A stretch of 63,790 nt of DNA, filler included, from Collodictyon triciliatum (lineage: Eukaryota): assembly GCA_043381765.1 (NCBI GenBank). It is 7 parts of 7 records of this genome, joined end to end, with 100 filler letters (N's around TTAATTAATTAA, not from the genome) between each part and the next. Parts side by side here need not be neighbours in the genome. Positions count along the whole stretch, not along the records: positions 1 to 9,486 come from JBHJMP010002989.1; 6 more parts are not named here. One strand, written 5' to 3'. This document shows positions 1 to 63,790 of the stretch, piece by piece. The translations under genes and the position numbers were made by a program. Position 1 is the first letter of the stretch, and each line of letters opens with the position of its first letter. The notes under the pieces were generated by a model, which saw nothing but the letters and a program-made list of their open reading frames with translations, was not told the DNA's origin and made no database searches.

Positions 1-73
<73 letters not shown>
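1..73. repeat. (ATT)n microsatellite; similar tracts at ~47690-47806 and ~60099-60288
   Basis: Direct reading of the sequence. Confidence 0.95.
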
Positions 74-76
<3 letters not shown>

Positions 77-194
77 TTTCTCCCTTTCGTTTTATTTGTG
101 TCTCGAAGCCTTAGACGCGCTGTTCATTCCCTTTGTGCTTTCCTCTTCCTTTCAAGCGGCGATACATTCCACGAGAAGAAACAAAGCAGCTGCG

Positions 195-2072
195 ATGGGC
201 TCAGACGACCGAAGCAGCCAAACAAAGATGCTTGTCCTCCTCGTCCTCTGCATCGACCTTCTCTGCTCAGGCATTTACCTCCCGTTGTTGCCGCTGCTGG
301 CGAAGGAAACCTTCTCGGCTTCCGCGTCGACAGTCGGTGTCATTTTATCGGCTTACCCGGCTGCTCAGTTCCTCACTGCGCCGCTATTGGGTCGCTGGTC
401 AGACTTGTACAGCCGCAAACGGATTCTGATTGTTTGTCTATGCGGCATTGCGCTCAACTATGTCCTCCTTTCGCAGGCGACATCTGTCTACGTCTTAATT
501 GCTTCCAGGTGAGTGAGCCTTGCATATAAGCTTTGATTTGATCCACACAAAGAAAAAAGTATTACATAGAATAGTATTATATATGTGTGATGAGGTTTTT
601 TTATCCCCTCTTTTCTTCGTGTATGCTCCTTTTTTTTTTTTAATTTCAGTTTTGTATGGTTGGTCAGGGCGTTTGCTGGTGCGTTGGGGGCGAATGTGTC
701 CATCGCTCAGGCTTATTTGTCTGATTTGTCAAAGAAAGAAGACCGCACAAGCTCACTCTCCATGACTGGAGTCGCCTTTGCATTCGGATTCACAGTTGGC
801 CCGATTCTTGGAGTAACTTTAGTCTTATTTACTCTTCGTTTATTTCCTTTAATTTTTATTTATTTTTCCGTTCTATTTTTCTCTAAAAATCATTAAATTT
901 GTTACTTTCTTTCCCTTGAGTAAGGAAAGAAATGACCGGGATTGAAAATAATCAAATACTTTTTTGTCTTTCTTCAAATGCATAAAGTATTTAAGTATCT
1001 TTATCCAACTTAGGGGATGTTATCATCTAGTGGTGATTATCAAAAGCCGACCAATATTTCTTTGGTGCTATCCGTACTAAACATTATGATTGCATCATGG
1101 CTCCCGGATTCAAAACCGCAAACACAGCTGGATCAAAAAAATAAGGTCACATAATTTTCTGAAGTATATATTTATACTAAATTATTGGAAGAAAATCTAT
1201 TGCGTAATCAAATGTAAAAAAAAAAATTAACAAATTGCCTTTCAATTTATCTTATGTTCGTAACATAAAGGATTCAAACTTGGTGGAGGGTCTTCGAAGT
1301 GTCACGATTCGAAATTGTCTTTTTCTTCGACTTCTTTTTTCTCTTTCCTTCTATCTTTTCCGAAACTGCCTTCCTATTCTCTTATCATCAACATACCAAT
1401 TATCAGCAAAGCAAAGCGGATATGTTTTATCTTATGTCGGCCTTCTTGCCGGAGCTACGCAAGGTACTTGAACACAGTTCCTTTTCATAATTGATCTGTT
1501 GAATTGATATTTTTTGTTCGAATTTTCTCAAAGTCGTATTGGGCCGATTAAGTCACTTACACAAGCATAAATTTTTATCCATCGTAGGCGGGTTGATGAA
1601 AAGGCTTTCCAAAAAGTATTCTGACGAAGAGATTGTAAAAAAGTCTCTAATCCTTCTCAGTATTTCGCTGTTTTTATGGTCCGCGGCTCAGTCAACAGCC
1701 ACTCTGCTTATCATTCTTGTTCCGATATGCTTTACCATCGGCACAATCACCACATGCTCATCAAGTTATTTAACAAAAATAGCACCACCAACACAAGTAT
1801 GATTGAACGAAATCTCCTCTATCATAGTTGACCTTCAGTATGTATACATCTATATAGTTTTAATTCATCTACTTCCACACGTAGTCGGGCTGGGTTCTGG
1901 GATGGTGTGCATCTGTTGACAGTCTGGCAAAAATTGTAGCCCCGCTAGCAGGTGGAATTATGATCGAAGAATTGGGGTCTGCTTCGCCCGGGCTCATCGC
2001 CGGGCTTCTTTCTGCGCTTGCCCTACTCGTCGGCCTGCAAACGAAGACCAGTCAAAACTAAATCCAAAGTGA
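195..2072 (+). CDS. MFS transporter (DHA1/TetA-like, MFSD9/MFSD10-like), 6 exons
   Basis: Motif A 'LGRWSDLYSRKRIL', 'GANVSIAQAYLSD', 'GFTVGPILG'. Exons ~195-509, 668-813, 1014-1145, 1271-1463, 1589-1796, 1885-2072 join in frame via GT-AG introns. Confidence 0.9.
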
Positions 2073-2190
2073 AAGACTATCCCTTGCAATAGATTGAGAT
2101 AGTGCCAAAAGCACCGCATATGCGCTTTCAAAAGCCAATTACTGGCATCACCCATAGAGCTCCACGAATAAAATAAAAAAAGTTTCCCTA

Positions 2191-2336
2191 TCACACTTCT
2201 TATTGTTAAAACTAGAAGGAATATACCACCTTTCGACTGGTAAACCTGGTGCGCTAGTATCCATGGTCTCACCATTTTTTCACAAGGGTCGCGTAGTGGT
2301 GAAGGCTGCCAGGTGAGACCTGACAGCCTGTTTTTT
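2191..2336 (-). ncRNA. Putative Fanzor omegaRNA scaffold (boundaries approximate)
   Basis: Directly downstream of the Fanzor stop. 10-bp hairpin at 2304-2328; its loop region is complementary to 2265-2273; a second, GAAA-capped hairpin spans 2211-2257. Confidence 0.65.
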
Positions 2337-4235
2337 TTAAAAGAGATGTGTAAGCATATTTTGAAGGATTAAAAGAATTTTCTTGAATATATTTTTAGCG
2401 CTGATAAAGTCCCTTGCCATGAATATACTTTGTTTGGTTTCTGAGCGATTGCATTATTTACATATGAGGCATCTATACAACCTTTTTTTTAATTTCCTTT
2501 CGGTTTCATATATTCCAGTTCTTATTCGCGTTGCAACACATCTTGGAGGTTCTAAATTCGTCTATATTAACTGTTTCAAGACGTTTGGATAGTATTTTTC
2601 GTAATCCTCTTCCGATTGTTGGCATAAAATGCTTCATCTAGGTTTTTCTACTTCATTCTCCATACGCCAGTACAACATCCTTGCCAAATGTCTTTTCGAT
2701 TCGTTCCATAAACAATTGTTCACTTCTTTTTGTATTATCATACTGTCTCCATCTCATCTTTCGAAAAGTTGCTTGTTCATAAAATCTGGAAAATTCTACC
2801 TGGCATCTCGATTTCATAGATACATATTCTCGAATTTTTTCATAATCGAGCGTGCGTGAATTATATTTGCTCGGTTCTGTCTCTAAATCGATTAAAGATA
2901 CTCTTAGTGTCTCAAACTGCTGTTTCTCTTCAAAAGTTATGGCAACAAAAGAAACAGCACTTTGTAGACCTGTTGCCATGCATATCCCTGAATAATTGTA
3001 CTTTTCTTTTTCGTGCAAGAGAATTTTGTGATTTTTAAGAGATTTGCTATCATCTCTTGTTTGGTGTGCCGTGTAATGTAATTTCTTACCTATCTCATCC
3101 ACCATGTAAACCAAATTAAACTCGCCTGCGTCCACTCCAACTACATTTTTTTGTCGCTAATAAAGATAATCGCTCTTCGGAAAGTTCTATATAAACATGT
3201 ATTTGGATATTTTGATTTTATTGGATTTTGAATTTGAAATAGCTTTCTTTTCACACAATAATCACACCGCCGTCTGTTTTTATCATGTATTTAAAATTGT
3301 AGTCTCTTTGATGAAAGACCCTCTTCTTCATTTCAAAGAAATTATCCCATAGTGTCTCTTTGCATCATGATATATTCTTCAGTAATAATTGTTTTCCAGG
3401 CAATACTAATATATCTCTCAATCATGCAGTATCTAGAGTAATATGACATGGTATATTGGTAGCTCTTATAGGGATTGGTTGAAACTGTTTGGCTCTAGTG
3501 TCCTCAAAAATGCGACTCATGTAAATCGGACATGGAGTGTACATATTTGGATTGACCTTGACGTCATATTTGATACCATTTACAATATCGCTGGGAATGA
3601 CACGATTCAAATGCGTTATAATCCATTCTTTATATTGTTCCAGTATTTCGAGTTTCTTGTAGATGGCTTTTTTAACTTTCGTAACCCTGCCTTTTAATAG
3701 CTTCCGTAATATTCTCATATTTAGGAACTGTTTGATTTATAAAGCGCAGAAACCTCTTTACAAAATGCTCCCTTATGTTATTATGATAAGCTGTTAACAT
3801 TTGCTTCACCAAGTACGGTAATACATGAGACAGTTCAACCAATAGGAAAGCGTTCTTCTTGGGACAAAAGGAATCGAAAATCATTGAGATAAGAAGTCAT
3901 CGTGTCTTCTCTCATATATGGATGCTTTTAATCTTGCGAGTCTATCTTGTGAAGCTATTCCGACTGTCTTTAAAGCATATAAAAAAATTTCATCGGTTGC
4001 TGAGAGCTGTTGTGGTTTCAACATGTAACATCTTGCAAACATATAAGTGTCCGTAACCAAGTTATGACACAATAAAAACGTACCGTTGATTTTGTCATAG
4101 TCATCCGGATTCTTCACAATCGACTTGAGAGATGTTTTCACATTTCGATAGTCTAGTTTTACACACATTAGATTCTCAAACTCAAGACGTTTTCTTTTCT
4201 TCGTTTGAAAGTCTTATTTTTACTTTTTCCTTTAG
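2337..4235 (-). pseudogene. Fanzor1 (TnpB-related RNA-guided RuvC nuclease), disrupted by stops and frameshifts
   Basis: Stitched translation gives N-terminal 'VKTSLKSIVK', 'FQPIPIRATNIPCHITLDTA', 'YMIKTDG', RuvC-I 'NVVGVDAGEFNL' (D codon 3130-3132), 'LAYGE*SRKT*MKHFMPTIGRGLRKIL', RuvC-II 'NIDEFRTSKMCC' (E 2557-2559), Zn-finger CCxC...CxxC, RuvC-III 'MARDFISAKNI' (D 2409-2411), stop 2337-2339. No introns. Confidence 0.9.
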
Positions 4236-4936
4236 AAAACTACCAAGTTTTCGATTTTAATAAAACCTTAAGTCTATTAGTAAATTTGATAAAAATAATG
4301 AAAACAACTGCACAAAATCAATTATGTAAAATCAAGCATCTGCCGAGACTTTCAAAATGCGCATTGTGGCAAATAAACACAAAGTTTTTTTTACAAGTGA
4401 TTTGAGACAAAACGCTGAGAGCCCATTCGGCGAGTTCGAAAGGACAGCCGTATAGCCATTGCGACTGAAAGTCAACATATCGGCCACAAACAACATGATT
4501 ACCGCCACAAGTGGGGATAGTATGCTTTTTTGAAATGCATGTTTGGTGGCAGGTTTATAGGGTGGGTTCTGTCTGGGTCAACACAAGGGCTTCTTTGTCA
4601 TTTTTGAATTTTAATGATATTACACAAATGAAAAATAAAATATAAATTGATTATAGGAATAGAATGAGATTATGAAGTATTTTTAACCTTATTATATATA
4701 ATTAACATACTATTATTCAGCTTGTTTCTTCGATTCATCAAAGCTCCTGGTTTCGTCAATCCAGATTTAATTCGATGGTTGTCTGTGCAATAAATTGCTA
4801 TATATGGGTACACTTTTGTTGTATAAAAGGTGTTCTGCCTTGAAAGGGATAAAACCGAGTTTGTCACAACCTTTTTGACGAAGTTTATCCGTTTACAGGC
4901 CGAATGAGACCGAAGAGAAAGGAAGAAAGGAAAAAA

Positions 4937-5100
4937 ATAATCAAAGATCAAAGATCAAAGATCAAAAATCAAAAATCAAAAATCAAAAATCAAAAATCAA
5001 AAATCAAAAATCAAAAATCAAAAATCAAAAATCAAAAATCAAAAATCAAAAATCAAAAATCAATAATCAATAATCAATAATCAATAATCAATAATCAAAA
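4937..5100. repeat. 7-bp tandem repeat drifting ATCAAAG > ATCAAAA > ATCAATA
   Basis: Direct reading of the sequence. Confidence 0.9.
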
Positions 5101-5480
5101 ATATTAGCAATAATAGTAATGCAATAGTTCTAGCAATGCGATATCAATTCGTGTTCACAATAATATTCCACATTTAGATATTAAAACTCAATACTTGTGG
5201 TGCGATGTCAACTTTTATACAAAAATGTAAGCGGTTGTTTACACGAACAAAGTGGTACTTTATTTTAGTGTCCACCCCACATCGAACATTCGCTGCACGA
5301 ATCACAAGGAGCCGAGATAGCATAGCTTGCGCAAACATGATCGCAGTCTGAAGTACACAGAGGAATCTTTTCTCTCACGAGGAGTGAAGCCCAGCCTTGT
5401 TTTTCCTATGTGGATCGAGAGGTGCGCAAACTGACGAAAACTCGCATAGAACCAAAGAAAAAAAGAAAGAAAGAAAGGGA

Positions 5481-7356
5481 ATGGCCGAATCGCAAGCCTC
5501 TGTCTTTGGTTCGCTGGCTTCAAAAACTGTGTTGACCTCGGCCGCTTTGCAGTCCAACGGACTAGAGATGTTGTCCGGCTCGCTTCTCGTCACAAACCCG
5601 GGTAAGAGTTTTATCTTTCTCTTCCATTTTTCTTGTGTTTTTTTTCATTTTTTATTTACTATTTTCCTTACGCCAACTAATACATAACCCGCCAGCAAAG
5701 AATTCAAGTGCAACAATCCCTACTATTTGTCAATTATTTATTATCTGATTCGAATGATCCACCCCGCTTCATTTTCCACTCATGTTATCTTCCCTTCATT
5801 TACTATTTTCTCTCTGGAATGAGGTAGCTGCGCTTCCCAAAGACGCTCTTGACGTTCACGTCCTTTTGCCTTGCGAAACAGCACAGACAATCACACCCGA
5901 GCACTCTTCTGCTATTCTCGAGTCTCTAAGCCCATCTGGTACAGCACATTTCCTTCTTGTGGTCTCATGCAAGCAGAGTGCATTTACCGAGGTATATTTT
6001 TGGGGTGTATTTTTTTTTTTTTAAGAATGACCAAAAGTGCAAAACGAAACTAATTCAATGCCATCCATTTCTTGAGCCTAGGAATGTCAATTGTTCAACT
6101 CAACTTAATTATTCCTAGATGTTGACTCTGGCTGAACTTACCGTCCAATTGTTGGTGGCTGGATTTGTTGATACACGATTTGATGCGATTACACCAGAGA
6201 GCCTTCCAAGTGTTTTGCTTCGAGCTGTGCCCCAGGATGTGCAGGATGCCATTCAAAGCGGTGCGCTCAAATTCGTCCAGGTGGGATGTCACCCTATCTC
6301 AGCAAAGCATAACGGCAGAATAATGTCGCCACCTATGTATTAGTATTAACCTATCAATGGTGACAAGGATATCATTATTATTTAAATCCTTCGATAGCAT
6401 GTCACCTTCGATTTCAACCCTCACCACTTCAAAAATCTATGCACAATCCCCTTCTTTATGCTTTATGGGGAACTCGAGAGCCTTTTTTTTTTTTATTTTT
6501 TTTGAAAACTATTAAAGGAAAGATACATGATAGATAATTAATATGTTTACTGTCCATATAGGGCTCTGCTAAGAAACCTGATTGGGGTGCTGGAGCATCT
6601 GTTCCTCTTCCAAAGAAACAAGTCCCAGCTGGTAATAATCATCACTATTGGTCATTGTATGACATTTTATTCAACTAACATGCAAAATGTATCATGGATT
6701 GATTGTTTTCTTAGGAGCAAAAAATAAACATATATATTATATTCAAGCAGCAAAGAAATGGGCTCTCCCAGCTGATGACTCTGAACTGGTCGACGAAGAT
6801 AGTCTCCTGGATAAGGAGGACATGCTGAAGCCCACCGTTCCCGTAGCATGCGGTTTTTATAAATAACATATAATAAAACTTTCAACATTAAAACTCGGGC
6901 GTAGAAAGAATCATTCATACATCTCGTATCTACTCCTTCCTGCCAGCATTAAACGGACGAACCCCATCATCACTTCACTAAATATGTCTAGGAGAAAAAC
7001 CCGTACGTAAAGCCTGCAAGAACTGCACATGTGGCCTGGCAGAACAAGAGAAACAAACAGAGGAGAAAAAAGTTAGGCTTTCCGCCGAAGACTTACAAAA
7101 CGGCCCGAAATCCAGTTGTGGAAATGTACGAGCGTATTTATTATGTTTAAACCCCCAACCATGCTACCACGTTGTTCGAACCTGTTGCAATATTATGTTT
7201 GCTTTATATTTGTGTGGATATGACCTGTATGGACTTTGATAGTGTTCTCTGGGCGACGCATTCCGCTGCCCTGGATGTCCATATCTCGGCCTGCCCGCAT
7301 TCAAGCCTGGTGAGAAAGTCACACTGGCCGGCTCATTCCTCAGTGATGATGCATAG
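5481..7356 (+). CDS. CIAPIN1: Anamorsin / Dre2 cytosolic Fe-S assembly protein, 7 exons
   Basis: Spliced C-terminus '[20 protein letters not shown]' and '[31 protein letters not shown]', the diagnostic Dre2 Cys motifs. Confidence 0.95.
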
Positions 7357-7631
7357 ATAATCCCCAACCAGCGCATGTGCACAAACGAAATCATGACCAT
7401 AAATATCCCTCCCCCAAAGAAAAAAAAAGAAGGAAAACAATAACAATATCTAGTATAAATGGGTTGAATAAGATGACTTAGGGCACTATCTACTTACAAA
7501 AAAAAAAAAATCCGACTTATTTTATTTTATTCTCTTACGTAAAACACTGACTTTGCATTCAATTGTATGTGGTTAAAAAGAAGAGACCATAATTTAGAGA
7601 TTTTCAGGGAAACAAATGGCTGGGCTCTGAC

Positions 7632-9233
7632 TCAATCGGAAGAGTAATCAGCGATGTAGAAATGCATGATGAGAACACAACACAACGACATCGTAAAGAG
7701 AAGTGTCCGTTTCATCGGAGCCCAGTGCCCAAGCTTTTCTGGGTCCAGAAGCTGCTTGTAGAAAGAGTATCCCAACGAAATCACAACTCCCGACGCCTCA
7801 AAGAACAACTGGACAGCAACCTGCAGCAGACATTCACTGTAGCTGGATATCAGTTTGAATTGAGTTGAGCTGGGGATGAGTCGATGCAGGAAGAAAAGCA
7901 AAAAGGGAGCCAATACCAAAGAGTAGAGCTCAGATGTAATGTCATCCAGGATGCATCTTTCTCGAAAAACAATTGCATCTCTGACATAGTCGGCCACGTT
8001 CTCATCATCAGAACGAAGCTGTGCCTGTAGTGACGGCCTTCGAGCGTCTTCGCCTTGTATCTCACTCATTGGTATGATGGAGACAAGTCTCTCTCTGCCT
8101 CTACAGGTGAAGTAATCCAAGTACACGCGCTCACACAACAGGCTTAATCGGCACAGGCATTTCATCCTTATCTTGAAAGAGAAGCATAGGACGAATTCAA
8201 GCATGACATTTAGCATATTTGCAACTACAAACTCTACCGACAATGGCGTTTTTGATGCAACGTTAGAGATCAAAATTCTCCCAATAAACTGGATATAGTG
8301 ATTGCTCATTTTGTTGATAATCAGCCTTTTTTCCATACCCTCCGCAGGTAGTCCGAGAACTACTTTGTACTGAAACCATTTGGCGAGGCTGAAGCACACA
8401 GGAAAGATAATGAAACGGTACACTACTTGCATTAAGAAGGTAGCTTTTACATAGACCGGAAGAATATTGAAGAAAACAAAATTAATAAACATATAAAACC
8501 CTACGATGCCTTTAAAAATAGCTAAAGGTGAGCCGTCTTTGGTCAATTCGAAGTACTCCTGTTGAGTATCCGAGAGTACATCCAGTCTTGGGGTTTTCGA
8601 AATCAGAAAGAAACCAAAGCCCATAAATGACATTTCCATAGCATTGATGATATTAGAAGCGAAGGGAATGGAGCGGATGGACGGAGTCATCATGAAAATG
8701 ATATTTATAACGAAAGCCGGCGCAATCGCCGCCATCAATGCCATTCTAGAGAATTTGAGGCTGAATATGTGCACCATAGTAAGAGTAATAGATCCCCAGA
8801 AAAGAAACAGCAGCACGGCGTGAAGGACGTCGACGTAAAGAACGTCATGAATTCGGTGAAGCGTTTCAGGTGTCATTACCAGAGAGGGGAGGTAAAACAT
8901 TAGCGACGTTATTATGACAGCAGCTAGGGTCGGCAAGGTTTTTCCTATTACACGTAATTGGCAAAGAAAAGCCTCTTTGAAACATAATGAGAAACTCAAA
9001 CGACTTTCTCTTGCATTGCTGGTGTTATCCCCTGCACTGAATAACGAATCTCTTCTATCTATTTCTTGAACAACGCCTGCTCCTGTCTCTCTTGGGCTGG
9101 AAGCAACGGATTCACTCAAATTATATGGTGTCCTGGGCTGGTCAGAGCCTGGTATGATGATGGCGGGCTGTTCGTTTTGTGATGGCCCTATAAAGCCCGA
9201 CTCCATTGATGCGGTTTCGACTATGTCCATCAC
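7632..9233 (-). CDS. Uncharacterised multi-pass membrane protein (533 aa, intronless)
   Basis: Long uninterrupted ORF with a hydrophilic N-terminus and about 10 hydrophobic segments. Family not recognised. Confidence 0.75.
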   Translation of the reverse strand: MMDIVETASMESGFIGPSQNEQPAIIIPGSDQPRTPYNLSESVASSPRETGAGVVQEIDRRDSLFSAGDNTSNARESRLSFSLCFKEAFLCQLRVIGKTLPTLAAVIITSLMFYLPSLVMTPETLHRIHDVLYVDVLHAVLLFLFWGSITLTMVHIFSLKFSRMALMAAIAPAFVINIIFMMTPSIRSIPFASNIINAMEMSFMGFGFFLISKTPRLDVLSDTQQEYFELTKDGSPLAIFKGIVGFYMFINFVFFNILPVYVKATFLMQVVYRFIIFPVCFSLAKWFQYKVVLGLPAEGMEKRLIINKMSNHYIQFIGRILISNVASKTPLSVEFVVANMLNVMLEFVLCFSFKIRMKCLCRLSLLCERVYLDYFTCRGRERLVSIIPMSEIQGEDARRPSLQAQLRSDDENVADYVRDAIVFRERCILDDITSELYSLVLAPFLLFFLHRLIPSSTQFKLISSYSECLLQVAVQLFFEASGVVISLGYSFYKQLLDPEKLGHWAPMKRTLLFTMSLCCVLIMHFYIADYSSD

Positions 9234-9397
9234 TCTTGCAACCGAACTGACAAGATTAGTCTAAGTTATAGTCCATATTCATTTGAATAAATCGCTTTTT
9301 TTTATGTTTTATGTGCTTATGATATTTTATTTATTAGATTTTAATTAGTTTGTGCTGTTTTTTTTGTTTTTTGTTTTTTGTTTTTTGCTTTTTTTTT

Positions 9398-9486
<89 letters not shown>

Positions 9487-9586
9487 NNNNNNNNNNNNNN
9501 NNNNNNNNNNNNNNNNNNNNNNNNNNNNNNTTAATTAATTAANNNNNNNNNNNNNNNNNNNNNNNNNNNNNNNNNNNNNNNNNNNN
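9487..9586. other. Artificial contig linker (N-run TTAATTAATTAA N-run); also at ~19071, ~28652, ~38230, ~47807, ~57386
   Basis: Identical 12-mer with stops in all six frames embedded in N runs, 6 times, mostly flanked by low-complexity sequence. Confidence 0.98.
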
Positions 9587-9668
<82 letters not shown>

Positions 9669-9801
9669 TTGTTTTCTTTTCTGTGTATCTGTTTAACTTT
9701 TTCTTTTTTTTTCTTCTTTCTTAGTGCTACCTTTCTTTTCTTGTTTCCTCTTTGCTTTTTCTCATTTAACTAATCTGTAGAAGGCTTCCCTTTCCGCCAG
9801 G

Positions 9802-15813
<6,012 letters not shown>

Positions 15814-16880
15814 TAAGTACTCAATACATACGTGCTCAATAATATAATGGAAACTGACATCAAGCCCTCGTGTGTCCCAGCTCCACCCGGCTCCATATGC
15901 TTACCGACCCGCTCATCCAATGAAGAGTAACCAAACTGTAGGCCGGGGTGAATTTGAAGGGCTATAAGCCCACATAAAGCTATTCTTTTTTTTCTTCTGT
16001 ATTTGATATAGCAGAGTTCATAATATTTGGATTAACAAGGGTGAGTAAAGTGTGTACGGCAGAGTAGATGGGGACAAGACAGATTATTCGGGAGCTAAGC
16101 CCTATCCAAGGCAGTGTTTCGCCACTAAATGGAGAAAAAAGCCTTCGGGCCAGTTGCAAAGTTATTTGGAGTGGGCTCCCTTCGGAGCAAAAGGCTTTGC
16201 AGGCGGAGAGCCGTCTATCTGGGTGTGGAAAATATGCATAAATTCATAGTTTAGTTCGAATTGGACACCAAACACCATTGACAGAGCCGAAAAGTTACAC
16301 GGTTTATTATTTGTTTTTATATTAGAAAGGGGCACACCAATCGCAAGAAACCCCGACACTATATCTTCCAGAAAGATGCATATAATCCAGAAATAGGATG
16401 ACAACAACGGCTCTTGTCCGTTGGTGCTTGTTTTCTCCATCCAGAATCCAAATTCCTGTCGCGGAAGGGTTTGAGCGTGCAGGTTTGGAGCCGGAAAGGG
16501 GCACCACCTTGCCAAAGACATCCGAACAAGCGAACTTGCCCGTTCCTCTCGATTGGTTTCTCGAGAATTTCGGACGATTCCACGGCGCGAAAGACAGAAT
16601 TTCAGAGTATTTTCCAGAGCGAAAACAGTCGCTGCAATTACCCAATGAGCGCATCAACCTACTCAGGCAGGAAGCAGCGGCACCTACACAATTAGTAATA
16701 GAAAAGAACCAACCGCGTTGCGCAACGAAATGATTGAATGCTCATGTTCAGCTATCTACATTGCACAAGCGTATCATCACACCACCAAAGACACCCACGC
16801 TACGCAATCAAATCTGTCTCGTCAAATCAGCTGAGCCTCACAGAAGCCAACCCAACCCAGACCGAGTCGCAAAGTCACGC

Positions 16881-17744
16881 ATGTCACACACAAACCCCGA
16901 CGCACCCAATCTGACTTCCCTGCTGGCACGCCTCGGACGGATGCTGCAGCAAACAAGACGTCGAACAAGCCCTGTCATCAAACTGGACACACCCACAGAA
17001 GCATCCCTCTCATGCCCGTGTCTGCATTCCTCGACCGACTCAGACCTGTCAGCAACTTCATCAACACTCAAAAAGCGCTCCTTGTTCAAATACTATTCAC
17101 GCCTCCTCGACCATGAGCTCTGCAAGTTTGCACCGGGTAGCCTTCCGGGCCTCTATGCGCCATGCAACCCGACCGAGCAGAGCTTTGCAGCCGTCACAGC
17201 AACTGCCGAATGCGAAGGCCTGTCGATTAATCACGCCCCACTTCGAGAGTTTGTGCGCAACCTGCGTCGACTGCGCATTGTGGAGGAAACAGAGCTTGTC
17301 GTCTCTGTGGTCCTGCTGCAGCGTCTGGCCTCGCTCGAAGCCTTGTCTCCTGTCATGGGCCACTCGGCCGCCCCACTTGCCATGGTCTGCATCATGCTGG
17401 CCGCAAAGTGCCTTCAAGACCGCCCCCGCTCAAACTCGGTCTTTGCGTCCCTCTCGGGCTTGCCTCGGCCGCTGCTGAACCGTCTCGAGGTTCATGTTCT
17501 GCACGCCTTGCACGGTGCCCTTCATGTCACTGCCCAGGAATATCGGCTCGCTGAAGAGCTGCTTCAGGAACACATTCACGAGCGGATTCTGCAGGCCCGA
17601 GAAAGCAACAACACAAATTCACTCCCAGATATCTTTGCTTGTGTCCATGCGAAAACAAATGTGTGTCTGAGCCTGTCCTATTCCCCCTTGGCGGAAACGA
17701 ACACCCTCCCTCTTATCCTCCCTCCCAGACCCAGGGATACATGA
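16881..17744 (+). CDS. PHO80/P-U-type cyclin-like protein (intronless; start uncertain)
   Basis: Cyclin-box pattern 'LVVSVVLLQRL...MVCIMLAAKCLQDRPRSNSVFASLSGL...LNRLEVHVLHALHGALHV...EY'. Confidence 0.85.
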   Translation: MSHTNPDAPNLTSLLARLGRMLQQTRRRTSPVIKLDTPTEASLSCPCLHSSTDSDLSATSSTLKKRSLFKYYSRLLDHELCKFAPGSLPGLYAPCNPTEQSFAAVTATAECEGLSINHAPLREFVRNLRRLRIVEETELVVSVVLLQRLASLEALSPVMGHSAAPLAMVCIMLAAKCLQDRPRSNSVFASLSGLPRPLLNRLEVHVLHALHGALHVTAQEYRLAEELLQEHIHERILQARESNNTNSLPDIFACVHAKTNVCLSLSYSPLAETNTLPLILPPRPRDT

Positions 17745-19170
17745 CGCCCTGCGCCCTCTAATCACTCTTCAAGCCTCACATCGCACTGCCATTCGTCTAA
17801 TTGCTGTACTTTTGACTCCAACACGATCATAAACACATGATGTAAAAGCGGGAAAGGGCGTCCCATCATTGTTGTCATCAGTGCTCAGGCATACCATGCG
17901 CAGAATGTGTGATGGAATGTCAAACTACGTGCGCGGCTGCAATATAATAGCAAAATAGATGAAAACTGTGGCTGCGCGCGACTTCGGGCAATGTCATGTA
18001 TATTCCACTTTAGGATGATTGAATTCAAATATTCAAACTTTCAAACAGCATCGACGGTCTTTTCTCTGCCTTCCTGTCTCCTCTGCGGTCTTCTTCATTT
18101 CAAACCACATGGGAAACACTTACTCGTTGGGTGCAAACGAATAACAAAATACAAAGTCTCGCTGCTTCACGCTCTTTCTTTTTTCTTTACTTTTCTTTTC
18201 TTTTCTTTTCTCTTCTTTTCTTTTCATTTATCAGACAGTCAGAAATGATGAACACGAAAGCCAAAACGCTCTTTGTTTCGTCCAAGGAGTCATGACAGCA
18301 AAACAGCATCTCCATCATCCCAATTACCATTAGTTGATCAGTTCTGACGAGAGCGTTCTAGGATCGACAGACAATATTCCTTCCTCCGAGTGCTGCTTCG
18401 CCAAACAACTCAACCGGAGCTTCTCGTGCAGCCTCCTTCGCTGGGTTTCTTTTGTTTACTCCCAGTGTCCTGTTTATCCCGTGTAAGTAAGACATACTCG
18501 CGAAAGGAAAAATAAGGGTGCCATGCTTCCCGATCCCACACAAACAGACTACTGTGCGGTTTATCAGTGGTCTCCTTCTGGTTGTGTTATCATGCGACTC
18601 ATTCCTTTGTATTCACTCCGCAGAGACTTCTGGGCAGCCAAAACTCCCTTCTGAAGCCTTTTGTTAACTCATGAATTTACTTGCTGATCACATCTCTGGG
18701 CTTTCCCTCACATCAGGCAAATCAGACACGGCTCCCGTGAGTATAACATTAAAAGCAAAACTAAACAATAAGAAAACATGGAAAAATAAACGAAAACCCA
18801 AGCTAAAAAAACCAAGCTAAAAAAACCAAGCTAAAAAAACCAAGCTAAAAAACCAAGCTGAAAAACCAAGCTGAAAAACCAAGCTAAAAAATCAAGCAAA
18901 AAACAAGCAAAAAACAAAGCAAAAAACAAAGCAAAAAACAAAGCAAAAAACAAAGCAAAAAACAAAGCAAAAAACAAAGCAAAAAACAAAGCAAAAAAAC
19001 AAAGCAAAAAACAAAAAACAACAACAAAAAACAACAACAAAAAACAACAACAAAAAACAACAACAAAAAANNNNNNNNNNNNNNNNNNNNNNNNNNNNNN
19101 NNNNNNNNNNNNNNTTAATTAATTAANNNNNNNNNNNNNNNNNNNNNNNNNNNNNNNNNNNNNNNNNNNN

Positions 19171-19212
<42 letters not shown>

Positions 19213-19273
19213 AAAAAAAACAAAAAAAACAAAAAAAAACAAAAAAATAGCCAGCTCTCAAAACAGGCAAAGG

Positions 19274-19932
19274 ATGCTCTCTCCACGCCCAGCCGCCGCC
19301 TGGATGCCTGAGCCCACAGGGCACGACTGCCTCCTCTCGGCCGACCTAGACGACCTTGACAAAGCAGCAGACGCGCTATTTGCCGAGCCCCGCTCCATCG
19401 AGCTGCGCCTGCGCCACGCAGAGCCTGCACGCGAGGACGATGCACACAACACCGCTCCGATCCTGGACGAGGATCCCTACACGCCGCTGCTGAGTCTTCG
19501 AGCGCAACCGCGACTGCACCATTCTCCGAACAAATCAGAACGCATACATTCTCCGAACGCCGCGGGGCATTCCGAGACCACGACATCCGCACCATCCACT
19601 CTGACAGCTGCCCTGCACGCAGCCGCAAAAGAAGACCCTGCCTCTGGCCCCATCAAAAGCAAATATCGGCCCTTAAGGATTGGCGAGCACTACTATGTGC
19701 CCGCACTTGCGGCGTTCAGTTACCTCGGCCCCGATGCCGTTGCTGCTGCTGCTGCTGCTGCTGGCGTGGCTCTGGATGATTTCGCCCTGAACTCACAGCC
19801 TCCGCAGCAGTTGCATCTGGTCTGCACAAAGGCCACGCTCACACGCATCACGCCGAACCGTCCGCCACTGGTGGTCGCAGATAGCAAGGTTGGTCGCCAC
19901 TATTTTCCGTCTCGCTTGACTCATGATTGCTG

Positions 19933-20031
<99 letters not shown>

Positions 20032-20538
20032 CATCCATCCATCCATCCACCCACCCACCCATCCATCTATCTATTTCTCCACTTTGAAGTCTTTATCTGG
20101 CGAGTCAATGTAAACCTTCCTCTTGACTCTGTATAGACGCGCTTGTTCCATCTTTTCCTCTCACTCCATTTGCAGGTCGTTGTCAGCACCACGTGTCTGT
20201 ACTGCAAGCGTGTCATGGCTGTCGGGCATCGTCGCTGTCCTCAGTGCAATGAGTGGCTTGTCAAGAAAGGGTTTGTGCAATTGTGGGTGTCGATGCCGCC
20301 TCGCGCTCCTTCGTTGACTATTCATGCTAATGTCCACCTCCCCTGTTAGGTGCTGTCCCATCTTGTGACTAGGCCTATCTGCCTTCTGGAAAGCTCCTTG
20401 TGTATATGGATTGGCTCATTTCGTCTTTGGGGGCACCATCTGCGCCCAACGTCTCTGCCATCCTTGTCCTTGGTTCTCTCCTGCTTCTGTTGGGGTTTTC
20501 TGTTCATTCATCTGCTCTCTTCATGCTCTCCTCGTGAC
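19274..20538 (+). CDS. Hypothetical protein with CxxC-CxxC zinc ribbon and hydrophobic C-terminus, 3 exons
   Basis: GC-rich exon 1 ORF; exon 2 'CLYCKRVMAVGHRRCPQCNEW'; exon 3 ends 'AILVLGSLLLLLGFSVHSSALFMLSS*'. Splice sites inferred. Confidence 0.55.
19933..20072. repeat. Intronic (TATC)n microsatellite; other intronic repeats at ~11614-11735 (TTTCTCTC), ~22776-22883 (AAAAC), ~28150-28210 (AAAG), ~51775-51998, ~52785-52930, ~55958-56153 (GACAAAA), ~58240-58325 (GATGAGA)
   Basis: Direct reading; these tracts lie inside inferred introns. Confidence 0.9.
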
Positions 20539-20978
20539 TTTCCTTTCTCTTATCTCTTTCTTTCGCCATCATCATCACCATCATCGGGTTTGCCCTCTGC
20601 CAATCAGCCAAATCTGTATATACAAGCCGCGCCCTTAAAGTCCAATCACAACACCTTTTCTGGAACAGAACACTTTTTTTTTGTGGGGCTATTGAGAGAA
20701 TGTGATCGGTTTCAGTGTTTCAACCTGAGCCGTGGTCACTTTGCTTTATCTCAACATAGTGCGAGTTGTCCTTCAAAAAGAGGGTTGCGTTGTGCGGTGG
20801 TTGTGTGGATTATATCAAATAATATCGTGTATAATAAATAAATAAATAAATAAATAACAGAGTAAAATACGAAACAACGAATACACCTCACCCAGAGAAC
20901 AGTTGGCCGATCAATTTGATTACTGACTGACTGATTTAACTGAAACGAACAGGCCAGCAGCGCGTAGGAGCCGCCGCA

Positions 20979-23053
20979 ATGACCGACCGCAAAGTGACTA
21001 TCGGACTCGTATGAGCTCATCAGACATAATTACACAGAAAGAAAAAAAAAGGAGAAAGAGGTGGTAGGTTTTTTTTCTTTCCTGACAAATCCACTCTTAC
21101 TCTTTGCAGGTTCAAGAAACTTGGCACGCTGACCCTGAAGAGCACAAAGCTGCTCTCCGCAAAGGCATCGAAGAGGCTGTCAAGAATGGAGCGCAGCTAG
21201 TTGCTTTGCAGGCATGTGTTCATCCTATGGAGAGGCAGAATCAAGCTATCTCTTTCTTTTCTTTTTCTGTTCTTTACCCTCCTTGTGCAAATACTCCCGC
21301 CTCTGTATGACGGATTTATATTTCGCTCGTATGCCGCTAGGTGGCTCCCAGTTTATATTTCTGACTGATATATATATATATATACATATATATTATTGTG
21401 TGCATCTGCCTTTGACCTCAGGAACTTACTCTCCACCGCTACTTTGGCGATGTCATGGATGAATCGCTCTTCTCCTTGGCCGAGCCTCTTGAAAATGGAC
21501 CCACTGGACAGTTCTGCAGTCAAGTCTCTGCTGAATACAAAGTTCATGTAGTCGCCTCTCTGTTTGAGGTAATTGTTTTCTGCCCTCATTAATTTTGCAT
21601 GAACTTCCCAGATGATGTCATTCTGGCACAGACTCAGCAGCTTGGGTGGGATTGCAGACCACTTTGCGAATCGTGTCTTTAAAGACTTTGATATACGACA
21701 AAATATTTTCTTTATTTTCTTTGTCATTTTACTAATTGATGATATTTTTGTGTTGCGTTTAGGATGCTTCGCACATCAAGCCCAATCTGCGTTTCAACAC
21801 CGCAGTCATCTATGGACCAGAAGGCAAGATGGTTGCATTCACACGCAAGCAGCACATTCCCCGCGGAACTGGTTACGAAGAGGAGTTTTACTTTCAGCCG
21901 GGCGACTCTGACTATCCTGTTCACGATCTCGGGTTCATTAAAATTGGCGTCCCAACTTGCTACGATCAGGTCCTTGGATGGTTTTATTATTCATCTGTCT
22001 TGTATTCCTCTCCATCGTTTCTTTTCGTGCTATTTTCTATGAAAGCTATACTCTCAACATTTCTATGAAAATAATCCATCTCAGCTCATTATTTTGCTAC
22101 ATCATTAGTCCTATTTATCTTTGTCTTTATCGATTCATATCATATCACTTGTCAATTTGAACCGGAAAACCTTTTTCTTTTTCCGTTTATGAACATATTG
22201 ATACCACGGAGCCACGATACCTACATAATCTTATATGCAGTGGTTCCCTGAGCTGGCTCGAATCTATGGTCTGAAAGGTGCTGAATTGCTGCTGTATCCC
22301 ACCGCGATTGGCAGCGAGCCCAATTTCCCTGGACTAGATACAGAACCCATGTGGCAAACCATGATGACTTCCCATGCTATCTGCAATGGTTCTCTTTCAT
22401 CGTCATCGTCATCGTCATCATCATCATTATTATTTAGTTAAAATAACACCAAAAATAGAAACTATTAAAAATTAATTTCTTTGCTCCAATATTGCTATGA
22501 ATATAAATTGTGCGCACAAAGCATCAAAATTACTATGCTGAAATTTACCCAAGAATACATTGAATACTAGGCCTCTTTATCGGTGCCATCAACCGTACTG
22601 GACAAGAAACCATGGTAAAGTTCTATGGCTCCTCCTTCGTCTGTGACCCCACAGGAAAAGTCATCGCGCAGGTACTGTAAATTCCACAATTTGCAACACT
22701 CATCACCAAATCCACGATGGGCTGTGTCTTGACATCGATCGCAGCATTGCGCACATATGCCATCTTCTGCCACCCACAAAACAAAACAAAACAAAACAAA
22801 ACAAAACAAAACAAAACAAAACAAAACAAAACAAAACAAAACAAAACAAAACAAAACAAAACAAAACAAAACAAAACAAAACAACAATATAGAAACAAAA
22901 CATTCGATAATACCTACAGGCGCCTCGTGATGAGGCTCAAGTCGTTGTAGCCACGTTGGATTTCGCTGTGATGAAGTTCTGGCGCGAACTTTTCCCATTG
23001 CCGAAGCAGCGTCAGCCACACACATACAATCTCCTCCTAAAGCCCAACAGTGA
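20979..23053 (+). CDS. Nitrilase-superfamily amidohydrolase (N-carbamoylputrescine amidase-like), 7 exons
   Basis: Catalytic triad contexts 'ALQELTL' (E), 'RKQHIP' (K), 'TCYDQWFPE' (C); also 'YPTAIGSEP' and 'FYGSSFVCDPTG'. Confidence 0.93.
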
Positions 23054-24483
23054 GAACTAAACCCAAACCAGAAACCCTTGCAACAAACAACCCATTCATC
23101 TTCCTCTTTGAAATCAGACACTTACCATTTTTTTTCCTTGTGTCAGCGGCGTTTTGTAAGACATCTATCTATCTATCTATCTATCTAATGCGCACAGTTT
23201 CTCATACCCATGCGAATATTGCCTTGGGTGGATTATATGTGTGCGTGCGCTCATTGGGTTGCTGCAAAGGAAGGCGATAGACGCAACTACCAAGTCAAGA
23301 CTTCTTTCTATGCTGCTCGTGAGCACATGAATGCATTTTTTTGGTCCACAGAATTTCTTTGATTGATCACAGCCCGTCCCTTTGATGCAAAAATTCATTT
23401 ATACAACAGCGAAGCGAGGGGATAACAGACGCATGGCTTGACTCAGAAGAAACCTTCTTTCTTTCTCTTTTTTCTTGAATGGCCTCGGCTCTTCTGACGA
23501 GTTCCTCACACATAACACAAAACAAACAACGAGCTATTTGGTTACAGGACTTCAGGAAAGTCCGACTCTGCGCACCGATGCCGCGGCGGAAAATTGGGTA
23601 CAAGTGGAATGATTTTACACGTGGGTCGATTGAATCCATAAAAGAAACAACCATATCGCGTAGGCTGCCTTGCTGGTCGCCAACACAGGATGTGGAAGAA
23701 GGAAGCAATGTTGTTAACATACTTTGCTCACCCTTTCTGTGTTTTTTTTTTCTTCTTCTCATCTTCTTTTGCAGAGGGCTTTGATCTATGCTCACGCGCT
23801 CTGCATCTGTCCTTTTCTTCTTGGGGATGTTTGGCTGCTTCCAAATTCCAACCAAGCAGCTTTTCTTCAGACCTGAAATTTTCCGTCTCCCTCTCTTTTT
23901 TTTTTTTTTGCCTTTTTTTTCGTTTTCTTTTTCTTATTTTTCTCCTTTCCTTTCCTTTCCTTTCCCTTCTTTTCCTCTACTTTCCCCTCCTTTCTTTTTC
24001 ATTTTTTTCTATCTTTCTGCTTTCCTATTCCAAGTCAAACCACACAGATCAAAGTACTCGACGACATTTGAAAGTGGAGGAAACCCGTCTGTTGTGAAGT
24101 GGTTTGCTGGGGGTGTATGTGTGTGTGAGAAGAGTTCAGATGGCTGGTTGGTTTTGCTTGGCGTTAAGGCTTCTAATTAATTGCTTGGAAATATGCATGA
24201 TCTTCTTCCTTCTTTTATCTTTTAACTTTGTTTCTCTGTTTCTTTCAATATACTTTAGAATTTGGGGTTTTTATTTATATACTTTTACTGCAGGTGAGCG
24301 ATTTTGTCGGGTTTTGATCGTACGAGTTGTGGAGTAGCATAATTGTTTTCACTTTCGTCTTGCTTCCTTTGAGATAGAAGAGCGCTGACAAACATAAAGA
24401 AGTGATTTTGCTTGACTTTGGTTCTCTCTTCTGCTGACTAATTATATTGCCTACAAAGAACCTTCTGGAGCAAGCTCTTCAGA

Positions 24484-27400
24484 ATGACAAGTATGGTTTC
24501 TGTACAGCACTTTCCCAGTGGCGTTTGTGCGAGAATCCTTCTCTTACCTACTCCGAACTCTATGCATAATTATTCCTTTAACTCACTCATTCTCGTATGT
24601 ATTCATTCCCTCGTATGTCTATGTCAATAACCTTACCTTTATTCACATTTACATAATCGTAGGCACACCAGAGGATTCCACTTCTCCTGTAGCTCCTCGA
24701 TCACAGCCCTCTGTTCGACAACCAGATCGAGTATTTGAATATTTTGTTATTGTTGGTATTGGTAATGTCCCACGGGTCATCTCATGTGAGTTATTGAATG
24801 TAATCAAATAAAACTCTTGTTTTTTTTAAAAGGTCCCAAACACTTTACATATATATTTATTTTATCGACATATACTCACAAAAGCTTATATATAACGAAA
24901 TGATGCTTGTGTAAACACATGAATAGATATCAAGAAAGATACACCTGTTTTTGCTGGGAGCATCCTCCATAGATACCCATCAGATGATTATGAAGGCTGG
25001 CCACTTCACGAGCAATTATCTCAGGTCTCACTTTCTGAGAGAGAATAAATATTATCTGATGAATAAATATCGTATATTTCATATGTTCTTAACTACTTTT
25101 ATCCCTCAAATCACGATTTAGTTTTGCCTTCCCGATGGCTTCGTCCCGGTTGAGATACTCCCTGATGATGAAGAGCCTGACATTCAGGTCACTCCATTCG
25201 TTTTAACAGGTCTTGAGGATACAAGCAGATTGTTTGCCACATCAGTTCGAATCATGGTTCCATTTCATGGAGAAAACATATCAGCCATGGGGATGTCCCA
25301 AGCTCAATCTGGGTAAGATATATTTACAACAATTTTACAAAACCGCTTTGACTTTACTTGAATATTTCATATTGAAATCATAATGCGATTGAAACCAAAA
25401 CGTCATTTTATTTATACAGACATCGACGAGGAGGTTCCTCAGCAAGTGTAAGAGTTTTTTTTTCTTTGCTCTCGTTGATAATTGCAACATAATTTTTTTC
25501 TCTATTTCCTTAACGCAAATGACATTGATTCTCATTCCTCTTTGCGCTTTATCACACCACGATTATCAATTCATATATACCACATACATTTAGGGGCCAG
25601 GAAATCCACTTAGCCCAAGAGCAGGAGCCTCACCACCAACATCCTCATCTGAAACATTCAAGCTAAAAAGATATGGAACGATGCGTAGATTGACATTTTC
25701 CATGAAAAAAGTTTCGGAAAAAATACCCATATGTTTTTGCATATTATCCCGATTCCCGATTTTCAAGTTCCAAGATGATCTTCTCAGACACATATATGAT
25801 GTTTACTCACAAGCCTGGAAAAGGCACGCGACTTCTGTTGATGACGTAAGTTTACAATTTACTCGACCAACATATGTAGCATTTACACCATGAATCGAAT
25901 AAAGGAAAAAACAAACAAACAGATGTAGTACCCATCTCTTTCTTTCCCTTCCTTCATTTGATTCAAAGTGGGAAGCGGTCATCCTAAATAGTACACGCAT
26001 ATTTCATATAAGTACGTGTAATGGGCAAAATATACTAGGGCCGACTTCTCGAGACTATTTATACAAAAGATATTCTCCCGATGCTAGTCTCATTCCAAAA
26101 GAAAGGTGTATTCCCTTCAGGATTCCAAGAAGTCATTGAGTTCGATAGGAAAAAGGATATATCATTGACTTTTGTGGCTTCTCCGATATCTGATTTTCCC
26201 TTCATAGATGTATCCGCAAAATCGTATTAAGCATTACCAATGAGTTGCATAACTTAAATATGTATATGCATGATTTTTATCTATGAAATGCTGTCCTAAA
26301 TCTTAGTTCTATGTTCGAAGTACAATCCTTAACATCTCCAAGTTTTCCCTGAAAGATTTTGGGATGGAGCTTTCCTTGAGCAACATCATACTTTTGATTC
26401 GATGTCTATTGATGGAAAAGTCTGTGCTTATGTACTCCTCCACATTCTCTAAAATCACTTATGTTGCACAAACACTCTGCACGTTATTGGTAAGACTCAT
26501 ATCGAATTGATAAACATAAGTTAAGGAATAATTTTCTTAAAGTAATATATGTTTATTTGGAAAGTCGAAAATGAAAATTAGAATAGAAATAACATCATGC
26601 GTGTTCCCTGGTAATAAATTCTGTGTTTTTTTTTTTTTTTTTACTGCATCAATTTAATTCATTATTTTTTGAAAAAAAAGTTTCCGTTCAAGTACCAGCA
26701 CGTATACTCGCCAGTCCTACCACCAGCTTTTGAGGATTTTATCTATGCACCAACAGCTTATGTGCTTGGAATACACGCAGATATGATAAAGTTGAACTCT
26801 ATAATACCTTTTTTTCTTTAAAATAATTTACTTCATACCATATACGCAAACCAAAGTGTATCAGCAGTTACCGATGATGTCTATATGTGCGTTTAATATG
26901 TTATATAATAGCAGGAATATATGTTCCTTTTCTTTTTTTTTGGAAAATATTTATTGAGCCATTTGCTTCTATATCAGAGATGCCCAAGAAAAATGCAATC
27001 ATCTACCCGATGTAGTTTTTGTTGACATTGACAAAAATTCGATCCTATTTTCACAAGGATTCTGGGTTCCTGATTTTCCTCAAGAACAACTAGAATACGT
27101 ATGATATCTTTTTAGGTTTTTTTTTTTGAAATTTTACTCTGATAATTAAAATGATTTAGACTGACTCTTCCTTAAAATTCTGATAATATTAGTTGGTGAA
27201 TGAATTGATGGAAATTCGAGTTCAAGATGAGGATATTAAGTTAGAGCAAAGTCTCTACTCAATGAGAGTTCGAAAAGCGTTTCTGGACTTCTTCGCTCAT
27301 ATATTTAAGGATTATAGGAGATATTACGTGGCATCTGAGGTGGACTTGCTGAATCTGTAAGCAACTGGCTTTGATTTATTTTTTCTTTTACTTATCAGCA

Positions 27401-28150
27401 TGCACTCCGAATGCTCATTCATTTAATTTTACTAGATATATGTGAATATATTATTATTTCGCTTTTGAATTCCTCTTCTATTGTCCATATATACCAAATA
27501 ATAATTACTTTTCAACTCAATCAATCACACAATAAAATCATTCCTCCAAAAAGACCTGGGCTGAACGAAGTCTTCAATGTGTCCCAATTCATCTCTGACT
27601 CAAAAAAGGACTGTCAGGTATTATTTTCAACAAACCGAAATGTGGAATTTAATGCCAAATTAACATTAGAGTAAATCTTTACTCTGCAGGAATTTCTCAC
27701 TGATTTTACCGAAACGTCAACATTCTACTCTTTTGTTTTATCCAAATTCAGTCGTGATATCCCATTCAACGTGTTTGACGATTACATAGACATATTTGTT
27801 ACGTCTCAGAAAGCATCGGTATAATCAGCATTAGCGATTGTTTAAACTTGCATACGTGTTTACTCTTAAAGAACTATTCACAATTGAATTGTTGTTTTCT
27901 GATGAATAGCAAACATGATACATGAATAAATACATTTATTAATGCACTTCATCAATTTTCTCCAGGTTCCGTTTTTCTTGAAATACTTTGGCATGCCTGA
28001 CCAACCAGAAGAACTCACAAGTTCTGCGGAAGGTCGCCGTAATTTAGCCGGAACTTCAGTTGATTCAGGAAATTATATGACGACAGAACTGTCTTCCTCA
28101 CTAGGTGGTACGCCTAGTTCAAGTAAGTACCAATCAATATATTCCTAATA

Positions 28151-28210
<60 letters not shown>

Positions 28211-28530
28211 GGAAGGGAAAATCGATTATTATTTTAAAAAACTAATAATAATCATAAGTTAATTGACTCGCGCAATATCTTATGCTAGGCCCACACCTTA
28301 CCTCTAAAGCACATCGAATATCAAACCCACCTGCTGTGAATAAAGAGGCACGCCTTTTTAAGGAGGTGTTGAAGGCAGTGATTAACCCCTTGGTGACCGG
28401 AAATCTGCCTATTCCTCTCCAACTCACGCTAAAAAGGCTTGAGCCATTCTGTGGCATCAGCGAGTTTCATGCAACTTTGGACTTTATGAGATTAGTTGCA
28501 CAAACCTCCATAAAAGGAGTTCCACAAGGT
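24484..28530 (+). CDS. DENN-domain protein (Rab GEF family), 3' end probably truncated by gap
   Basis: uDENN 'VFEYFVIVG', 'LHRYP...FCLPDG'; cDENN 'CFCILSRFP', 'LLMEKSVL', 'FPFKYQHVYSPVLP', 'APTAYVLGIH', 'DVVFVDIDKN'. Confidence 0.9.
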
Positions 28531-28751
28531 TAGTACTCATTTTCGTTTTGAATCACACACTAAAATTATGAGCGTATGTATGAAATGTTCGAATGTAAGC
28601 TGCGACTTGTATTTTTTTTTTTTTTTTAAATCATGAATCTTTTTCACCCATNNNNNNNNNNNNNNNNNNNNNNNNNNNNNNNNNNNNNNNNNNNNTTAAT
28701 TAATTAANNNNNNNNNNNNNNNNNNNNNNNNNNNNNNNNNNNNNNNNNNNN

Positions 28752-28836
<85 letters not shown>

Positions 28837-29000
28837 AAACAAAAAAACAAACAAACAAACAAACAAAAAAAAACAAACAAAAAAATAAGAACGAAACGAA
28901 AAAGAAAAAAAAAAAGAAAACAAAGAGATAAAAAGAAAGGAAAAATTGAGCAAATGACTTTGACAACCCCCCTTAGGACTCCCCTCCTCTCTAACCCAGC

Positions 29001-30724
29001 ATGGCCCGAAAAGTAGTGTCGCTCTGGCTTTGCGCAGCCTTTTTAGTGCTTCTTCCTTTGTGCGCCCGCACAGCGCCTGTCACGAATCACCGTGCAGGTT
29101 CATTCCCGAATCCTCTTCTTTTTTTTTTTTATGAAAACTCAAAGGTAGTTGTTTTCTTCTGCACAAACAATTCAAAAAGACTGAGCATTCTCGCTGCTTC
29201 TGACGAAAGGCCAAACCAACGACACGAACAATGCTGCGGCCGTCGCTGTCCAGAGTTTCAATATTCGCTACGGCACCGCAAACGACGGGACAAACAGCTG
29301 GCGCTATCGCTACCAAATGGTTTTCGACACCATCCGAGGCCAACAGATGGTTGGATTGCAAGAGGTTTGCAGTCGGAAAAAGACAAATACGTGAAAGGAA
29401 AAGAGGAAAACAAAAAAGAAAGAGAGATAGAGAGAAAAAGAAAGGAAGAAGAAAACAGAAGAGAGGGCGAGATAAGAGAGAAAGAAGGGGTAAAATTGTG
29501 TACTATCAGCGACAAGTATCAGAAAAAGAAGAGGGAATGTATTAGGCCATAACTATCTCTATAACAGAAGGCACATTAGCAAACATACAAAACAAAACAA
29601 AACAAACATAGGCACTTTATTTCCAAATCACTGAGATCATTCAAGCCCTTCCACAATACTCTTTCATTGGTGTGGGTCGCGACGATGGTGAAAAAGCTGG
29701 AGAGTTCTCGGCCATATTATATTCGAAGGACCAATTCAAGGTCTACCAACATGGGACGTATCCAAACCTAAAGCCTCTATTATGCAAAGCAGACCAACAC
29801 ATCTTCTCCAATATATTTATGCGTCCATTTCCCACATAATATATACATACATAAATTATTACTTTTTTTTTAAAAAAAAAAAGAAACTGACAAAGTATGT
29901 TGAATTAAACGAGAACAACAGAAATGTTTTCATGACAAGTCACAAAGATTCTGGTTTTGCGACCGCCCAGACCAACCAGGATGCACAAGCTATGGCAACT
30001 CCATCCCCAGGATATGTACATGGGGATTGTTTGAGGACTTGAGCACGGGAAAGCCTTTCTTTCATTACAACGTCCATCTCGACCATAACTCAGCAAATTC
30101 TCGCCTTATGAGCGTGCAGCAATTGATTACGCATGTCCGCTCTTCAGCCTTGACCAACCCTGGGGTACAAACTTTTCTCTCCATTTTATTTTTCCAAAGA
30201 AAACCACGGCTATTTCCATGTAGTTTATATCCCCTTTTAATCTTCTCTCTTTTTTCTTTACTATTTTTTTTTTATTTTTTTGTTATCTCTAGTTATTCGT
30301 CGCTGATGCTATTGTATGATATCAGGTCCCTTTTATTGTCACGGGTGACTTTAACAACGCAAATGAAACCAGCCCGGAGATCGAACTCATGCGCAGCTCC
30401 GGCTTTGTTGACACCTTCCGTGCTCTCTATCCGACTGCAACAAATACAGGGACTTTCAACGGATGGACGGGTGAGTGAACATGCCAATCCATCCTTTCTC
30501 GCCCTTACTGCCCAACGCATTATCAGCATTATCTGACGTGTATCCCTGTCTTGTTTCAAGGTAACAAATCGGGTGCGAAGATAGATTTTGTGTGGATCTC
30601 AAACTCTGTCGAATTCGGGACGCCTTTTATTATTTCTGCTGCGTCAATCAACCACTACAACGTGAACGGAAAGTACCCGTCAGATCACTTTCCGGTCGAG
30701 GCTGTCCTGACACACCCTCGCTAA
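29001..30724 (+). CDS. Secreted endonuclease/exonuclease/phosphatase (EEP) family protein
   Basis: Signal peptide; 'SFNIRYG', 'VGLQE', 'GVGRDDG..AGEFSAILY', 'PRICTW', 'NVHLDH', 'VTGDFN', 'KIDFVW', 'YPSDHFPV'. Confidence 0.92.
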
Positions 30725-31191
30725 ATGCATGACAAATAAAAGCAACAAGATACACAGAACACTTCGGCTGTCAGTTAAGAGCACTGTATTTGTCGTCGCC
30801 AAATCCTCCTCACTGCAACATTATGGCACCGAGCCTTTCGATACGCACCCGAATGACCCTGAATCCTGCTGTTGAATGACGGTTTGTTGAAAGGCTGTGA
30901 ATAGGGAAGCACCGATTGATATTACCTATCATCATTTTGACACCGCAGCAGGGCCTTGGGCACTGCGGTCTAAAATATGGTTCGCGACCATCAGCAGTGG
31001 TGATGAAGTCGATTTACTATCTGCTAAGAGAAATAGGCCTTGTGTCACACAGGTATGGAACCTGTGGAAAGAGAAAATGAGCTGAAGGTTTCAAGATGAC
31101 ACAAAACCAACCCCAAAGGAAAGCCCCACAACAGAAAAACAACAAACGACCCATTTTTCGTGTTGGCTTTATATCATCACTGTCCGCCCGA

Positions 31192-34100
31192 CTAGAATTT
31201 GCGGGAGATGAAGAACATGACTGTCATCCCGAGCACAAACGATGCGGCCACTTGCAGGTAGACAGGAACTGAGTCGGGTTGGGTGTGCGTAGATGAAGCG
31301 CCGAATGGAGCAGGCCCGTTACCCACGCGAGTGAGACCTTTGACAATCGTGCCGAGCTCTTGCGATTCAGGAACTTGGAGTTGGAATGAGCCACTCAAGC
31401 CACCGACAGATACTTGGAAAGTTCCTGCTTCCACTTGGCGAGTCAGGTCGATTCCGATGAAGGACATGTCCTTGGCATCGAGCGTAAAGGTCACCACGGT
31501 TGATTGGCGAGGCTGGGGGGGAATACATATTGCAGTCCATTTGTCGCAGTTATTTTTAGTGATAGAAAAAGGCGTAATCAGATGAAGCAGAATCGAACGG
31601 TTGATGGTAAAGTTAGAGATTATAAAATAAGTGTTGGCGTCGCAATTGGGGGTATATAAAAATAAGTCGGGACTTGATATTAGGATCGACTTACAGAAAG
31701 CTCAACTTTGGTGAATTTACGAAGGCGTTTCACCTCGGGGGTGACAATTCTATACTCATCACTGAGGTAAAGCAAGACAGACTCTTTACCAGAAACCTGT
31801 ACATTTTTTTCTGTCAACTTTCCGAACCCTCACCTTTTTTTTTTAATACAGTTGGAAGAATGGCAGTATTTTATTCGTTCATATATTTGGGCCCGAGTGT
31901 ATGCACTTACACTTCCTGTATTTGTTACAGTCACCGATACTGTCACGGGCTGATTTGGGGATACAACTTCAGGGAGTACTGTCAAGCCAGAATATGTAAA
32001 AGTTGTGTAGGACAGACCGTGTCCGAAGGGCCATTGTGGATAATAAGAATCAACCTCGCTCGGTCTTTGTGATTACGGATGGTGGCTGTTAGGAGATGGA
32101 GGCACTTGACGATGTAACAAAATGTACTGCAGCCTAACATCAAAATTAGAATTTTAATTTTATTGAAAGCGCACCTATGCCAGTATGGCATGGCCACAGC
32201 AGCAGAGTAACCAGGGTAACTGAGGGGAAGTCTGCCGCTCGGGTTTGTGACACCAAATACAATTTCGGCGATGGCCTGACCTCCTTCAAGACCGGGCAAA
32301 TAGGCGTAGATGATTGAGTGAACCAAGTTGGGAAGCTCAGCAAGGTAGCGAGGTCGTCCCTATTTAGGATGTGATTGGAATAGTGATTGACTATGATACT
32401 TGCTTTGATAGACACACGAATTGTATCTTAAGTTTACGAGATGCAGATTTGGCGTCCAACTACCAACTAGAGACTATAGATGTTCACCTGAATTAGAACG
32501 AGAACCACAGGAGTGCCAGTTGCAGCAATTTGACGGACGAGATTCAGCTGGCCAGATTCGAGTGTAAGGTCCCTGCGAATATGAATACGACGGTGGTTAT
32601 TATTCAAGAAAAAGTATAGAAAGTGTCTCATACTTCATCACTTAATCCCTTTTATGCTTCATTAGTTTATTAAATGTTTGTTAAAAGAATTGAAAGGTTT
32701 GCCTAATATCTCCAGGCTTTTCGGCATAAGTAGATTCTCCGACACAAACGATAGCAACGTCGGAATTTCTAAATTGTAAATGTACTATGAAGAGAAGCAA
32801 ATAAAATAACATGATGACGACTTTGGAATAAATATCACATGTGGTATAGATATCGAATAATATTAGCAACGTCGATTGAGCATAAAATAAATGGAAAATA
32901 AAAGGAAAAGGAAAAGGAAGAGTGTGATTTCTTTAATTTATTAAAGAAAAACCTAGCAGCCTGAACAGCAGCAGATAGGCTCGTTGCGTCACATTCTCCT
33001 TTGATGTCACAGCCGGGCTCATAGGTGACTGCGGTCTACATCATTTAGGTCATGAATTTTCTCCCAATTAATTGTTGAAATGTAATCAAAAGAATTAGGT
33101 CATGTAAGGAATGCATGAAAATCAAGATTAAAGATAATGAAATTGTTATATGAGCGCTCAGCAGAAGGGACTTTCATTTTTTTTCTTTTCTCTTCTTTTT
33201 GCCATCAATATACCATGGAACGGTCCACAACAGCATTCAAGCCATTCAACACTGTAGACCCAAAGCTGAATTCCTCCTCATAATACGCTCCCTTTGATTT
33301 TCAAATGATTAAACGAATTATGCGCGACATGCATATAAATGTTGTAAATCAACTTGCAAAATATCACGTTCATATGAGAATGAAAGAAGACGTGACTAAT
33401 GCATTGGCATTGCCATACAATATATATGAGGGACCTGGTGATGGAGCGTCCATCCTCCGTTCTGGTAGCGAAGAGAGTTCGCAGTGGGGCCTGTCAAAAG
33501 GACTCTGCGAATAGGGCGTGTTGGAGATGTGGCTGACAAAGGAAGGAGATTGTCTTTGTTTTGAACCAGGGTGATTGATTCACGGCAAGCTGCACGTTTT
33601 AAGAAGGATCATACTTTGTTAGAATGTTTTCACCTTCCTTTCACAATCTATAAGTATTATTGCACAAGTGAATGAGATAAACTAGCGACAGATATAGGCG
33701 AATTAAATGCTTGTTCAGAAAACAACAGTACTTTCCAAAGCTGCCTTGCGGTCTGCCTCGATATTGCGCTTGACCGGGGCAGATGCAGGTTCTGGGCCCT
33801 TCTTTTCTCCGTCAATGTACTCCGAAAGCAGACCCATGTCATACTTCAGCTGAAGAACACGAGCAACAGACTCGTCCAGCCTATTGGCCGATAAAGAATA
33901 TAAATGTAACAATAAGTGTTCCGTAGTTATGATTTCTTGTTTGAAAATATTATATAATCCGCACATGAGTATCACCTAGACTCTGGAATGACGCCTTCTC
34001 GTACGAGTTGGACGAGGTTATCAAAGAAGCTTGGGTCAAGTGCAGTCATACTCATATCAATTGAAGTGCTTTGAATGGAGAGGCGAACAGCCTCCTTCTT

Positions 34101-36377
34101 CGTCGATGTAACCTTGTGCCAGTCATACAAATTGTAGATTTCGGCCCAATCGGTCACGAGCATTCCCTGAAGTTCGTATATCGGCCGGTATACGGCATAT
34201 TTATATACAGTAGAGGAGTTCAAAATGGAAGACATAAGAGCATTCTAAATACGGCGTTAACGAGAGAAAATAAATAGAATTACCGTGAAATTGAGATGGT
34301 TTCGGAGCAGGTCGTTCAAATATTGGGAGCTTGAAACAACGGGGACACCGTTTAACTCAAGGTCTATATTCAATCATTGGCTAACTCAAGTGTAACAAAC
34401 ACATAACAGATACTTCCATATAATATTCATATTTTTATCCCTTGATGGATGTTAAAAATAGGATTGGTAAAACAGAAATAATGTTACTATATTATTGATC
34501 CAATAATATGGTACGCAATTGCACCTTTTTTTTAAAAAAAACAAACAAACAAACAGACAGAAAGAATATATTTATAAAACAAAAGCAAATAAAGAAAGAA
34601 CAAATATAAGAAACAAACATGCTTCCATAGTCGTGGCAACTTGAGCCTCTTTGATTGCTGCCTCAAATGATGGGACATAATACTCCAGCAAGAATCGGTC
34701 GCTAATCTGTGCAGGTGTTCGGTCACCACCCTTCTGGGCTCCGTAGCCGATAAAGTGCTTTGCGGTTGAGGCGACTTTGGTCGGGTCGTTCAGCCTTGGG
34801 GGATATCCCTTAATTTAATATTGTAAGTTCGTGGGAATAAAGATGGAGTTTATATATTTGTTATGCATAAACCTAACGGGAGTCCCACAATATTTTTTAT
34901 TTTATTTTTAACTATTGAAAGAGTCACTCACTTGGGAGCCTTTGATGTACTCAACGCCCATCACAGAAGTCAAAAGTGGGTCCTCACCAAATGTTTCCCA
35001 CGTGCGAGACCACATGAAGTTAGATGATAAGTCAAGAATTGGACTACATTAAAAAAAGAAAAGAAGTAGATCATACATAATTTGTAGTTCAGTAATCGCA
35101 ACTTAATTGCTAATAGTGTCATGTGATTCATCCAAAAATAACCACTACGTAGTTCCAATCGAAAGGGAATACTCTTTCAATAAAATAGGATGGAGATAGA
35201 AAAAAACAGAAGCAGAAGCATAATAGACCGTGTATGGACATAGATGAGGTATTATAGAATGGGTTAATTGTGGGATATATGTAAATAAAATTCGACAATA
35301 ATGCAAAGAAACTGCAGAAACCTGAAGTTCCATGGGACACCAGCAGCACGAGTATCACGGGCAGTGATTTCACCCATGATGCGGGCATGTGTAAGGTTAA
35401 AGGTTGATGCCAGACCAATTTGTTGGGGGAATAAGGCAGTGTCTGCCAGGTAGGAGGCTCCGTGGACACAATCAAGGCCAAAGAGAACAGGCAGTACCTA
35501 GCAAGGATACACAAATAAGCTAAGGTGTCTAAATCGATAAGGCACAGGGCAATATGGGAGATTTAGATGGGATATGCCATTCTCTTTTCTATGTACAGGA
35601 AATAGATACCCCTTCTTCACGGAAGATACGCTGGACTGTGTCAACAATCGCACGATATTCATCGATGGAGAGAACAGCCAAAGGACGCGCCGCAGATGGT
35701 GTATTGAGGATACTTCCTGTATTATTGAGTTGTTCTATAATTATCTATTCTGTATTCCAATGCGCTGACCGAGGCTCCAATAGTAACCCATCATTATCTT
35801 ATTTCTGATCCGTGAAATATAGCCTTTTCCATGTGGATAAATACGTAGACGTCAAACAGACGACCTCATAATACAATCCATGTATAAAAACATATCTCAA
35901 GAGCCTTTCTCTCGTTGGTCATTCGGGTGTCCGAATTTAAAGGCAAGCAATATTATCATTTTATGTTGTATATTAGAGAGAATTGAAAGGGAGATAGAAA
36001 GCAACAAATATGTTCAAACCAATCTTCAGATTGCGCGCAAAGTAGCGTGTGCGAGTCACATCCAGCTCGCGGGGATTTGCGACCTTGACGAAAAGGTCAA
36101 TATCCAGCTGAGTCATCTGGCCTACCTGCAAAAAAACCGACAAAGAACGGTGTGAGATAAAGCGAAACAATCGGTTCTTAGCGGACACAACAGAGCAAAT
36201 AATAATAATAATAACAATAATAAAAAGAAAAAGAAAACACGCAGAGTTGCTTACTTTCTCTTCCAGTGACATCCTGCTGAGCAGTGCTGTGACCTGCGGG
36301 TGCAAGGGCCGGGCGAAAACCAACCCAACAGCAAACAGCAGACAAACCACGGCCGTAAGAAGGCGAGCAGTGTGCAT
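31192..36377 (-). CDS. GH3 beta-glucosidase with signal peptide and C-terminal TM segment, multi-exon
   Basis: 'MSLEEKVGQMTQ', 'GLDCVHG', 'ETFGEDP', 'AKHFIGYG', nucleophile 'LVTDW', 'VGESTYAEKPGD', 'NPSGRLP', Fn3-like 'VEAGTFQVSVG'. Confidence 0.95.
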
Positions 36378-36832
36378 TCTTAACCTGTGCAATAAAACCC
36401 CATTGAATTCCATCAAGTGTTATTTTGCTTGCTTGCGCTTGGGCGTGGCCGTGAGTTTCGAACCGTTCTTCTGCTCTGGCAAACCTCACGCAGGCTTCCG
36501 CTCCCCAATGATTCTGTGCATGACTGCGCGCGTATGCTACGTCCCAACGCTGATTCTTACTCTCCTCGGTTTTATGCGCGCCTTTTCATTGTGGTTTTTC
36601 GGGCTTCAGATTGTTGTTTTTTGACGGAGAAGAGAATTCATAGAATATTAACAAAAGCGGAAGAGATGCTGATTAATGAGGATATATCCGGTTGACAAGG
36701 CTGCAAAGAATGGTTGCGGCTCTGAAGGAACCCGGTTTTGGGCACACCCAAGATATGGCCTTTTTTTTCTTTTTCTTCTTTCGTGTCCTTTCCCAATTCT
36801 TAACTTTATTCGTTTCCGTGGAGCGATAGAGA

Positions 36833-37543
36833 TCATTCGTGCCGCTCCGGATTAAAGTCCTTCATTAGAACAGGATCTGTCTTAATCATCCCCCACAGCC
36901 GCGCCTTCTGCATATCGATGTATGACAAAGACCATTTTTTCCAGCCCCCAGATTTTCTTCTATCCAAAAACTCGGCAACCTCTGCATCTGTGGGCACGCC
37001 ATCTATGAGCATATGGAAGCTAACCACAGATAAAGAATGAATGTGAGGCTCGTCCACCAACAGAACATAGGAGGTTCTTAGCATCTTTGTCTCATCGGAA
37101 CTCTTTTCTGGGGCTGCTTCACGGTTGGGCAAATTCTCGGGGTGGATAGGAACTGCGTATTCATAGCAGCATCCCTGAACAGAGACCACCTCCCGCAGCA
37201 AGATGAAAGAAGACTGTGGCCGACGAATTCGCACCAGGCAACCAGCCAATAAAACATTTATCCTCTCCAAAGTTCCTTTGGCATCCTCCTTATTCCGTAT
37301 GAGCCATTGCAACAGAAAGTGGCGTGATAGGCAAAGGCAAGAGAGGGCACCACGCATCCCAGCAACTTCTTCTCTCCATTCATCCTCCACCCCTGATGAT
37401 TCTTTGAACCGTTTAGAGACAGCCTTGCACCCTTCAACGTCCTCTTCTTGCACAAAAGGCCTGGGCTTGGTTCGACCTTGAGGGTGTGATGGTTGCTGGC
37501 GGTCGATCTCGGCGATGGGCGGGTTGACCTTGGCTCCTTCCAT
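36833..37543 (-). CDS. Plus3-domain-like protein (intronless, 236 aa)
   Basis: 'LCLSRHFLLQW...GCLVRIR...LREVVSV...LSVVS...PTDAEVAEF' follows the Rtf1-type Plus3 pattern. Confidence 0.6.
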   Translation of the reverse strand: MEGAKVNPPIAEIDRQQPSHPQGRTKPRPFVQEEDVEGCKAVSKRFKESSGVEDEWREEVAGMRGALSCLCLSRHFLLQWLIRNKEDAKGTLERINVLLAGCLVRIRRPQSSFILLREVVSVQGCCYEYAVPIHPENLPNREAAPEKSSDETKMLRTSYVLLVDEPHIHSLSVVSFHMLIDGVPTDAEVAEFLDRRKSGGWKKWSLSYIDMQKARLWGMIKTDPVLMKDFNPERHE

Positions 37544-39295
37544 GGGTTGGATGTAGTTTTGGCTAGGTACAATGCGCAGTGCCCTTGCAAAATAATAGTT
37601 GTTAACATTGTGACGGAGGCAGAAGCATTAATCGGCTCGTTAATATCATATACAACAATGTTCTTTCGTGATTGTTTGAGATAAGAAAAGTGAATGCGCA
37701 GTAGCAACCTCTGCAAACCGAGGTTTTGTGCACGGGTTTTCGAATTATTTTTTTTTTCGTTCGCAACTAGACTTCCGCATTTGTTTTGCGCGAAGGACAT
37801 TGGCGTGCAAACACGCTTTTTGTTACACTCATTGGTGGATGTGTGATCTACTGATGGAAATAGTATATCATCTTCATAAGCATATTATGCGACCAAATTA
37901 AGACACCCAGCTATTTCAAATGGTTTAAAATTCGATAATTGTGAGGGTCAGTATGCGATTCTATGTAAATTCCAGAATTGATGACAGTCAACAGCCCATT
38001 CGTGGAAAAAACACGTATCCGATCTTTGTGTCTGCTGTGTCCGGCTTATCCCAGACCGCACCTTTGGAGTGCCTGATTGTCTGGTTGTGTGCCGAGCAAA
38101 AGAAACACTCGTAGTATTACCCGCCCACCGACCTCAACAATACTTTAAAAAACGAAACAAAACAAAAAACAAAAAACAAAAAACAAAAAACAAAAAACAA
38201 AAAACAAAAAACAAAAAACAAAAAACAAANNNNNNNNNNNNNNNNNNNNNNNNNNNNNNNNNNNNNNNNNNNNTTAATTAATTAANNNNNNNNNNNNNNN
38301 NNNNNNNNNNNNNNNNNNNNNNNNNNNNNAAAAAAAAAAAAACAATAAAAAACAAAAAAAAACAATAAAAAACAATAAAAAACAATAAAAAACAATAAAA
38401 AACAATAAAAAACAATAAAAAACAATAAAAACAATAAAAACAATAAAAACAATAAAAAAACAATTAAAAACAATTAAAAACAATAAAAACAATAAAAACA
38501 ATAAAAACAATAAAAACAATAAAAACAATAAAAACAATAAAAAAACAATAAAAAAAACAATAAAAAAACAAAAAAAAAACAAAAAAAAAAACAATAAAAA
38601 AACAATAAAAAAACAATAAAAAAACAATAAAAAAACAATAAAAAACAATAAAAAAACAATAAAAAAACAAAATAAAAAAACAAAATAAAAAAACAAAATA
38701 AAAAAATAAAATAAAAAACAATATAAAAAAAAAACAAGGACAATATGCGAGGTTCGAACTTTCTGACAAAAAGAGGAGCCGACGCGCATAGTGTCAGGTT
38801 CTCATAGCTCACTTCGTTAGGAAAAAAAAAAGGGAAAAAAGGGAAGGCAGATCGAATCGCCAGCTCTCCATATTCTCGCGATCAAGGCTTCTTCGCGGTT
38901 ATTCTTCAAAAAAAAAAAAATAATAAAAATAAAAAGAAGAGAAAAGAAAAGAAAAGAAAAGCTGAAGCTTGTATGCCTGCAATTCAGCACTCAAAGAAGC
39001 TTTCCACTACACGGAAATAAGGAATGAATAATATGGTTAACATGTGGATAATTTCGCTAATTAATATCAGTCAACATCGCGACAAGAAGACACCGAGCGC
39101 ATTTGGCATGTGGTGAAGTTGGCCATCGACGTTCAGTATCAGCCTATTTGTTTTTATTTGCCCCTGCATCATAACAAGAGCGAAATTAGGGATACGCGTA
39201 GACATAATCAATTCATCGCACACAACATATCCCGACGTCCAACAGAAAGGTGCGAATGTCTCCTCCAGGGCCGCTGTCAAAGCACTCCCTTCATT

Positions 39296-42200
39296 TTATT
39301 GAAAGAAAGAACCCCATTGGAAGGCCAGCTCTGCATCGGCCTCAACACCCCAGCCATTTCGGTAGCACTCAGCGACGATTGGAGCGATGAAAGGAAACAT
39401 GCGGTCCCCATCCATTTTCGCATCTGCGTATTCGAGTATGACAGCGAAGGCCTCTTTGTGCCCGGCTTGCGCGAGAGCTTTCAGTTTCTCAAAGTCTCCA
39501 TCCTCTCCGTAGTGCTTCGATGCGGCAGGCACATCTTTTGCAGTTCCCCATCCATACTCATAGCATGCAGCAACAAATGGAACTGCTTTTGCGTACACGC
39601 GTTCCTCGCATTCCAGTATTTCCGAAAGACTCTTCAAACATTGAAAGGCTTCTATATGACCTTTTTGAGCCATCGCCACCAAGCCAGCATAATCTGGGAC
39701 CCTGGCCAGATATTCAGATGCAACTTTAATGTTTCTCTCAACACCCCATCCATGCTCATAGCACTCAGCAAGAGCGGCTACGGCATTTGGGTTAGCATAT
39801 TCCCCATCTACTTTGCTCTCTGACAATTGTCGAAGTATAACTAGTGCTCTGTCATCTCCAGCTTTGACATAGTTTTGTAAAGCGCCAAAATTTTGGGATA
39901 TTTCGAAGGACTTCAGTTTCCATAGTAGAGCCTTCTCTTCATCTTTCTGTACACCCCACATACCTTCGTATAATCTTGCCACAGCATCAGCCTGAAATGC
40001 TGTTGGATTTCCACTTTCACAGAATTCTATGAAATCATGGTCGAATGAAGTGGCTCCAAGAGCAAGAAGTGCCCATTTGTTATGGCTGTTCAAATGCAAA
40101 ACTTGCCCTATTTGCATATTCCCTCCTATTAAGTCATGAGAAAATTCTTTGTGCAGAACAGTCGGTTGTGGTTGGTAAGACAATTTGCCTTCGTATGTTT
40201 CATCTATAAAGGCAAGCTTAAGATCTTCTTTCACGTCGGCACCTTGAAGAAATAATCTTCCATCGATGGTTTGAGATACACAGAATTTATGCCCGATGAG
40301 GAATTCGTATGATGTAATGTCCCATATATATGCATTGCAATCATCACCACTAGAGACTATCCAAGGAATTCCATGAGGACTTTCAATAAAAAGAAGCTTA
40401 TAGACTGAATTCAAATGAACTTTCTTTATTTCGGCAACAGGGAATTTCGTATCCGAGTCCCATAGCACAATTCTATTATCAACTCCTCCGGTAACTATCC
40501 ATCGTTCCCCACTTGGACCTTTCATGAAGCATACAGAAGTGAGTGAGGCACTGTGACCTTCAAGTTTCTGAAGCAAGCACATGTTTGCAAAGTCCCATAT
40601 GCATATTGTCCTATCAAAACTTGACGATGCAATTAAAGCTTCTCCTTTTAGACCCTGGATTTCACAGATATTTGAGATGGACTCATCGTGCCCCTCCAGT
40701 ACTCCTACTTCAGTCATTTTAATCAGGTCCCAAACAAAAATTTTAGCTTCGTCTCCGGCAGAAAATAAAAAATTACTCTCACTAAAACTTTGAATTTGAA
40801 CCATACACTTGACTCTAGCTTTATGCCCTCTCAAAACATTTACCACGACTCCTGATATCAAATCCCAGATACGAATAGTACAATCCCAACTCCCAGAACA
40901 AATCCACATTTTTCCATTAAGGCCTTTCAGGACGGAAATACAAGTAACGGCGTTAGTGTGTCCAATGAAGGTTTTAATTTGCAATCCAGAGAATAAATCC
41001 CATATTTGGACGGATTTGTCATGACTACCAGAGGCCAGCCAATATTCCCCCTCTGGACCTGCAGCGAAGCACAAAGCGGACACACGCCTGTTGTGACCAA
41101 GTAAGGTCATGCGTTTTTTTCCGGAAAAAATGTCCCAAACGCACACTGCACCATCGGCGCTTCCAGTGGCCAGCCAGAATTCTCCATTTGGGCCTCGAAT
41201 ATGACAAAGACTGACTACGTCGTCATGTCCTCTAAATTTATGAAAAGGAATCCCAAAATTCACTTTATGCATATTTGATGCATTGAAATTGCTATCACCT
41301 AGACAAGAATGGGAAAAATTGACAGAAGCAAGGTTTGCACCAGTAAAATTTGCTCCGTGAATGATTGAGTGACTCAAATCAGCACCAGGTATCTTGACTG
41401 ACGTAAAGTTGATATACTCAAATGAAACCTTCATAAAATTAAGAAAACTGATAGAAATGCCGGATGCTAAGCTCTTACTTTCATCATTTCTAGACAAGTG
41501 AATAAGTTTGAATAAAAATTGGATAATTAATCTTCGATTCAAGTTCTCAATTTTCGGTAAATTTTCTACTTGTTCAGATAAAAAATTGTAAATCTCGGTA
41601 AAAAAGATTAGGTCTTTGTCTTGCCCAGAGGCATGATAGCTTTCTGAAAGATATTTGCAAGACTTTAAGGATTTAAGGTGGTACCAACCAAGATTTTTAG
41701 CATAGTAATTCTTCATACTTATCCAAAATTCTATAGCTTCATTGAATTTCTTCGATTCAGAAAATATATTACCCACTCGAACGCATAGAGCCCAAATGCT
41801 GAAATGATTGGCATGATGCTTTTCTTGTAAAATTGAAATACATGCACGATATAGATATATCTGAATTTCGATTTTGTTGACGGCTCTCATGTAGTCAATT
41901 ACTCTAATTGTTTGGACTATGTCTTTTAGTGCCATTTTTGAATTAGTTTGTTTCCTTATTTTGATGGCATCTTCAAAGCTCTCTATGGAATCTTCGTATC
42001 TGAGCATAATTGTAAGATAATAATTTTTTTTAAAAGAAAAGGAATACGATTTTAAGAAATTCGGAACGATATGAATAACTATGATTTCGACCTATGAAGC
42101 TCGAAGTTAACCCGGCCGATATCTTCTAGAGAGCTGGCATACTTGATATCATCACATCCATAGCAGACTTTAATGATTTCTTGTGCTTTTCTGTACCATG

Positions 42201-45200
42201 ACAGAGATTCCTGATACCTTTAGGTATATTTAATTATTTTATTTTAAAAAAAATACAGTACAATGACCTGAAATTTTGATTCACCCTTTTAATTTTTCCA
42301 AAACGTATCCTGTTTTTGTATACACAGATACAACGTCTGGATGGATTTCACCCAGTGTTGATAAGTATCCTGCTAAACTCTCCTTAAGATGAAGTAGTGC
42401 GCCTTGCCAACTGTTTTAAAGAATATAAATAAATGTTTAAATTCAAATATGTGTTTGTTAGTACTTTTCTTCGAAGATGTAAACATCTGCCATTTCCTCC
42501 GATACTTTTGATACATTAAAGTGAGTCTTTCCGAAGGTTTTCTCGAATATCATTTTTGCTTCTTCATATAGATTCAGGGCATCTTCGATTCTAATAGGGT
42601 TTGATATTAAATGTAAGTACTACACATTGATAAAAATATAAGCGACATTACTTTTCCTCCATAAACTCAACCCTTCCAAGATTTCTAAGGGAGAAGGCAA
42701 TGGAAGGGTGTTCATGACCCAAGTTCATCTTTCGGAATTTCATCGCAAGGTTAAAAGATTCCAAAGATTTACTAAACCTGCAGTATTGATAAGTAAAAAT
42801 AAGTGTAATAAAATTAGAAGCTTTTATAAATAAGTAATAATCAAATAACCTTCTTTGGAGCAGGTATACTTGTCCAATATTATCAAGAGACTGAGCATAA
42901 AGGGCGGCGTGCCCCTTCAAATTTTCAGTTTGTATTTTGAGAGATAACTGGTATTCTGAAATTGCTTCCTCCAATCTAAATCATTAAGATATAATTGTTG
43001 ATTAATAAATTGTACTACAAAAATTATGATTCATTCTGATTTATACCTGCCAGAGTGCATGCATATGGAACCTAGCTCGTCATGTAATGTTGATTCTAGA
43101 TTGTGATCTTTGTTTGGACTTGTCTTCAAGATAAGAAGGCATTTTTGAAGGCATGATTCCGATTCAGCCCATCTTAATTTAAATGGTAAAGTCACTTATA
43201 ATCTTTGGATCGATAATTTCAAAGTCTCTTAATAAATTATTTTTTACTTGTGCATATTTTTGTACAATATCCCTAGGTTTTGATATTCGTACACGCAGTT
43301 TTCTGCAAAAATTGTAAATAAGATCTTAAGTAGCTTTAATCTCTGCTAAAATTTCTTATCGATGTACGTACCATGATTTTGTTGTCTCGAGAGGCGTTGC
43401 AAAACAATTGGATGTAGGTATGTGTTTTCATAAAGTTCCAAAAAGAAATTTACAAGTAGTTGACCGACACTTCTAGTTGACTAAATTGATTGATTTTTAC
43501 TAGAGAATCGTGGGTAGATGTGAAAAATAATTATTAATTACTTGTATTAAAGTGCGGTAAATATCCTTGTGATGTGCCACTCTATTAGACGATATTACTT
43601 TCCAGTAGTAAAAGAATTCATATCGATAGAGACCCCCAAGCATTTTGGAAACAACCTATGATGATAAAATTACAAAAATTGGGTTGAAGAGGGGAGTGGT
43701 CAGAAGCATTGGATATTTGTAAAGTAATTTACATGCTCTTTGGATAAGTAATCCACGAGTAATTCAAAAAGCCCTCCTTGAAAAAGCTGATGACATATTT
43801 CAGCAACAAGCTCCTCTTTTACAGATTCGTCAACTGCAAAATTGCTATATAACCATAGGCCAATGCTTTTCTGTGCTTCGAGCCTTTTATCAGGAATTTC
43901 AAAGAAATACTTTTCCGCTGATTCTCGAATCAGTTGGTGACAGAAATTGTATCTATCAATTAGAAAATATTACGGAAACACGCCGATAAAAGTTAACGGT
44001 AATTTATTTAATTATAACCTCCAGTTGCTGATGAACAGAAACCCACTAATCATATAAAAAAAGGACTTCCTATTAAAATCAATGGAAGAAATAAGAAATA
44101 GAATTAATTAATATTTAATGGTCTTGATGTATTTCTATTGAGAAAAAGTCGATAAGTCGACATAATATTTCCAAAGTTTTCCTTTTCAATAAAAATATTG
44201 TGTTACCAGTCTTGATAATAGAAGCCTTTTCCAACAGCCCATTCGACGTAACAGTCCAATTCATGTTCAGAAAAACCGATCCGGCAGACACAAAGTGCTT
44301 TCATCGATATATCAACCATGCGAGATTCTATGTATTGGGTTTGATTGCACGTCTGCTTATTTATTTATAATGGCACTTAAATTGAATAGACATACCATCT
44401 CGATTGAATTTTTCTTGCCAACGACCTATAATGATTGCAAAAAGGCTCGGTACTCCCTCCATCGATAAAAGTTGATGGAGAGTATATTCTAGCCTCTCAT
44501 AAACACCATATACTCGAATCTCTTCCAGCAGAATGCGTAAATAAAGCGGATGTCCTAAATTGGAGCATGGTTGCTATACTTTGCATTCGAAATAATTTCG
44601 GGGAAAAAATAAATACCTGTGGGTATTTTGGGGCTTGAAATCATTCTTTGCTGAGATTCATTGAGGGATTTGTCATAATACTTCAAAAATGTGACACATG
44701 CATCAACTATTTCATTTTCTTTTAATCCTGAAACTGAAATGACCTCCATATTCGCCTCTATAGCGACCTTTTTTTTTCACAAAAGAATAAGTTCAAAAGA
44801 AAAATAGAATCATGTACAATTTTTCGTTAACGTATTAGTTATTACTCTGCTTGTATGGTGAGTGTCTACAGTGGATAGAACTAATGACACATTATTGGGG
44901 ATTGTTTTCGGTATCCAAGTCAACAAATTAGGGTTAAAATTGACTTTTGAGGGACAAATTTGGTTGATCGCATCGATGAAGAAGATGTGCTGCGCTTTTC
45001 TATACATAAATAATATGGAATTTACAGTATGTTAATTTTAAATTAAATGATTATGAATTATGAATTTATACATCATGCATTTCTTCTCTCTAAGCATAAC
45101 TTAGTAAAAGGAAGAGTAAAATAATGTGCCATACATTTTTTGTCTTTCTATGAAATGGAATAATCCGTGCAGTCCTTCCTCTTCAAAGCCTTTATTAAAT

Positions 45201-47166
45201 AGATATTTGAGAGGGAAAAAATGATGACTAAATTAAAAATTCAATCATACTTTTAGTATCCTTGGGATTTACTTCGTAGGTGTCATTCGAACTAAGGACG
45301 CTGACCCAAAATCGCACAGCGATTCTAAAAGAACAAAAGAACAAAAGAACAAAAAAACAAAAAACAAAAAACAAAAAACAAAAAACAAATAAACAATAAA
45401 AAAAACAACAAAAAAACAACAAAAAACAACAAAAAACAACAAAAAACAACAAAAAAAAAACAACAAAAAAGCGAACAAAAACAAACAAATAAATAAACAA
45501 CAATTGATGATACCAACAAAATATAACATAAGATTTTCCTTCTGATTTTGAGAACTTTTGGAAAATACCTTTCAATATAGTTACTTATGTTTGAGCATCC
45601 AACAAAATGGTAGGTTATCGTCGCATTTTGTAATTCCCGTCCTTCAAGATCTCTAATAGCTGCGGCCATAATGGAAGACTTCCCTATTCCAGACTGGGCT
45701 ATTAGAATACAAGGGTTGCTTTTTTTCCCTAGCAACTGATCAAAAACCTAGGTTTATACAAAAAAATGAGTTTAAAGCGCACTAATTTTTATATATGCAG
45801 TTAATTTTTTTATTACATTATTACATTTTCAACTACACATGATATGATTTCGCTTCTTCCTTCGAAACCAACCAAGCGATTTACTTTGAATTGATAATGG
45901 GCCTGGTCTTCAATATTTCTTGCCTAATATTTAGATATCTAAATGAGGTTTTTTTTTGTTTACGAATCGAAGCTTCCAATTTTCTTTAAATGTTATTGAG
46001 ACCAAGGTATTTGAAAACTTACAAGAGGCTTTGAAAAATCGCGTTCGATGGAATATTTCAGATGAGACACGACAAAATCAGAATATTCTTTTGGGCTTTG
46101 GTAAATGTACGTGCCATACTTTTGTTTTATCTTTTCCTTTAGCCTCTCTTGCTTTTGAGCCTTTTGAAATAAATATAATAGGTTTTTAGGCAAAGTTACA
46201 GCGCAAAACAAATTTAATTTTAAAGTACAGCTTCTTGGCTTTCTGCAATGAAAAGGTGCTGGTTCTCCTCTGATGTGTTTGCAAGGGCCCAATCTTGATC
46301 ACGAAAGTAGAAGAAAACTCGACTGCACACCGGCCTATCAATCAAGCAGGCATACTGAACCTAATTTATTTTTTGTTATAAATTTGACCTGTCATGCTGA
46401 ACAGTATTTTAGAAACATTCAAACCTCATATTCAGTCGCACTTAAACCTTGTAGAGATATAAGGAAAGGAAACCGCTCACAAGAATCAGATCTCCACTCT
46501 ACATTCGATTTGTTGAGTGTTTCTGTCTGTTGGCTACCTTTCGATTCTTCTGCTGGTGATTCCCCATTGGTCTCCATTTTGCTTCGGTCAGGAACCCAAC
46601 CATAACGAGCTCCCAAAGAGCAAACAAAGTATGGACATTTTTCAACTGATTCAAGACAACGGATTATAATCTACAATTATTTAAGGAAAAATTAGCTTTA
46701 GCTAATTTTATTTTTCCTTCTAATTCGTGGCATGTTAATTTGCGTAACTTCATGGCAAATAGGTTGGTAGTTCTAACCCATCCTCCATTGCTATCTGAGG
46801 ACGTAAGTCCCCATCGAAGGTCTATGAAGACGAGCTCCACTTCCTTGGCTTTGGCTGCAAGTCTCAGTCTGTTTGTACAGTAATATAGTGAAGGCAGTTT
46901 ATGACATTTAACCGTATTATAAAAATTAAAAAGAAAAGAAAAGAAAGTTTTGATTATGGGAATAAACTAACTCACTCGGGGGCACCATATAGAAGAAACT
47001 CGTCACGCTCTTTTTGCATATCGTTAAATGTCGACGAAAAGAACACACGAACAGAGCGCTTCTCAAAAAGCGACTCATCCAACTTCTTTGATGTGAAGTA
47101 TTTCATTGGAGGGGGTGTCCATTTTCTGACCAATTTTTCATTCGGTTCATCTCGTATTGACCTCAT
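39296..47166 (-). CDS. NLR-like STAND protein: DUF4062 + NACHT-like P-loop NTPase + TPR + pentapeptide + WD40 + SEL1-like repeats
   Basis: 'VRVFFSSTFNDMQKERD', 'FIDLRWG', 'LGARYGWVP', 'SATEYEV' (DUF4062); Walker A 'AQSGIGKSS' (~45674-45700); Walker B 'IFFIDAINQ' (~44960-44990); TPRs 'HPSIAFSLRNLG'; 'GADLSHSIIHGANFTGANLASVNF'; about 7 GH...WD repeats; 'LAECYEHGWGVERN'-type SEL1 repeats. Confidence 0.88.
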
Positions 47167-47688
47167 CTAGATTAAGAGTCTTCTAAGTAGCCATAGTCAA
47201 ATATGGCGGCGGTGTTACTTTTCATGCAAATACCTTATCCATCAACATGCATGTGCGAATGAAAACGATGGCACCTTTCTCTTCTAGTCCGAATCCTACT
47301 CGATTTAATGATATTTAGGGAAGTTTGCCATGATTTCAGGAAAAATTATTATTACGTATCGTGTATCAAGCTAACAGTCGAGGTCTAATTAATTTTACCA
47401 TCAAAAGGAAATGGCACTTTAAACTCTGAGAACATGCGCTCTGCTTCTTGATACATCGCGTGACCTCTTAAGCTGAATAATTAAATTGTTGTATTTACGT
47501 TGATTTGAATTGCGTGATGTGATTGAATTGCGTTTCATTTTCTCACCCTCGAATTCCTCTTTTGCCGATAGTCTTTTGAATAAGGGTCCATAGGATTGGA
47601 TGTATAAAATCTGCGTAGGAATTGAATTTCAGATTATTTTTTTTTTGCCATAGTTGTTTAGACTGAAGTACTCATTGCACAAAAATTG

Positions 47689-47806
<118 letters not shown>

Positions 47807-47906
47807 NNNNNNNNNNNNNNNNNNNNNNNNNNNNNNNNNNNNNNNNNNNNTTAATTAATTAANNNNNNNNNNNNNNNNNNNNNNNNNNNNNNNNNNNNNN
47901 NNNNNN

Positions 47907-48013
47907 TATTGTATGGTGTGATTATATATTGTATGGTGTGATTATATATTGTATGGTGTGATTATATATTGTATGGTGTGATTATATATTGTATGGTGTG
48001 ATTATATATTGTA
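47907..48013 (+). repeat. 20-bp tandem repeat (TATTGTATGGTGTGATTATA) x5.3, running into gap
   Basis: Five exact units plus a partial unit, ending 22 nt before the tRNA. Confidence 0.95.
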
Positions 48014-48035
48014 AATTTCTATGGACGAGTAAGAT

Positions 48036-48108
48036 GGGGTCGTAGCTCACATGGTAGAGCGCCCGCTTCGCATGCGGGAGGCAGCGGGTTCGATTCCCGT
48101 CGGCTCCA
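48036..48108 (+). tRNA. tRNA-Ala (anticodon CGC)
   Basis: 73-nt cloverleaf: GGGGTCG/CGGCTCC acceptor with G3:U70, D arm GCTC/GAGC, anticodon stem CCCGC/GCGGG with loop TTCGCAT, TTCGATT T-loop; T5 tract at 48114-48118. Confidence 0.97.
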
Positions 48109-49045
48109 GATAATTTTTCGGTGGCAAATGTTTGTTTTTTTAGTTTGACGGCCTGTGCTGCAGTATTTATCAGACGCGGCGTTCCACCTGTCGCACATGG
48201 CAACTCTACAGGGTTATCGCGATGCTTCCTGCAGGTTCTCATGCGTGCGAAGGCCGCGTTTTGCTGTCGGCCGAATGTGCTGATGCCGTATTTCCTTCGC
48301 CAGAATCCGCGGCTGCATTTGTTTGGAGAAGCTTTTCAACTCGGAGGCAAGCGCGGCCGAGTTGCGTAACGGATGCAGATAATGTGGACTTGGCGTGGGA
48401 GTGTGTGTCGGGCCATGTTGGACAAGTGGCCACGCTTTTTCTTTGGTGGCGCTTCGATATATAACACACGCACGTCAGATTCGTTGGCGTTGGTTTCCGG
48501 CTGTTTGCGGCCTGGTTCAAAGGGAGCCGTGCTTGATAATAATACTGGGAAACAGAGATGGACGCCCGCCAGCAGCGAGAGGCTTGAGTAAGGGTTGCAC
48601 AGGGGCTTATTCGAAAGACCGATAATGTCCGAGCTATATATTTGTCTTTTTTGATAGTGATAATGATAATTCAAAAAAAAAAAAAGCTTAGCTGAAAATG
48701 GATGCACGGAAAGTGAAGTCAAACAAGCATCACAACCCAAAACAGAAATCATATATCGTGAAGGCTCTGTTGTTTTGACACCCTACAAGCCATTTTCTTT
48801 TCTTTGCGTGTCTTTCTTTCATGCGGCAGCATGAAACATAAATAGGAATACATGAAAAAATGGTTCGTGAATTTTGGTGGGTGTCTGTGCGAGTGTGTAT
48901 GGGCGATGGGCAGCTGGATAAACCAGGAACCAACTGACAAGCACAACATATTTCGCCTTAGCAACTATTTCACTGAACCAACCATCTACCCTTGACAACA
49001 TCCTTTAGAGGGACCGAATCTTAAGCCAATCGATAATAAACCGGC

Positions 49046-50782
49046 ATGGAGTCTGGACTGCAAGGTCCCGTCAGGTTCTACAAGCCAAGTAGAGGAAACG
49101 ATGACACTTACTCTGACCTGTCGGCTGATGCGGAATGCATGTCAGCATCAGATTCAATATTTCAGGAATCGGCAAGCAGCATGATGGAATTATTAATGAG
49201 TTCAAACGAATCACCGACAGAGAGTCATGTAGTTGGCAAGGGCACATTTCCGAGCCGATATGGCGAACTATCGTCAACTTCCCTATGCCTCTCTGAACGC
49301 GCGGATGAAAGTGGACTTGTGCAGCCAAGTAATCCAGAAGAATGCCTGGAGGCCTATGTATCCCGTATATTGGGACTATGCGGTCACGGACTGGAGATGG
49401 AGCAGGATTTTCTCAGAGAAATCATGACACACGGGATGGAAAAATCATTTTCAAACGAAGAGAGCGTATCTCTATTTAGTTTGGGTGTCGCAGAGAAACA
49501 ATTGAGAGACAGCGCAGATGACATCGCGCCTTCTTTGTTTTTGTCGTCTGACACGAATGAGGCACCCACTCAGTCCTCCAGCGCCACATCACCGCCTCAG
49601 TTGACGCCACATTCGATGAAGAATGAGAAAGTAGACCAAGAAAGTTTGTCACCCAAACGGATAAACCAATCTGAAGCCTACGACTTGGATAATGCTGTTC
49701 ATGGGTATGATTGCAGTCATCTCCAGGTCATAGGTGGTGCTGAAACAAAAACCCAAGGGATGGCCATTTCAATCGACTGGAATCCACCTTCTGAAATCCG
49801 CACAAGGACACCCCAGGAAGTTCGGTATACTTTGCTTCTTTCTTTTTATCCTATCCATTTGTTCGCGAGCCTTCATTGACTCTGAGCCACGGACTCGTTG
49901 GTAATTCCTTCGAGCTACCGCGTCAGTGCAGTGACTAAGAAATCTAAAACACCAATAATATGTAATTAACATATACATAGGACGTTTCATGTTCGCGCGT
50001 CAATCACAGGATACTCGTCCATTTCAGACCTACCTGACTTACGTGTTCGCGCTGAGTTGATGTACGCACCAATCCTCGGAATAGTTGAGAGGATCGAAAG
50101 AGTGCCTGATGGACATAAGATTCTAGGGGGAAATGAGGATTGGGTGGTTGAAGACCCTGATGAGATTCTGCTGCCCGGCCTCACCATGTGTGACACATCT
50201 GCGCGTCATCGAGAGCGAGAGTTTTGCTTACGTATCTCATTATTCCACATAAGCAACCCGGACGAGGCCCTGGCTGAAGCATTCACTACCCCATTCTACA
50301 CATATTCACACCGAAAAGTGTTGGAGAGACGGAGTAAGTGGTCGATAAGCTAGTCTATTCCTTCTTCGTGTTCCCTTCTTTCCTTCTTGATGCAAGTCAA
50401 ATGGGATTTCCCTTGCAACACTAAAATCGGCTGTAATTTAAAAATAGAGGTCGGTCGTGGGAGGCTGCGTGATGCTCTCGATCCAAGACCCCACGGAATG
50501 CCAGATTTACCAGAATCTCCCGCCAGATGGATAAGGAAGAAAAAGAGAAAAGGTCAGGCGAGGAATGATTCTATGGAGCCAAGCCCGAACGGGTCCAGGA
50601 AATCCTTACGATTAAACAAAGAAAAACAGGGGCGCATGTTATCATTCCTTTTATCAGAGTGTTCTGATGGCACAGATTCTGACACTACGGCAACGAGCAG
50701 CAAGGATGACTGTCATAGTCCCCAAGAAATCGAGAATCAGACAGCAAAACTATTGGGTAATTCAGATGTATCAACACACAAA

Positions 50783-50836
<54 letters not shown>

Positions 50837-50979
50837 GAAGGATTCATTGGAGGTAGCGTGTAAAGGGAAGAACTAAAAACACATACATAAACATATCTCA
50901 AAATCAGGCAGATGGAAATCACCTCGCAAGTTTGCATAGCCGTAGAAGAAATCACATTCGCCTACCCTCCGGACACTGA
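49046..50979 (+). CDS. Hypothetical protein, possibly an Ig-fold/p53-like DNA-binding transcription factor, 4 exons
   Basis: Acidic Ser-rich N-terminus; globular beta-rich segment 'PPSEIRTRTPQEVRTFHVRASI...LRVRAELMYA...HREREFCLRISL...FYTYSHRKVLERR'; basic NLS-like 'RKKKRK'. Family assignment tentative. Confidence 0.55.
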
Positions 50980-51508
50980 GCACACATGCACCCAGGGGCT
51001 TTATCGACTCCATTTCCCTACCCCCCTCTTCTCTCCAGATACACACTAGGAAATATAGTCATCGTTATGTTTTTTTTCGGTGATTACTGGATGTTTTCTA
51101 TTTGGTTGTTGTCAATTACCTCTTCCTTGTAGACAAAATCTACCCCACATGAGGTGAAGGAACAAATGAACCGAGGCATCGCTTAGCTTCAAACCCACCC
51201 ATAGAATTTACTCTTTTTTCTCTTAAAAACAATCAAGAAAATGATAAATGCCTACATCTGTATGCAACCTACATATATTCTGGAATGAAACGAATTAAAC
51301 AAGCATATATACCATCCCTATAGACATGATAAGCCTTCTCATCTTTATTCGTCAACATGACTCGCTTGGTCTTTCACCTTCCTTTTCTCTGCATCACTTG
51401 CAATATGCGATGAATAAAGACATCTTCCAACGACCCCCAAAAAAAAAAACCAACGAGATAAGACCATGAAGCAGCGAATCCCTTCCCAGCTTTTACACTT
51501 GTCGTCTC

Positions 51509-52122
51509 TCATACGCCAGACAAGTAGGACATGGGCGTGAATGCGTAATTTGTCCGGGTTGTTTCTGGCTTCGCAGGGAAGGAGCTTTCAGAGGATTTTC
51601 TCATACCAGAGCGAAGATGGCCGCGGCTGTCGGCGATGAACGTGGGTCTGATGCCAGAAGGTGGGCGGGGCAGGATTGGCGAAGGGAACCGAAGACGCGG
51701 CTGGGTTGGGTCATACGATGAAGCGCCCTGTGCAAGTTGAAGGAAAGGTGTAACCCAAAATGGCATAATAGACGAGAAAAGAAGAAAAGAAGAAAAGAAG
51801 AAAAGAAGAAGAGAAGAAAAGAAGAAGAGAAGAAGAGAAGAAAAGAAGAAAAGAAGAAAAGAAGAAAAGAAGAAAAGAAGAAAAGACAAAAAGACAAAAA
51901 GACAAAAAGACAAAAAGACAAAAAGACAAAAAGACAAAAAGACAAAAAGACAAAAAGACAAAAAGACAAAAAGACAAAAAGACAAAAAGACAAAAAGAAA
52001 AGTAGAGTTCAAAAGGCATGACCAAGCCATACCTCATTGAGGGGATAAAAGCGGCTCTGCTTGGCTCTGTTTGTTAGCGCGTTGCTTTCTTCAACAGGGT
52101 TTGCAGGCGGTTTGCGGCTCAT
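51509..52122 (-). CDS. Small hypothetical Pro/Arg-rich protein (~103 aa), 2 exons
   Basis: ATG at 52122, 'MSRKPPANPVEE...FYPLNE', GT donor ~52032, repeat-filled intron, CAG acceptor ~51729, then in-frame 'GASSYDPTQPRLRFP...YLSGV*'. Confidence 0.55.
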
Positions 52123-52426
52123 TCTGCAGAAACGACAAACAGGAATCCCTGAGAGAATTGGTTTGTCATCGCTAATTATCTTCCCATACCGACATCCACC
52201 TCTTGTTCTGTGTGCTTCCCAACCTCACCCAACTCACCTGCCATTTTTTCTTTCTTCCTCTTTCAAGTTTTCCCTGCCCCTTTGATATTTATATATGTCT
52301 CTGTCTCTGTCTATCCATGGCAACTCTGGACACAAGAAAGCAGCAAAGAATGATGAGCAGACACATGCATAGACCATTCCCAAGCGCATTGCAGTTTTAT
52401 TGCCACTGCAGAGTCTTCAACTTCGG

Positions 52427-55207
52427 CTAGTGGGTAACTGCACCCAGAGACGCGGAGCTGACCTGGCGAGAGTACTTTGCCAAAAGGCCGTGCTGATAAC
52501 GCGGAATCGGAGCCTTCCACAAACTTCTACGCGCGCTGAGTTCTTCTTCGGATACGTGCATCTGCAAACTGTGCTTGACCGTGTCGATGGAGATTTCATC
52601 ACCCTCTCGCACAAGGGCAATCGGGCCTCCATCAAAAGCCTCTGGGGCGACATGGCCAACCATCAAGCCGTGCGTGCCGCCAGAGAATCTGAATGCGGGT
52701 TGAGAGAAGATATTAGAAAGGAGTAAGACAAGGTTGTTTGGGGTGTGGTGGCGTGCTGCAACTGACTAACCAACTAACAAACTAATTAATCAATTAATCA
52801 ATTAATCAAACAATCAAACAATCAAACAATCAAACAATCAAACAATCAAACAATCAAACAATCAAACAATCAAACAATCAATTAATCAATTAATCAAACA
52901 ATCAAACAATCAAACAATCAAACAATCAATATATTAAATATAAATATATAAAGGAAATATGTTGGTCAAAATGTCAGCGTGAAGAAAATAAGAAAAAAAG
53001 AGAGCGAATAATAAAGGAGAAAGATAATCAGTGCGTGGTTCAATATCCAGACAAGAGGCTTAAGGCTGTGAATCAACTAGGTTTGTGTTTGTATTTTTGT
53101 TAGTGGCGTGTGATTTCTTCAGGTAATACCTTCCGTCTGTGATGAGAGCAACATCATTCCCAAGGCCGGCGCCAACCAATGCCGCAGTCACCGAGAGCAT
53201 TTCACGCATACCTGGACCGCCTCTAGGTCCTTCGTTTCGAATGACAATAACCTGAGAGAATCAAACCATTTTGTACAGATCGAGTAACTACTTTAGGAAC
53301 ATTTATTCATCTTTCTGAATAAACACTATCAAGTCTCACGAGCATTACGAATAGAAAGAAAAAAAAAGTAAACCATATGTAAAACACGAACAAAGAGATC
53401 TTATAAGTAACATACATCTCCTTTCTTAATTAGTCCGTTTAGGACATCTTTTAAAGCTGTCTCCTCATTCTCATAAACGCGAGCCGGGCCCTGGTGAATA
53501 TTTGTAGATTTCCCAGAAAGCTTGAGCACAGCTCCTTCAGGTGCTAGATTGCCTCGAAGAACAAGGACATGACGAAGAGGGGCAGCGAATGGGCTGCCGA
53601 GCACGCGGGTGACAAGTGTATTCATTGTGATTAGCGAACATTCAAACTTTATTGCAAAAATTCAAGAGAAATTGATAAAAGAAAAAATGGGAAAGAAAAT
53701 CACTTAAAGTTCAAATTACAACTAAAAAAACAAACAGTTTGATTAATGAAACAACGGGGAAAAAATTATCATTCTTCTGTCGTAAAAATAGGAGCTTACT
53801 GCGTCAACGGGCGGATAATATTTTGGTTAGGCGGAAGGGGGCCGACCGATGCAAGATTTTCGCGCAATGTCTTTCCTGTCACTGTTAGTGCATCTCCGTG
53901 CAATAAACCGGCGTCGAGTAGATGCTTCAACACAATCGGGAGTCCTGCACATGAGTTAATAACCAGGGTTTTATTTGAATGTAAACGTGATTCGGTTTCT
54001 CTGATGCAATTTCACCTCCGATGTTATACAGGTCCTCCATAAGGTACTCTCCAGCTGGTTTGAAATTTGCAATCAAGGGAACGCGTGCAGATATTCGATT
54101 AAAGTCATCAATATTCAGATCAACTTGAGCCTCTCTGTTTGGAATTGAAAAGAAAATAAAGGACTCCATGAATCATGGATAATATATACAAAATGCACAC
54201 ATAGCATGGCAAGAACAAGCAATATGGGCCAACTTGTCATTAATCAGGGTAGAGTAAATCTTTTCAGTTGTTATATAAACGTATTAGTGGTTCAGTGAGA
54301 AAAGGCAGGGAGACAAAAATATTTAGAGGAAATTGGGAAAAAGAAGGAATCAAGTGATACTTTGCAATAGCCATCAAGTGAAGCACAGCATTTGTGGAAC
54401 CGCCCAACGCTTGCATGACAACTATCGCATTTTCAAAAGCTTTCTTGGTCAGAATGTCTCGCGCTCGGATTTTCTGTGTTCACATTTAAAATTGTATTTT
54501 CTTAAATACTGCATGGAGATCCTAACTAGCTGAATCATGACAGAAGGATATTTTACCACTTATACAATACAAATAAAATATGTTCATAGAAATAAATGTA
54601 TTAAAATTATGTGTCGACCTTGTCTAGAAGGTTCATCAAGAATGAAACGACTTTATCGCAGTCGTCTGTCTTCTCTGCACCGAGTTTATCGGATGTCTAT
54701 ATGGACAAGGTTGTTTTGGCACAAAATAAATCGGCTTAAAAATGATAACTTTTCAAAATTAGCTAAATGTTTCATGATACGCTCATATAACAACTCAGTC
54801 AATTAGTTAATTATTGGTTGTTGTTGTTTTTTTTTTTTTTTTTTTGGTTGACCGAAGTGGTAGTTGAAAACAATCTCATGAATACGAACATTATTGGCTG
54901 CGGGATTTGAAGAAGACCCAGGAATACTGATGCCCATGACCTCCAGACAAGTGGCCATCGTGTTGGCCGTATACATTCCACCACACGAACCTGGGCCCGG
55001 GCATGACTTGCACTCTACATTGACAAGCTCTGTCTTGTCAATCTTCTTTGCTCCAAATTGACCGACAGCTTCAAATGTACTGAAAGTTATTATTATATTA
55101 TTATTTTATTGAATATAACACGGTACAGTGTCATCAATTACAAATCGTATCATTAACTTTGAACTTTTTTTTAATATACAGAGTCATTTACTATTGTTCC
55201 CATTTTA

Positions 55208-55290
<83 letters not shown>

Positions 55291-57060
55291 TATTTCAATT
55301 GAAAATTTTTTGAAGCCCGGATTCTTCGTGATTCTCGTGGATACCGAACTAACAAAAACATACCTGACAATATTCAAGTCGCGCCCGTTGTACTTTCCTG
55401 ACCGAATAGATCCGCCATATAGAGCGATTCCGATGGCATTGGACCTTGCAAGGGCCATAACTGAAGCGGGGATAGTCTAATAACAAGGTATGGCCTCGCT
55501 TAACCAGCAATCTCAAAAATGGAATTGACATGTAGGAGCTAGTCGCATGTGCATACATATATTCAAAGCGGGTATTTGATAAATACAAAAGAGAAAACTA
55601 ATTTGCTCATTCATAAGATATGCTTAGCATACAAGATAAAAAAAACTGATTGGAAGACAAGTGTAAAAACATAGTAAAATATAATTTATCAAAAGAAAAA
55701 AAAAGTCGAATGTGTAAGATACTGTCAAAAGTGAAAGGTGGTCCAAGAGCCTGTATGAACCTTATCACATCCGCTCAGTGCAATTAGGCCATCGGCCACA
55801 TAACCCTCATGCATCATCTCAATACAATCTGTATGTATTTTGAATATATTTGGCTATTTGAATCATAGTTTTTTTTCATATGGTTAAGGTATTCGATGAT
55901 AAGAAGGCACTTAAAGGGAGGAAAAAGAAAAAGTTAAATACAAACACCAACACAAAGGACAAAGGACAAAGGACAAAAGACAAAAGACAAAAGACAAAAG
56001 ACAAAAGACAAAAGACAAAAGACAAAAGACAAAAGACAAAAGACAAAAGACAAAAGACAAAAGACAAAAGACAAAAGACAAAAGACAAAAGACAAAAGAC
56101 AAAAGACAAAAGACAAAAGACAAAAGACAAAAGACAAAAGACAAAAGACAAAAGAAAGGAGTAAATTTAAGATGCAAACGTTTCATGTTTAAAAGAAAAT
56201 CCCTTACCTGTAATCAAGTCACGGCTGACGAGACTATATTTCATACCCTCTGTACCCATGGTTACTCCGTCCGATATTACTGGTGTACCTTTAATATAAA
56301 TGAAACATGATGGTTTGGGTCGTTTTACCTTGTCATGCAATCACGGAGTGGGAGAAGCTTGATACGTATATATAACTGAGTATTATATATGTCATTTTCA
56401 TTTTTCCCAATCTTTTTGAAGGACTTTTTGAGGTTATGGGTAATCATAGCTAATATACCAAAAACAAAAGGTTTTCCTCCAGCTTTTTCGATTTTTTCTG
56501 CTATAATATCACCCATCGCGCGGATGTGGTCGTTACATGGCGTCGCATTTGTGTACGGGCAGGCGACTGTAATAATTGGTTTCTTGAAGTCTAGAAAAAT
56601 AAACGTGGTTTATTACACTATTTTCAGATCCAAAACGTCGTCAACAATACAAGTATATCTCAGCAAACAATTATACATCGAATAGTATTGAAATATGTAT
56701 TTTAAACCGAATTAAAGAGAAAAGAATCGCAGTTTGTCAAAAAAAAAAAAAGAAAAAGGAATTCATGTTGTTCTTAATATGTCACAATTTTCATTACTAT
56801 GTGAATAGATTAAAACATAGTCCGAGGGTAAGAAGAAAGTAAATAAATTCAATACAAAATTGCCCACATGGCGCTTAAATATTAATCAAATAACAATGCC
56901 CCGTTGCTTAATCTTTGCACGTAGTAACTTGTGATGGAGGGAATTTTCCTTTCTCTTTTTCAAGTCACCTTCACTGTTGAACCGAACAGCGCGAAGCATA
57001 GCTCGTGCAGGGCTCCGAGAAACCCACTGGGAAACATCGTCCTCATTTCCAGTCAGAATC
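52427..57060 (-). CDS. ilvD: Dihydroxy-acid dehydratase (IlvD/Ilv3), 5' end lost in gap
   Basis: '[10 protein letters not shown]', 'TPCNDH', '[19 protein letters not shown]', 'SGCDKT', '[11 protein letters not shown]', '[10 protein letters not shown]', 'GNLAPEGAV', 'GPGMREML', 'TDGRFSGG', 'VGHVAPEA'. Confidence 0.97.
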
Positions 57061-57649
57061 TGGCAAATTACAAGAAAAAGCGCGGTATTAGGTGAAATAT
57101 ATGAGCCATTTAAAACATGCCACTGTAAACGTTAACGCTTTTCCATCAAAAACACAAGTGAGGGAGTTACGTAATTAATTGCGGAAGATGGAAAGAGGAA
57201 ATATGGAGCAAAACGAAAACAAAAACAAAAACAAAAACTAAACAAAAACAAAAACAAAAACAAAGACTAAACTAAACTAAACTAAACTAAACTAAACTAA
57301 ACTAAACTAAACTAAACTAAACTAAACTAAACTAAACTAAACTAAACTAAACTAAACTAAACTAAACTAAACTAAACTTAAAAAANNNNNNNNNNNNNNN
57401 NNNNNNNNNNNNNNNNNNNNNNNNNNNNNTTAATTAATTAANNNNNNNNNNNNNNNNNNNNNNNNNNNNNNNNNNNNNNNNNNNNGCGGGGGGGGGGGGG
57501 GGAACTCATGAGTAATCATTTACCACAGAATACTTGAGTGAAAACACATAAATTGGTTGTATCAGTCGACCTTTCTTTTGGGCAATTGTGGTAACGATGA
57601 CAATCAAAATAAATAAAAAGTCGTCATAAGAGCAGCAACGAGACTAAGT

Positions 57650-60081
57650 AAGGCTGAGAGGCGAGAACCTTTGACGTAATCTCTTGTCCATTCTCCAGCA
57701 AAACACCACAGGCCTCGTTATTCTCTACAATTATTTGCTTCACAGGAGAATTTGTTCGAAGTTCCACTCCGTATCCCTTCGCTGCGGAAGCTATTGCACG
57801 ACTGATTGCCCCCATCCCGCCCTTTAAATCATCACCATCATCATAAAAGAAATTAACTTCAAAGCATATTCAAAAGGGCAAAAATAACCAAAATTAATCT
57901 AATTGACGCGAATTGGGAAAATCATATAATAACTGTGGTCATATTAAAAGCGTATGAACACTCAAATATTTACTTTAACGTAGGCCCACACTCCTCGTCT
58001 GCCTTCGATGTTCCCCATCACGTGGTGGAACAGGACGTAAGCTGATCCAGTGTTGTATGGGCTATTATTATATGGAAAACAATCATGGATATTATATCCT
58101 AATCACCAAAGGTTGCTGAGACAGGTGAGCACACAAACCTTGTCATAGCACCGATTACAGAGTCAGTGGCAAGTGTCGCCTTGAGAATATCGGATTCAAA
58201 CCATCGGTCCAGTATCTATAAGATGTGAACGAGGGTATAGATGAGAGATGAGAGATGAGAGATGAGAGATGAGAGATGAGAGATGAGAGATGAGAGATGA
58301 GAGATGAGAGATGAGAAATGAGAAATGATGTAAGGAAAGATAGAAGAGAAAACACGGAAAAGTAGAGGCACATAACCTATGGACACCAAAAATAGATAAA
58401 GATTCGTTCTTGATGTATAATTTTTTCCTTTATTCGATTCAAAGTGCAGCGAGTTCTGATGTATAATTAAAATAAGAAAGGCGGAACAAAGCCTTGGGAT
58501 TTTCCAAACCTGTGCAGCTGGGGCAGTCATCATTTCATAGAATGATACCACGTTTCGACCAAGTTTTGCAGTTTCTGTTAGGAATTTAATCTTGTGCGAA
58601 ACATCTTTTAGAGACACAAAGTTTATATCCGGCTGCGGTAATTCAGAATCTATCAGCTTGTCAGCATACTGAACAAGTCTATCAAGATGACTCTCGTATT
58701 GGAAGTATGCTGTATATAATGCAATAATTGCACGTGAATATTGAGAAAGAAAAATAAAAATAAAGTAATATGGTGACAAAAGGTAAAATAAAGACAAACG
58801 ACTTTAACAGGTCGTAAACTTATGTTACATATTGGCTATAAAAAAGAATTCACCCTCGGCGTCTTTTCTTGAGAACTTTGATATTTCATCAAATGTCATT
58901 TGGTTATCCGACCCAAGCATCATATATGCACCCTTCTGTCAATGATGAGGGGATGGGATAAACTCAGAAACAATAGGAAAGCTTACCATATTTCATTTGC
59001 AAAGTAAAAGCATGACGGTTACTACTTTGTTTAAATAATATCGTATGTCTAAATATTGAAATAATAAAAATAATAAGAATAATAAAAAATAAATCATATA
59101 TAAATAATAAAGCGCAAACGTTGGATGTCTTCGATTCAAATGGGTATGAAGGATGACACGGGGTAAAAGATGACGGGTCTCGCACGAGAAACTCCAAGCC
59201 GTGCGACTTTAAGTTCAAGTCATTCATAATTACTGGCCGAAGCAAACCTAATTTCCAAGTGTGCTTACTAAATAGATGTGCCGTTGTCGGACCATTTGGG
59301 CAACTTTATTGAATATGAAAGGCCCCGATAATATTTGCGATGGTAAAGTAAAAAGGCCATATCATAGCAGGTTATAGAAATAAACGGTGTAAACCTGCCA
59401 AATAAGATGCACGTGAAAACTTGAACCCCGGGACAATTTCTTCGGTGATAGCTGCACCTCCAACCACCTGTTATTACTACAAGTGAATAGAAAATTCATC
59501 ATAACACTAGATTGACCTCGCAGTTTCGCTCTATATCAGGTATTATAATGATTATTATTTTTTATTATTATTATTATTATAATAATAATAATATGATTTT
59601 AACATGATTTATTATTATTAATAATAATTCGGTTCACATACTTCTCTGCGCTCGAGAACAAGAATTTTAAGACCCTTCTTGGCCAAGTACGAAGCTGCAA
59701 CGAGTCCATTGTGTCCTGGAAAAAGTGAAGTGCGATATTGAGCGTTGCTGTGCATTTTTCGGTTACTGATAAAGATTGCCTTGCAAGAAGAATGAAAAGT
59801 AAATGAAATGAACAAAAAAAAATAAACAATAGAATCGTATGTATAAGTTCATAGATGTATAGTGATGATCATGATTATAAAAGAAAATAAAAAGAGCAAA
59901 ACATAAAAAAATTGAAAAAAGGATTGGGAAGATACATCGAAAAAGAAAAGCATTTTGAACCTCCGCCCACAACGATCGCGTCATATTGCGGCTGCGTTGA
60001 AGCTCTTTTTGCATCACGGGCCAAAAAGCGACACAACCCGAGAGAGCCAACGCAAGAATGCGGGCTTTTGATCGAAAACAT
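57650..60081 (-). CDS. PYROXD2: PYROXD2-like FAD-dependent oxidoreductase (phytoene dehydrogenase family), 3' end lost in gap
   Basis: '[21 protein letters not shown]', '[20 protein letters not shown]', 'RDPSSFTP', '[10 protein letters not shown]', '[11 protein letters not shown]', '[11 protein letters not shown]'. Confidence 0.88.
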
Positions 60082-60097
60082 CTATTCCTCTGATTAA

Positions 60098-60217
<120 letters not shown>

Positions 60218-60223
60218 AATAAA

Positions 60224-60289
<66 letters not shown>

Positions 60290-61325
60290 GCTTAGAACGG
60301 AGCTTTTATTTAACCTTGGAGCTACTGTCTGTGTGTTCGCAAGGAGAGGTGAAGCGAAAAGTTTTACACTTTGGGTGATGTAAATTCCCAGGTCAAAAAG
60401 TCTAAAAATTAAATGAAAAATACAAATCTGTAAAATATACCTATACTTATTCATCACACTAAGAAAGTCATAATTATAATATACAAAATAAATTACGATT
60501 AATAATGACATAATATATTTAACTGAGAAATGACTCTATCGAACACACATTTGTGGGGTGCTCTCTTGCTCAAAAAGTGACAGAATCCGCCCTTAAGATG
60601 CTCTCTGAGCTTGACTATGCTCCCAAACGACTCAGCGCGTCTGACATCCTGTTTGGCCCACAATAAAGAATGACCCACGACTCTAGAATACTCTGGGCAG
60701 TCACAACGGGACATATGCTGTGGTTCTTCTGGAGTGTGCGCGCATTCTCTCGCTCCAATGATTCACCCGAACGAGAAATCGAAGTATCCAGGCTTGAAAG
60801 TCTCGTGCAATACAGCTTCCTGAACAGCCTGCTGAAACACGGCCGCATTCTTTGCTACTCTGACCGCAAGCAAAGAGAGATGTGGGAATGTGTCGTAAGA
60901 TATCTCCCACAGCATATCCAACCCCCGCTACCCACGCATCCAATCAACCAGTTGGGTCGCCCACCTGACCAACTCGCTATCACTGATTTCTTTTACAGTA
61001 CTACCCTCTCCTCGGTAGTGTCTTCTCCTACTCGCGTTTGCTCTCTCCCATGCGCTCTCATCCCGCCCCTTTGTATGGCACAACCTGGCTACACTTTGAA
61101 TTGAATAAAGGAAAAAAAACATAAATTCCAAAGTTGGGTATGATGACTTGTAACGGCGAGGGATAGAGCCAACGATCTGACACTTCAGGCAACCAGACAG
61201 ATGCGAAAGAAACACAAAGCCGACCAGGCACAACACACGTTGGCGCTGCACACGAGCAGAACCATCCTCACCCGACAACTTGACCCGGACAGCAAAGAAC
61301 CCCAAGTCGTTTGACCAACCGCGAT

Positions 61326-62142
61326 ATGGGCAACCAACTCGTGACCGAGATGAAAGGGCTTATCGAAGGCCTCGAGGCCTTAAATCCTTCTTGGGAGCCA
61401 GAAGGTGAAGTGCTGGGCTTCTGCACTTATCTTGGGCTGCACAATAAGCAACTTGAGCAGGTTCCCCCGGGCGTCTTTCTCCTGGCCAAGATTCAACAGC
61501 TGCACTTGTACAACAACAATCTGAGTGCCTTGCCCCGCGAGCTTTCGAACCTGACAGATGTCACGGAGCTCCTCGTCCACAAGAACAAGCTCTCGTCCCT
61601 GCCTGAAGGCGTGTCGGCCCTGACGAGTCTCAAGAGCCTTTCCATCCACGACAACGAGTTTGAGACGCTGCCCAGCGAGATATCGACTCTTACTGGCTTA
61701 ACCAACCTGCAGATCTATCACAACAAGGTGAGCAGCCGCCCAGAGTGTCAAAATAAGTGTTCTTTTCGAAGCTTCTACCCATACTCCTCCACAAGAAAGA
61801 CCTGCAGTGAAGAAAAGCCCCAGCCCACCTGCAATAGCAGAAAGGCGCCATGCAGACTTTATATATGTTTTGTCTTGTTTTGTTTATTTTTTTTTCCACT
61901 TTTCATTCCAATGGTCTTCTGGCACGGTAGAGTGTCGACTGAGATGCCTAAACCCTCCCCTGCAGATTGAGGAGCTGCCTTCATGGATTACTGGACTGAC
62001 GAACCTGGAGACTCTTACTGTCCGGTTTGAACAGCCCAACACGCTGAAGCGCGCCCCTCGCGGCCTCTCGAACCTGCCTTGCTGGAATGAAGCCAATGGG
62101 GATTTCAAGGAGCTGCGCGCTTTGGAGTTTTACGAAGCCTAA
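61326..62142 (+). CDS. Small leucine-rich-repeat protein, possible N-myristoylation (MGNQ), 2 exons
   Basis: Repeated LxxLxLxxNxLxxLP units; intron ~61728-61965 (GT-AG). Confidence 0.88.
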
Positions 62143-63064
62143 CCTGCTCACAAGCTGCTTTGCCTTCTTTCTGCTCCGAGGTTTCTCTAAACATAGCCAT
62201 TCTGGTTGCTGCTTGGGACCGGGACATAATGGCGGCCTTCACGGGACATCGTTGTGTTTGGGTCTTGCTGTTGTGTGCTTTTGTCTTGGTGCCATTGCCA
62301 CGGTGTGATTTCCTGTGTGCTGGGGGGTAGCGAGTCGCATGGGGGCATTGGACTTATTTGTATAGTTCACAATGCGTCTTTGTCCAATTCAAAGCACTCA
62401 AAACGAGTAAACGTGATTAGCAGCGCTTGTGGGTGGCCATGGCAAGGATCAGGAAATGGAAGAAAGGATGAAAGAAAAAAAAAGAAGAAAGTATGGGTGT
62501 CCACCTACTTCTCTGCTGTTTGTGTTACTCTTTATTGCCTCAAGGAAAAACTCATAAATGATACACTGCCGATTTATTGCTGCTCGTTGCTTGCGGCTTG
62601 ATCGGCCAAGAAGAGGAGGAGCTGGCCGAGTTACTTGATTGGATCATGCGCTCACCGAAAGCTTTTTCTTCCTCTTCCTTTGTCTTTGCTCTTTTTCTTT
62701 TTCTTTTTCTTTTTCTTTTTTTTCCTTTTCTTTTTTTTTTTTTCCTTTCTATTTGCTTAATCAGCAACTTGTCTGGCGATATGATTGAAAGTAGCCATGG
62801 ACACACGGGCGATTGTGAGATAACAAAGAATAGAATCATCCCAGCCACTGTGAAAGAAGGAAAAAAAATAAATAAATAAACAAAGGACAATACCACATCG
62901 ACCAAGTTCCTCAACTCATGCGATTTGTTTTTGTTTTTTTGATTTCTTGTTTCTTGGCCCTCTGCTCTCTCCATTCATGGTTGGACAGACACTCATACTC
63001 ACCTTCTTGCTCTCCACAGAACTCTAGGAACAAAAAGACGACATAAGACAGGGGGGTTTGGAAA

Positions 63065-63790
63065 ATGAAGAAGCAGCTTGGGCCTGGAAAAGCCTCTCAC
63101 CAACTTTATGTTTTGGTGGCGGCCGTTCTGTTATTCTTTGTGTGTTCAGCTGCTGGAGATGAAAAAACACACCGCGTAAGTATTATCCAAGGATCAAGCC
63201 CTCGATCTCAACCCCTTTAGCGCACAGTTCCTCCTCTTTGATTGCCCAGGCAGTTCCTTTTCTGTTACCCAGTCTTTCTCTTTATATATTACTTTTATTA
63301 CTTTTTGTGACAGTGTATGATCACTATCATTTCATGTATTTGTAATGAGCTCTTTAGAACATGATTGAAATCGGCTTCCCATCTCACAGTACGAAAACGG
63401 CGAGGTTGTCAAGCTCTGGTTTAATAAAGTGGGTCCGTTCTTCAATCCCCAAGAAACATATCTTTTCTACAGTCTGCCATATTGCAAGGCAACAACATCC
63501 AATGAGCAGCGCAAAGAAGGCCTGGGCGAAGCGCTTGAAGGAAACGAACTGATTAATAGTGGATATCGGATTGGATTCAAAGGTTTGTGAACTGGCAAAT
63601 GATTTGTCGTCGTCGCAGTGGACAATTGAAAAATTCTTTCCTCCTGCTTTGCTGGCTTCTATTACATATACCCTGCTTCGATTATGATGCAGATTAGATT
63701 CAAAGATGTTTATTCATACGTTTTTTTTTTTTTTTTTTAATATTTTAATGTTCCAGAGACGCAGAACAAGACAATAATTTGCACTCAAAC
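63065..63790 (+). CDS. TM9SF/nonaspanin (EMP70) family protein, 5' partial
   Basis: Signal peptide then '[38 protein letters not shown]' and 'GLGEALEGNEL'. Confidence 0.92.

Follow-up and report, generated by a model that had tools for sequence, protein, structure and literature searches.

Fanzor nucleases tested so far encode their guide RNA between the end of the gene and the right end of the element (PMC10432273, PMC10530073), and the guide itself consists of the 14-15 nt that lie beyond the scaffold (PMC10432273). The omegaRNA of SpuFz1 from Spizellomyces punctatus (PDB 8GKH; PMC10432273), which serves a Fanzor1, has two stems joined by a short linker; its last stem closes on the element end and no pseudoknot appears in the available descriptions (PMC10432273, PMC11423790). 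Its sequence is listed in Table S3 of PMC11423790. The SpuFz1 scaffold of 75 nt follows the stop codon, and its elements have 30-nt terminal inverted repeats and intact genes (PMC10432273, PMC11423790), whereas at the locus analysed here the scaffold would be about 108 nt long and would overlap the gene, no such repeat was found and the gene is dead. The omegaRNA of GtFz1 from Guillardia theta (PDB 9CER) overlaps the last 17 codons of its gene (PMC10432273), and its loci are reported to be without inverted repeats (PMC10432273, PMC11423790). It is 150 nt long and has four stem-loops, the first of 7 pairs (PMC10432273, PMC11423790), unlike the two predicted stems, the first of 10-12 pairs, found in this study.

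The omegaRNAs of TnpB and Fanzor2 (ISDra2, ISXfa1, ApmFz2) take the same position in the element and contain a pseudoknot that joins a loop to the five bases immediately preceding the guide (PMC10711439, PMC11832414). A pairing of loop and downstream sequence has also been proposed for the present locus, the protein of which is a Fanzor1. In the available text of four reports, Fanzor1 RNAs lack the TnpB/Fanzor2 pseudoknot (PMC10432273, PMC10711439, PMC11832414, PMC13565253), and no account of a knotted Fanzor1 RNA was found in the accessible parts of the literature searched. The nearest relatives for which DNA is available are Fanzor1 elements of giant viruses and metagenomes (L001-L119; among the viral ones, 36-47% against P0003, an intact relative), which are probably Mariner-type elements like PGv-1 of PMC3627910. 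Their RNA overlaps the gene end. In 44 of these remoter relatives the element terminates at or close to GGTG|TA, and in 28 of the 44 the final stem is closed by the T of this TA.

The window, that is the whole stretch of DNA analysed, comprises 63,790 nucleotides of Collodictyon triciliatum (GCA_043381765.1), eukaryotic DNA with introns whose pieces are parted by runs of N. The element described here is multicopy, in a eukaryote with introns. Our analysis suggests that the tract at its 3' end is most probably what remains of the omegaRNA scaffold in a Fanzor1 copy that is now dead. Features of the locus are listed in Table 1.

Table 1. Features of the Fanzor1 locus, in positions of the window.
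Feature	Position	Strand	Basis or remark
Broken Fanzor1 gene	2280..4204	-	native end near 2282-2271; alignment to P0003, PDB matches, motifs
Premature TAA, taken for the gene stop in the earlier note	2337..2339	-	six related proteins with KKQAV read past it
Stem-loop 1	2303..2329	-	12 pairs and 3-nt loop (or 10 pairs and 5-nt loop); within the last codons of the original gene
Loop-spanning 9-mer GGUCUCACC, proposed pseudoknot strand	2312..2320	-	loop letters vary among relatives
Predicted long stem 2	2225..2300	-	minimum-energy fold
Distal hairpin of predicted stem 2	2238..2274	-	pairs GGUGAGACC (2273-2265) with 2249-2238; most pairs at about 0.8
Second hairpin of the earlier note	2211..2258	-	unsupported; starts at 2258, not 2257
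TA after GGTGG, putative element and scaffold end, possible target-site duplication	2224..2225	-	GGTG|TA of relatives; sister-copy depth
Putative 15-nt guide region (flanking DNA), uncertain	2209..2223	-	unpaired in the fold; 14-15 nt rule

The gene upstream of the tract, named a Fanzor in the earlier note, is by its sequence a Fanzor1. Its C-terminal part (P0001, with X at stops) matched three Fanzor1 structures and one chance-level chain in a PDB search, and a profile of six relatives matched the same three structures, with E values between 1.6e-53 and 9.2e-42; no other match appeared up to E 1. Tested for Fanzor1 against Fanzor2 or TnpB, the significant PDB matches are these three Fanzor1 proteins only. 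The intact relative P0003 (648 aa), which is 58% identical to the window copy over 640 aligned residues, has GtFz1 (9CER) as its best PDB match (E 2.1e-28). Catalytic-site motifs are readable in the window copy as GVDAG (DPG in P0003), DEFRTSKMCC and RDFISA; the first motif is thus of the DPG type and a glutamate directly precedes the zinc finger, as in the RuvC triad described as a hallmark of Fanzor1 (PMC10711439, PMC13565253). The TDG motif of the WED domain, named as a further hallmark together with a size of 600-700 aa (PMC10711439, PMC11423790), occurs in the window copy as IKTDG, and P0003 with its 648 aa has the corresponding size.

Compared with P0003, the window copy has nine stops and six frameshifts. 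The last stop (2282) sits at about the end point of the relatives, hence eight of the nine stops are premature, and the copy cannot make a Fanzor1 protein. No second Fanzor copy was found in the window by blastn or tblastn. In the earlier note the tract begins immediately behind the Fanzor stop, but the codon in question, TAA at 2339-2337, proved to be one of the eight premature stops. The KKQAV motif occurs in six of 342 proteins, all of which extend beyond the position of this TAA, continuing for 7-19 codons after the lysines of the motif. Since relatives read past 2339, the gene once included stem-loop 1 as well as the 5' strand of predicted stem 2, an overlap of the kind described for GtFz1. 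On the other side, the 3' end of the element faces an intron-containing membrane transporter gene on the plus strand (~200-2061, ending at 2059-2061), which is MFS-like (Pfam MFS_1, E 0.006 for the last exon, below the cut-off).

The hairpin GGCUGUCAGG-UCUCA-CCUGGCAGCC reported for the minus strand at 2328-2304 is present, and the tract is GC-richer than the ORF (45% versus 34%), as had been observed. The fold of stem-loop 1 (2329-2303) reaches -20.9 kcal/mol with a z of -6.3, and none of 500 shuffles folded as well. Among 41,972 windows of 34 nt on both strands it ranks first; the runner-up hairpin (-17.3) lies within a tRNA-Ala gene, tRNA-Ala(CGC), at 48035-48109 on the plus strand. The structured tract lies between the 3' end of the gene and the presumed right end of the element, the usual place of Fanzor guide RNAs, and it folds better on the strand of the gene: for 2331-2224, z was -4.2 with none of 1000 shuffles as good, and on the opposite strand -2.17 with 25 of 1000 as good.

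The same minimum-energy structure was obtained for four alternative 3' ends: stem-loop 1, two unpaired bases and a long stem at 2300-2225. This predicted stem 2 consists of ACCACU/GGUGGU (6 pairs), a 3x3 internal loop, CGAC/GUCG (4 pairs), a 13-nt bulge and a distal hairpin of 12 pairs; in the predicted ensemble, the ten pairs nearest its base form with probabilities of 0.9-1.0. By itself stem 2 has a z of -1.79 (53 of 1000 shuffles as good), and folds without stem-loop 1 are borderline, at z -1.5 to -1.8. Most of the folding signal of the tract comes from stem-loop 1, and stem 2 is therefore a prediction and not a finding. Values of z near -3 are not rare in this region: among 54 minus-strand windows of 130 nt in 1901-4680 (30 shuffles each), seven fell below -3, and the ORF contains four of these seven. 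A second hairpin had been drawn across 2257-2211, and it can indeed be drawn, but at -8.8 kcal/mol its z is -0.35 and 164 of 500 shuffles folded as well; it is not supported in the form drawn, and when the whole tract is folded its pairs have an ensemble probability of 0.0.

Conservation of stem-loop 1 was assessed in three clusters of relatives from their protein tails, for which the codons nearest to the window were chosen; silent positions are invisible to this comparison. On this basis the changed pairs still pair in three of three cases in the P0003 cluster, in two of two in the P0146 cluster and in one of three in P0147, which breaks two pairs at its early stop; only 11 of 60 possible single changes would keep a pair. 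A fourth relative is a sister copy, 30 letters of which form a loose end in run X3. By-hand comparison gave five differences from the window, of which one keeps its pair as G-U, one breaks a pair, two fall in the loop and one lies outside. One pair passes from G-C in the three protein clusters to G-U in X3 and A-U in the window. Overall, one two-sided change, several one-sided changes and three breaks were counted, and each of the four relatives has its own differences in the loop letters. A simple stem-loop would leave such a pattern, which is read here from thin data by a procedure biased towards the window. The earlier note described the pairing of the tract as looking intact despite the decay of the ORF. 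An intact stem does not demonstrate selection after the death of the gene, because the probability that a 10-bp stem stays unbroken by neutral drift alone is 0.43-0.11 after 5-13% divergence.

Stem-loop 1 might be real and yet serve the mRNA, in 3' end formation or stability, or be an accident, with the rest of the tract a chance folding of GC-richer DNA. Stem-loop 1 is the only part that is clearly beyond chance by itself, ORF windows also reach z below -3, and the RNA model of the distant relatives (see below) misses the tract. Against such an origin stand the encoding of the guide RNA at this very place in the Fanzors tested so far (PMC10432273, PMC10530073, in their available portions) and the retention of the stem across relatives although the encoded residues change. 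We consider the mRNA or chance explanation improbable and prefer a guide scaffold.

The exact 9-nt complement between 2320-2312 and 2273-2265 pointed out in the earlier note exists. A complement of this length covering the loop arose in 11 of 3000 shuffles, and one anywhere in the hairpin in 24 of 3000, both figures being post hoc and uncorrected. The scaffold might use it in an H-type pseudoknot with an 8-pair outer stem and about 7 loop pairs, or in an alternative fold adopted while ribosomes are passing stem-loop 1. Besides the perfect match, the strand order and spacings speak for a knot, as they fit the H-type. With the partner of the window held constant, the P0146 cluster keeps nine of nine knot pairs by way of G-U and X3 keeps eight of nine (by hand). 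Knots of such a kind can escape folding programs, according to the available text of PMC11832414.

Other observations speak against the knot. The partner strand 2273-2265 is held in its own hairpin, a competitor of the knot, within predicted stem 2, a stem missed in the earlier reading, and lies at least 40 bases upstream of any candidate end, unlike the strand used in the TnpB/Fanzor2 knot. The loop differs in four of four relatives, and P0003 and P0147 keep just seven of nine knot pairs; all these counts assume the partner strand of the window. In the nested ensemble the 9-pair helix has a probability of 0.0, and forcing it costs 15.7 kcal/mol (-30.8 versus -46.5). A pseudoknot carries a penalty of +7 to +10 kcal/mol. 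Summing the parts (-32.0 for the rest, about -14 for seven stacked pairs, and this penalty), the knot comes out roughly 7-10 kcal/mol worse than the nested fold. The pseudoknot is thus unlikely, and knot and ribosome-triggered fold taken jointly we hold to be very doubtful. Three alike motifs in the tract (2320-2312, 2303-2298 and 2246-2239) suggest a local duplication, and the two-stem scaffold that we prefer leaves the 9-nt complement unexplained.

Read mapping narrowed down where the sequence shared by the element copies ends. Depth in run X1 was 112 in 2234-2329 versus 2.8 in 2138-2233, and in run X2 it was 9.2 versus 0.48. Sister copies are many, and the fall of depth in the bin 2233-2138 shows that their shared sequence fades here; the element end lies somewhere in about 2200-2233, in a bin that does not separate 2224 from 2212. 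Predicted stem 2 of the window closes on GGTGG|TA at 2226/2225-2224, in the manner of the viral and metagenomic relatives. By analogy with them, the scaffold would measure about 108 nt and close on GGTGG|TA, and the guide would start at 2223.

The alternative ends are CTAG at 2212 or a position near 2200. In that case the scaffold would be right and the element would reach farther out, ending Helitron-like in CTAG|T (2212) or near 2200, with the small UACCA/UGGUA hairpin as a terminal signal and the ACUAG/CUAGU pairing of the earlier note as a closing stem. The window contains CTAG followed by T (2215-2211), 12 bases past this weak hairpin (z -2.2, equalled by 17 of 500 shuffles), an arrangement that fits a Helitron1 end as given in the available text of PMC3627910, and the residual depth in 2138-2233 suits an end at 2211-2212 equally to one at 2224. 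Helitron1 elements are marked by 5'-TC, a subterminal hairpin, CTRR-3' and a transposase; of these marks, the CTAG|T and the weak hairpin are seen here. The corresponding fold is 7.5 kcal/mol worse, however, with a probability of 0.0; the Helitron-linked Fanzors described in the accessible literature sit in Helitron2 elements (PMC3627910, PMC10530073), and the closest relatives with DNA terminate in GGTG|TA. We therefore regard an end farther out as unlikely, though worth keeping in mind, and retain GGTGG|TA.

A Mariner-type element would have inverted repeats at its two ends and a TA duplication; the TA after GGTGG is present at 2225-2224, and no left repeat in 4200-9486 exceeded shuffled controls. 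No inverted repeat of any of the candidate ends rose above these controls in 4200-9486, nor was a duplication detected, and the left end of the element was not found either; two candidates, 4523-4548 and 4891-4904, were rejected as chance-level. Upstream of the element, a 7-base unit is repeated in tandem over 4931-5100 (AAAAATC followed by AATAATC). Other observations in the window are a 533-aa ORF without Pfam match (7632-9233, minus strand), a cyclin-like protein (16734-17744, plus strand) and a WD40 plus Sel1 protein (39296-42007, minus strand).

A total of 162 loci of viral and metagenomic relatives were collected for RNA comparison, of which 125 had the C-terminal motif, 103 an end motif, and 47 were left after near-duplicate removal. 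L117, L122 and L123 belong to another type and were excluded, which gives 44 in A4; the core model further omits L004 and L085 (42 in A5). The core helices of the 44 elements covary strongly: 10 of 11 pairs show two-sided change, a result reached in none of 500 shuffles. The 3' ends of L001-L119 thus contain a covarying RNA core of their own (model R1, 44 Fanzor1 elements), in which one helix is nested in another, the TTGATTTTAC motif is conserved and the final stem closes on GGTG|TA; loop-to-loop pairing in this viral group shows no two-sided change in four of four pairs. Unlike these elements, the window has no detectable copy of their core helices, as both the covariance model and the sequence profile of the 42-44 relatives fail to detect the tract. 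Homology at the RNA level is hence unsupported. The best protein identity to this group is 63%, over part of the C-terminal region. Likenesses to viral ends seen by eye (2231-2204 and 2150-2111) were found by neither profile and were rejected.

Close-family DNA was absent from the 80 of 237 viral loci and the 80 of 112 metagenome loci that were kept, and further locus searches gave two viral loci and one prokaryote locus, all distant from the close family. DNA patterns for both hairpins had no match in viral contigs. Rfam gave three chance-level matches in 1900-4600 and none in the tract, and a bacterial scan of 2050-2450 found no terminator-like site.

Taken with the design of SpuFz1, a two-stem scaffold without a knot is plausible, since that RNA has this very design as far as it is described (PMC10432273, PMC11423790). 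While the ancestral element was live, its 3' end would have given rise to an RNA that shared the final 17-19 codons with the gene and formed two nested stems without a pseudoknot, in the order stem-loop 1 (2329-2303), a 2-nt linker and long stem 2 (2300-2225). The last strand of stem 2 would have been the terminal sequence of the element, and some 15 bases of flanking DNA beyond it would have formed the guide, leading the nuclease to cut the empty site. This function is attributed to the tract from its family.

Hints of transcription came from run X1, in which 388 contigs lie on the element; for 302 of these the likeness is below 95%. One X1 contig corresponds without difference to the last exon of the neighbouring gene and starts exactly at the splice site 1885, and X1 depth is nil in the intron preceding that exon. 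X1 thus behaves like spliced RNA of Collodictyon triciliatum, its status as RNA being our guess; none of the runs is recorded as RNA. Depth in X1 drops to 16 in 4250-4345, and several joints begin at 4239-4240, one of them reading GT..AG on the minus strand. This dip and these joints suggest an intron at 4240-4345 (minus strand) in the leader of family transcripts; the DNA run X3 has no dip. These data weakly hint that members of the Fanzor1 family are transcribed and spliced, and they concern neither a small RNA nor the window copy. A repeated leader at 4346-4700 has X1 depth of up to 552, compared with about 200 in the gene, and is perhaps shared with gene-less copies. An open stretch of 77 residues (4551-4321, minus strand) ends in FICHNAHF, which presumably resembles a motif of protein-primed polymerases; this peptide had no Pfam match, and Atlas gave low scores only. 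The freshwater and wetland metagenomes X2, X3 and X7 contain 151-base pieces with 0-2 differences from the window copy in 2811-4049, so the organism of the window or a very close one is present in those habitats.

Guide RNAs from gene-less copies, named ghost omegaRNAs, work with SpuFz1 according to the available text of PMC10432273, and by analogy it is possible that the guide of the window copy is used in trans. It is highly improbable that this Fanzor1 lineage has a guide RNA with two alternative folds around one 9-nt strand, which would pair either with the loop of stem-loop 1 or within its own hairpin and would act as a knot regained in Fanzor1 or as a switch coupled to translation of the overlapping codons, with dead copies supplying such guides to live nucleases. 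If it were real, such a pseudoknot or switch would be at odds with the published account that the knot was lost in Fanzor1, and the evidence leans against it. As a relic, the tract adds little beyond one more Fanzor1 guide scaffold. Its practical use is that a likely scaffold is now marked for a lineage that has intact natural members, P0003 and P0013 (648 aa).

Follow-up and report, generated by a model that had tools for sequence, protein, structure and literature searches.

Fanzor1 nucleases have already been catalogued in thousands. Structures have been solved for SpuFz1 of Spizellomyces punctatus (8GKH, 9CEU-9CEZ), PpFz1 of Parasitella parasitica (9CF0-9CF3) and GtFz1 of Guillardia theta (9CER-9CET) (Saito et al. 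2023, PMC10432273; Xu et al. 2024, PMC11423790), and in SpuFz1, whose locus spans about 2 kb with a single ORF, the Mg-binding residues are given as D383, E541 and D606 (PMC10432273). Fanzor1 genes are also carried by PGv-1 and its relatives, Tc1/mariner-type transposons of giant viruses, and are known from solo elements (PMC3627910). Their existence, decay and mixing between giant viruses and eukaryotes were published in 2013 (PMC3627910) and 2023 (PMC10432273, PMC10530073). Bao and Jurka (2013, PMC3627910) described a motif for the C-terminal half of Fanzor and TnpB proteins, D-X(125,275)-[TS]-[TS]-X-X-[C4 zinc finger]-X(5,50)-RD. Fanzor2 (ApmFz2, 9B0L; PMC11832414) and TnpB (ISDra2, 8H1J) resemble Fanzor1 in their RuvC triad, in a zinc ribbon that lies between RuvC-II and RuvC-III and in the superfamily's RNA-guided mechanism, but are far shorter and lack its large N-terminal half.

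The analyses presented here concern one minus-strand locus within a window (the whole stretch of DNA analysed, 63,790 nt). We consider it, with a probability of about 90%, to be the pseudogene of a Fanzor1 nuclease, the remnant of an intronless insertion of about 2 kb, the size of the SpuFz1 locus, that lies between two cellular genes, one for an MFS transporter and the other for CIAPIN1/anamorsin (Table 1).

Table 1. Coordinates of the relic, its catalytic codons, its lesions and the adjacent gene
Feature	Position	Strand	Basis or remark
Probable Fanzor1 pseudogene	2292..4204	-	all of the homologous span; about 640 codons in 7 or more frame segments; no introns
ACG (Thr), no ATG, at P0167 start-codon position	4202..4204	-	codon preceding P0167 residue 2 (window 4201)
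Four frameshifts, one surplus base each	near 3928, 3849, 3689, 3145 (A run)	-	alignment to P0167
Two frameshifts, two surplus bases each	near 2522, 2490	-	alignment to P0167
In-frame stop TGA	3422-3424	-	alignment to P0167; also against P0003
In-frame stop TGA	3365-3367	-	alignment to P0167; also against P0003
In-frame stop TGA	3251-3253	-	alignment to P0167; also against P0003
In-frame stop TAA	3218-3220	-	alignment to P0167
In-frame stop TGA opposite W	2653-2655	-	alignment to P0167; also against P0003
In-frame stop TAG opposite Q	2638-2640	-	alignment to P0167; also against P0003
In-frame stop TAA opposite E	2454-2456	-	alignment to P0167; also against P0003
RuvC-I Asp codon GAC, VGVDAG (NVVGVDAGEFN)	3130..3132	-	SpuFz1 chain residue 777 = D383; A1 invariant D372
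RuvC-II Glu codon GAA, IDEFRTS (TVNIDEFRTSK)	2557..2559	-	SpuFz1 chain residue 935 = E541; A1 invariant E530
RuvC-III Asp codon GAC, ARDF (IFMARDFISAK)	2409..2411	-	SpuFz1 chain residue 1000 = D606 through profile
Subfamily-specific insert, about 33 codons, between RuvC-I and RuvC-II	2896..2994	-	coding, not intron
Decayed zinc finger: C-C-N-A then C-L-I-C-K-stop-C	2451..2538	-	Ala GCG 2527-2529 replaces second ligand
Hairpin, 12-bp stem and 3-nt loop	2303..2329	-	within last codons of relic
MFS transporter gene, last coding piece, tail to tail with relic	1885..2061	+	MFS_1 match

Homology, fold and catalytic residues

In frameshift-aware alignments the relic matches residues 2-642 of P0167, an intact 648-aa metagenome protein, at 61% identity (378/623) and residues 2-627 of P0003 at 46% (269/585). 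The initial annotation had joined four minus-strand fragments into one Fanzor1-like protein, and this union holds over nearly the whole length of both relatives: exactly four minus-strand ORFs of at least 70 aa occur in 2337-4235 (3881-4213, 110 aa; 3672-3896, 74 aa; 3422-3736, 104 aa; 2653-3156, 167 aa), and together with shorter pieces they give, read frame by frame, the approximately 640 codons colinear with P0003 and P0167. The number of frame segments is, however, at least seven rather than four, and the lower limit of 2337 was set too high, as the homologous stretch reaches from about 4204 to about 2292, ending roughly 45 bases lower. A 217-residue read-through of the relic (P0001), compared by phmmer with 1.84 billion proteins, retrieved 1520 at E<=1e-3 and 17 at E<=1e-30, and a profile of the family matched the three minus-strand frames with E values of 5e-67, 3.3e-47 and 1.4e-11. 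At the sequence level the match to Fanzor1 relatives is far above chance.

Searched against the PDB, a profile of 20 relatives found PpFz1 (5.7e-90), SpuFz1 (8.2e-84) and GtFz1 (1.4e-71), followed by LaTranC (1.6e-3), and no Fanzor2 or TnpB chain at E<=0.01; the Fanzor1 chains cover profile positions 6-594 of 601, the N-terminal half included. P0001 by itself placed the same three chains on top (6.4e-6, 1.2e-4 and 5e-4), with a chance-level topoisomerase fourth (0.38). The AlphaFold model of P0167 (pLDDT 84.8, pTM 0.83) led Foldseek to seven top matches that are all Fanzor1 (TMq 0.64-0.72, TMt 0.60-0.76), at a sequence identity of 18-20% to the solved chains, with ApmFz2 at TMq 0.22 and ISDra2 TnpB at 0.20. 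Judged by sequence profile and by this predicted fold, the relic is closer to Fanzor1 than to Fanzor2 or TnpB, its large N-terminal half included, and shares with the solved nucleases, over the full length, domain order, fold and a size of about 640 codons.

That the relic might instead descend from another TnpB-like nuclease (Fanzor2, prokaryotic TnpB or a Cas12 relative) we regard as scarcely credible. The triad and zinc-ribbon layout is common to all of these, and weak matches to LaTranC and to Cas12, TnpB and Fanzor2 folds do occur, which we read as the shared core; yet the profile puts the Fanzor1 chains some 70 or more orders of magnitude ahead of all others, these chains cover the N-terminal half besides the RuvC core, and TM scores for the P0167 model are 0.64-0.76 with Fanzor1 against 0.20-0.33 with other nucleases. 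The Fanzor1 assignment made earlier is therefore upheld, the profile matching only Fanzor1 chains strongly and the P0167 model fitting Fanzor1 and not Fanzor2 or TnpB. Pfam gave no match on eight single relic fragments or on P0001, and in full-length relatives Cas12f1-like_TNB (PF07282) reached its cut-off in 2/8, was weaker in 4/8 and was absent from 2/8. The domain DUF8286 (PF26935; name per Atlas) is precomputed in 9/9 longer relatives; since PF26935 gave no match in the Pfam scans used here, the relic carries no PF26935 score.

All three codons of the catalytic D/E/D triad are intact, lie exactly where the initial annotation had put them and align with SpuFz1 D383, E541 and D606 (chain offset 394, residue numbers per PMC10432273). 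The RuvC-III Asp also falls opposite two invariant residues, D604 of P0167 and D581 of alignment A1, and all three columns show no variation among 20 relatives or among 40. Failure of the repaired protein to align with Fanzor/TnpB RuvC, or a triad displaced from the catalytic positions, had been named as grounds for abandoning the assignment, and the tests of both all came out in its favour. The superfamily motif is recognisable, though decayed: the RuvC-I Asp is followed about 193 codons on by T-S (2545-2550), then by K-M and by the finger, of which three of the four ligand positions are kept, with R-D 12 codons past the last Cys. The near-invariant Cys columns of the relatives' alignment A2 are C562, C565, C587 and C590. 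A zinc finger between RuvC-II and RuvC-III, as first described, can still be made out, but its first half reads CCNA and not CCxC, its second half is C-K-stop-C with the TAA between its two cysteines, and two frameshifts (near 2522 and 2490) fall within it. Likewise, in the 'YG.WSR..QMKHFMPT' motif reported earlier, W and Q are stop codons in the DNA.

The relic differs from SpuFz1 in a Gly at the position of N385 (the family consensus is DPG), and its subfamily differs from the solved Fanzor1 proteins in a disordered insert, about 33 residues long, that lies between RuvC-I and RuvC-II. This insert is missing in P0003, has a similar length in P0002 and P0167 and is 72% identical in fragment P0114; its counterpart in P0167 (416-438) is modelled as disordered (pLDDT <50). 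A basic patch, KKRKR, follows the start position near the N-terminus of the relic, and likewise in P0167.

Lesions of the reading frame

Unlike the solved Fanzor1 genes, this copy is a pseudogene. It is unable to make the nuclease and is dead, as first stated: there are about six frameshifts and seven in-frame stops, the start position holds ACG, and one of four zinc ligands is lost. Against P0167 the frameshifts are placed to within a few bases; against P0003 seven are counted, and those in the variable linker are less securely placed.

One could suppose that the gene is in fact intact and only looks broken through homopolymer assembly errors, unrecognised introns or a variant genetic code, which we hold to be very improbable. 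Two frameshifts, near 3145 and near 2490, do lie in or next to runs of A, a base is missing from some metagenome contigs at 3145, 3844 and 3925, and at two places TGA stands opposite W and TAG opposite Q, residues that some ciliate codes assign to these codons. Yet all three stop types occur in frame and, because some fall in inserts and the others face C, D, E, W and Q, no single codon reassignment fits; nor would any code remove the six frameshifts, and at other places of the window long ORFs of 542 aa and 931 aa stay open with the standard stop codons. Introns are not the cause of the breaks, since homology runs straight across each of them. A 151-nt metagenome contig from another data set, identical to the window at 3899-4049, includes the frameshift near 3928, which is consequently not peculiar to this assembly, and the ACG and the replaced zinc ligand weigh on the same side. 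We therefore continue to treat the locus as a dead Fanzor1 gene.

Flanks, element ends and origin

The MFS neighbour shows MFS_1 matches in three separate ORF pieces (201-512, 594-896 and 1885-2058), and on the opposite side a CIAPIN1 match lies at 6982-7239, about 2.8 kb from the relic. For the neighbour of 542 aa the Atlas names Eukaryota and nothing narrower. Blastn with 2001-4700 and tblastn with P0003 returned this locus only, so that the 63,790-nt window holds no second detectable copy, and no second Fanzor fragment was found upstream at 4150-6200 (best E 0.096).

The nearest labelled relatives of the relic are the Fanzor1 genes of giant-virus mariner-type elements, of which loci L001-L005 are metagenomic examples (P0003, at 46% to the relic, is 88% identical to L001); they form a well-supported clade with it, have equal length and are likewise intronless. 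The viral copies are intact, however, and in L001 to L003 and L005 the gene belongs to an element of 3.3 kb that is bounded by inverted ends of 33 nt and contains a divergent DDE_3/HTH_28 transposase, features for which the relic has no detectable counterpart. Around the relic there were no inverted repeats or target duplications, the repeat search giving low-complexity or chance pairs only, and no match to the viral inverted ends; in 1-9486 no DDE_3 transposase remnant was found (tblastn best E 0.37; profile of 18 such transposases best E 2.4). Neither 30-nt inverted repeats of the kind that Spu-1 elements have nor a guide RNA were found.

At their 3' end the viral relatives have an RNA scaffold that covaries, and none was detectable at the relic. 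Our covariance model of it (R1), built from 64 giant-virus relatives, is backed by 108 cells in which both sides changed, compared with 28.8 in shuffles; in 1-9486 its best match had E 0.068 (884-967), and at the relic 3' end E 2 (2346-2386), while Rfam gave 0 matches at E<=1 over the same 1-9486. A candidate scaffold at the relic 3' end, proposed from its likeness by eye to the viral one, was not supported by R1. The fold of 2240-2480 (241 nt around the hairpin in the last codons) was not unusual (z -1.67; 13/200 shuffles as good). Separately, an exact TTGATTTTACAT, which matches an invariant scaffold motif, occurs upstream of the relic at about 4325-4336, where R1 gave only E 0.28. The scaffold of the relic may be too diverged or decayed for R1, and the ends of its element may have decayed too. 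The lacking transposon features weaken the case for a complete element, not for a Fanzor1 gene; as repeats, transposase, Rfam and scaffold matches failed to appear at the relic, we draw the mobile-element and guide-RNA parts of the picture from relatives only. By homology to characterised Fanzor1, the ancestral protein would have bound a guide (omega) RNA that its own element encoded at the 3' end, would have taken as its target DNA pairing with that guide beside a short motif, and would have cut this DNA with the RuvC site made up of the D, E and D codons of Table 1.

Given such relatives, the locus might derive from a piece of a giant-virus genome that became integrated (an endogenous viral element) and not from a transposon of the cellular genome, although we think this improbable. 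Among candidate stretches in IMG/VR, 485 of 497 encode relatives, many in GVMAG records; the ESM Atlas clusters closest to P0167 are 92-100% Viruses, mostly Nucleocytoviricota; FastTree places the relic and P0167 inside a clade of 94 rows, 71 of them viral; and the relic is intronless beside an MFS gene in pieces. Against this, the cellular MFS gene ends about 230 bases from the relic 3' end and CIAPIN1 lies on the other side, Pfam found only cellular families or none in the flanking ORFs, and neither a second Fanzor piece nor a transposase remnant came to light. Moreover, the family is multi-copy and decaying, like transposon families of cellular genomes, and viral contigs yielded no member of the subfamily to which the relic belongs, a weak negative because the scans depend on exact words. 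The reading preferred here remains a Fanzor1 insertion between two cellular genes.

Family, relatives and meaning

The relic is a decayed member of the already known Fanzor1 family. Its closer kin are visible in freshwater metagenomes: run X1, at an identity of at least 80%, gave 88 contigs (5 at 99% or more, 10 at 95-99%, 30 at 90-95% and 43 below 90%), with up to 10 different contigs over one place. Some freshwater contigs, at 80-100% DNA identity, are free of individual lesions, and among them four lesions are missing. The public fragments P0053, P0114 and P0071 (61-72% identity) are themselves short or decayed, P0053 passing into the other frame of the relic after MKHFM. Depth in the metagenome runs is 0 at 2000-2173, a mere hint to the 3' limit of the family. 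As far as these sequences tell, the family has many diverged copies in freshwater samples, some of them better preserved, and the multi-copy signal could come partly from several organisms or strains and not from the copies of one genome. The earlier suggestion that the relic marks a family with better copies is in part supported, by P0167, intact at 61%, and by the contigs free of the four lesions.

Viral contig scans with exact peptides of P0167 and of P0001 found none, and the FRKMRWRQY signature had 0 matches in IMG/VR. The best viral identity to P0167, 44-47%, came from the scan with alignment A2, itself a weak negative since its peptide pattern does not occur in P0167. Scanning metagenome contigs with P0167 for the DNA of relatives gave one distant locus (21% identity). 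Tentatively, we suggest that the relic and P0167 may represent a cell-resident Fanzor1 lineage, recognisable by FRKMRWRQY and by the disordered insert, which is about 33 residues long though longer in P0167; this lineage would have split from the mariner-borne Fanzor1 of giant viruses by virus-host transfer, would then have spread within a freshwater eukaryote although it lacked its own transposase, and would still have working members in nature.

By itself the relic is of little weight, because a dead Fanzor1 copy does nothing. It is a marker that its eukaryotic host formerly carried a Fanzor1 element, and it provides one more case for tracing the movement of these nucleases between giant viruses and their hosts. 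Further, it points to P0167, an intact, compact natural relative (648 aa) from an undescribed subfamily and a candidate RNA-guided nuclease.

Family assignment of the relic

The relic on the minus strand of piece 1 is homologous to Fanzor1 nucleases, keeps its catalytic codons and has a broken reading frame. The initial annotation joined four minus-strand ORF fragments, and four ORFs of at least 70 aa were counted within 2337–4235. The frame across 2506–3156 holds two internal stops and, with X at the stops, yields a 217-residue read-through (P0001), which in a search of 1.84 billion proteins matched 1520 at E≤1e-3, 572 at E≤1e-10 and 17 at E≤1e-30, with full lengths typically of ~590–690 aa. 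In the scripted frameshift-aware alignment that the annotation had proposed, 4201–2292 is colinear with residues 2–642 of P0167, an intact 648-aa metagenome protein, at 61% identity (378/623), and 4198–2256 with residues 2–627 of P0003, an intact 634-aa relative, at 46% identity (269/585 positions).

Pfam gave nothing on eight relic fragments or on P0001; among eight full-length relatives its Cas12f1-like_TNB family reached the cut-off in two, was weaker in four and was absent from two. The assignment is settled by the solved structures. P0001 found three Fanzor1 chains first (6.4e-6, 1.2e-4 and 5e-4), the sole remaining row being at chance level, and a profile from 20 full-length relatives matched PpFz1 (5.7e-90), SpuFz1 (8.2e-84) and GtFz1 (1.4e-71) over almost its entire length, followed by LaTranC (1.6e-3), with no Fanzor2 or TnpB chain at E≤0.01. 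Structure prediction, proposed for the repaired protein, was run on P0167: the AlphaFold model (40-row alignment; pLDDT 84.8, pTM 0.83) had Fanzor1 as all of its top seven Foldseek matches (TM 0.64–0.76), with TMq 0.22 against the Fanzor2 protein ApmFz2 and 0.20 against ISDra2 TnpB. The name Fanzor1 was correctly given.

The three catalytic codons (D/E/D) named from the sequence are exact. The Mg-binding residues of SpuFz1 are E541, D383, N385 and D606 (Saito et al., PMC10432273), which in the MBP-fused chain 8gkh_P are positions 935, 777, 779 and 1000 (offset 394). D383 lies opposite the relic's D in VGVD and E541 opposite its E in IDEF, while D606 lies opposite the family's invariant RD aspartate, with which the relic's ARDF aligns. 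Unlike SpuFz1, the relic has Gly at the N385 position, where the family consensus is DPG. Jiang et al. report a RuvC site in Fanzors that is rearranged, a point on which the present comparison covers the match to E541. The motif that Bao and Jurka gave for the superfamily (PMC3627910) can be recognized. So can the zinc finger, described as retained, although it has a substitution at one of four ligands (C-C-N-A) and a stop codon between its last two cysteines.

Between RuvC-I and RuvC-II the relic carries ~33 codons more than P0003 (~2896–2994). The insert is of equal length in the relative P0002, somewhat longer in P0167 and matched at 72% by the fragment P0114, and is therefore coding sequence; in the P0167 model it is a disordered loop (residues 416–438, pLDDT below 50).

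Lesions and genomic setting

The copy had been called dead, with several stops and frameshifts, and against P0167 these number six frameshifts and seven in-frame stops; the start position reads ACG. Against the more distant P0003 there are seven frameshifts and seven stops, their placement within the variable linker differing from that found with P0167. A variant genetic code was rejected: stops of three kinds stand opposite five different residues, and no code explains frameshifts. Introns were also rejected as the cause of the breaks, since homology runs straight across each of them. Judged from its sequence, the gene is dead and intronless.

Positions of the relic's lesions, of neighbouring features and of the transposase on a viral contig
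Feature	Position	Strand	Remark
Frameshifts (six)	near 3928, 3849, 3689, 3145, 2522, 2490	minus	vs P0167
In-frame TGA	3422–3424, 3365–3367, 3251–3253	minus	vs P0167
In-frame TAA	3218–3220	minus	vs P0167
In-frame TGA	2653–2655	minus	opposite W, vs P0167
In-frame TAG	2638–2640	minus	opposite Q, vs P0167
In-frame TAA	2454–2456	minus	opposite E, vs P0167
Additional TAA	2337–2339	minus	near natural end, vs P0167
MFS_1 matches	201–512, 594–896, 1885–2058	plus	three separate ORF pieces (Pfam)
CIAPIN1 match	6982–7239		piece 1 (Pfam)
Spacers	9487–9586, then from 19071, 28652, 38230, 47807, 57386		piece joints
DDE_3/HTH_28 transposase	L001 3638–4678		divergent from intact Fanzor1 gene

Cellular genes are present on piece 1 (1–9486): the relic lies between an MFS gene, with which it is tail to tail and whose end is at 2061, and CIAPIN1. 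An uninterrupted membrane-protein ORF of 542 aa (7632–9260, minus strand) is without Pfam family, its nearest Atlas clusters being eukaryotic proteins of no named family. Piece 1 opens with (ATT)n repeats and closes with a run of T; the window consists of seven pieces of decreasing length (9486, 9484, 9481 bases and so on) separated by N44-TTAATTAATTAA-N44 spacers, and its pieces terminate in simple repeats, resembling size-sorted short contigs of a fragmented assembly. A 7-base AATCAAA microsatellite (23 copies, 4939–5102) is one of the short-period repeats common across the window. Another piece carries an uninterrupted 931-aa ORF (39296–42091, minus strand) with WD40 propeller repeats and C-terminal Sel1 repeats.

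Kin in metagenomes and giant viruses

Metagenomes of fresh water, lakes or wetlands (seven runs, seven studies) contain 6–12% of the relic's sampled words; four of the runs were aligned to 2000–4600 at ≥80% identity. Run X1 yielded 88 contigs, all short (5 at 99% or more, 10 at 95–99%, 30 at 90–95% and 43 below 90%), X2 yielded 39 (2, 1, 9 and 27 across those classes) and X5 three at ≥80%; X2 and X3, with identical figures, are probably one data set. Up to ten different contigs stack at one place. Three are identical to the window (3899–4049, 2811–2961 and 2723–2873), the first covering the frameshift near 3928. Among the matches listed, other copies, taken together, are free of at least four of the relic's lesions: A>C at 2456 (plus strand) turns TAA into GAA, and one base is missing at 3844, at 3925 and at 3145. 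The public proteins P0053, P0114 and P0071 (61–72% identity to the relic) derive from further copies and are, like the relic, short or decayed pieces; in the NCBI record of P0053 the frame switches, after MKHFM, to the relic's other frame. The relic is a member of a family and not a singleton. Several organisms could contribute to the metagenome signal, so that the contig counts describe samples and not one genome. The expectation of a family with better copies is partly borne out, by metagenome copies without the four lesions and by the intact P0167. Diverged contigs also cover the upstream stretch 4349–4600 (for example 4400–4555, with 8 differences), and the repeated unit may therefore reach beyond the gene; the aligned stretch ended at 4600.

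Scanning IMG/VR with the family alignment found relatives in 485 of 497 candidate stretches, many of them on MAG contigs of giant viruses, the longest 289 kb, and the Atlas clusters nearest P0167 carry DUF8286 (PF26935) and are 92–100% viral, mostly Nucleocytoviricota. A FastTree of 156 rows, rooted on two distant ones, held the relic (X at each break), all collected proteins of 520–800 aa and 71 viral ORFs after de-duplication. The relic and P0167 form a pair (support 100) in a 13-row clade (support 98) with the giant-virus loci L001, L004 and L005, nested in a 94-row clade (support 100) of which 71 rows are viral. Because the viral rows were picked as best P0003 matches and the others are unlabelled, the tree speaks for kinship with viral genes and not for a direction of transfer.

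The Fanzor1 gene of L001 (5001–6905) lies inside a 3.3-kb unit (3631–6952) that has 33-nt inverted ends, also contains the DDE_3/HTH_28 transposase and is shared with L003 at 74%, amid ribonucleotide reductase, HSP70 and DUF5755 genes; the 3.3-kb element also occurs in L002, L003 and L005, and a relative of the L001 transposase in 24 of 81 loci examined. PGv-1 and its relatives are known to have this mariner-type arrangement (PMC3627910). At their 3' ends, over ~100 nt before and including TTGATTTTAC, 64 viral loci (alignment A4) have a common scaffold that covaries strongly, with 91.6% of cells paired and two-sided changes in 108 cells versus 28.8 in shuffles, compensatory changes being clear in three helices. 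This conserved scaffold is probably a guide-RNA scaffold.

Accessories at the relic and implications

Around the relic no inverted ends were found, including by a search for the viral ones, and piece 1 showed no transposase trace, no Rfam family and no significant match to the viral scaffold model (best E 0.068, away from the relic; E 2 at its 3' end). The relic's last codons contain a hairpin (2303–2329) whose stem is 12 bp long; the surrounding region, taken whole, does not fold unusually. An exact TTGATTTTACAT, an invariant motif of the viral scaffold, occurs at ~4325–4336 on the minus strand, ~120 bases upstream of where the relic begins; the scaffold model gives E 0.28 on 4322–4394, and the occurrence may be chance. 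Searching the viral contigs with exact P0167 or P0001 peptides did not recover the relic's own subfamily, and neither did the FRKMRWRQY signature (0 matches); the best viral identity to P0167, 44–47%, is a weak negative.

By analogy with characterized relatives (PMC10432273; PMC10530073), the ancestor would have received its guide RNA from the element's 3' end, recognized its target next to a short motif and cut it by RuvC; PMC10530073 also considers that such a nuclease may help its element to persist or spread, as has been suggested for TnpB. The initial observation was real. The relic belongs to a known family, as a solitary and decayed member, and similar kinship with giant-virus copies has been published before; it is now useful chiefly because it points to an intact subfamily not yet described.

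Follow-up and report, generated by a model that had tools for sequence, protein, structure and literature searches.

An intron-rich gene of Collodictyon triciliatum predicted to encode a DUF4062-NACHT switch protein with serial TPR, pentapeptide, WD40 and Sel1 repeats

DUF4062-NACHT proteins and the Collodictyon gene

The DUF4062 (NIR, TeTIR) domain has been described as a TIR-like NADase that precedes NACHT in numerous NLR-like proteins of eukaryotes (10.64898/2026.05.01.722283, 10.64898/2026.09.21.753143, 10.64898/2026.09.04.749371), and the recognition of DUF4062/NIR/TeTIR-NACHT proteins as a class widespread among eukaryotes, with a potentially NAD+-destroying N-terminal domain, dates only from 2026. 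Studies of TEP1 found E1008, C959, F902, R914, R942 and R976 to be essential, while R908A retains considerable activity (10.64898/2026.09.21.753143); E1008 and the Arg residues were also treated in 10.64898/2026.05.01.722283, lesser roles were assigned to S905, W943 and R908 (2026 preprints), and a higher concentration of the TEP1 domain was found to raise its specific activity (10.64898/2026.05.01.722283). The TeTIR domains of amoeba and sponge TEP1 homologues were active (2026 preprints), the mammalian TPR-type NPHP3 and TTC41 were inactive and NWD2 was weak, with no activity seen for NWD1, NWD2 and NPHP3 at full length (2026 preprints including 10.64898/2026.05.01.722283). In bacteria, an Avs2 protein whose effector is a NIR domain depletes NAD+ after sensing its trigger (10.64898/2026.09.04.749371). 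Published accounts agree with an earlier note on the present DNA that DUF4062-NACHT proteins normally carry either WD40 or TPR repeats; the protein described here has both.

The gene occupies 47166..39296 on the minus strand of the window (the whole stretch of DNA that was analysed, 63.8 kb) and is a single open gene of 25 exons encoding 1932 aa with zero in-frame stops (Table 1). All 24 of its 24 introns are GT-AG, they measure 54-244 nt, and their GC content is 0.24 compared with about 0.40 in exons. An in-frame TAG stands immediately 5' of the start ATG (47166-47164, minus strand), and the stop TAA lies at 39298-39296 on the same strand. Most of intron 7, the longest at 244 nt, is taken up by a T-rich microsatellite. 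Tandem Repeats Finder found no near-identical internal repeats at the DNA level, tblastn found no second gene copy within the window, and the opposite-strand ORFs 39065-39820 and 46252-46602 matched no Pfam family. A 336-aa cyclin-like ORF, used as a query for a lineage marker, gave no match. An upstream calponin-homology exon as in the relatives P0001 and P0121 was sought by tblastn up to E 10, which gave chance matches only; residues 282-303 of P0121 align to 47163-47098, within exon 1. A foreign origin of the last exon by composition was considered and dropped, since GC3 is uniform at 0.27-0.40 over all domains. The locus is probably one intact intron-rich eukaryotic gene whose product belongs to the DUF4062/NIR/TeTIR-NACHT class of STAND (NLR-like) switch proteins; the architecture and family membership can be assigned with high confidence.

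Table 1. Features of the gene, with exons listed from high to low positions
Feature	Position	Strand	Basis
Exons 1-5	47166-46976, 46868-46778, 46670-46425, 46360-46229, 46160-46023	-	gene model
Exons 6-10	45923-45825, 45747-45569, 45324-45251, 45189-45135, 44999-44846	-	gene model
Exons 11-15	44767-44617, 44554-44396, 44327-44207, 44069-44019, 43952-43733	-	gene model
Exons 16-20	43655-43542, 43480-43372, 43302-43248, 43172-43047, 42975-42850	-	gene model
Exons 21-25	42777-42652, 42590-42465, 42410-42285, 42217-42092, 41999-39296	-	gene model
DUF4062/NIR/TeTIR TIR-like domain, about aa 36-266, exons 1-5	46023..47061	-	Pfam, PDB 11gz_A homology
Predicted catalytic Glu E176 (= human TEP1 E1008), codon GAG	46425..46427	-	alignment to 11gz, codon read
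Exon 7, Walker A P-loop GIGKSS	45569..45747	-	weak P-loop Pfam matches, alignment with 24 homologues
Walker A K322 codon	45679-45681	-	codon read
T-rich microsatellite, period about 7	45327..45503	-	Tandem Repeats Finder
Exon 10, Walker B IFFIDAINQ	44846..44999	-	homologue alignment
Walker B D411 codon	44972-44974	-	codon read
TPR arm, kinesin-light-chain/NPHP3 type, continuing into exon 25	42092..43302	-	Pfam, exon lengths and phases
Helical region, aa 1033-1215, start of last exon	41444..41999	-	phmmer; AlphaFold2 helices, pLDDT 34-91
Pentapeptide-repeat beta-helix, about 10 rungs, directly before propeller	41255..41443	-	Pfam, AlphaFold2
One 7-bladed WD40 propeller	40319..41242	-	Pfam, AlphaFold2, Foldseek
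Predicted disordered linker	40136..40312	-	pLDDT 24-39, exon residues 563-621
Post-propeller cap motif and four Sel1-type units	39299..40135	-	Pfam Sel1, unit alignment

The N-terminal domain and the NTPase

The DUF4062 motifs listed in the earlier note, STFNDM..ER, DLRWG, GARYG and SATEYE, were all found. Pfam was queried with separate exon pieces, not the spliced protein, and DUF4062 (PF13271) was matched by two of the four N-terminal pieces, exon 3 lying above the cut-off of 24.7 (26.6 bits, E 7e-6) and exon 1 reaching 18.5 bits, with no match in exons 2 and 4. A match of exon 2 to designed ankyrin proteins (E 6.5e-6) was judged spurious, being summed from many weak stretches. P0001, a transcript-derived protein of another eukaryote, and P0122 match DUF4062 at E 6e-11 and 3e-11 respectively. 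P0001, which is about 50% identical to the Collodictyon protein over the DUF4062 exons, also matches the solved TEP1 domain (PDB 11gz_A) at E 1.1e-14; exons 1 and 3 of the Collodictyon gene alone match it weakly (E 0.14 and 0.26), yet in register, at chain positions 4-25 and 66-90.

Residues were mapped by taking the 11gz chain index as the TEP1 residue minus 893, a relation verified on nine residues. The conserved Glu that had been reported is E176, which is the second of the two Glu in SATEYE and is encoded by the final codon of exon 3, and it maps to the catalytic E1008 of TEP1; an equivalent Glu is present in 22 of 25 aligned homologues, and the motif's first Glu is variable. Seven of eight further TEP1 functional residues are retained (F42, S45, R54, R82, W83, C99 and R116), the position of TEP1 R908 being N48 here and variously R, K, V, Q, L, S or M across 24 homologues. 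The suggestion that DUF4062 is possibly enzymatic gained ground, both from the NADase activity reported for the family in the three 2026 preprints and from the retention of E176 and seven of the eight residues. On balance, these residues slightly favour an active NADase as the predicted nature of the N-terminal domain.

The P-loop NTPase of the earlier note was likewise recovered, with AQSGIGKSS and FFIDAINQ in place and both Walker A and Walker B intact. Exon 7 matched P-loop families weakly (NPHP3_N at E 0.009 and 16.7 bits, AAA_16 and nSTAND1/3). P0001 falls slightly under the curated cut-offs for NACHT (24.9 against 26.7), nSTAND1 (26.9 against 27.1) and NPHP3_N (22.8 against 24.8), and P0122 exceeds that for NPHP3_N (29.3 bits against 24.8). 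The Walker B form DA(V/I/L)NQ is common to the Collodictyon protein, P0001, P0121, P0122 and several TPR-type homologues. Effector, NTPase and repeats follow in the order of a tripartite STAND/NLR-like protein, as had been proposed, with DUF4062 as the N-terminal module.

The repeat arm and its relatives

The domain order is DUF4062, a NACHT-like NTPase, about seven TPRs, a pentapeptide beta-helix, a WD40 propeller and, beyond a disordered linker, four Sel1-type units, and the TPRs, pentapeptide repeat and several SEL1-like repeats claimed earlier were all matched by Pfam on exon pieces. The TPR arm consists of a 55-nt exon and then six successive 126-nt phase-2 exons, each encoding a 42-aa repeat. 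TPR families match six of six TPR exon pieces at E 8e-6 to 0.01, TPR_12 in five and TPR_10 in the sixth, with TPR_NPHP3 also among the matching models; single TPR_12 exons score 16-26 bits, under the cut-off of 30.1, and P0001 scores 132 bits. The helical region that follows was matched by phmmer in only 4 of 144 retrieved proteins; of the 150 top matches out of 1.84 billion representatives, only P0145, P0002 and P0001 span it as relatives. This region (aa 1033-1215) is apparently clade-specific. A comparison of the helical-pentapeptide part with the ESM Atlas gave a best score of 0.80, to cyanobacterial TPR plus pentapeptide clusters, and is a lead only.

The pentapeptide module was matched by Pfam at E 4.5e-18 (64.9 bits, cut-off 20.2) and modelled by AlphaFold2 as regular single-residue strands over exon residues 197-247 with pLDDT of about 80-89; 34 of the 144 STAND/WD40 proteins retrieved contain the same module. 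With only about 10 rungs it resembles a connector more than a sensor. The earlier count of three sensor-repeat types is corrected: four repeat types follow the NTPase, one of them this connector-like module. The propeller of about seven blades was upheld by seven WD-terminated repeats spaced 45 aa apart and by 28 modelled strands forming seven blades, with pLDDT mostly 80-96. Pfam WD40 matched in six stretches (E 1.4e-42), and Foldseek comparison with WDR5 and 7-bladed designer proteins gave TM scores of 0.84-0.90, target-normalised. No Pfam match was obtained in 40082-40300. The conserved cap motif GGNM...LLxxGAxSFDxDF..CES is followed by four Sel1-type units of about 66 aa each, one with the core LYEGMWGV and three with CY..GWG(V/T) (Pfam Sel1, E 1.7e-11, 44.6 bits, cut-off 30.7), and AlphaFold2 confidence is low beyond exon residue 700.

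The same TPR, pentapeptide, WD40 and Sel1 architecture occurs in transcriptome proteins from EukProt that form a small protist clade, with one Sel1 unit compared with four in the Collodictyon protein; the cap and first Sel1 unit are kept in P0001, P0002, P0123 and P0145. P0209 was discarded as a member, its similarity being generic TPR only. The Collodictyon protein itself did not turn up among proteins of 1576-4500 aa in a large database, where the top-ranking match was 36% identical. The composite architecture, called unusual in the earlier note, does depart from the published pattern of either WD40 or TPR, but it is also present in this clade. The serial TPR, pentapeptide, WD40 and Sel1 arm is the new element and the four Sel1 units are lineage-specific; the gene is a lineage-specific variant within an existing class and opens no new category.

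Gene structure, function and comparison with known systems

The reading as one gene is supported because a single BLASTP segment pairs P0001 with the spliced protein (aa 14-1595, 39.9% identity, 1588 columns). P0121 aligns over aa 2-1595 at 33.4% identity and P0145 over aa 560-1734, and the tblastn pieces are collinear. A division into two genes, one encoding DUF4062-NACHT-TPR and a separate one of 903 aa encoding pentapeptide-WD40-Sel1 from an ATG at 42007, could draw on the last exon alone being an ATG-started 903-aa ORF with 24 of 24 introns upstream of it, on P0122, a DUF4062-NACHT-TPR protein without the pentapeptide-WD40-Sel1 cassette, and on P0002, which appears to be the cassette with TPRs but without DUF4062-NACHT. 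It is nevertheless highly improbable: the phase-2 GT-AG intron 42091..42000 joins the frames exactly and matches the six preceding TPR exons in phase, and P0001, P0121, P0123 and P0145 run unbroken from the NTPase/TPR part into the cassette. There is similarly very little likelihood of an unexpressed or decaying gene copy, given 5.8 kb of coding sequence open over 25 exons, splice sites that are all canonical and conserved functional residues.

The likeliest mechanism would be that of a ligand-gated, oligomerising NADase, for which the NIR-effector Avs2 of bacteria and further NIR defence systems serve as the template. At rest the C-terminal arm of TPR, pentapeptide connector, WD40 and Sel1 would be folded onto the NTPase and hold it off; binding of a ligand to the arm would let the NACHT module exchange nucleotide and oligomerise, and the resulting NAD+ depletion would lead to cell death or arrest. 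Defence against infection or non-self would be the most plausible setting, an immune function that may be proposed only tentatively, by analogy. PADLOC defence models returned 0 families for four queries (window pieces and P0122). Collinear identity of 33-40% across several distant transcriptomes and the lack of a paralogue cluster in the window suggest a conserved cellular gene more than a receptor under rapid diversification. A conserved scaffold or regulator, NPHP3-like in cilia or a purinosome regulator like NWD1, with an N-domain that is weakly active or concerned with regulated NAD(P) turnover or binding and not with killing, would fit the collinearity, like that of orthologues, with proteins of several transcriptomes over about 1600 aa, the closeness of the TPR arm to NPHP3-type Pfam models, the ordinary housekeeping genes that adjoin it and the inactivity of mammalian TPR-type members (2026 preprints). 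Some relatives also match calponin homology weakly (E 5.5e-4, below cut-off) and carry a MIB_HERC2 domain (E 9e-16), which hints at cytoskeleton or ubiquitin links. Such a role is considered rather unlikely, since the protein, unlike human NPHP3, keeps the catalytic Glu along with five further essential residues, and a quick tree, albeit one lacking backbone resolution, sets the clade (support 100) apart from a protein named nephrocystin-3 in its source.

The ligand-gated NADase, if it is one, would be a test case for the enzyme activity of TPR-type members outside mammals, its predicted catalytic residues and elaborate modular arm offering separable modules for ligand hunting. A more speculative, and on present evidence improbable, origin is by gene fusion, in which an ancient intron-rich DUF4062-NACHT-TPR gene such as that of P0122 captured a helical-pentapeptide-WD40-cap-Sel1 cassette in a single intron-free block to give a two-armed receptor, a TPR-type NIR-NLR that would be catalytically competent, in contrast to mammalian NPHP3 and TTC41, and may integrate two kinds of signal ahead of NAD+ depletion, with Sel1 later enlarged from one unit to four. 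The cassette does occur without DUF4062-NACHT in P0002, and the pentapeptide-WD40 core is common to bacterial and fungal NACHT proteins. The intron pattern also provides a dated example of how domains may accrue in an NLR-like gene.

Among described proteins, TEP1 (telomerase/vault protein component 1; PDB 11gz) has, like the Collodictyon protein, the DUF4062 TIR-like domain directly before a NACHT-type NTPase and then WD40, and the F, R, R, C and R residues are common to both, as is the catalytic Glu. TEP1 has a TROVE/vWA N-terminal extension, whereas the Collodictyon protein begins about 35 aa before DUF4062 without one, and upstream ORFs of 95 aa or more gave no Pfam match to TROVE or vWA. 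An assignment as TEP1 orthologue was rejected on the in-frame stop directly upstream of the ATG and the lack of N-terminal TROVE and vWA; the TPR arm, pentapeptide module and Sel1 units are those of the Collodictyon protein, and the two fall in separate clades of the quick tree. NPHP3 and TTC41 share with it DUF4062, a NACHT-like NTPase (NPHP3_N model, matched weakly here) and kinesin-light-chain-type TPRs, and the Walker B form DA.NQ is that of TPR-type homologues. Human NPHP3, however, lacks the catalytic Glu and is inactive (2026 preprints), whereas the Collodictyon protein retains it, and only the latter goes on into pentapeptide, WD40 and Sel1. NWD1 and NWD2 are likewise DUF4062-NACHT-WD40 proteins without an N-terminal extension, but have no TPR arm; their measured activity is low or absent (2026 preprints), and the NWD1-like P0135 forms a long branch separate from the clade in the quick tree. 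PsAvs2 (a bacterial Avs2 with a NIR effector), Swarozyc, Vulcan, Vesta and Evangelion resemble the present protein, as predicted, in a layout that runs from a NIR NADase at the N-terminus through a STAND NTPase to a sensor of repeats at the C-terminus, but these NIR defence systems are prokaryotic and sense phage proteins, whereas the Collodictyon gene is eukaryotic. The NACHT-pentapeptide-WD40 proteins of Mortierellomycotina fungi and bacteria (P0011, P0074 and P0060 among them), which have a NACHT of a different type (PF05729) and, in those inspected, neither DUF4062 nor a TPR arm, have the same short pentapeptide leading into WD40, and P0011 and P0074 carry Sel1 repeats too, as the Collodictyon protein does.

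Coding region and transcription unit

The earlier note had placed the gene at 39296..47166, and stop-to-stop frames return exactly these limits for the coding region on the minus strand, from an ATG at 47166, immediately preceded by an in-frame TAG, to a TAA at 39298-39296. The frame switches every 50-250 nt along a chain of short open pieces, the terminal frame being of 931 codons. Exons were joined through the shortest frame-preserving GT-AG introns and every junction was compared with conserved residues, which gave a model of 25 exons and 24 introns with a CDS of 5799 nt encoding 1932 aa with no internal stops. All 24 introns are GT-AG and span 54-244 nt, with a median of about 70; their GC content is 0.24, against about 0.40 for exons and 0.26-0.27 for the flanking DNA. 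The longest, intron 7, is filled by a microsatellite. No Pfam family was found for opposite-strand ORFs within the gene.

The window's own protein was absent from the protein database searched, in which relatives were present, and five of these (P0001, P0121, P0123, P0002 and P0145) came from EukProt transcriptome assemblies. The exon model is regarded as validated because its spliced product aligns collinearly with transcript-derived P0001 (one BLASTP segment that covers aa 14-1595 with 39.9% identity in 1588 columns), P0121 (aa 2-1595) and P0145 (aa 560-1734). P0001 is collinear with 47127 to 39920 and has no second location in the window. Assembled transcripts thus show that in the relatives the whole architecture is transcribed as one mRNA. 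Two separate genes in place of one are improbable in the window, since the final intron shares its phase with the six TPR exons before it. Each of these consecutive exons is exactly 126 nt long, in phase 2, and encodes one 42-aa TPR, an arrangement of the type that permits exon shuffling.

Every intron interrupts the leading 3095 nt of the CDS, whereas the final 2704 nt form one exon, a skew with a chance of about 3e-7 if introns were placed evenly along the CDS. This fits either gain in one piece of the cassette encoded by the last exon (helical region, pentapeptide, WD40, cap and Sel1) or a loss of introns biased to the 3' end, and composition does not separate the two because GC3 is 0.27-0.40 throughout. 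The neighbours in the window are ordinary genes, with no NLR cluster among them, and the cyclin ORF had no homologue of 184-588 aa among 5.8 billion proteins. The source is a eukaryote whose spliceosomal introns are short, and its dihydroxy-acid dehydratase speaks against an animal.

Features of the gene and of its surroundings in the window
Feature	Position	Strand	Remark
MFS transporter	1-900		exon fragments
542-aa open frame	7635-9260	-	no Pfam family
P-type cation ATPase	10950-15006		exon fragments
Pho80-type cyclin ORF	16734-17741	+	336 aa; E 2.3e-5
CN hydrolase	21763-22065		exon fragments
GH3 glycosidase + Fn3-like domain	31195-32359		exon fragments
Last exon	41999-39296	-	cassette
Six TPR exons	42092-43172	-	
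Microsatellite	45327-45503		T-rich (coding strand); period about 7, about 24 copies
Codon of presumed catalytic Glu	46425-46427	-	final codon of exon 3, abutting GT donor
Exon 2	46778-46867	-	30 aa
tRNA-Ala (anticodon CGC)	48035-48109	+	about 870 bp upstream of start codon, opposite strand
Dihydroxy-acid dehydratase	52430-55105		exon fragments
LRR ORF	61284-61970	+	LRR_14 E 1.6e-12, LRR_8

Domains and family placement

All the elements that had been named from the sequence alone were recovered, in the order claimed, by Pfam matches, motifs and an AlphaFold2 model. In profile searches run on single exon pieces, DUF4062 scored 26.6 bits on exon 3, against a cut-off of 24.7, and 18.5 bits on exon 1, and did not match exons 2 and 4. 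The likeness of the exon 2 peptide to the designed-ankyrin consensus (DARPin PDB matches, E 6.5e-6 as a sum of many weak stretches) was put down to chance. P-loop matches of exon 7 to NPHP3_N, AAA_16 and nSTAND1/3 were weak; the NTPase motifs are intact (Walker A GIGKSS, Walker B IFFID), and DA.NQ after Walker B is not considered a lesion because it is common to other TPR-type homologues. All six 42-aa pieces matched TPR families, the last exon matched WD40 (E 1.4e-42) and its sub-pieces Pentapeptide (E 4.5e-18) and Sel1 (E 1.7e-11). The model of the last exon (13-row alignment, mean pLDDT 68.5) runs from helices through a beta-helix of about 10 rungs, a high-confidence propeller of 28 strands in 7 blades and about 60 disordered residues to helical repeats whose confidence falls off near the C-terminus. 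In a Foldseek search the propeller was matched by WDR5 and further 7-bladed structures (target-normalised TM 0.84-0.90). Four C-terminal units of about 66 aa each carry a Sel1-type core.

A quick maximum-likelihood tree of the DUF4062 and NTPase region (25 rows) grouped the window protein with its relatives P0001, P0121 and P0122 (support 100, on a long branch), separate from TEP1-named proteins (support 96) and an NWD1-like protein; the backbone of the tree lacks resolution. The gene product very probably has the architecture described and belongs to the DUF4062-NACHT proteins, a class described in 2026.

Three preprints of that year, by Osinski et al. (10.64898/2026.05.01.722283), Le Mouellic et al. 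(10.64898/2026.09.04.749371) and Hornebeck et al. (10.64898/2026.09.21.753143), show DUF4062, also named NIR or TeTIR, to be a TIR-like NADase, active in bacterial defence systems and TEP1 and, in many NLR-like proteins of eukaryotes, located N-terminal to NACHT, which for the domain class agrees with the earlier suggestion of a TIR-like, possibly enzymatic fold. A PDB search with P0001 matched the TEP1 domain 11gz_A (E 1.1e-14; chain index is TEP1 residue minus 893), and the mapping is trusted because TEP1 F902, S905, R908, R914, R942, W943, C959, R976 and E1008 fall on the correct letters. Their equivalents in the window protein are F42, S45, N48, R54, R82, W83, C99, R116 and E176, respectively, the sole change being R908 to N48. 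This position is variable across 24 homologues, and the R908A mutant of TEP1 retains considerable activity (10.64898/2026.09.21.753143). In the S.TE.E motif the second Glu is kept in 22 of 25 aligned sequences and the first is variable, a pattern that fits the second Glu as the probable E1008 equivalent.

The repeat arm and its relatives

The C-terminal part of these proteins is reported to consist of either WD40 or TPR repeats (10.64898/2026.09.21.753143), a norm which the earlier note had also given, whereas the window protein has both in series. The main texts of 10.64898/2026.05.01.722283 and 10.64898/2026.09.04.749371 contain neither 'pentapeptide' nor 'Sel1', and 'Sel1' does not occur in 10.64898/2026.09.21.753143, although supplementary tables may list such an architecture; the Hornebeck preprint was also absent from the five papers that combine 'pentapeptide repeat', NACHT and WD40. 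The composite arm is not unique to the window protein: TPR, helical region, pentapeptide, WD40, cap and one Sel1 are common to P0001, P0121, P0123 and P0145, with between one propeller (P0145) and about three (P0001) in relatives. What is specific to the window protein is three additional Sel1 units. The repeat types after the NTPase number four, against three sensor-repeat types in the earlier note. The short pentapeptide module before WD40 was seen in 34 of the 144 proteins retrieved, among them NACHT proteins of bacteria and of Mortierellomycotina, and a connector role suits it better than that of a sensor. The helical region recurred in 4/144, the cap in 3/144 and the Sel1 block in 1/144.

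When the helical and pentapeptide part was queried against 1.84 billion representatives, 6590 matches were obtained at E up to 0.001, and among the best 150 only P0145, P0002 and P0001 spanned the helical region as true relatives, so the clade is rare in public data. The database match P0209 was discarded, its similarity being generic TPR; another, P0152, is a 132-aa fragment with 56% identity across the pentapeptide-WD40 junction. P0122 corresponds to the front part of the protein and lacks the cassette, and P0002 apparently has cassette and TPRs without DUF4062-NACHT but may be a 5'-truncated assembly. P0121 has an N-terminal extension with a weak calponin-homology match (E 5.5e-4, below cut-off) and P0123 a C-terminal MIB_HERC2 domain (E 9e-16), both lacking in the window protein. 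P0002 and the bacterial-type P0011 both terminate in ...CVIS, a putative prenylation (CaaX) box.

Activity and immune role

The protein is best read as a ligand-gated STAND switch with an N-terminal NADase, in which a ligand would gate the switch and its oligomerisation would turn on the NADase. That the N-terminal domain is an active NADase is slightly favoured; an immune role is suggested only tentatively. Arguments that the protein is inactive, or not immune, come from mammalian TPR-type members without activity (10.64898/2026.09.21.753143), from NWD1, NWD2 and NPHP3, reported inactive as full-length proteins (10.64898/2026.05.01.722283), and from the orthologue-like conservation of the window protein. 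The models for this reading are bacterial Avs2 with an NIR effector (10.64898/2026.09.04.749371) and TEP1, whose activity depends on concentration (10.64898/2026.05.01.722283).
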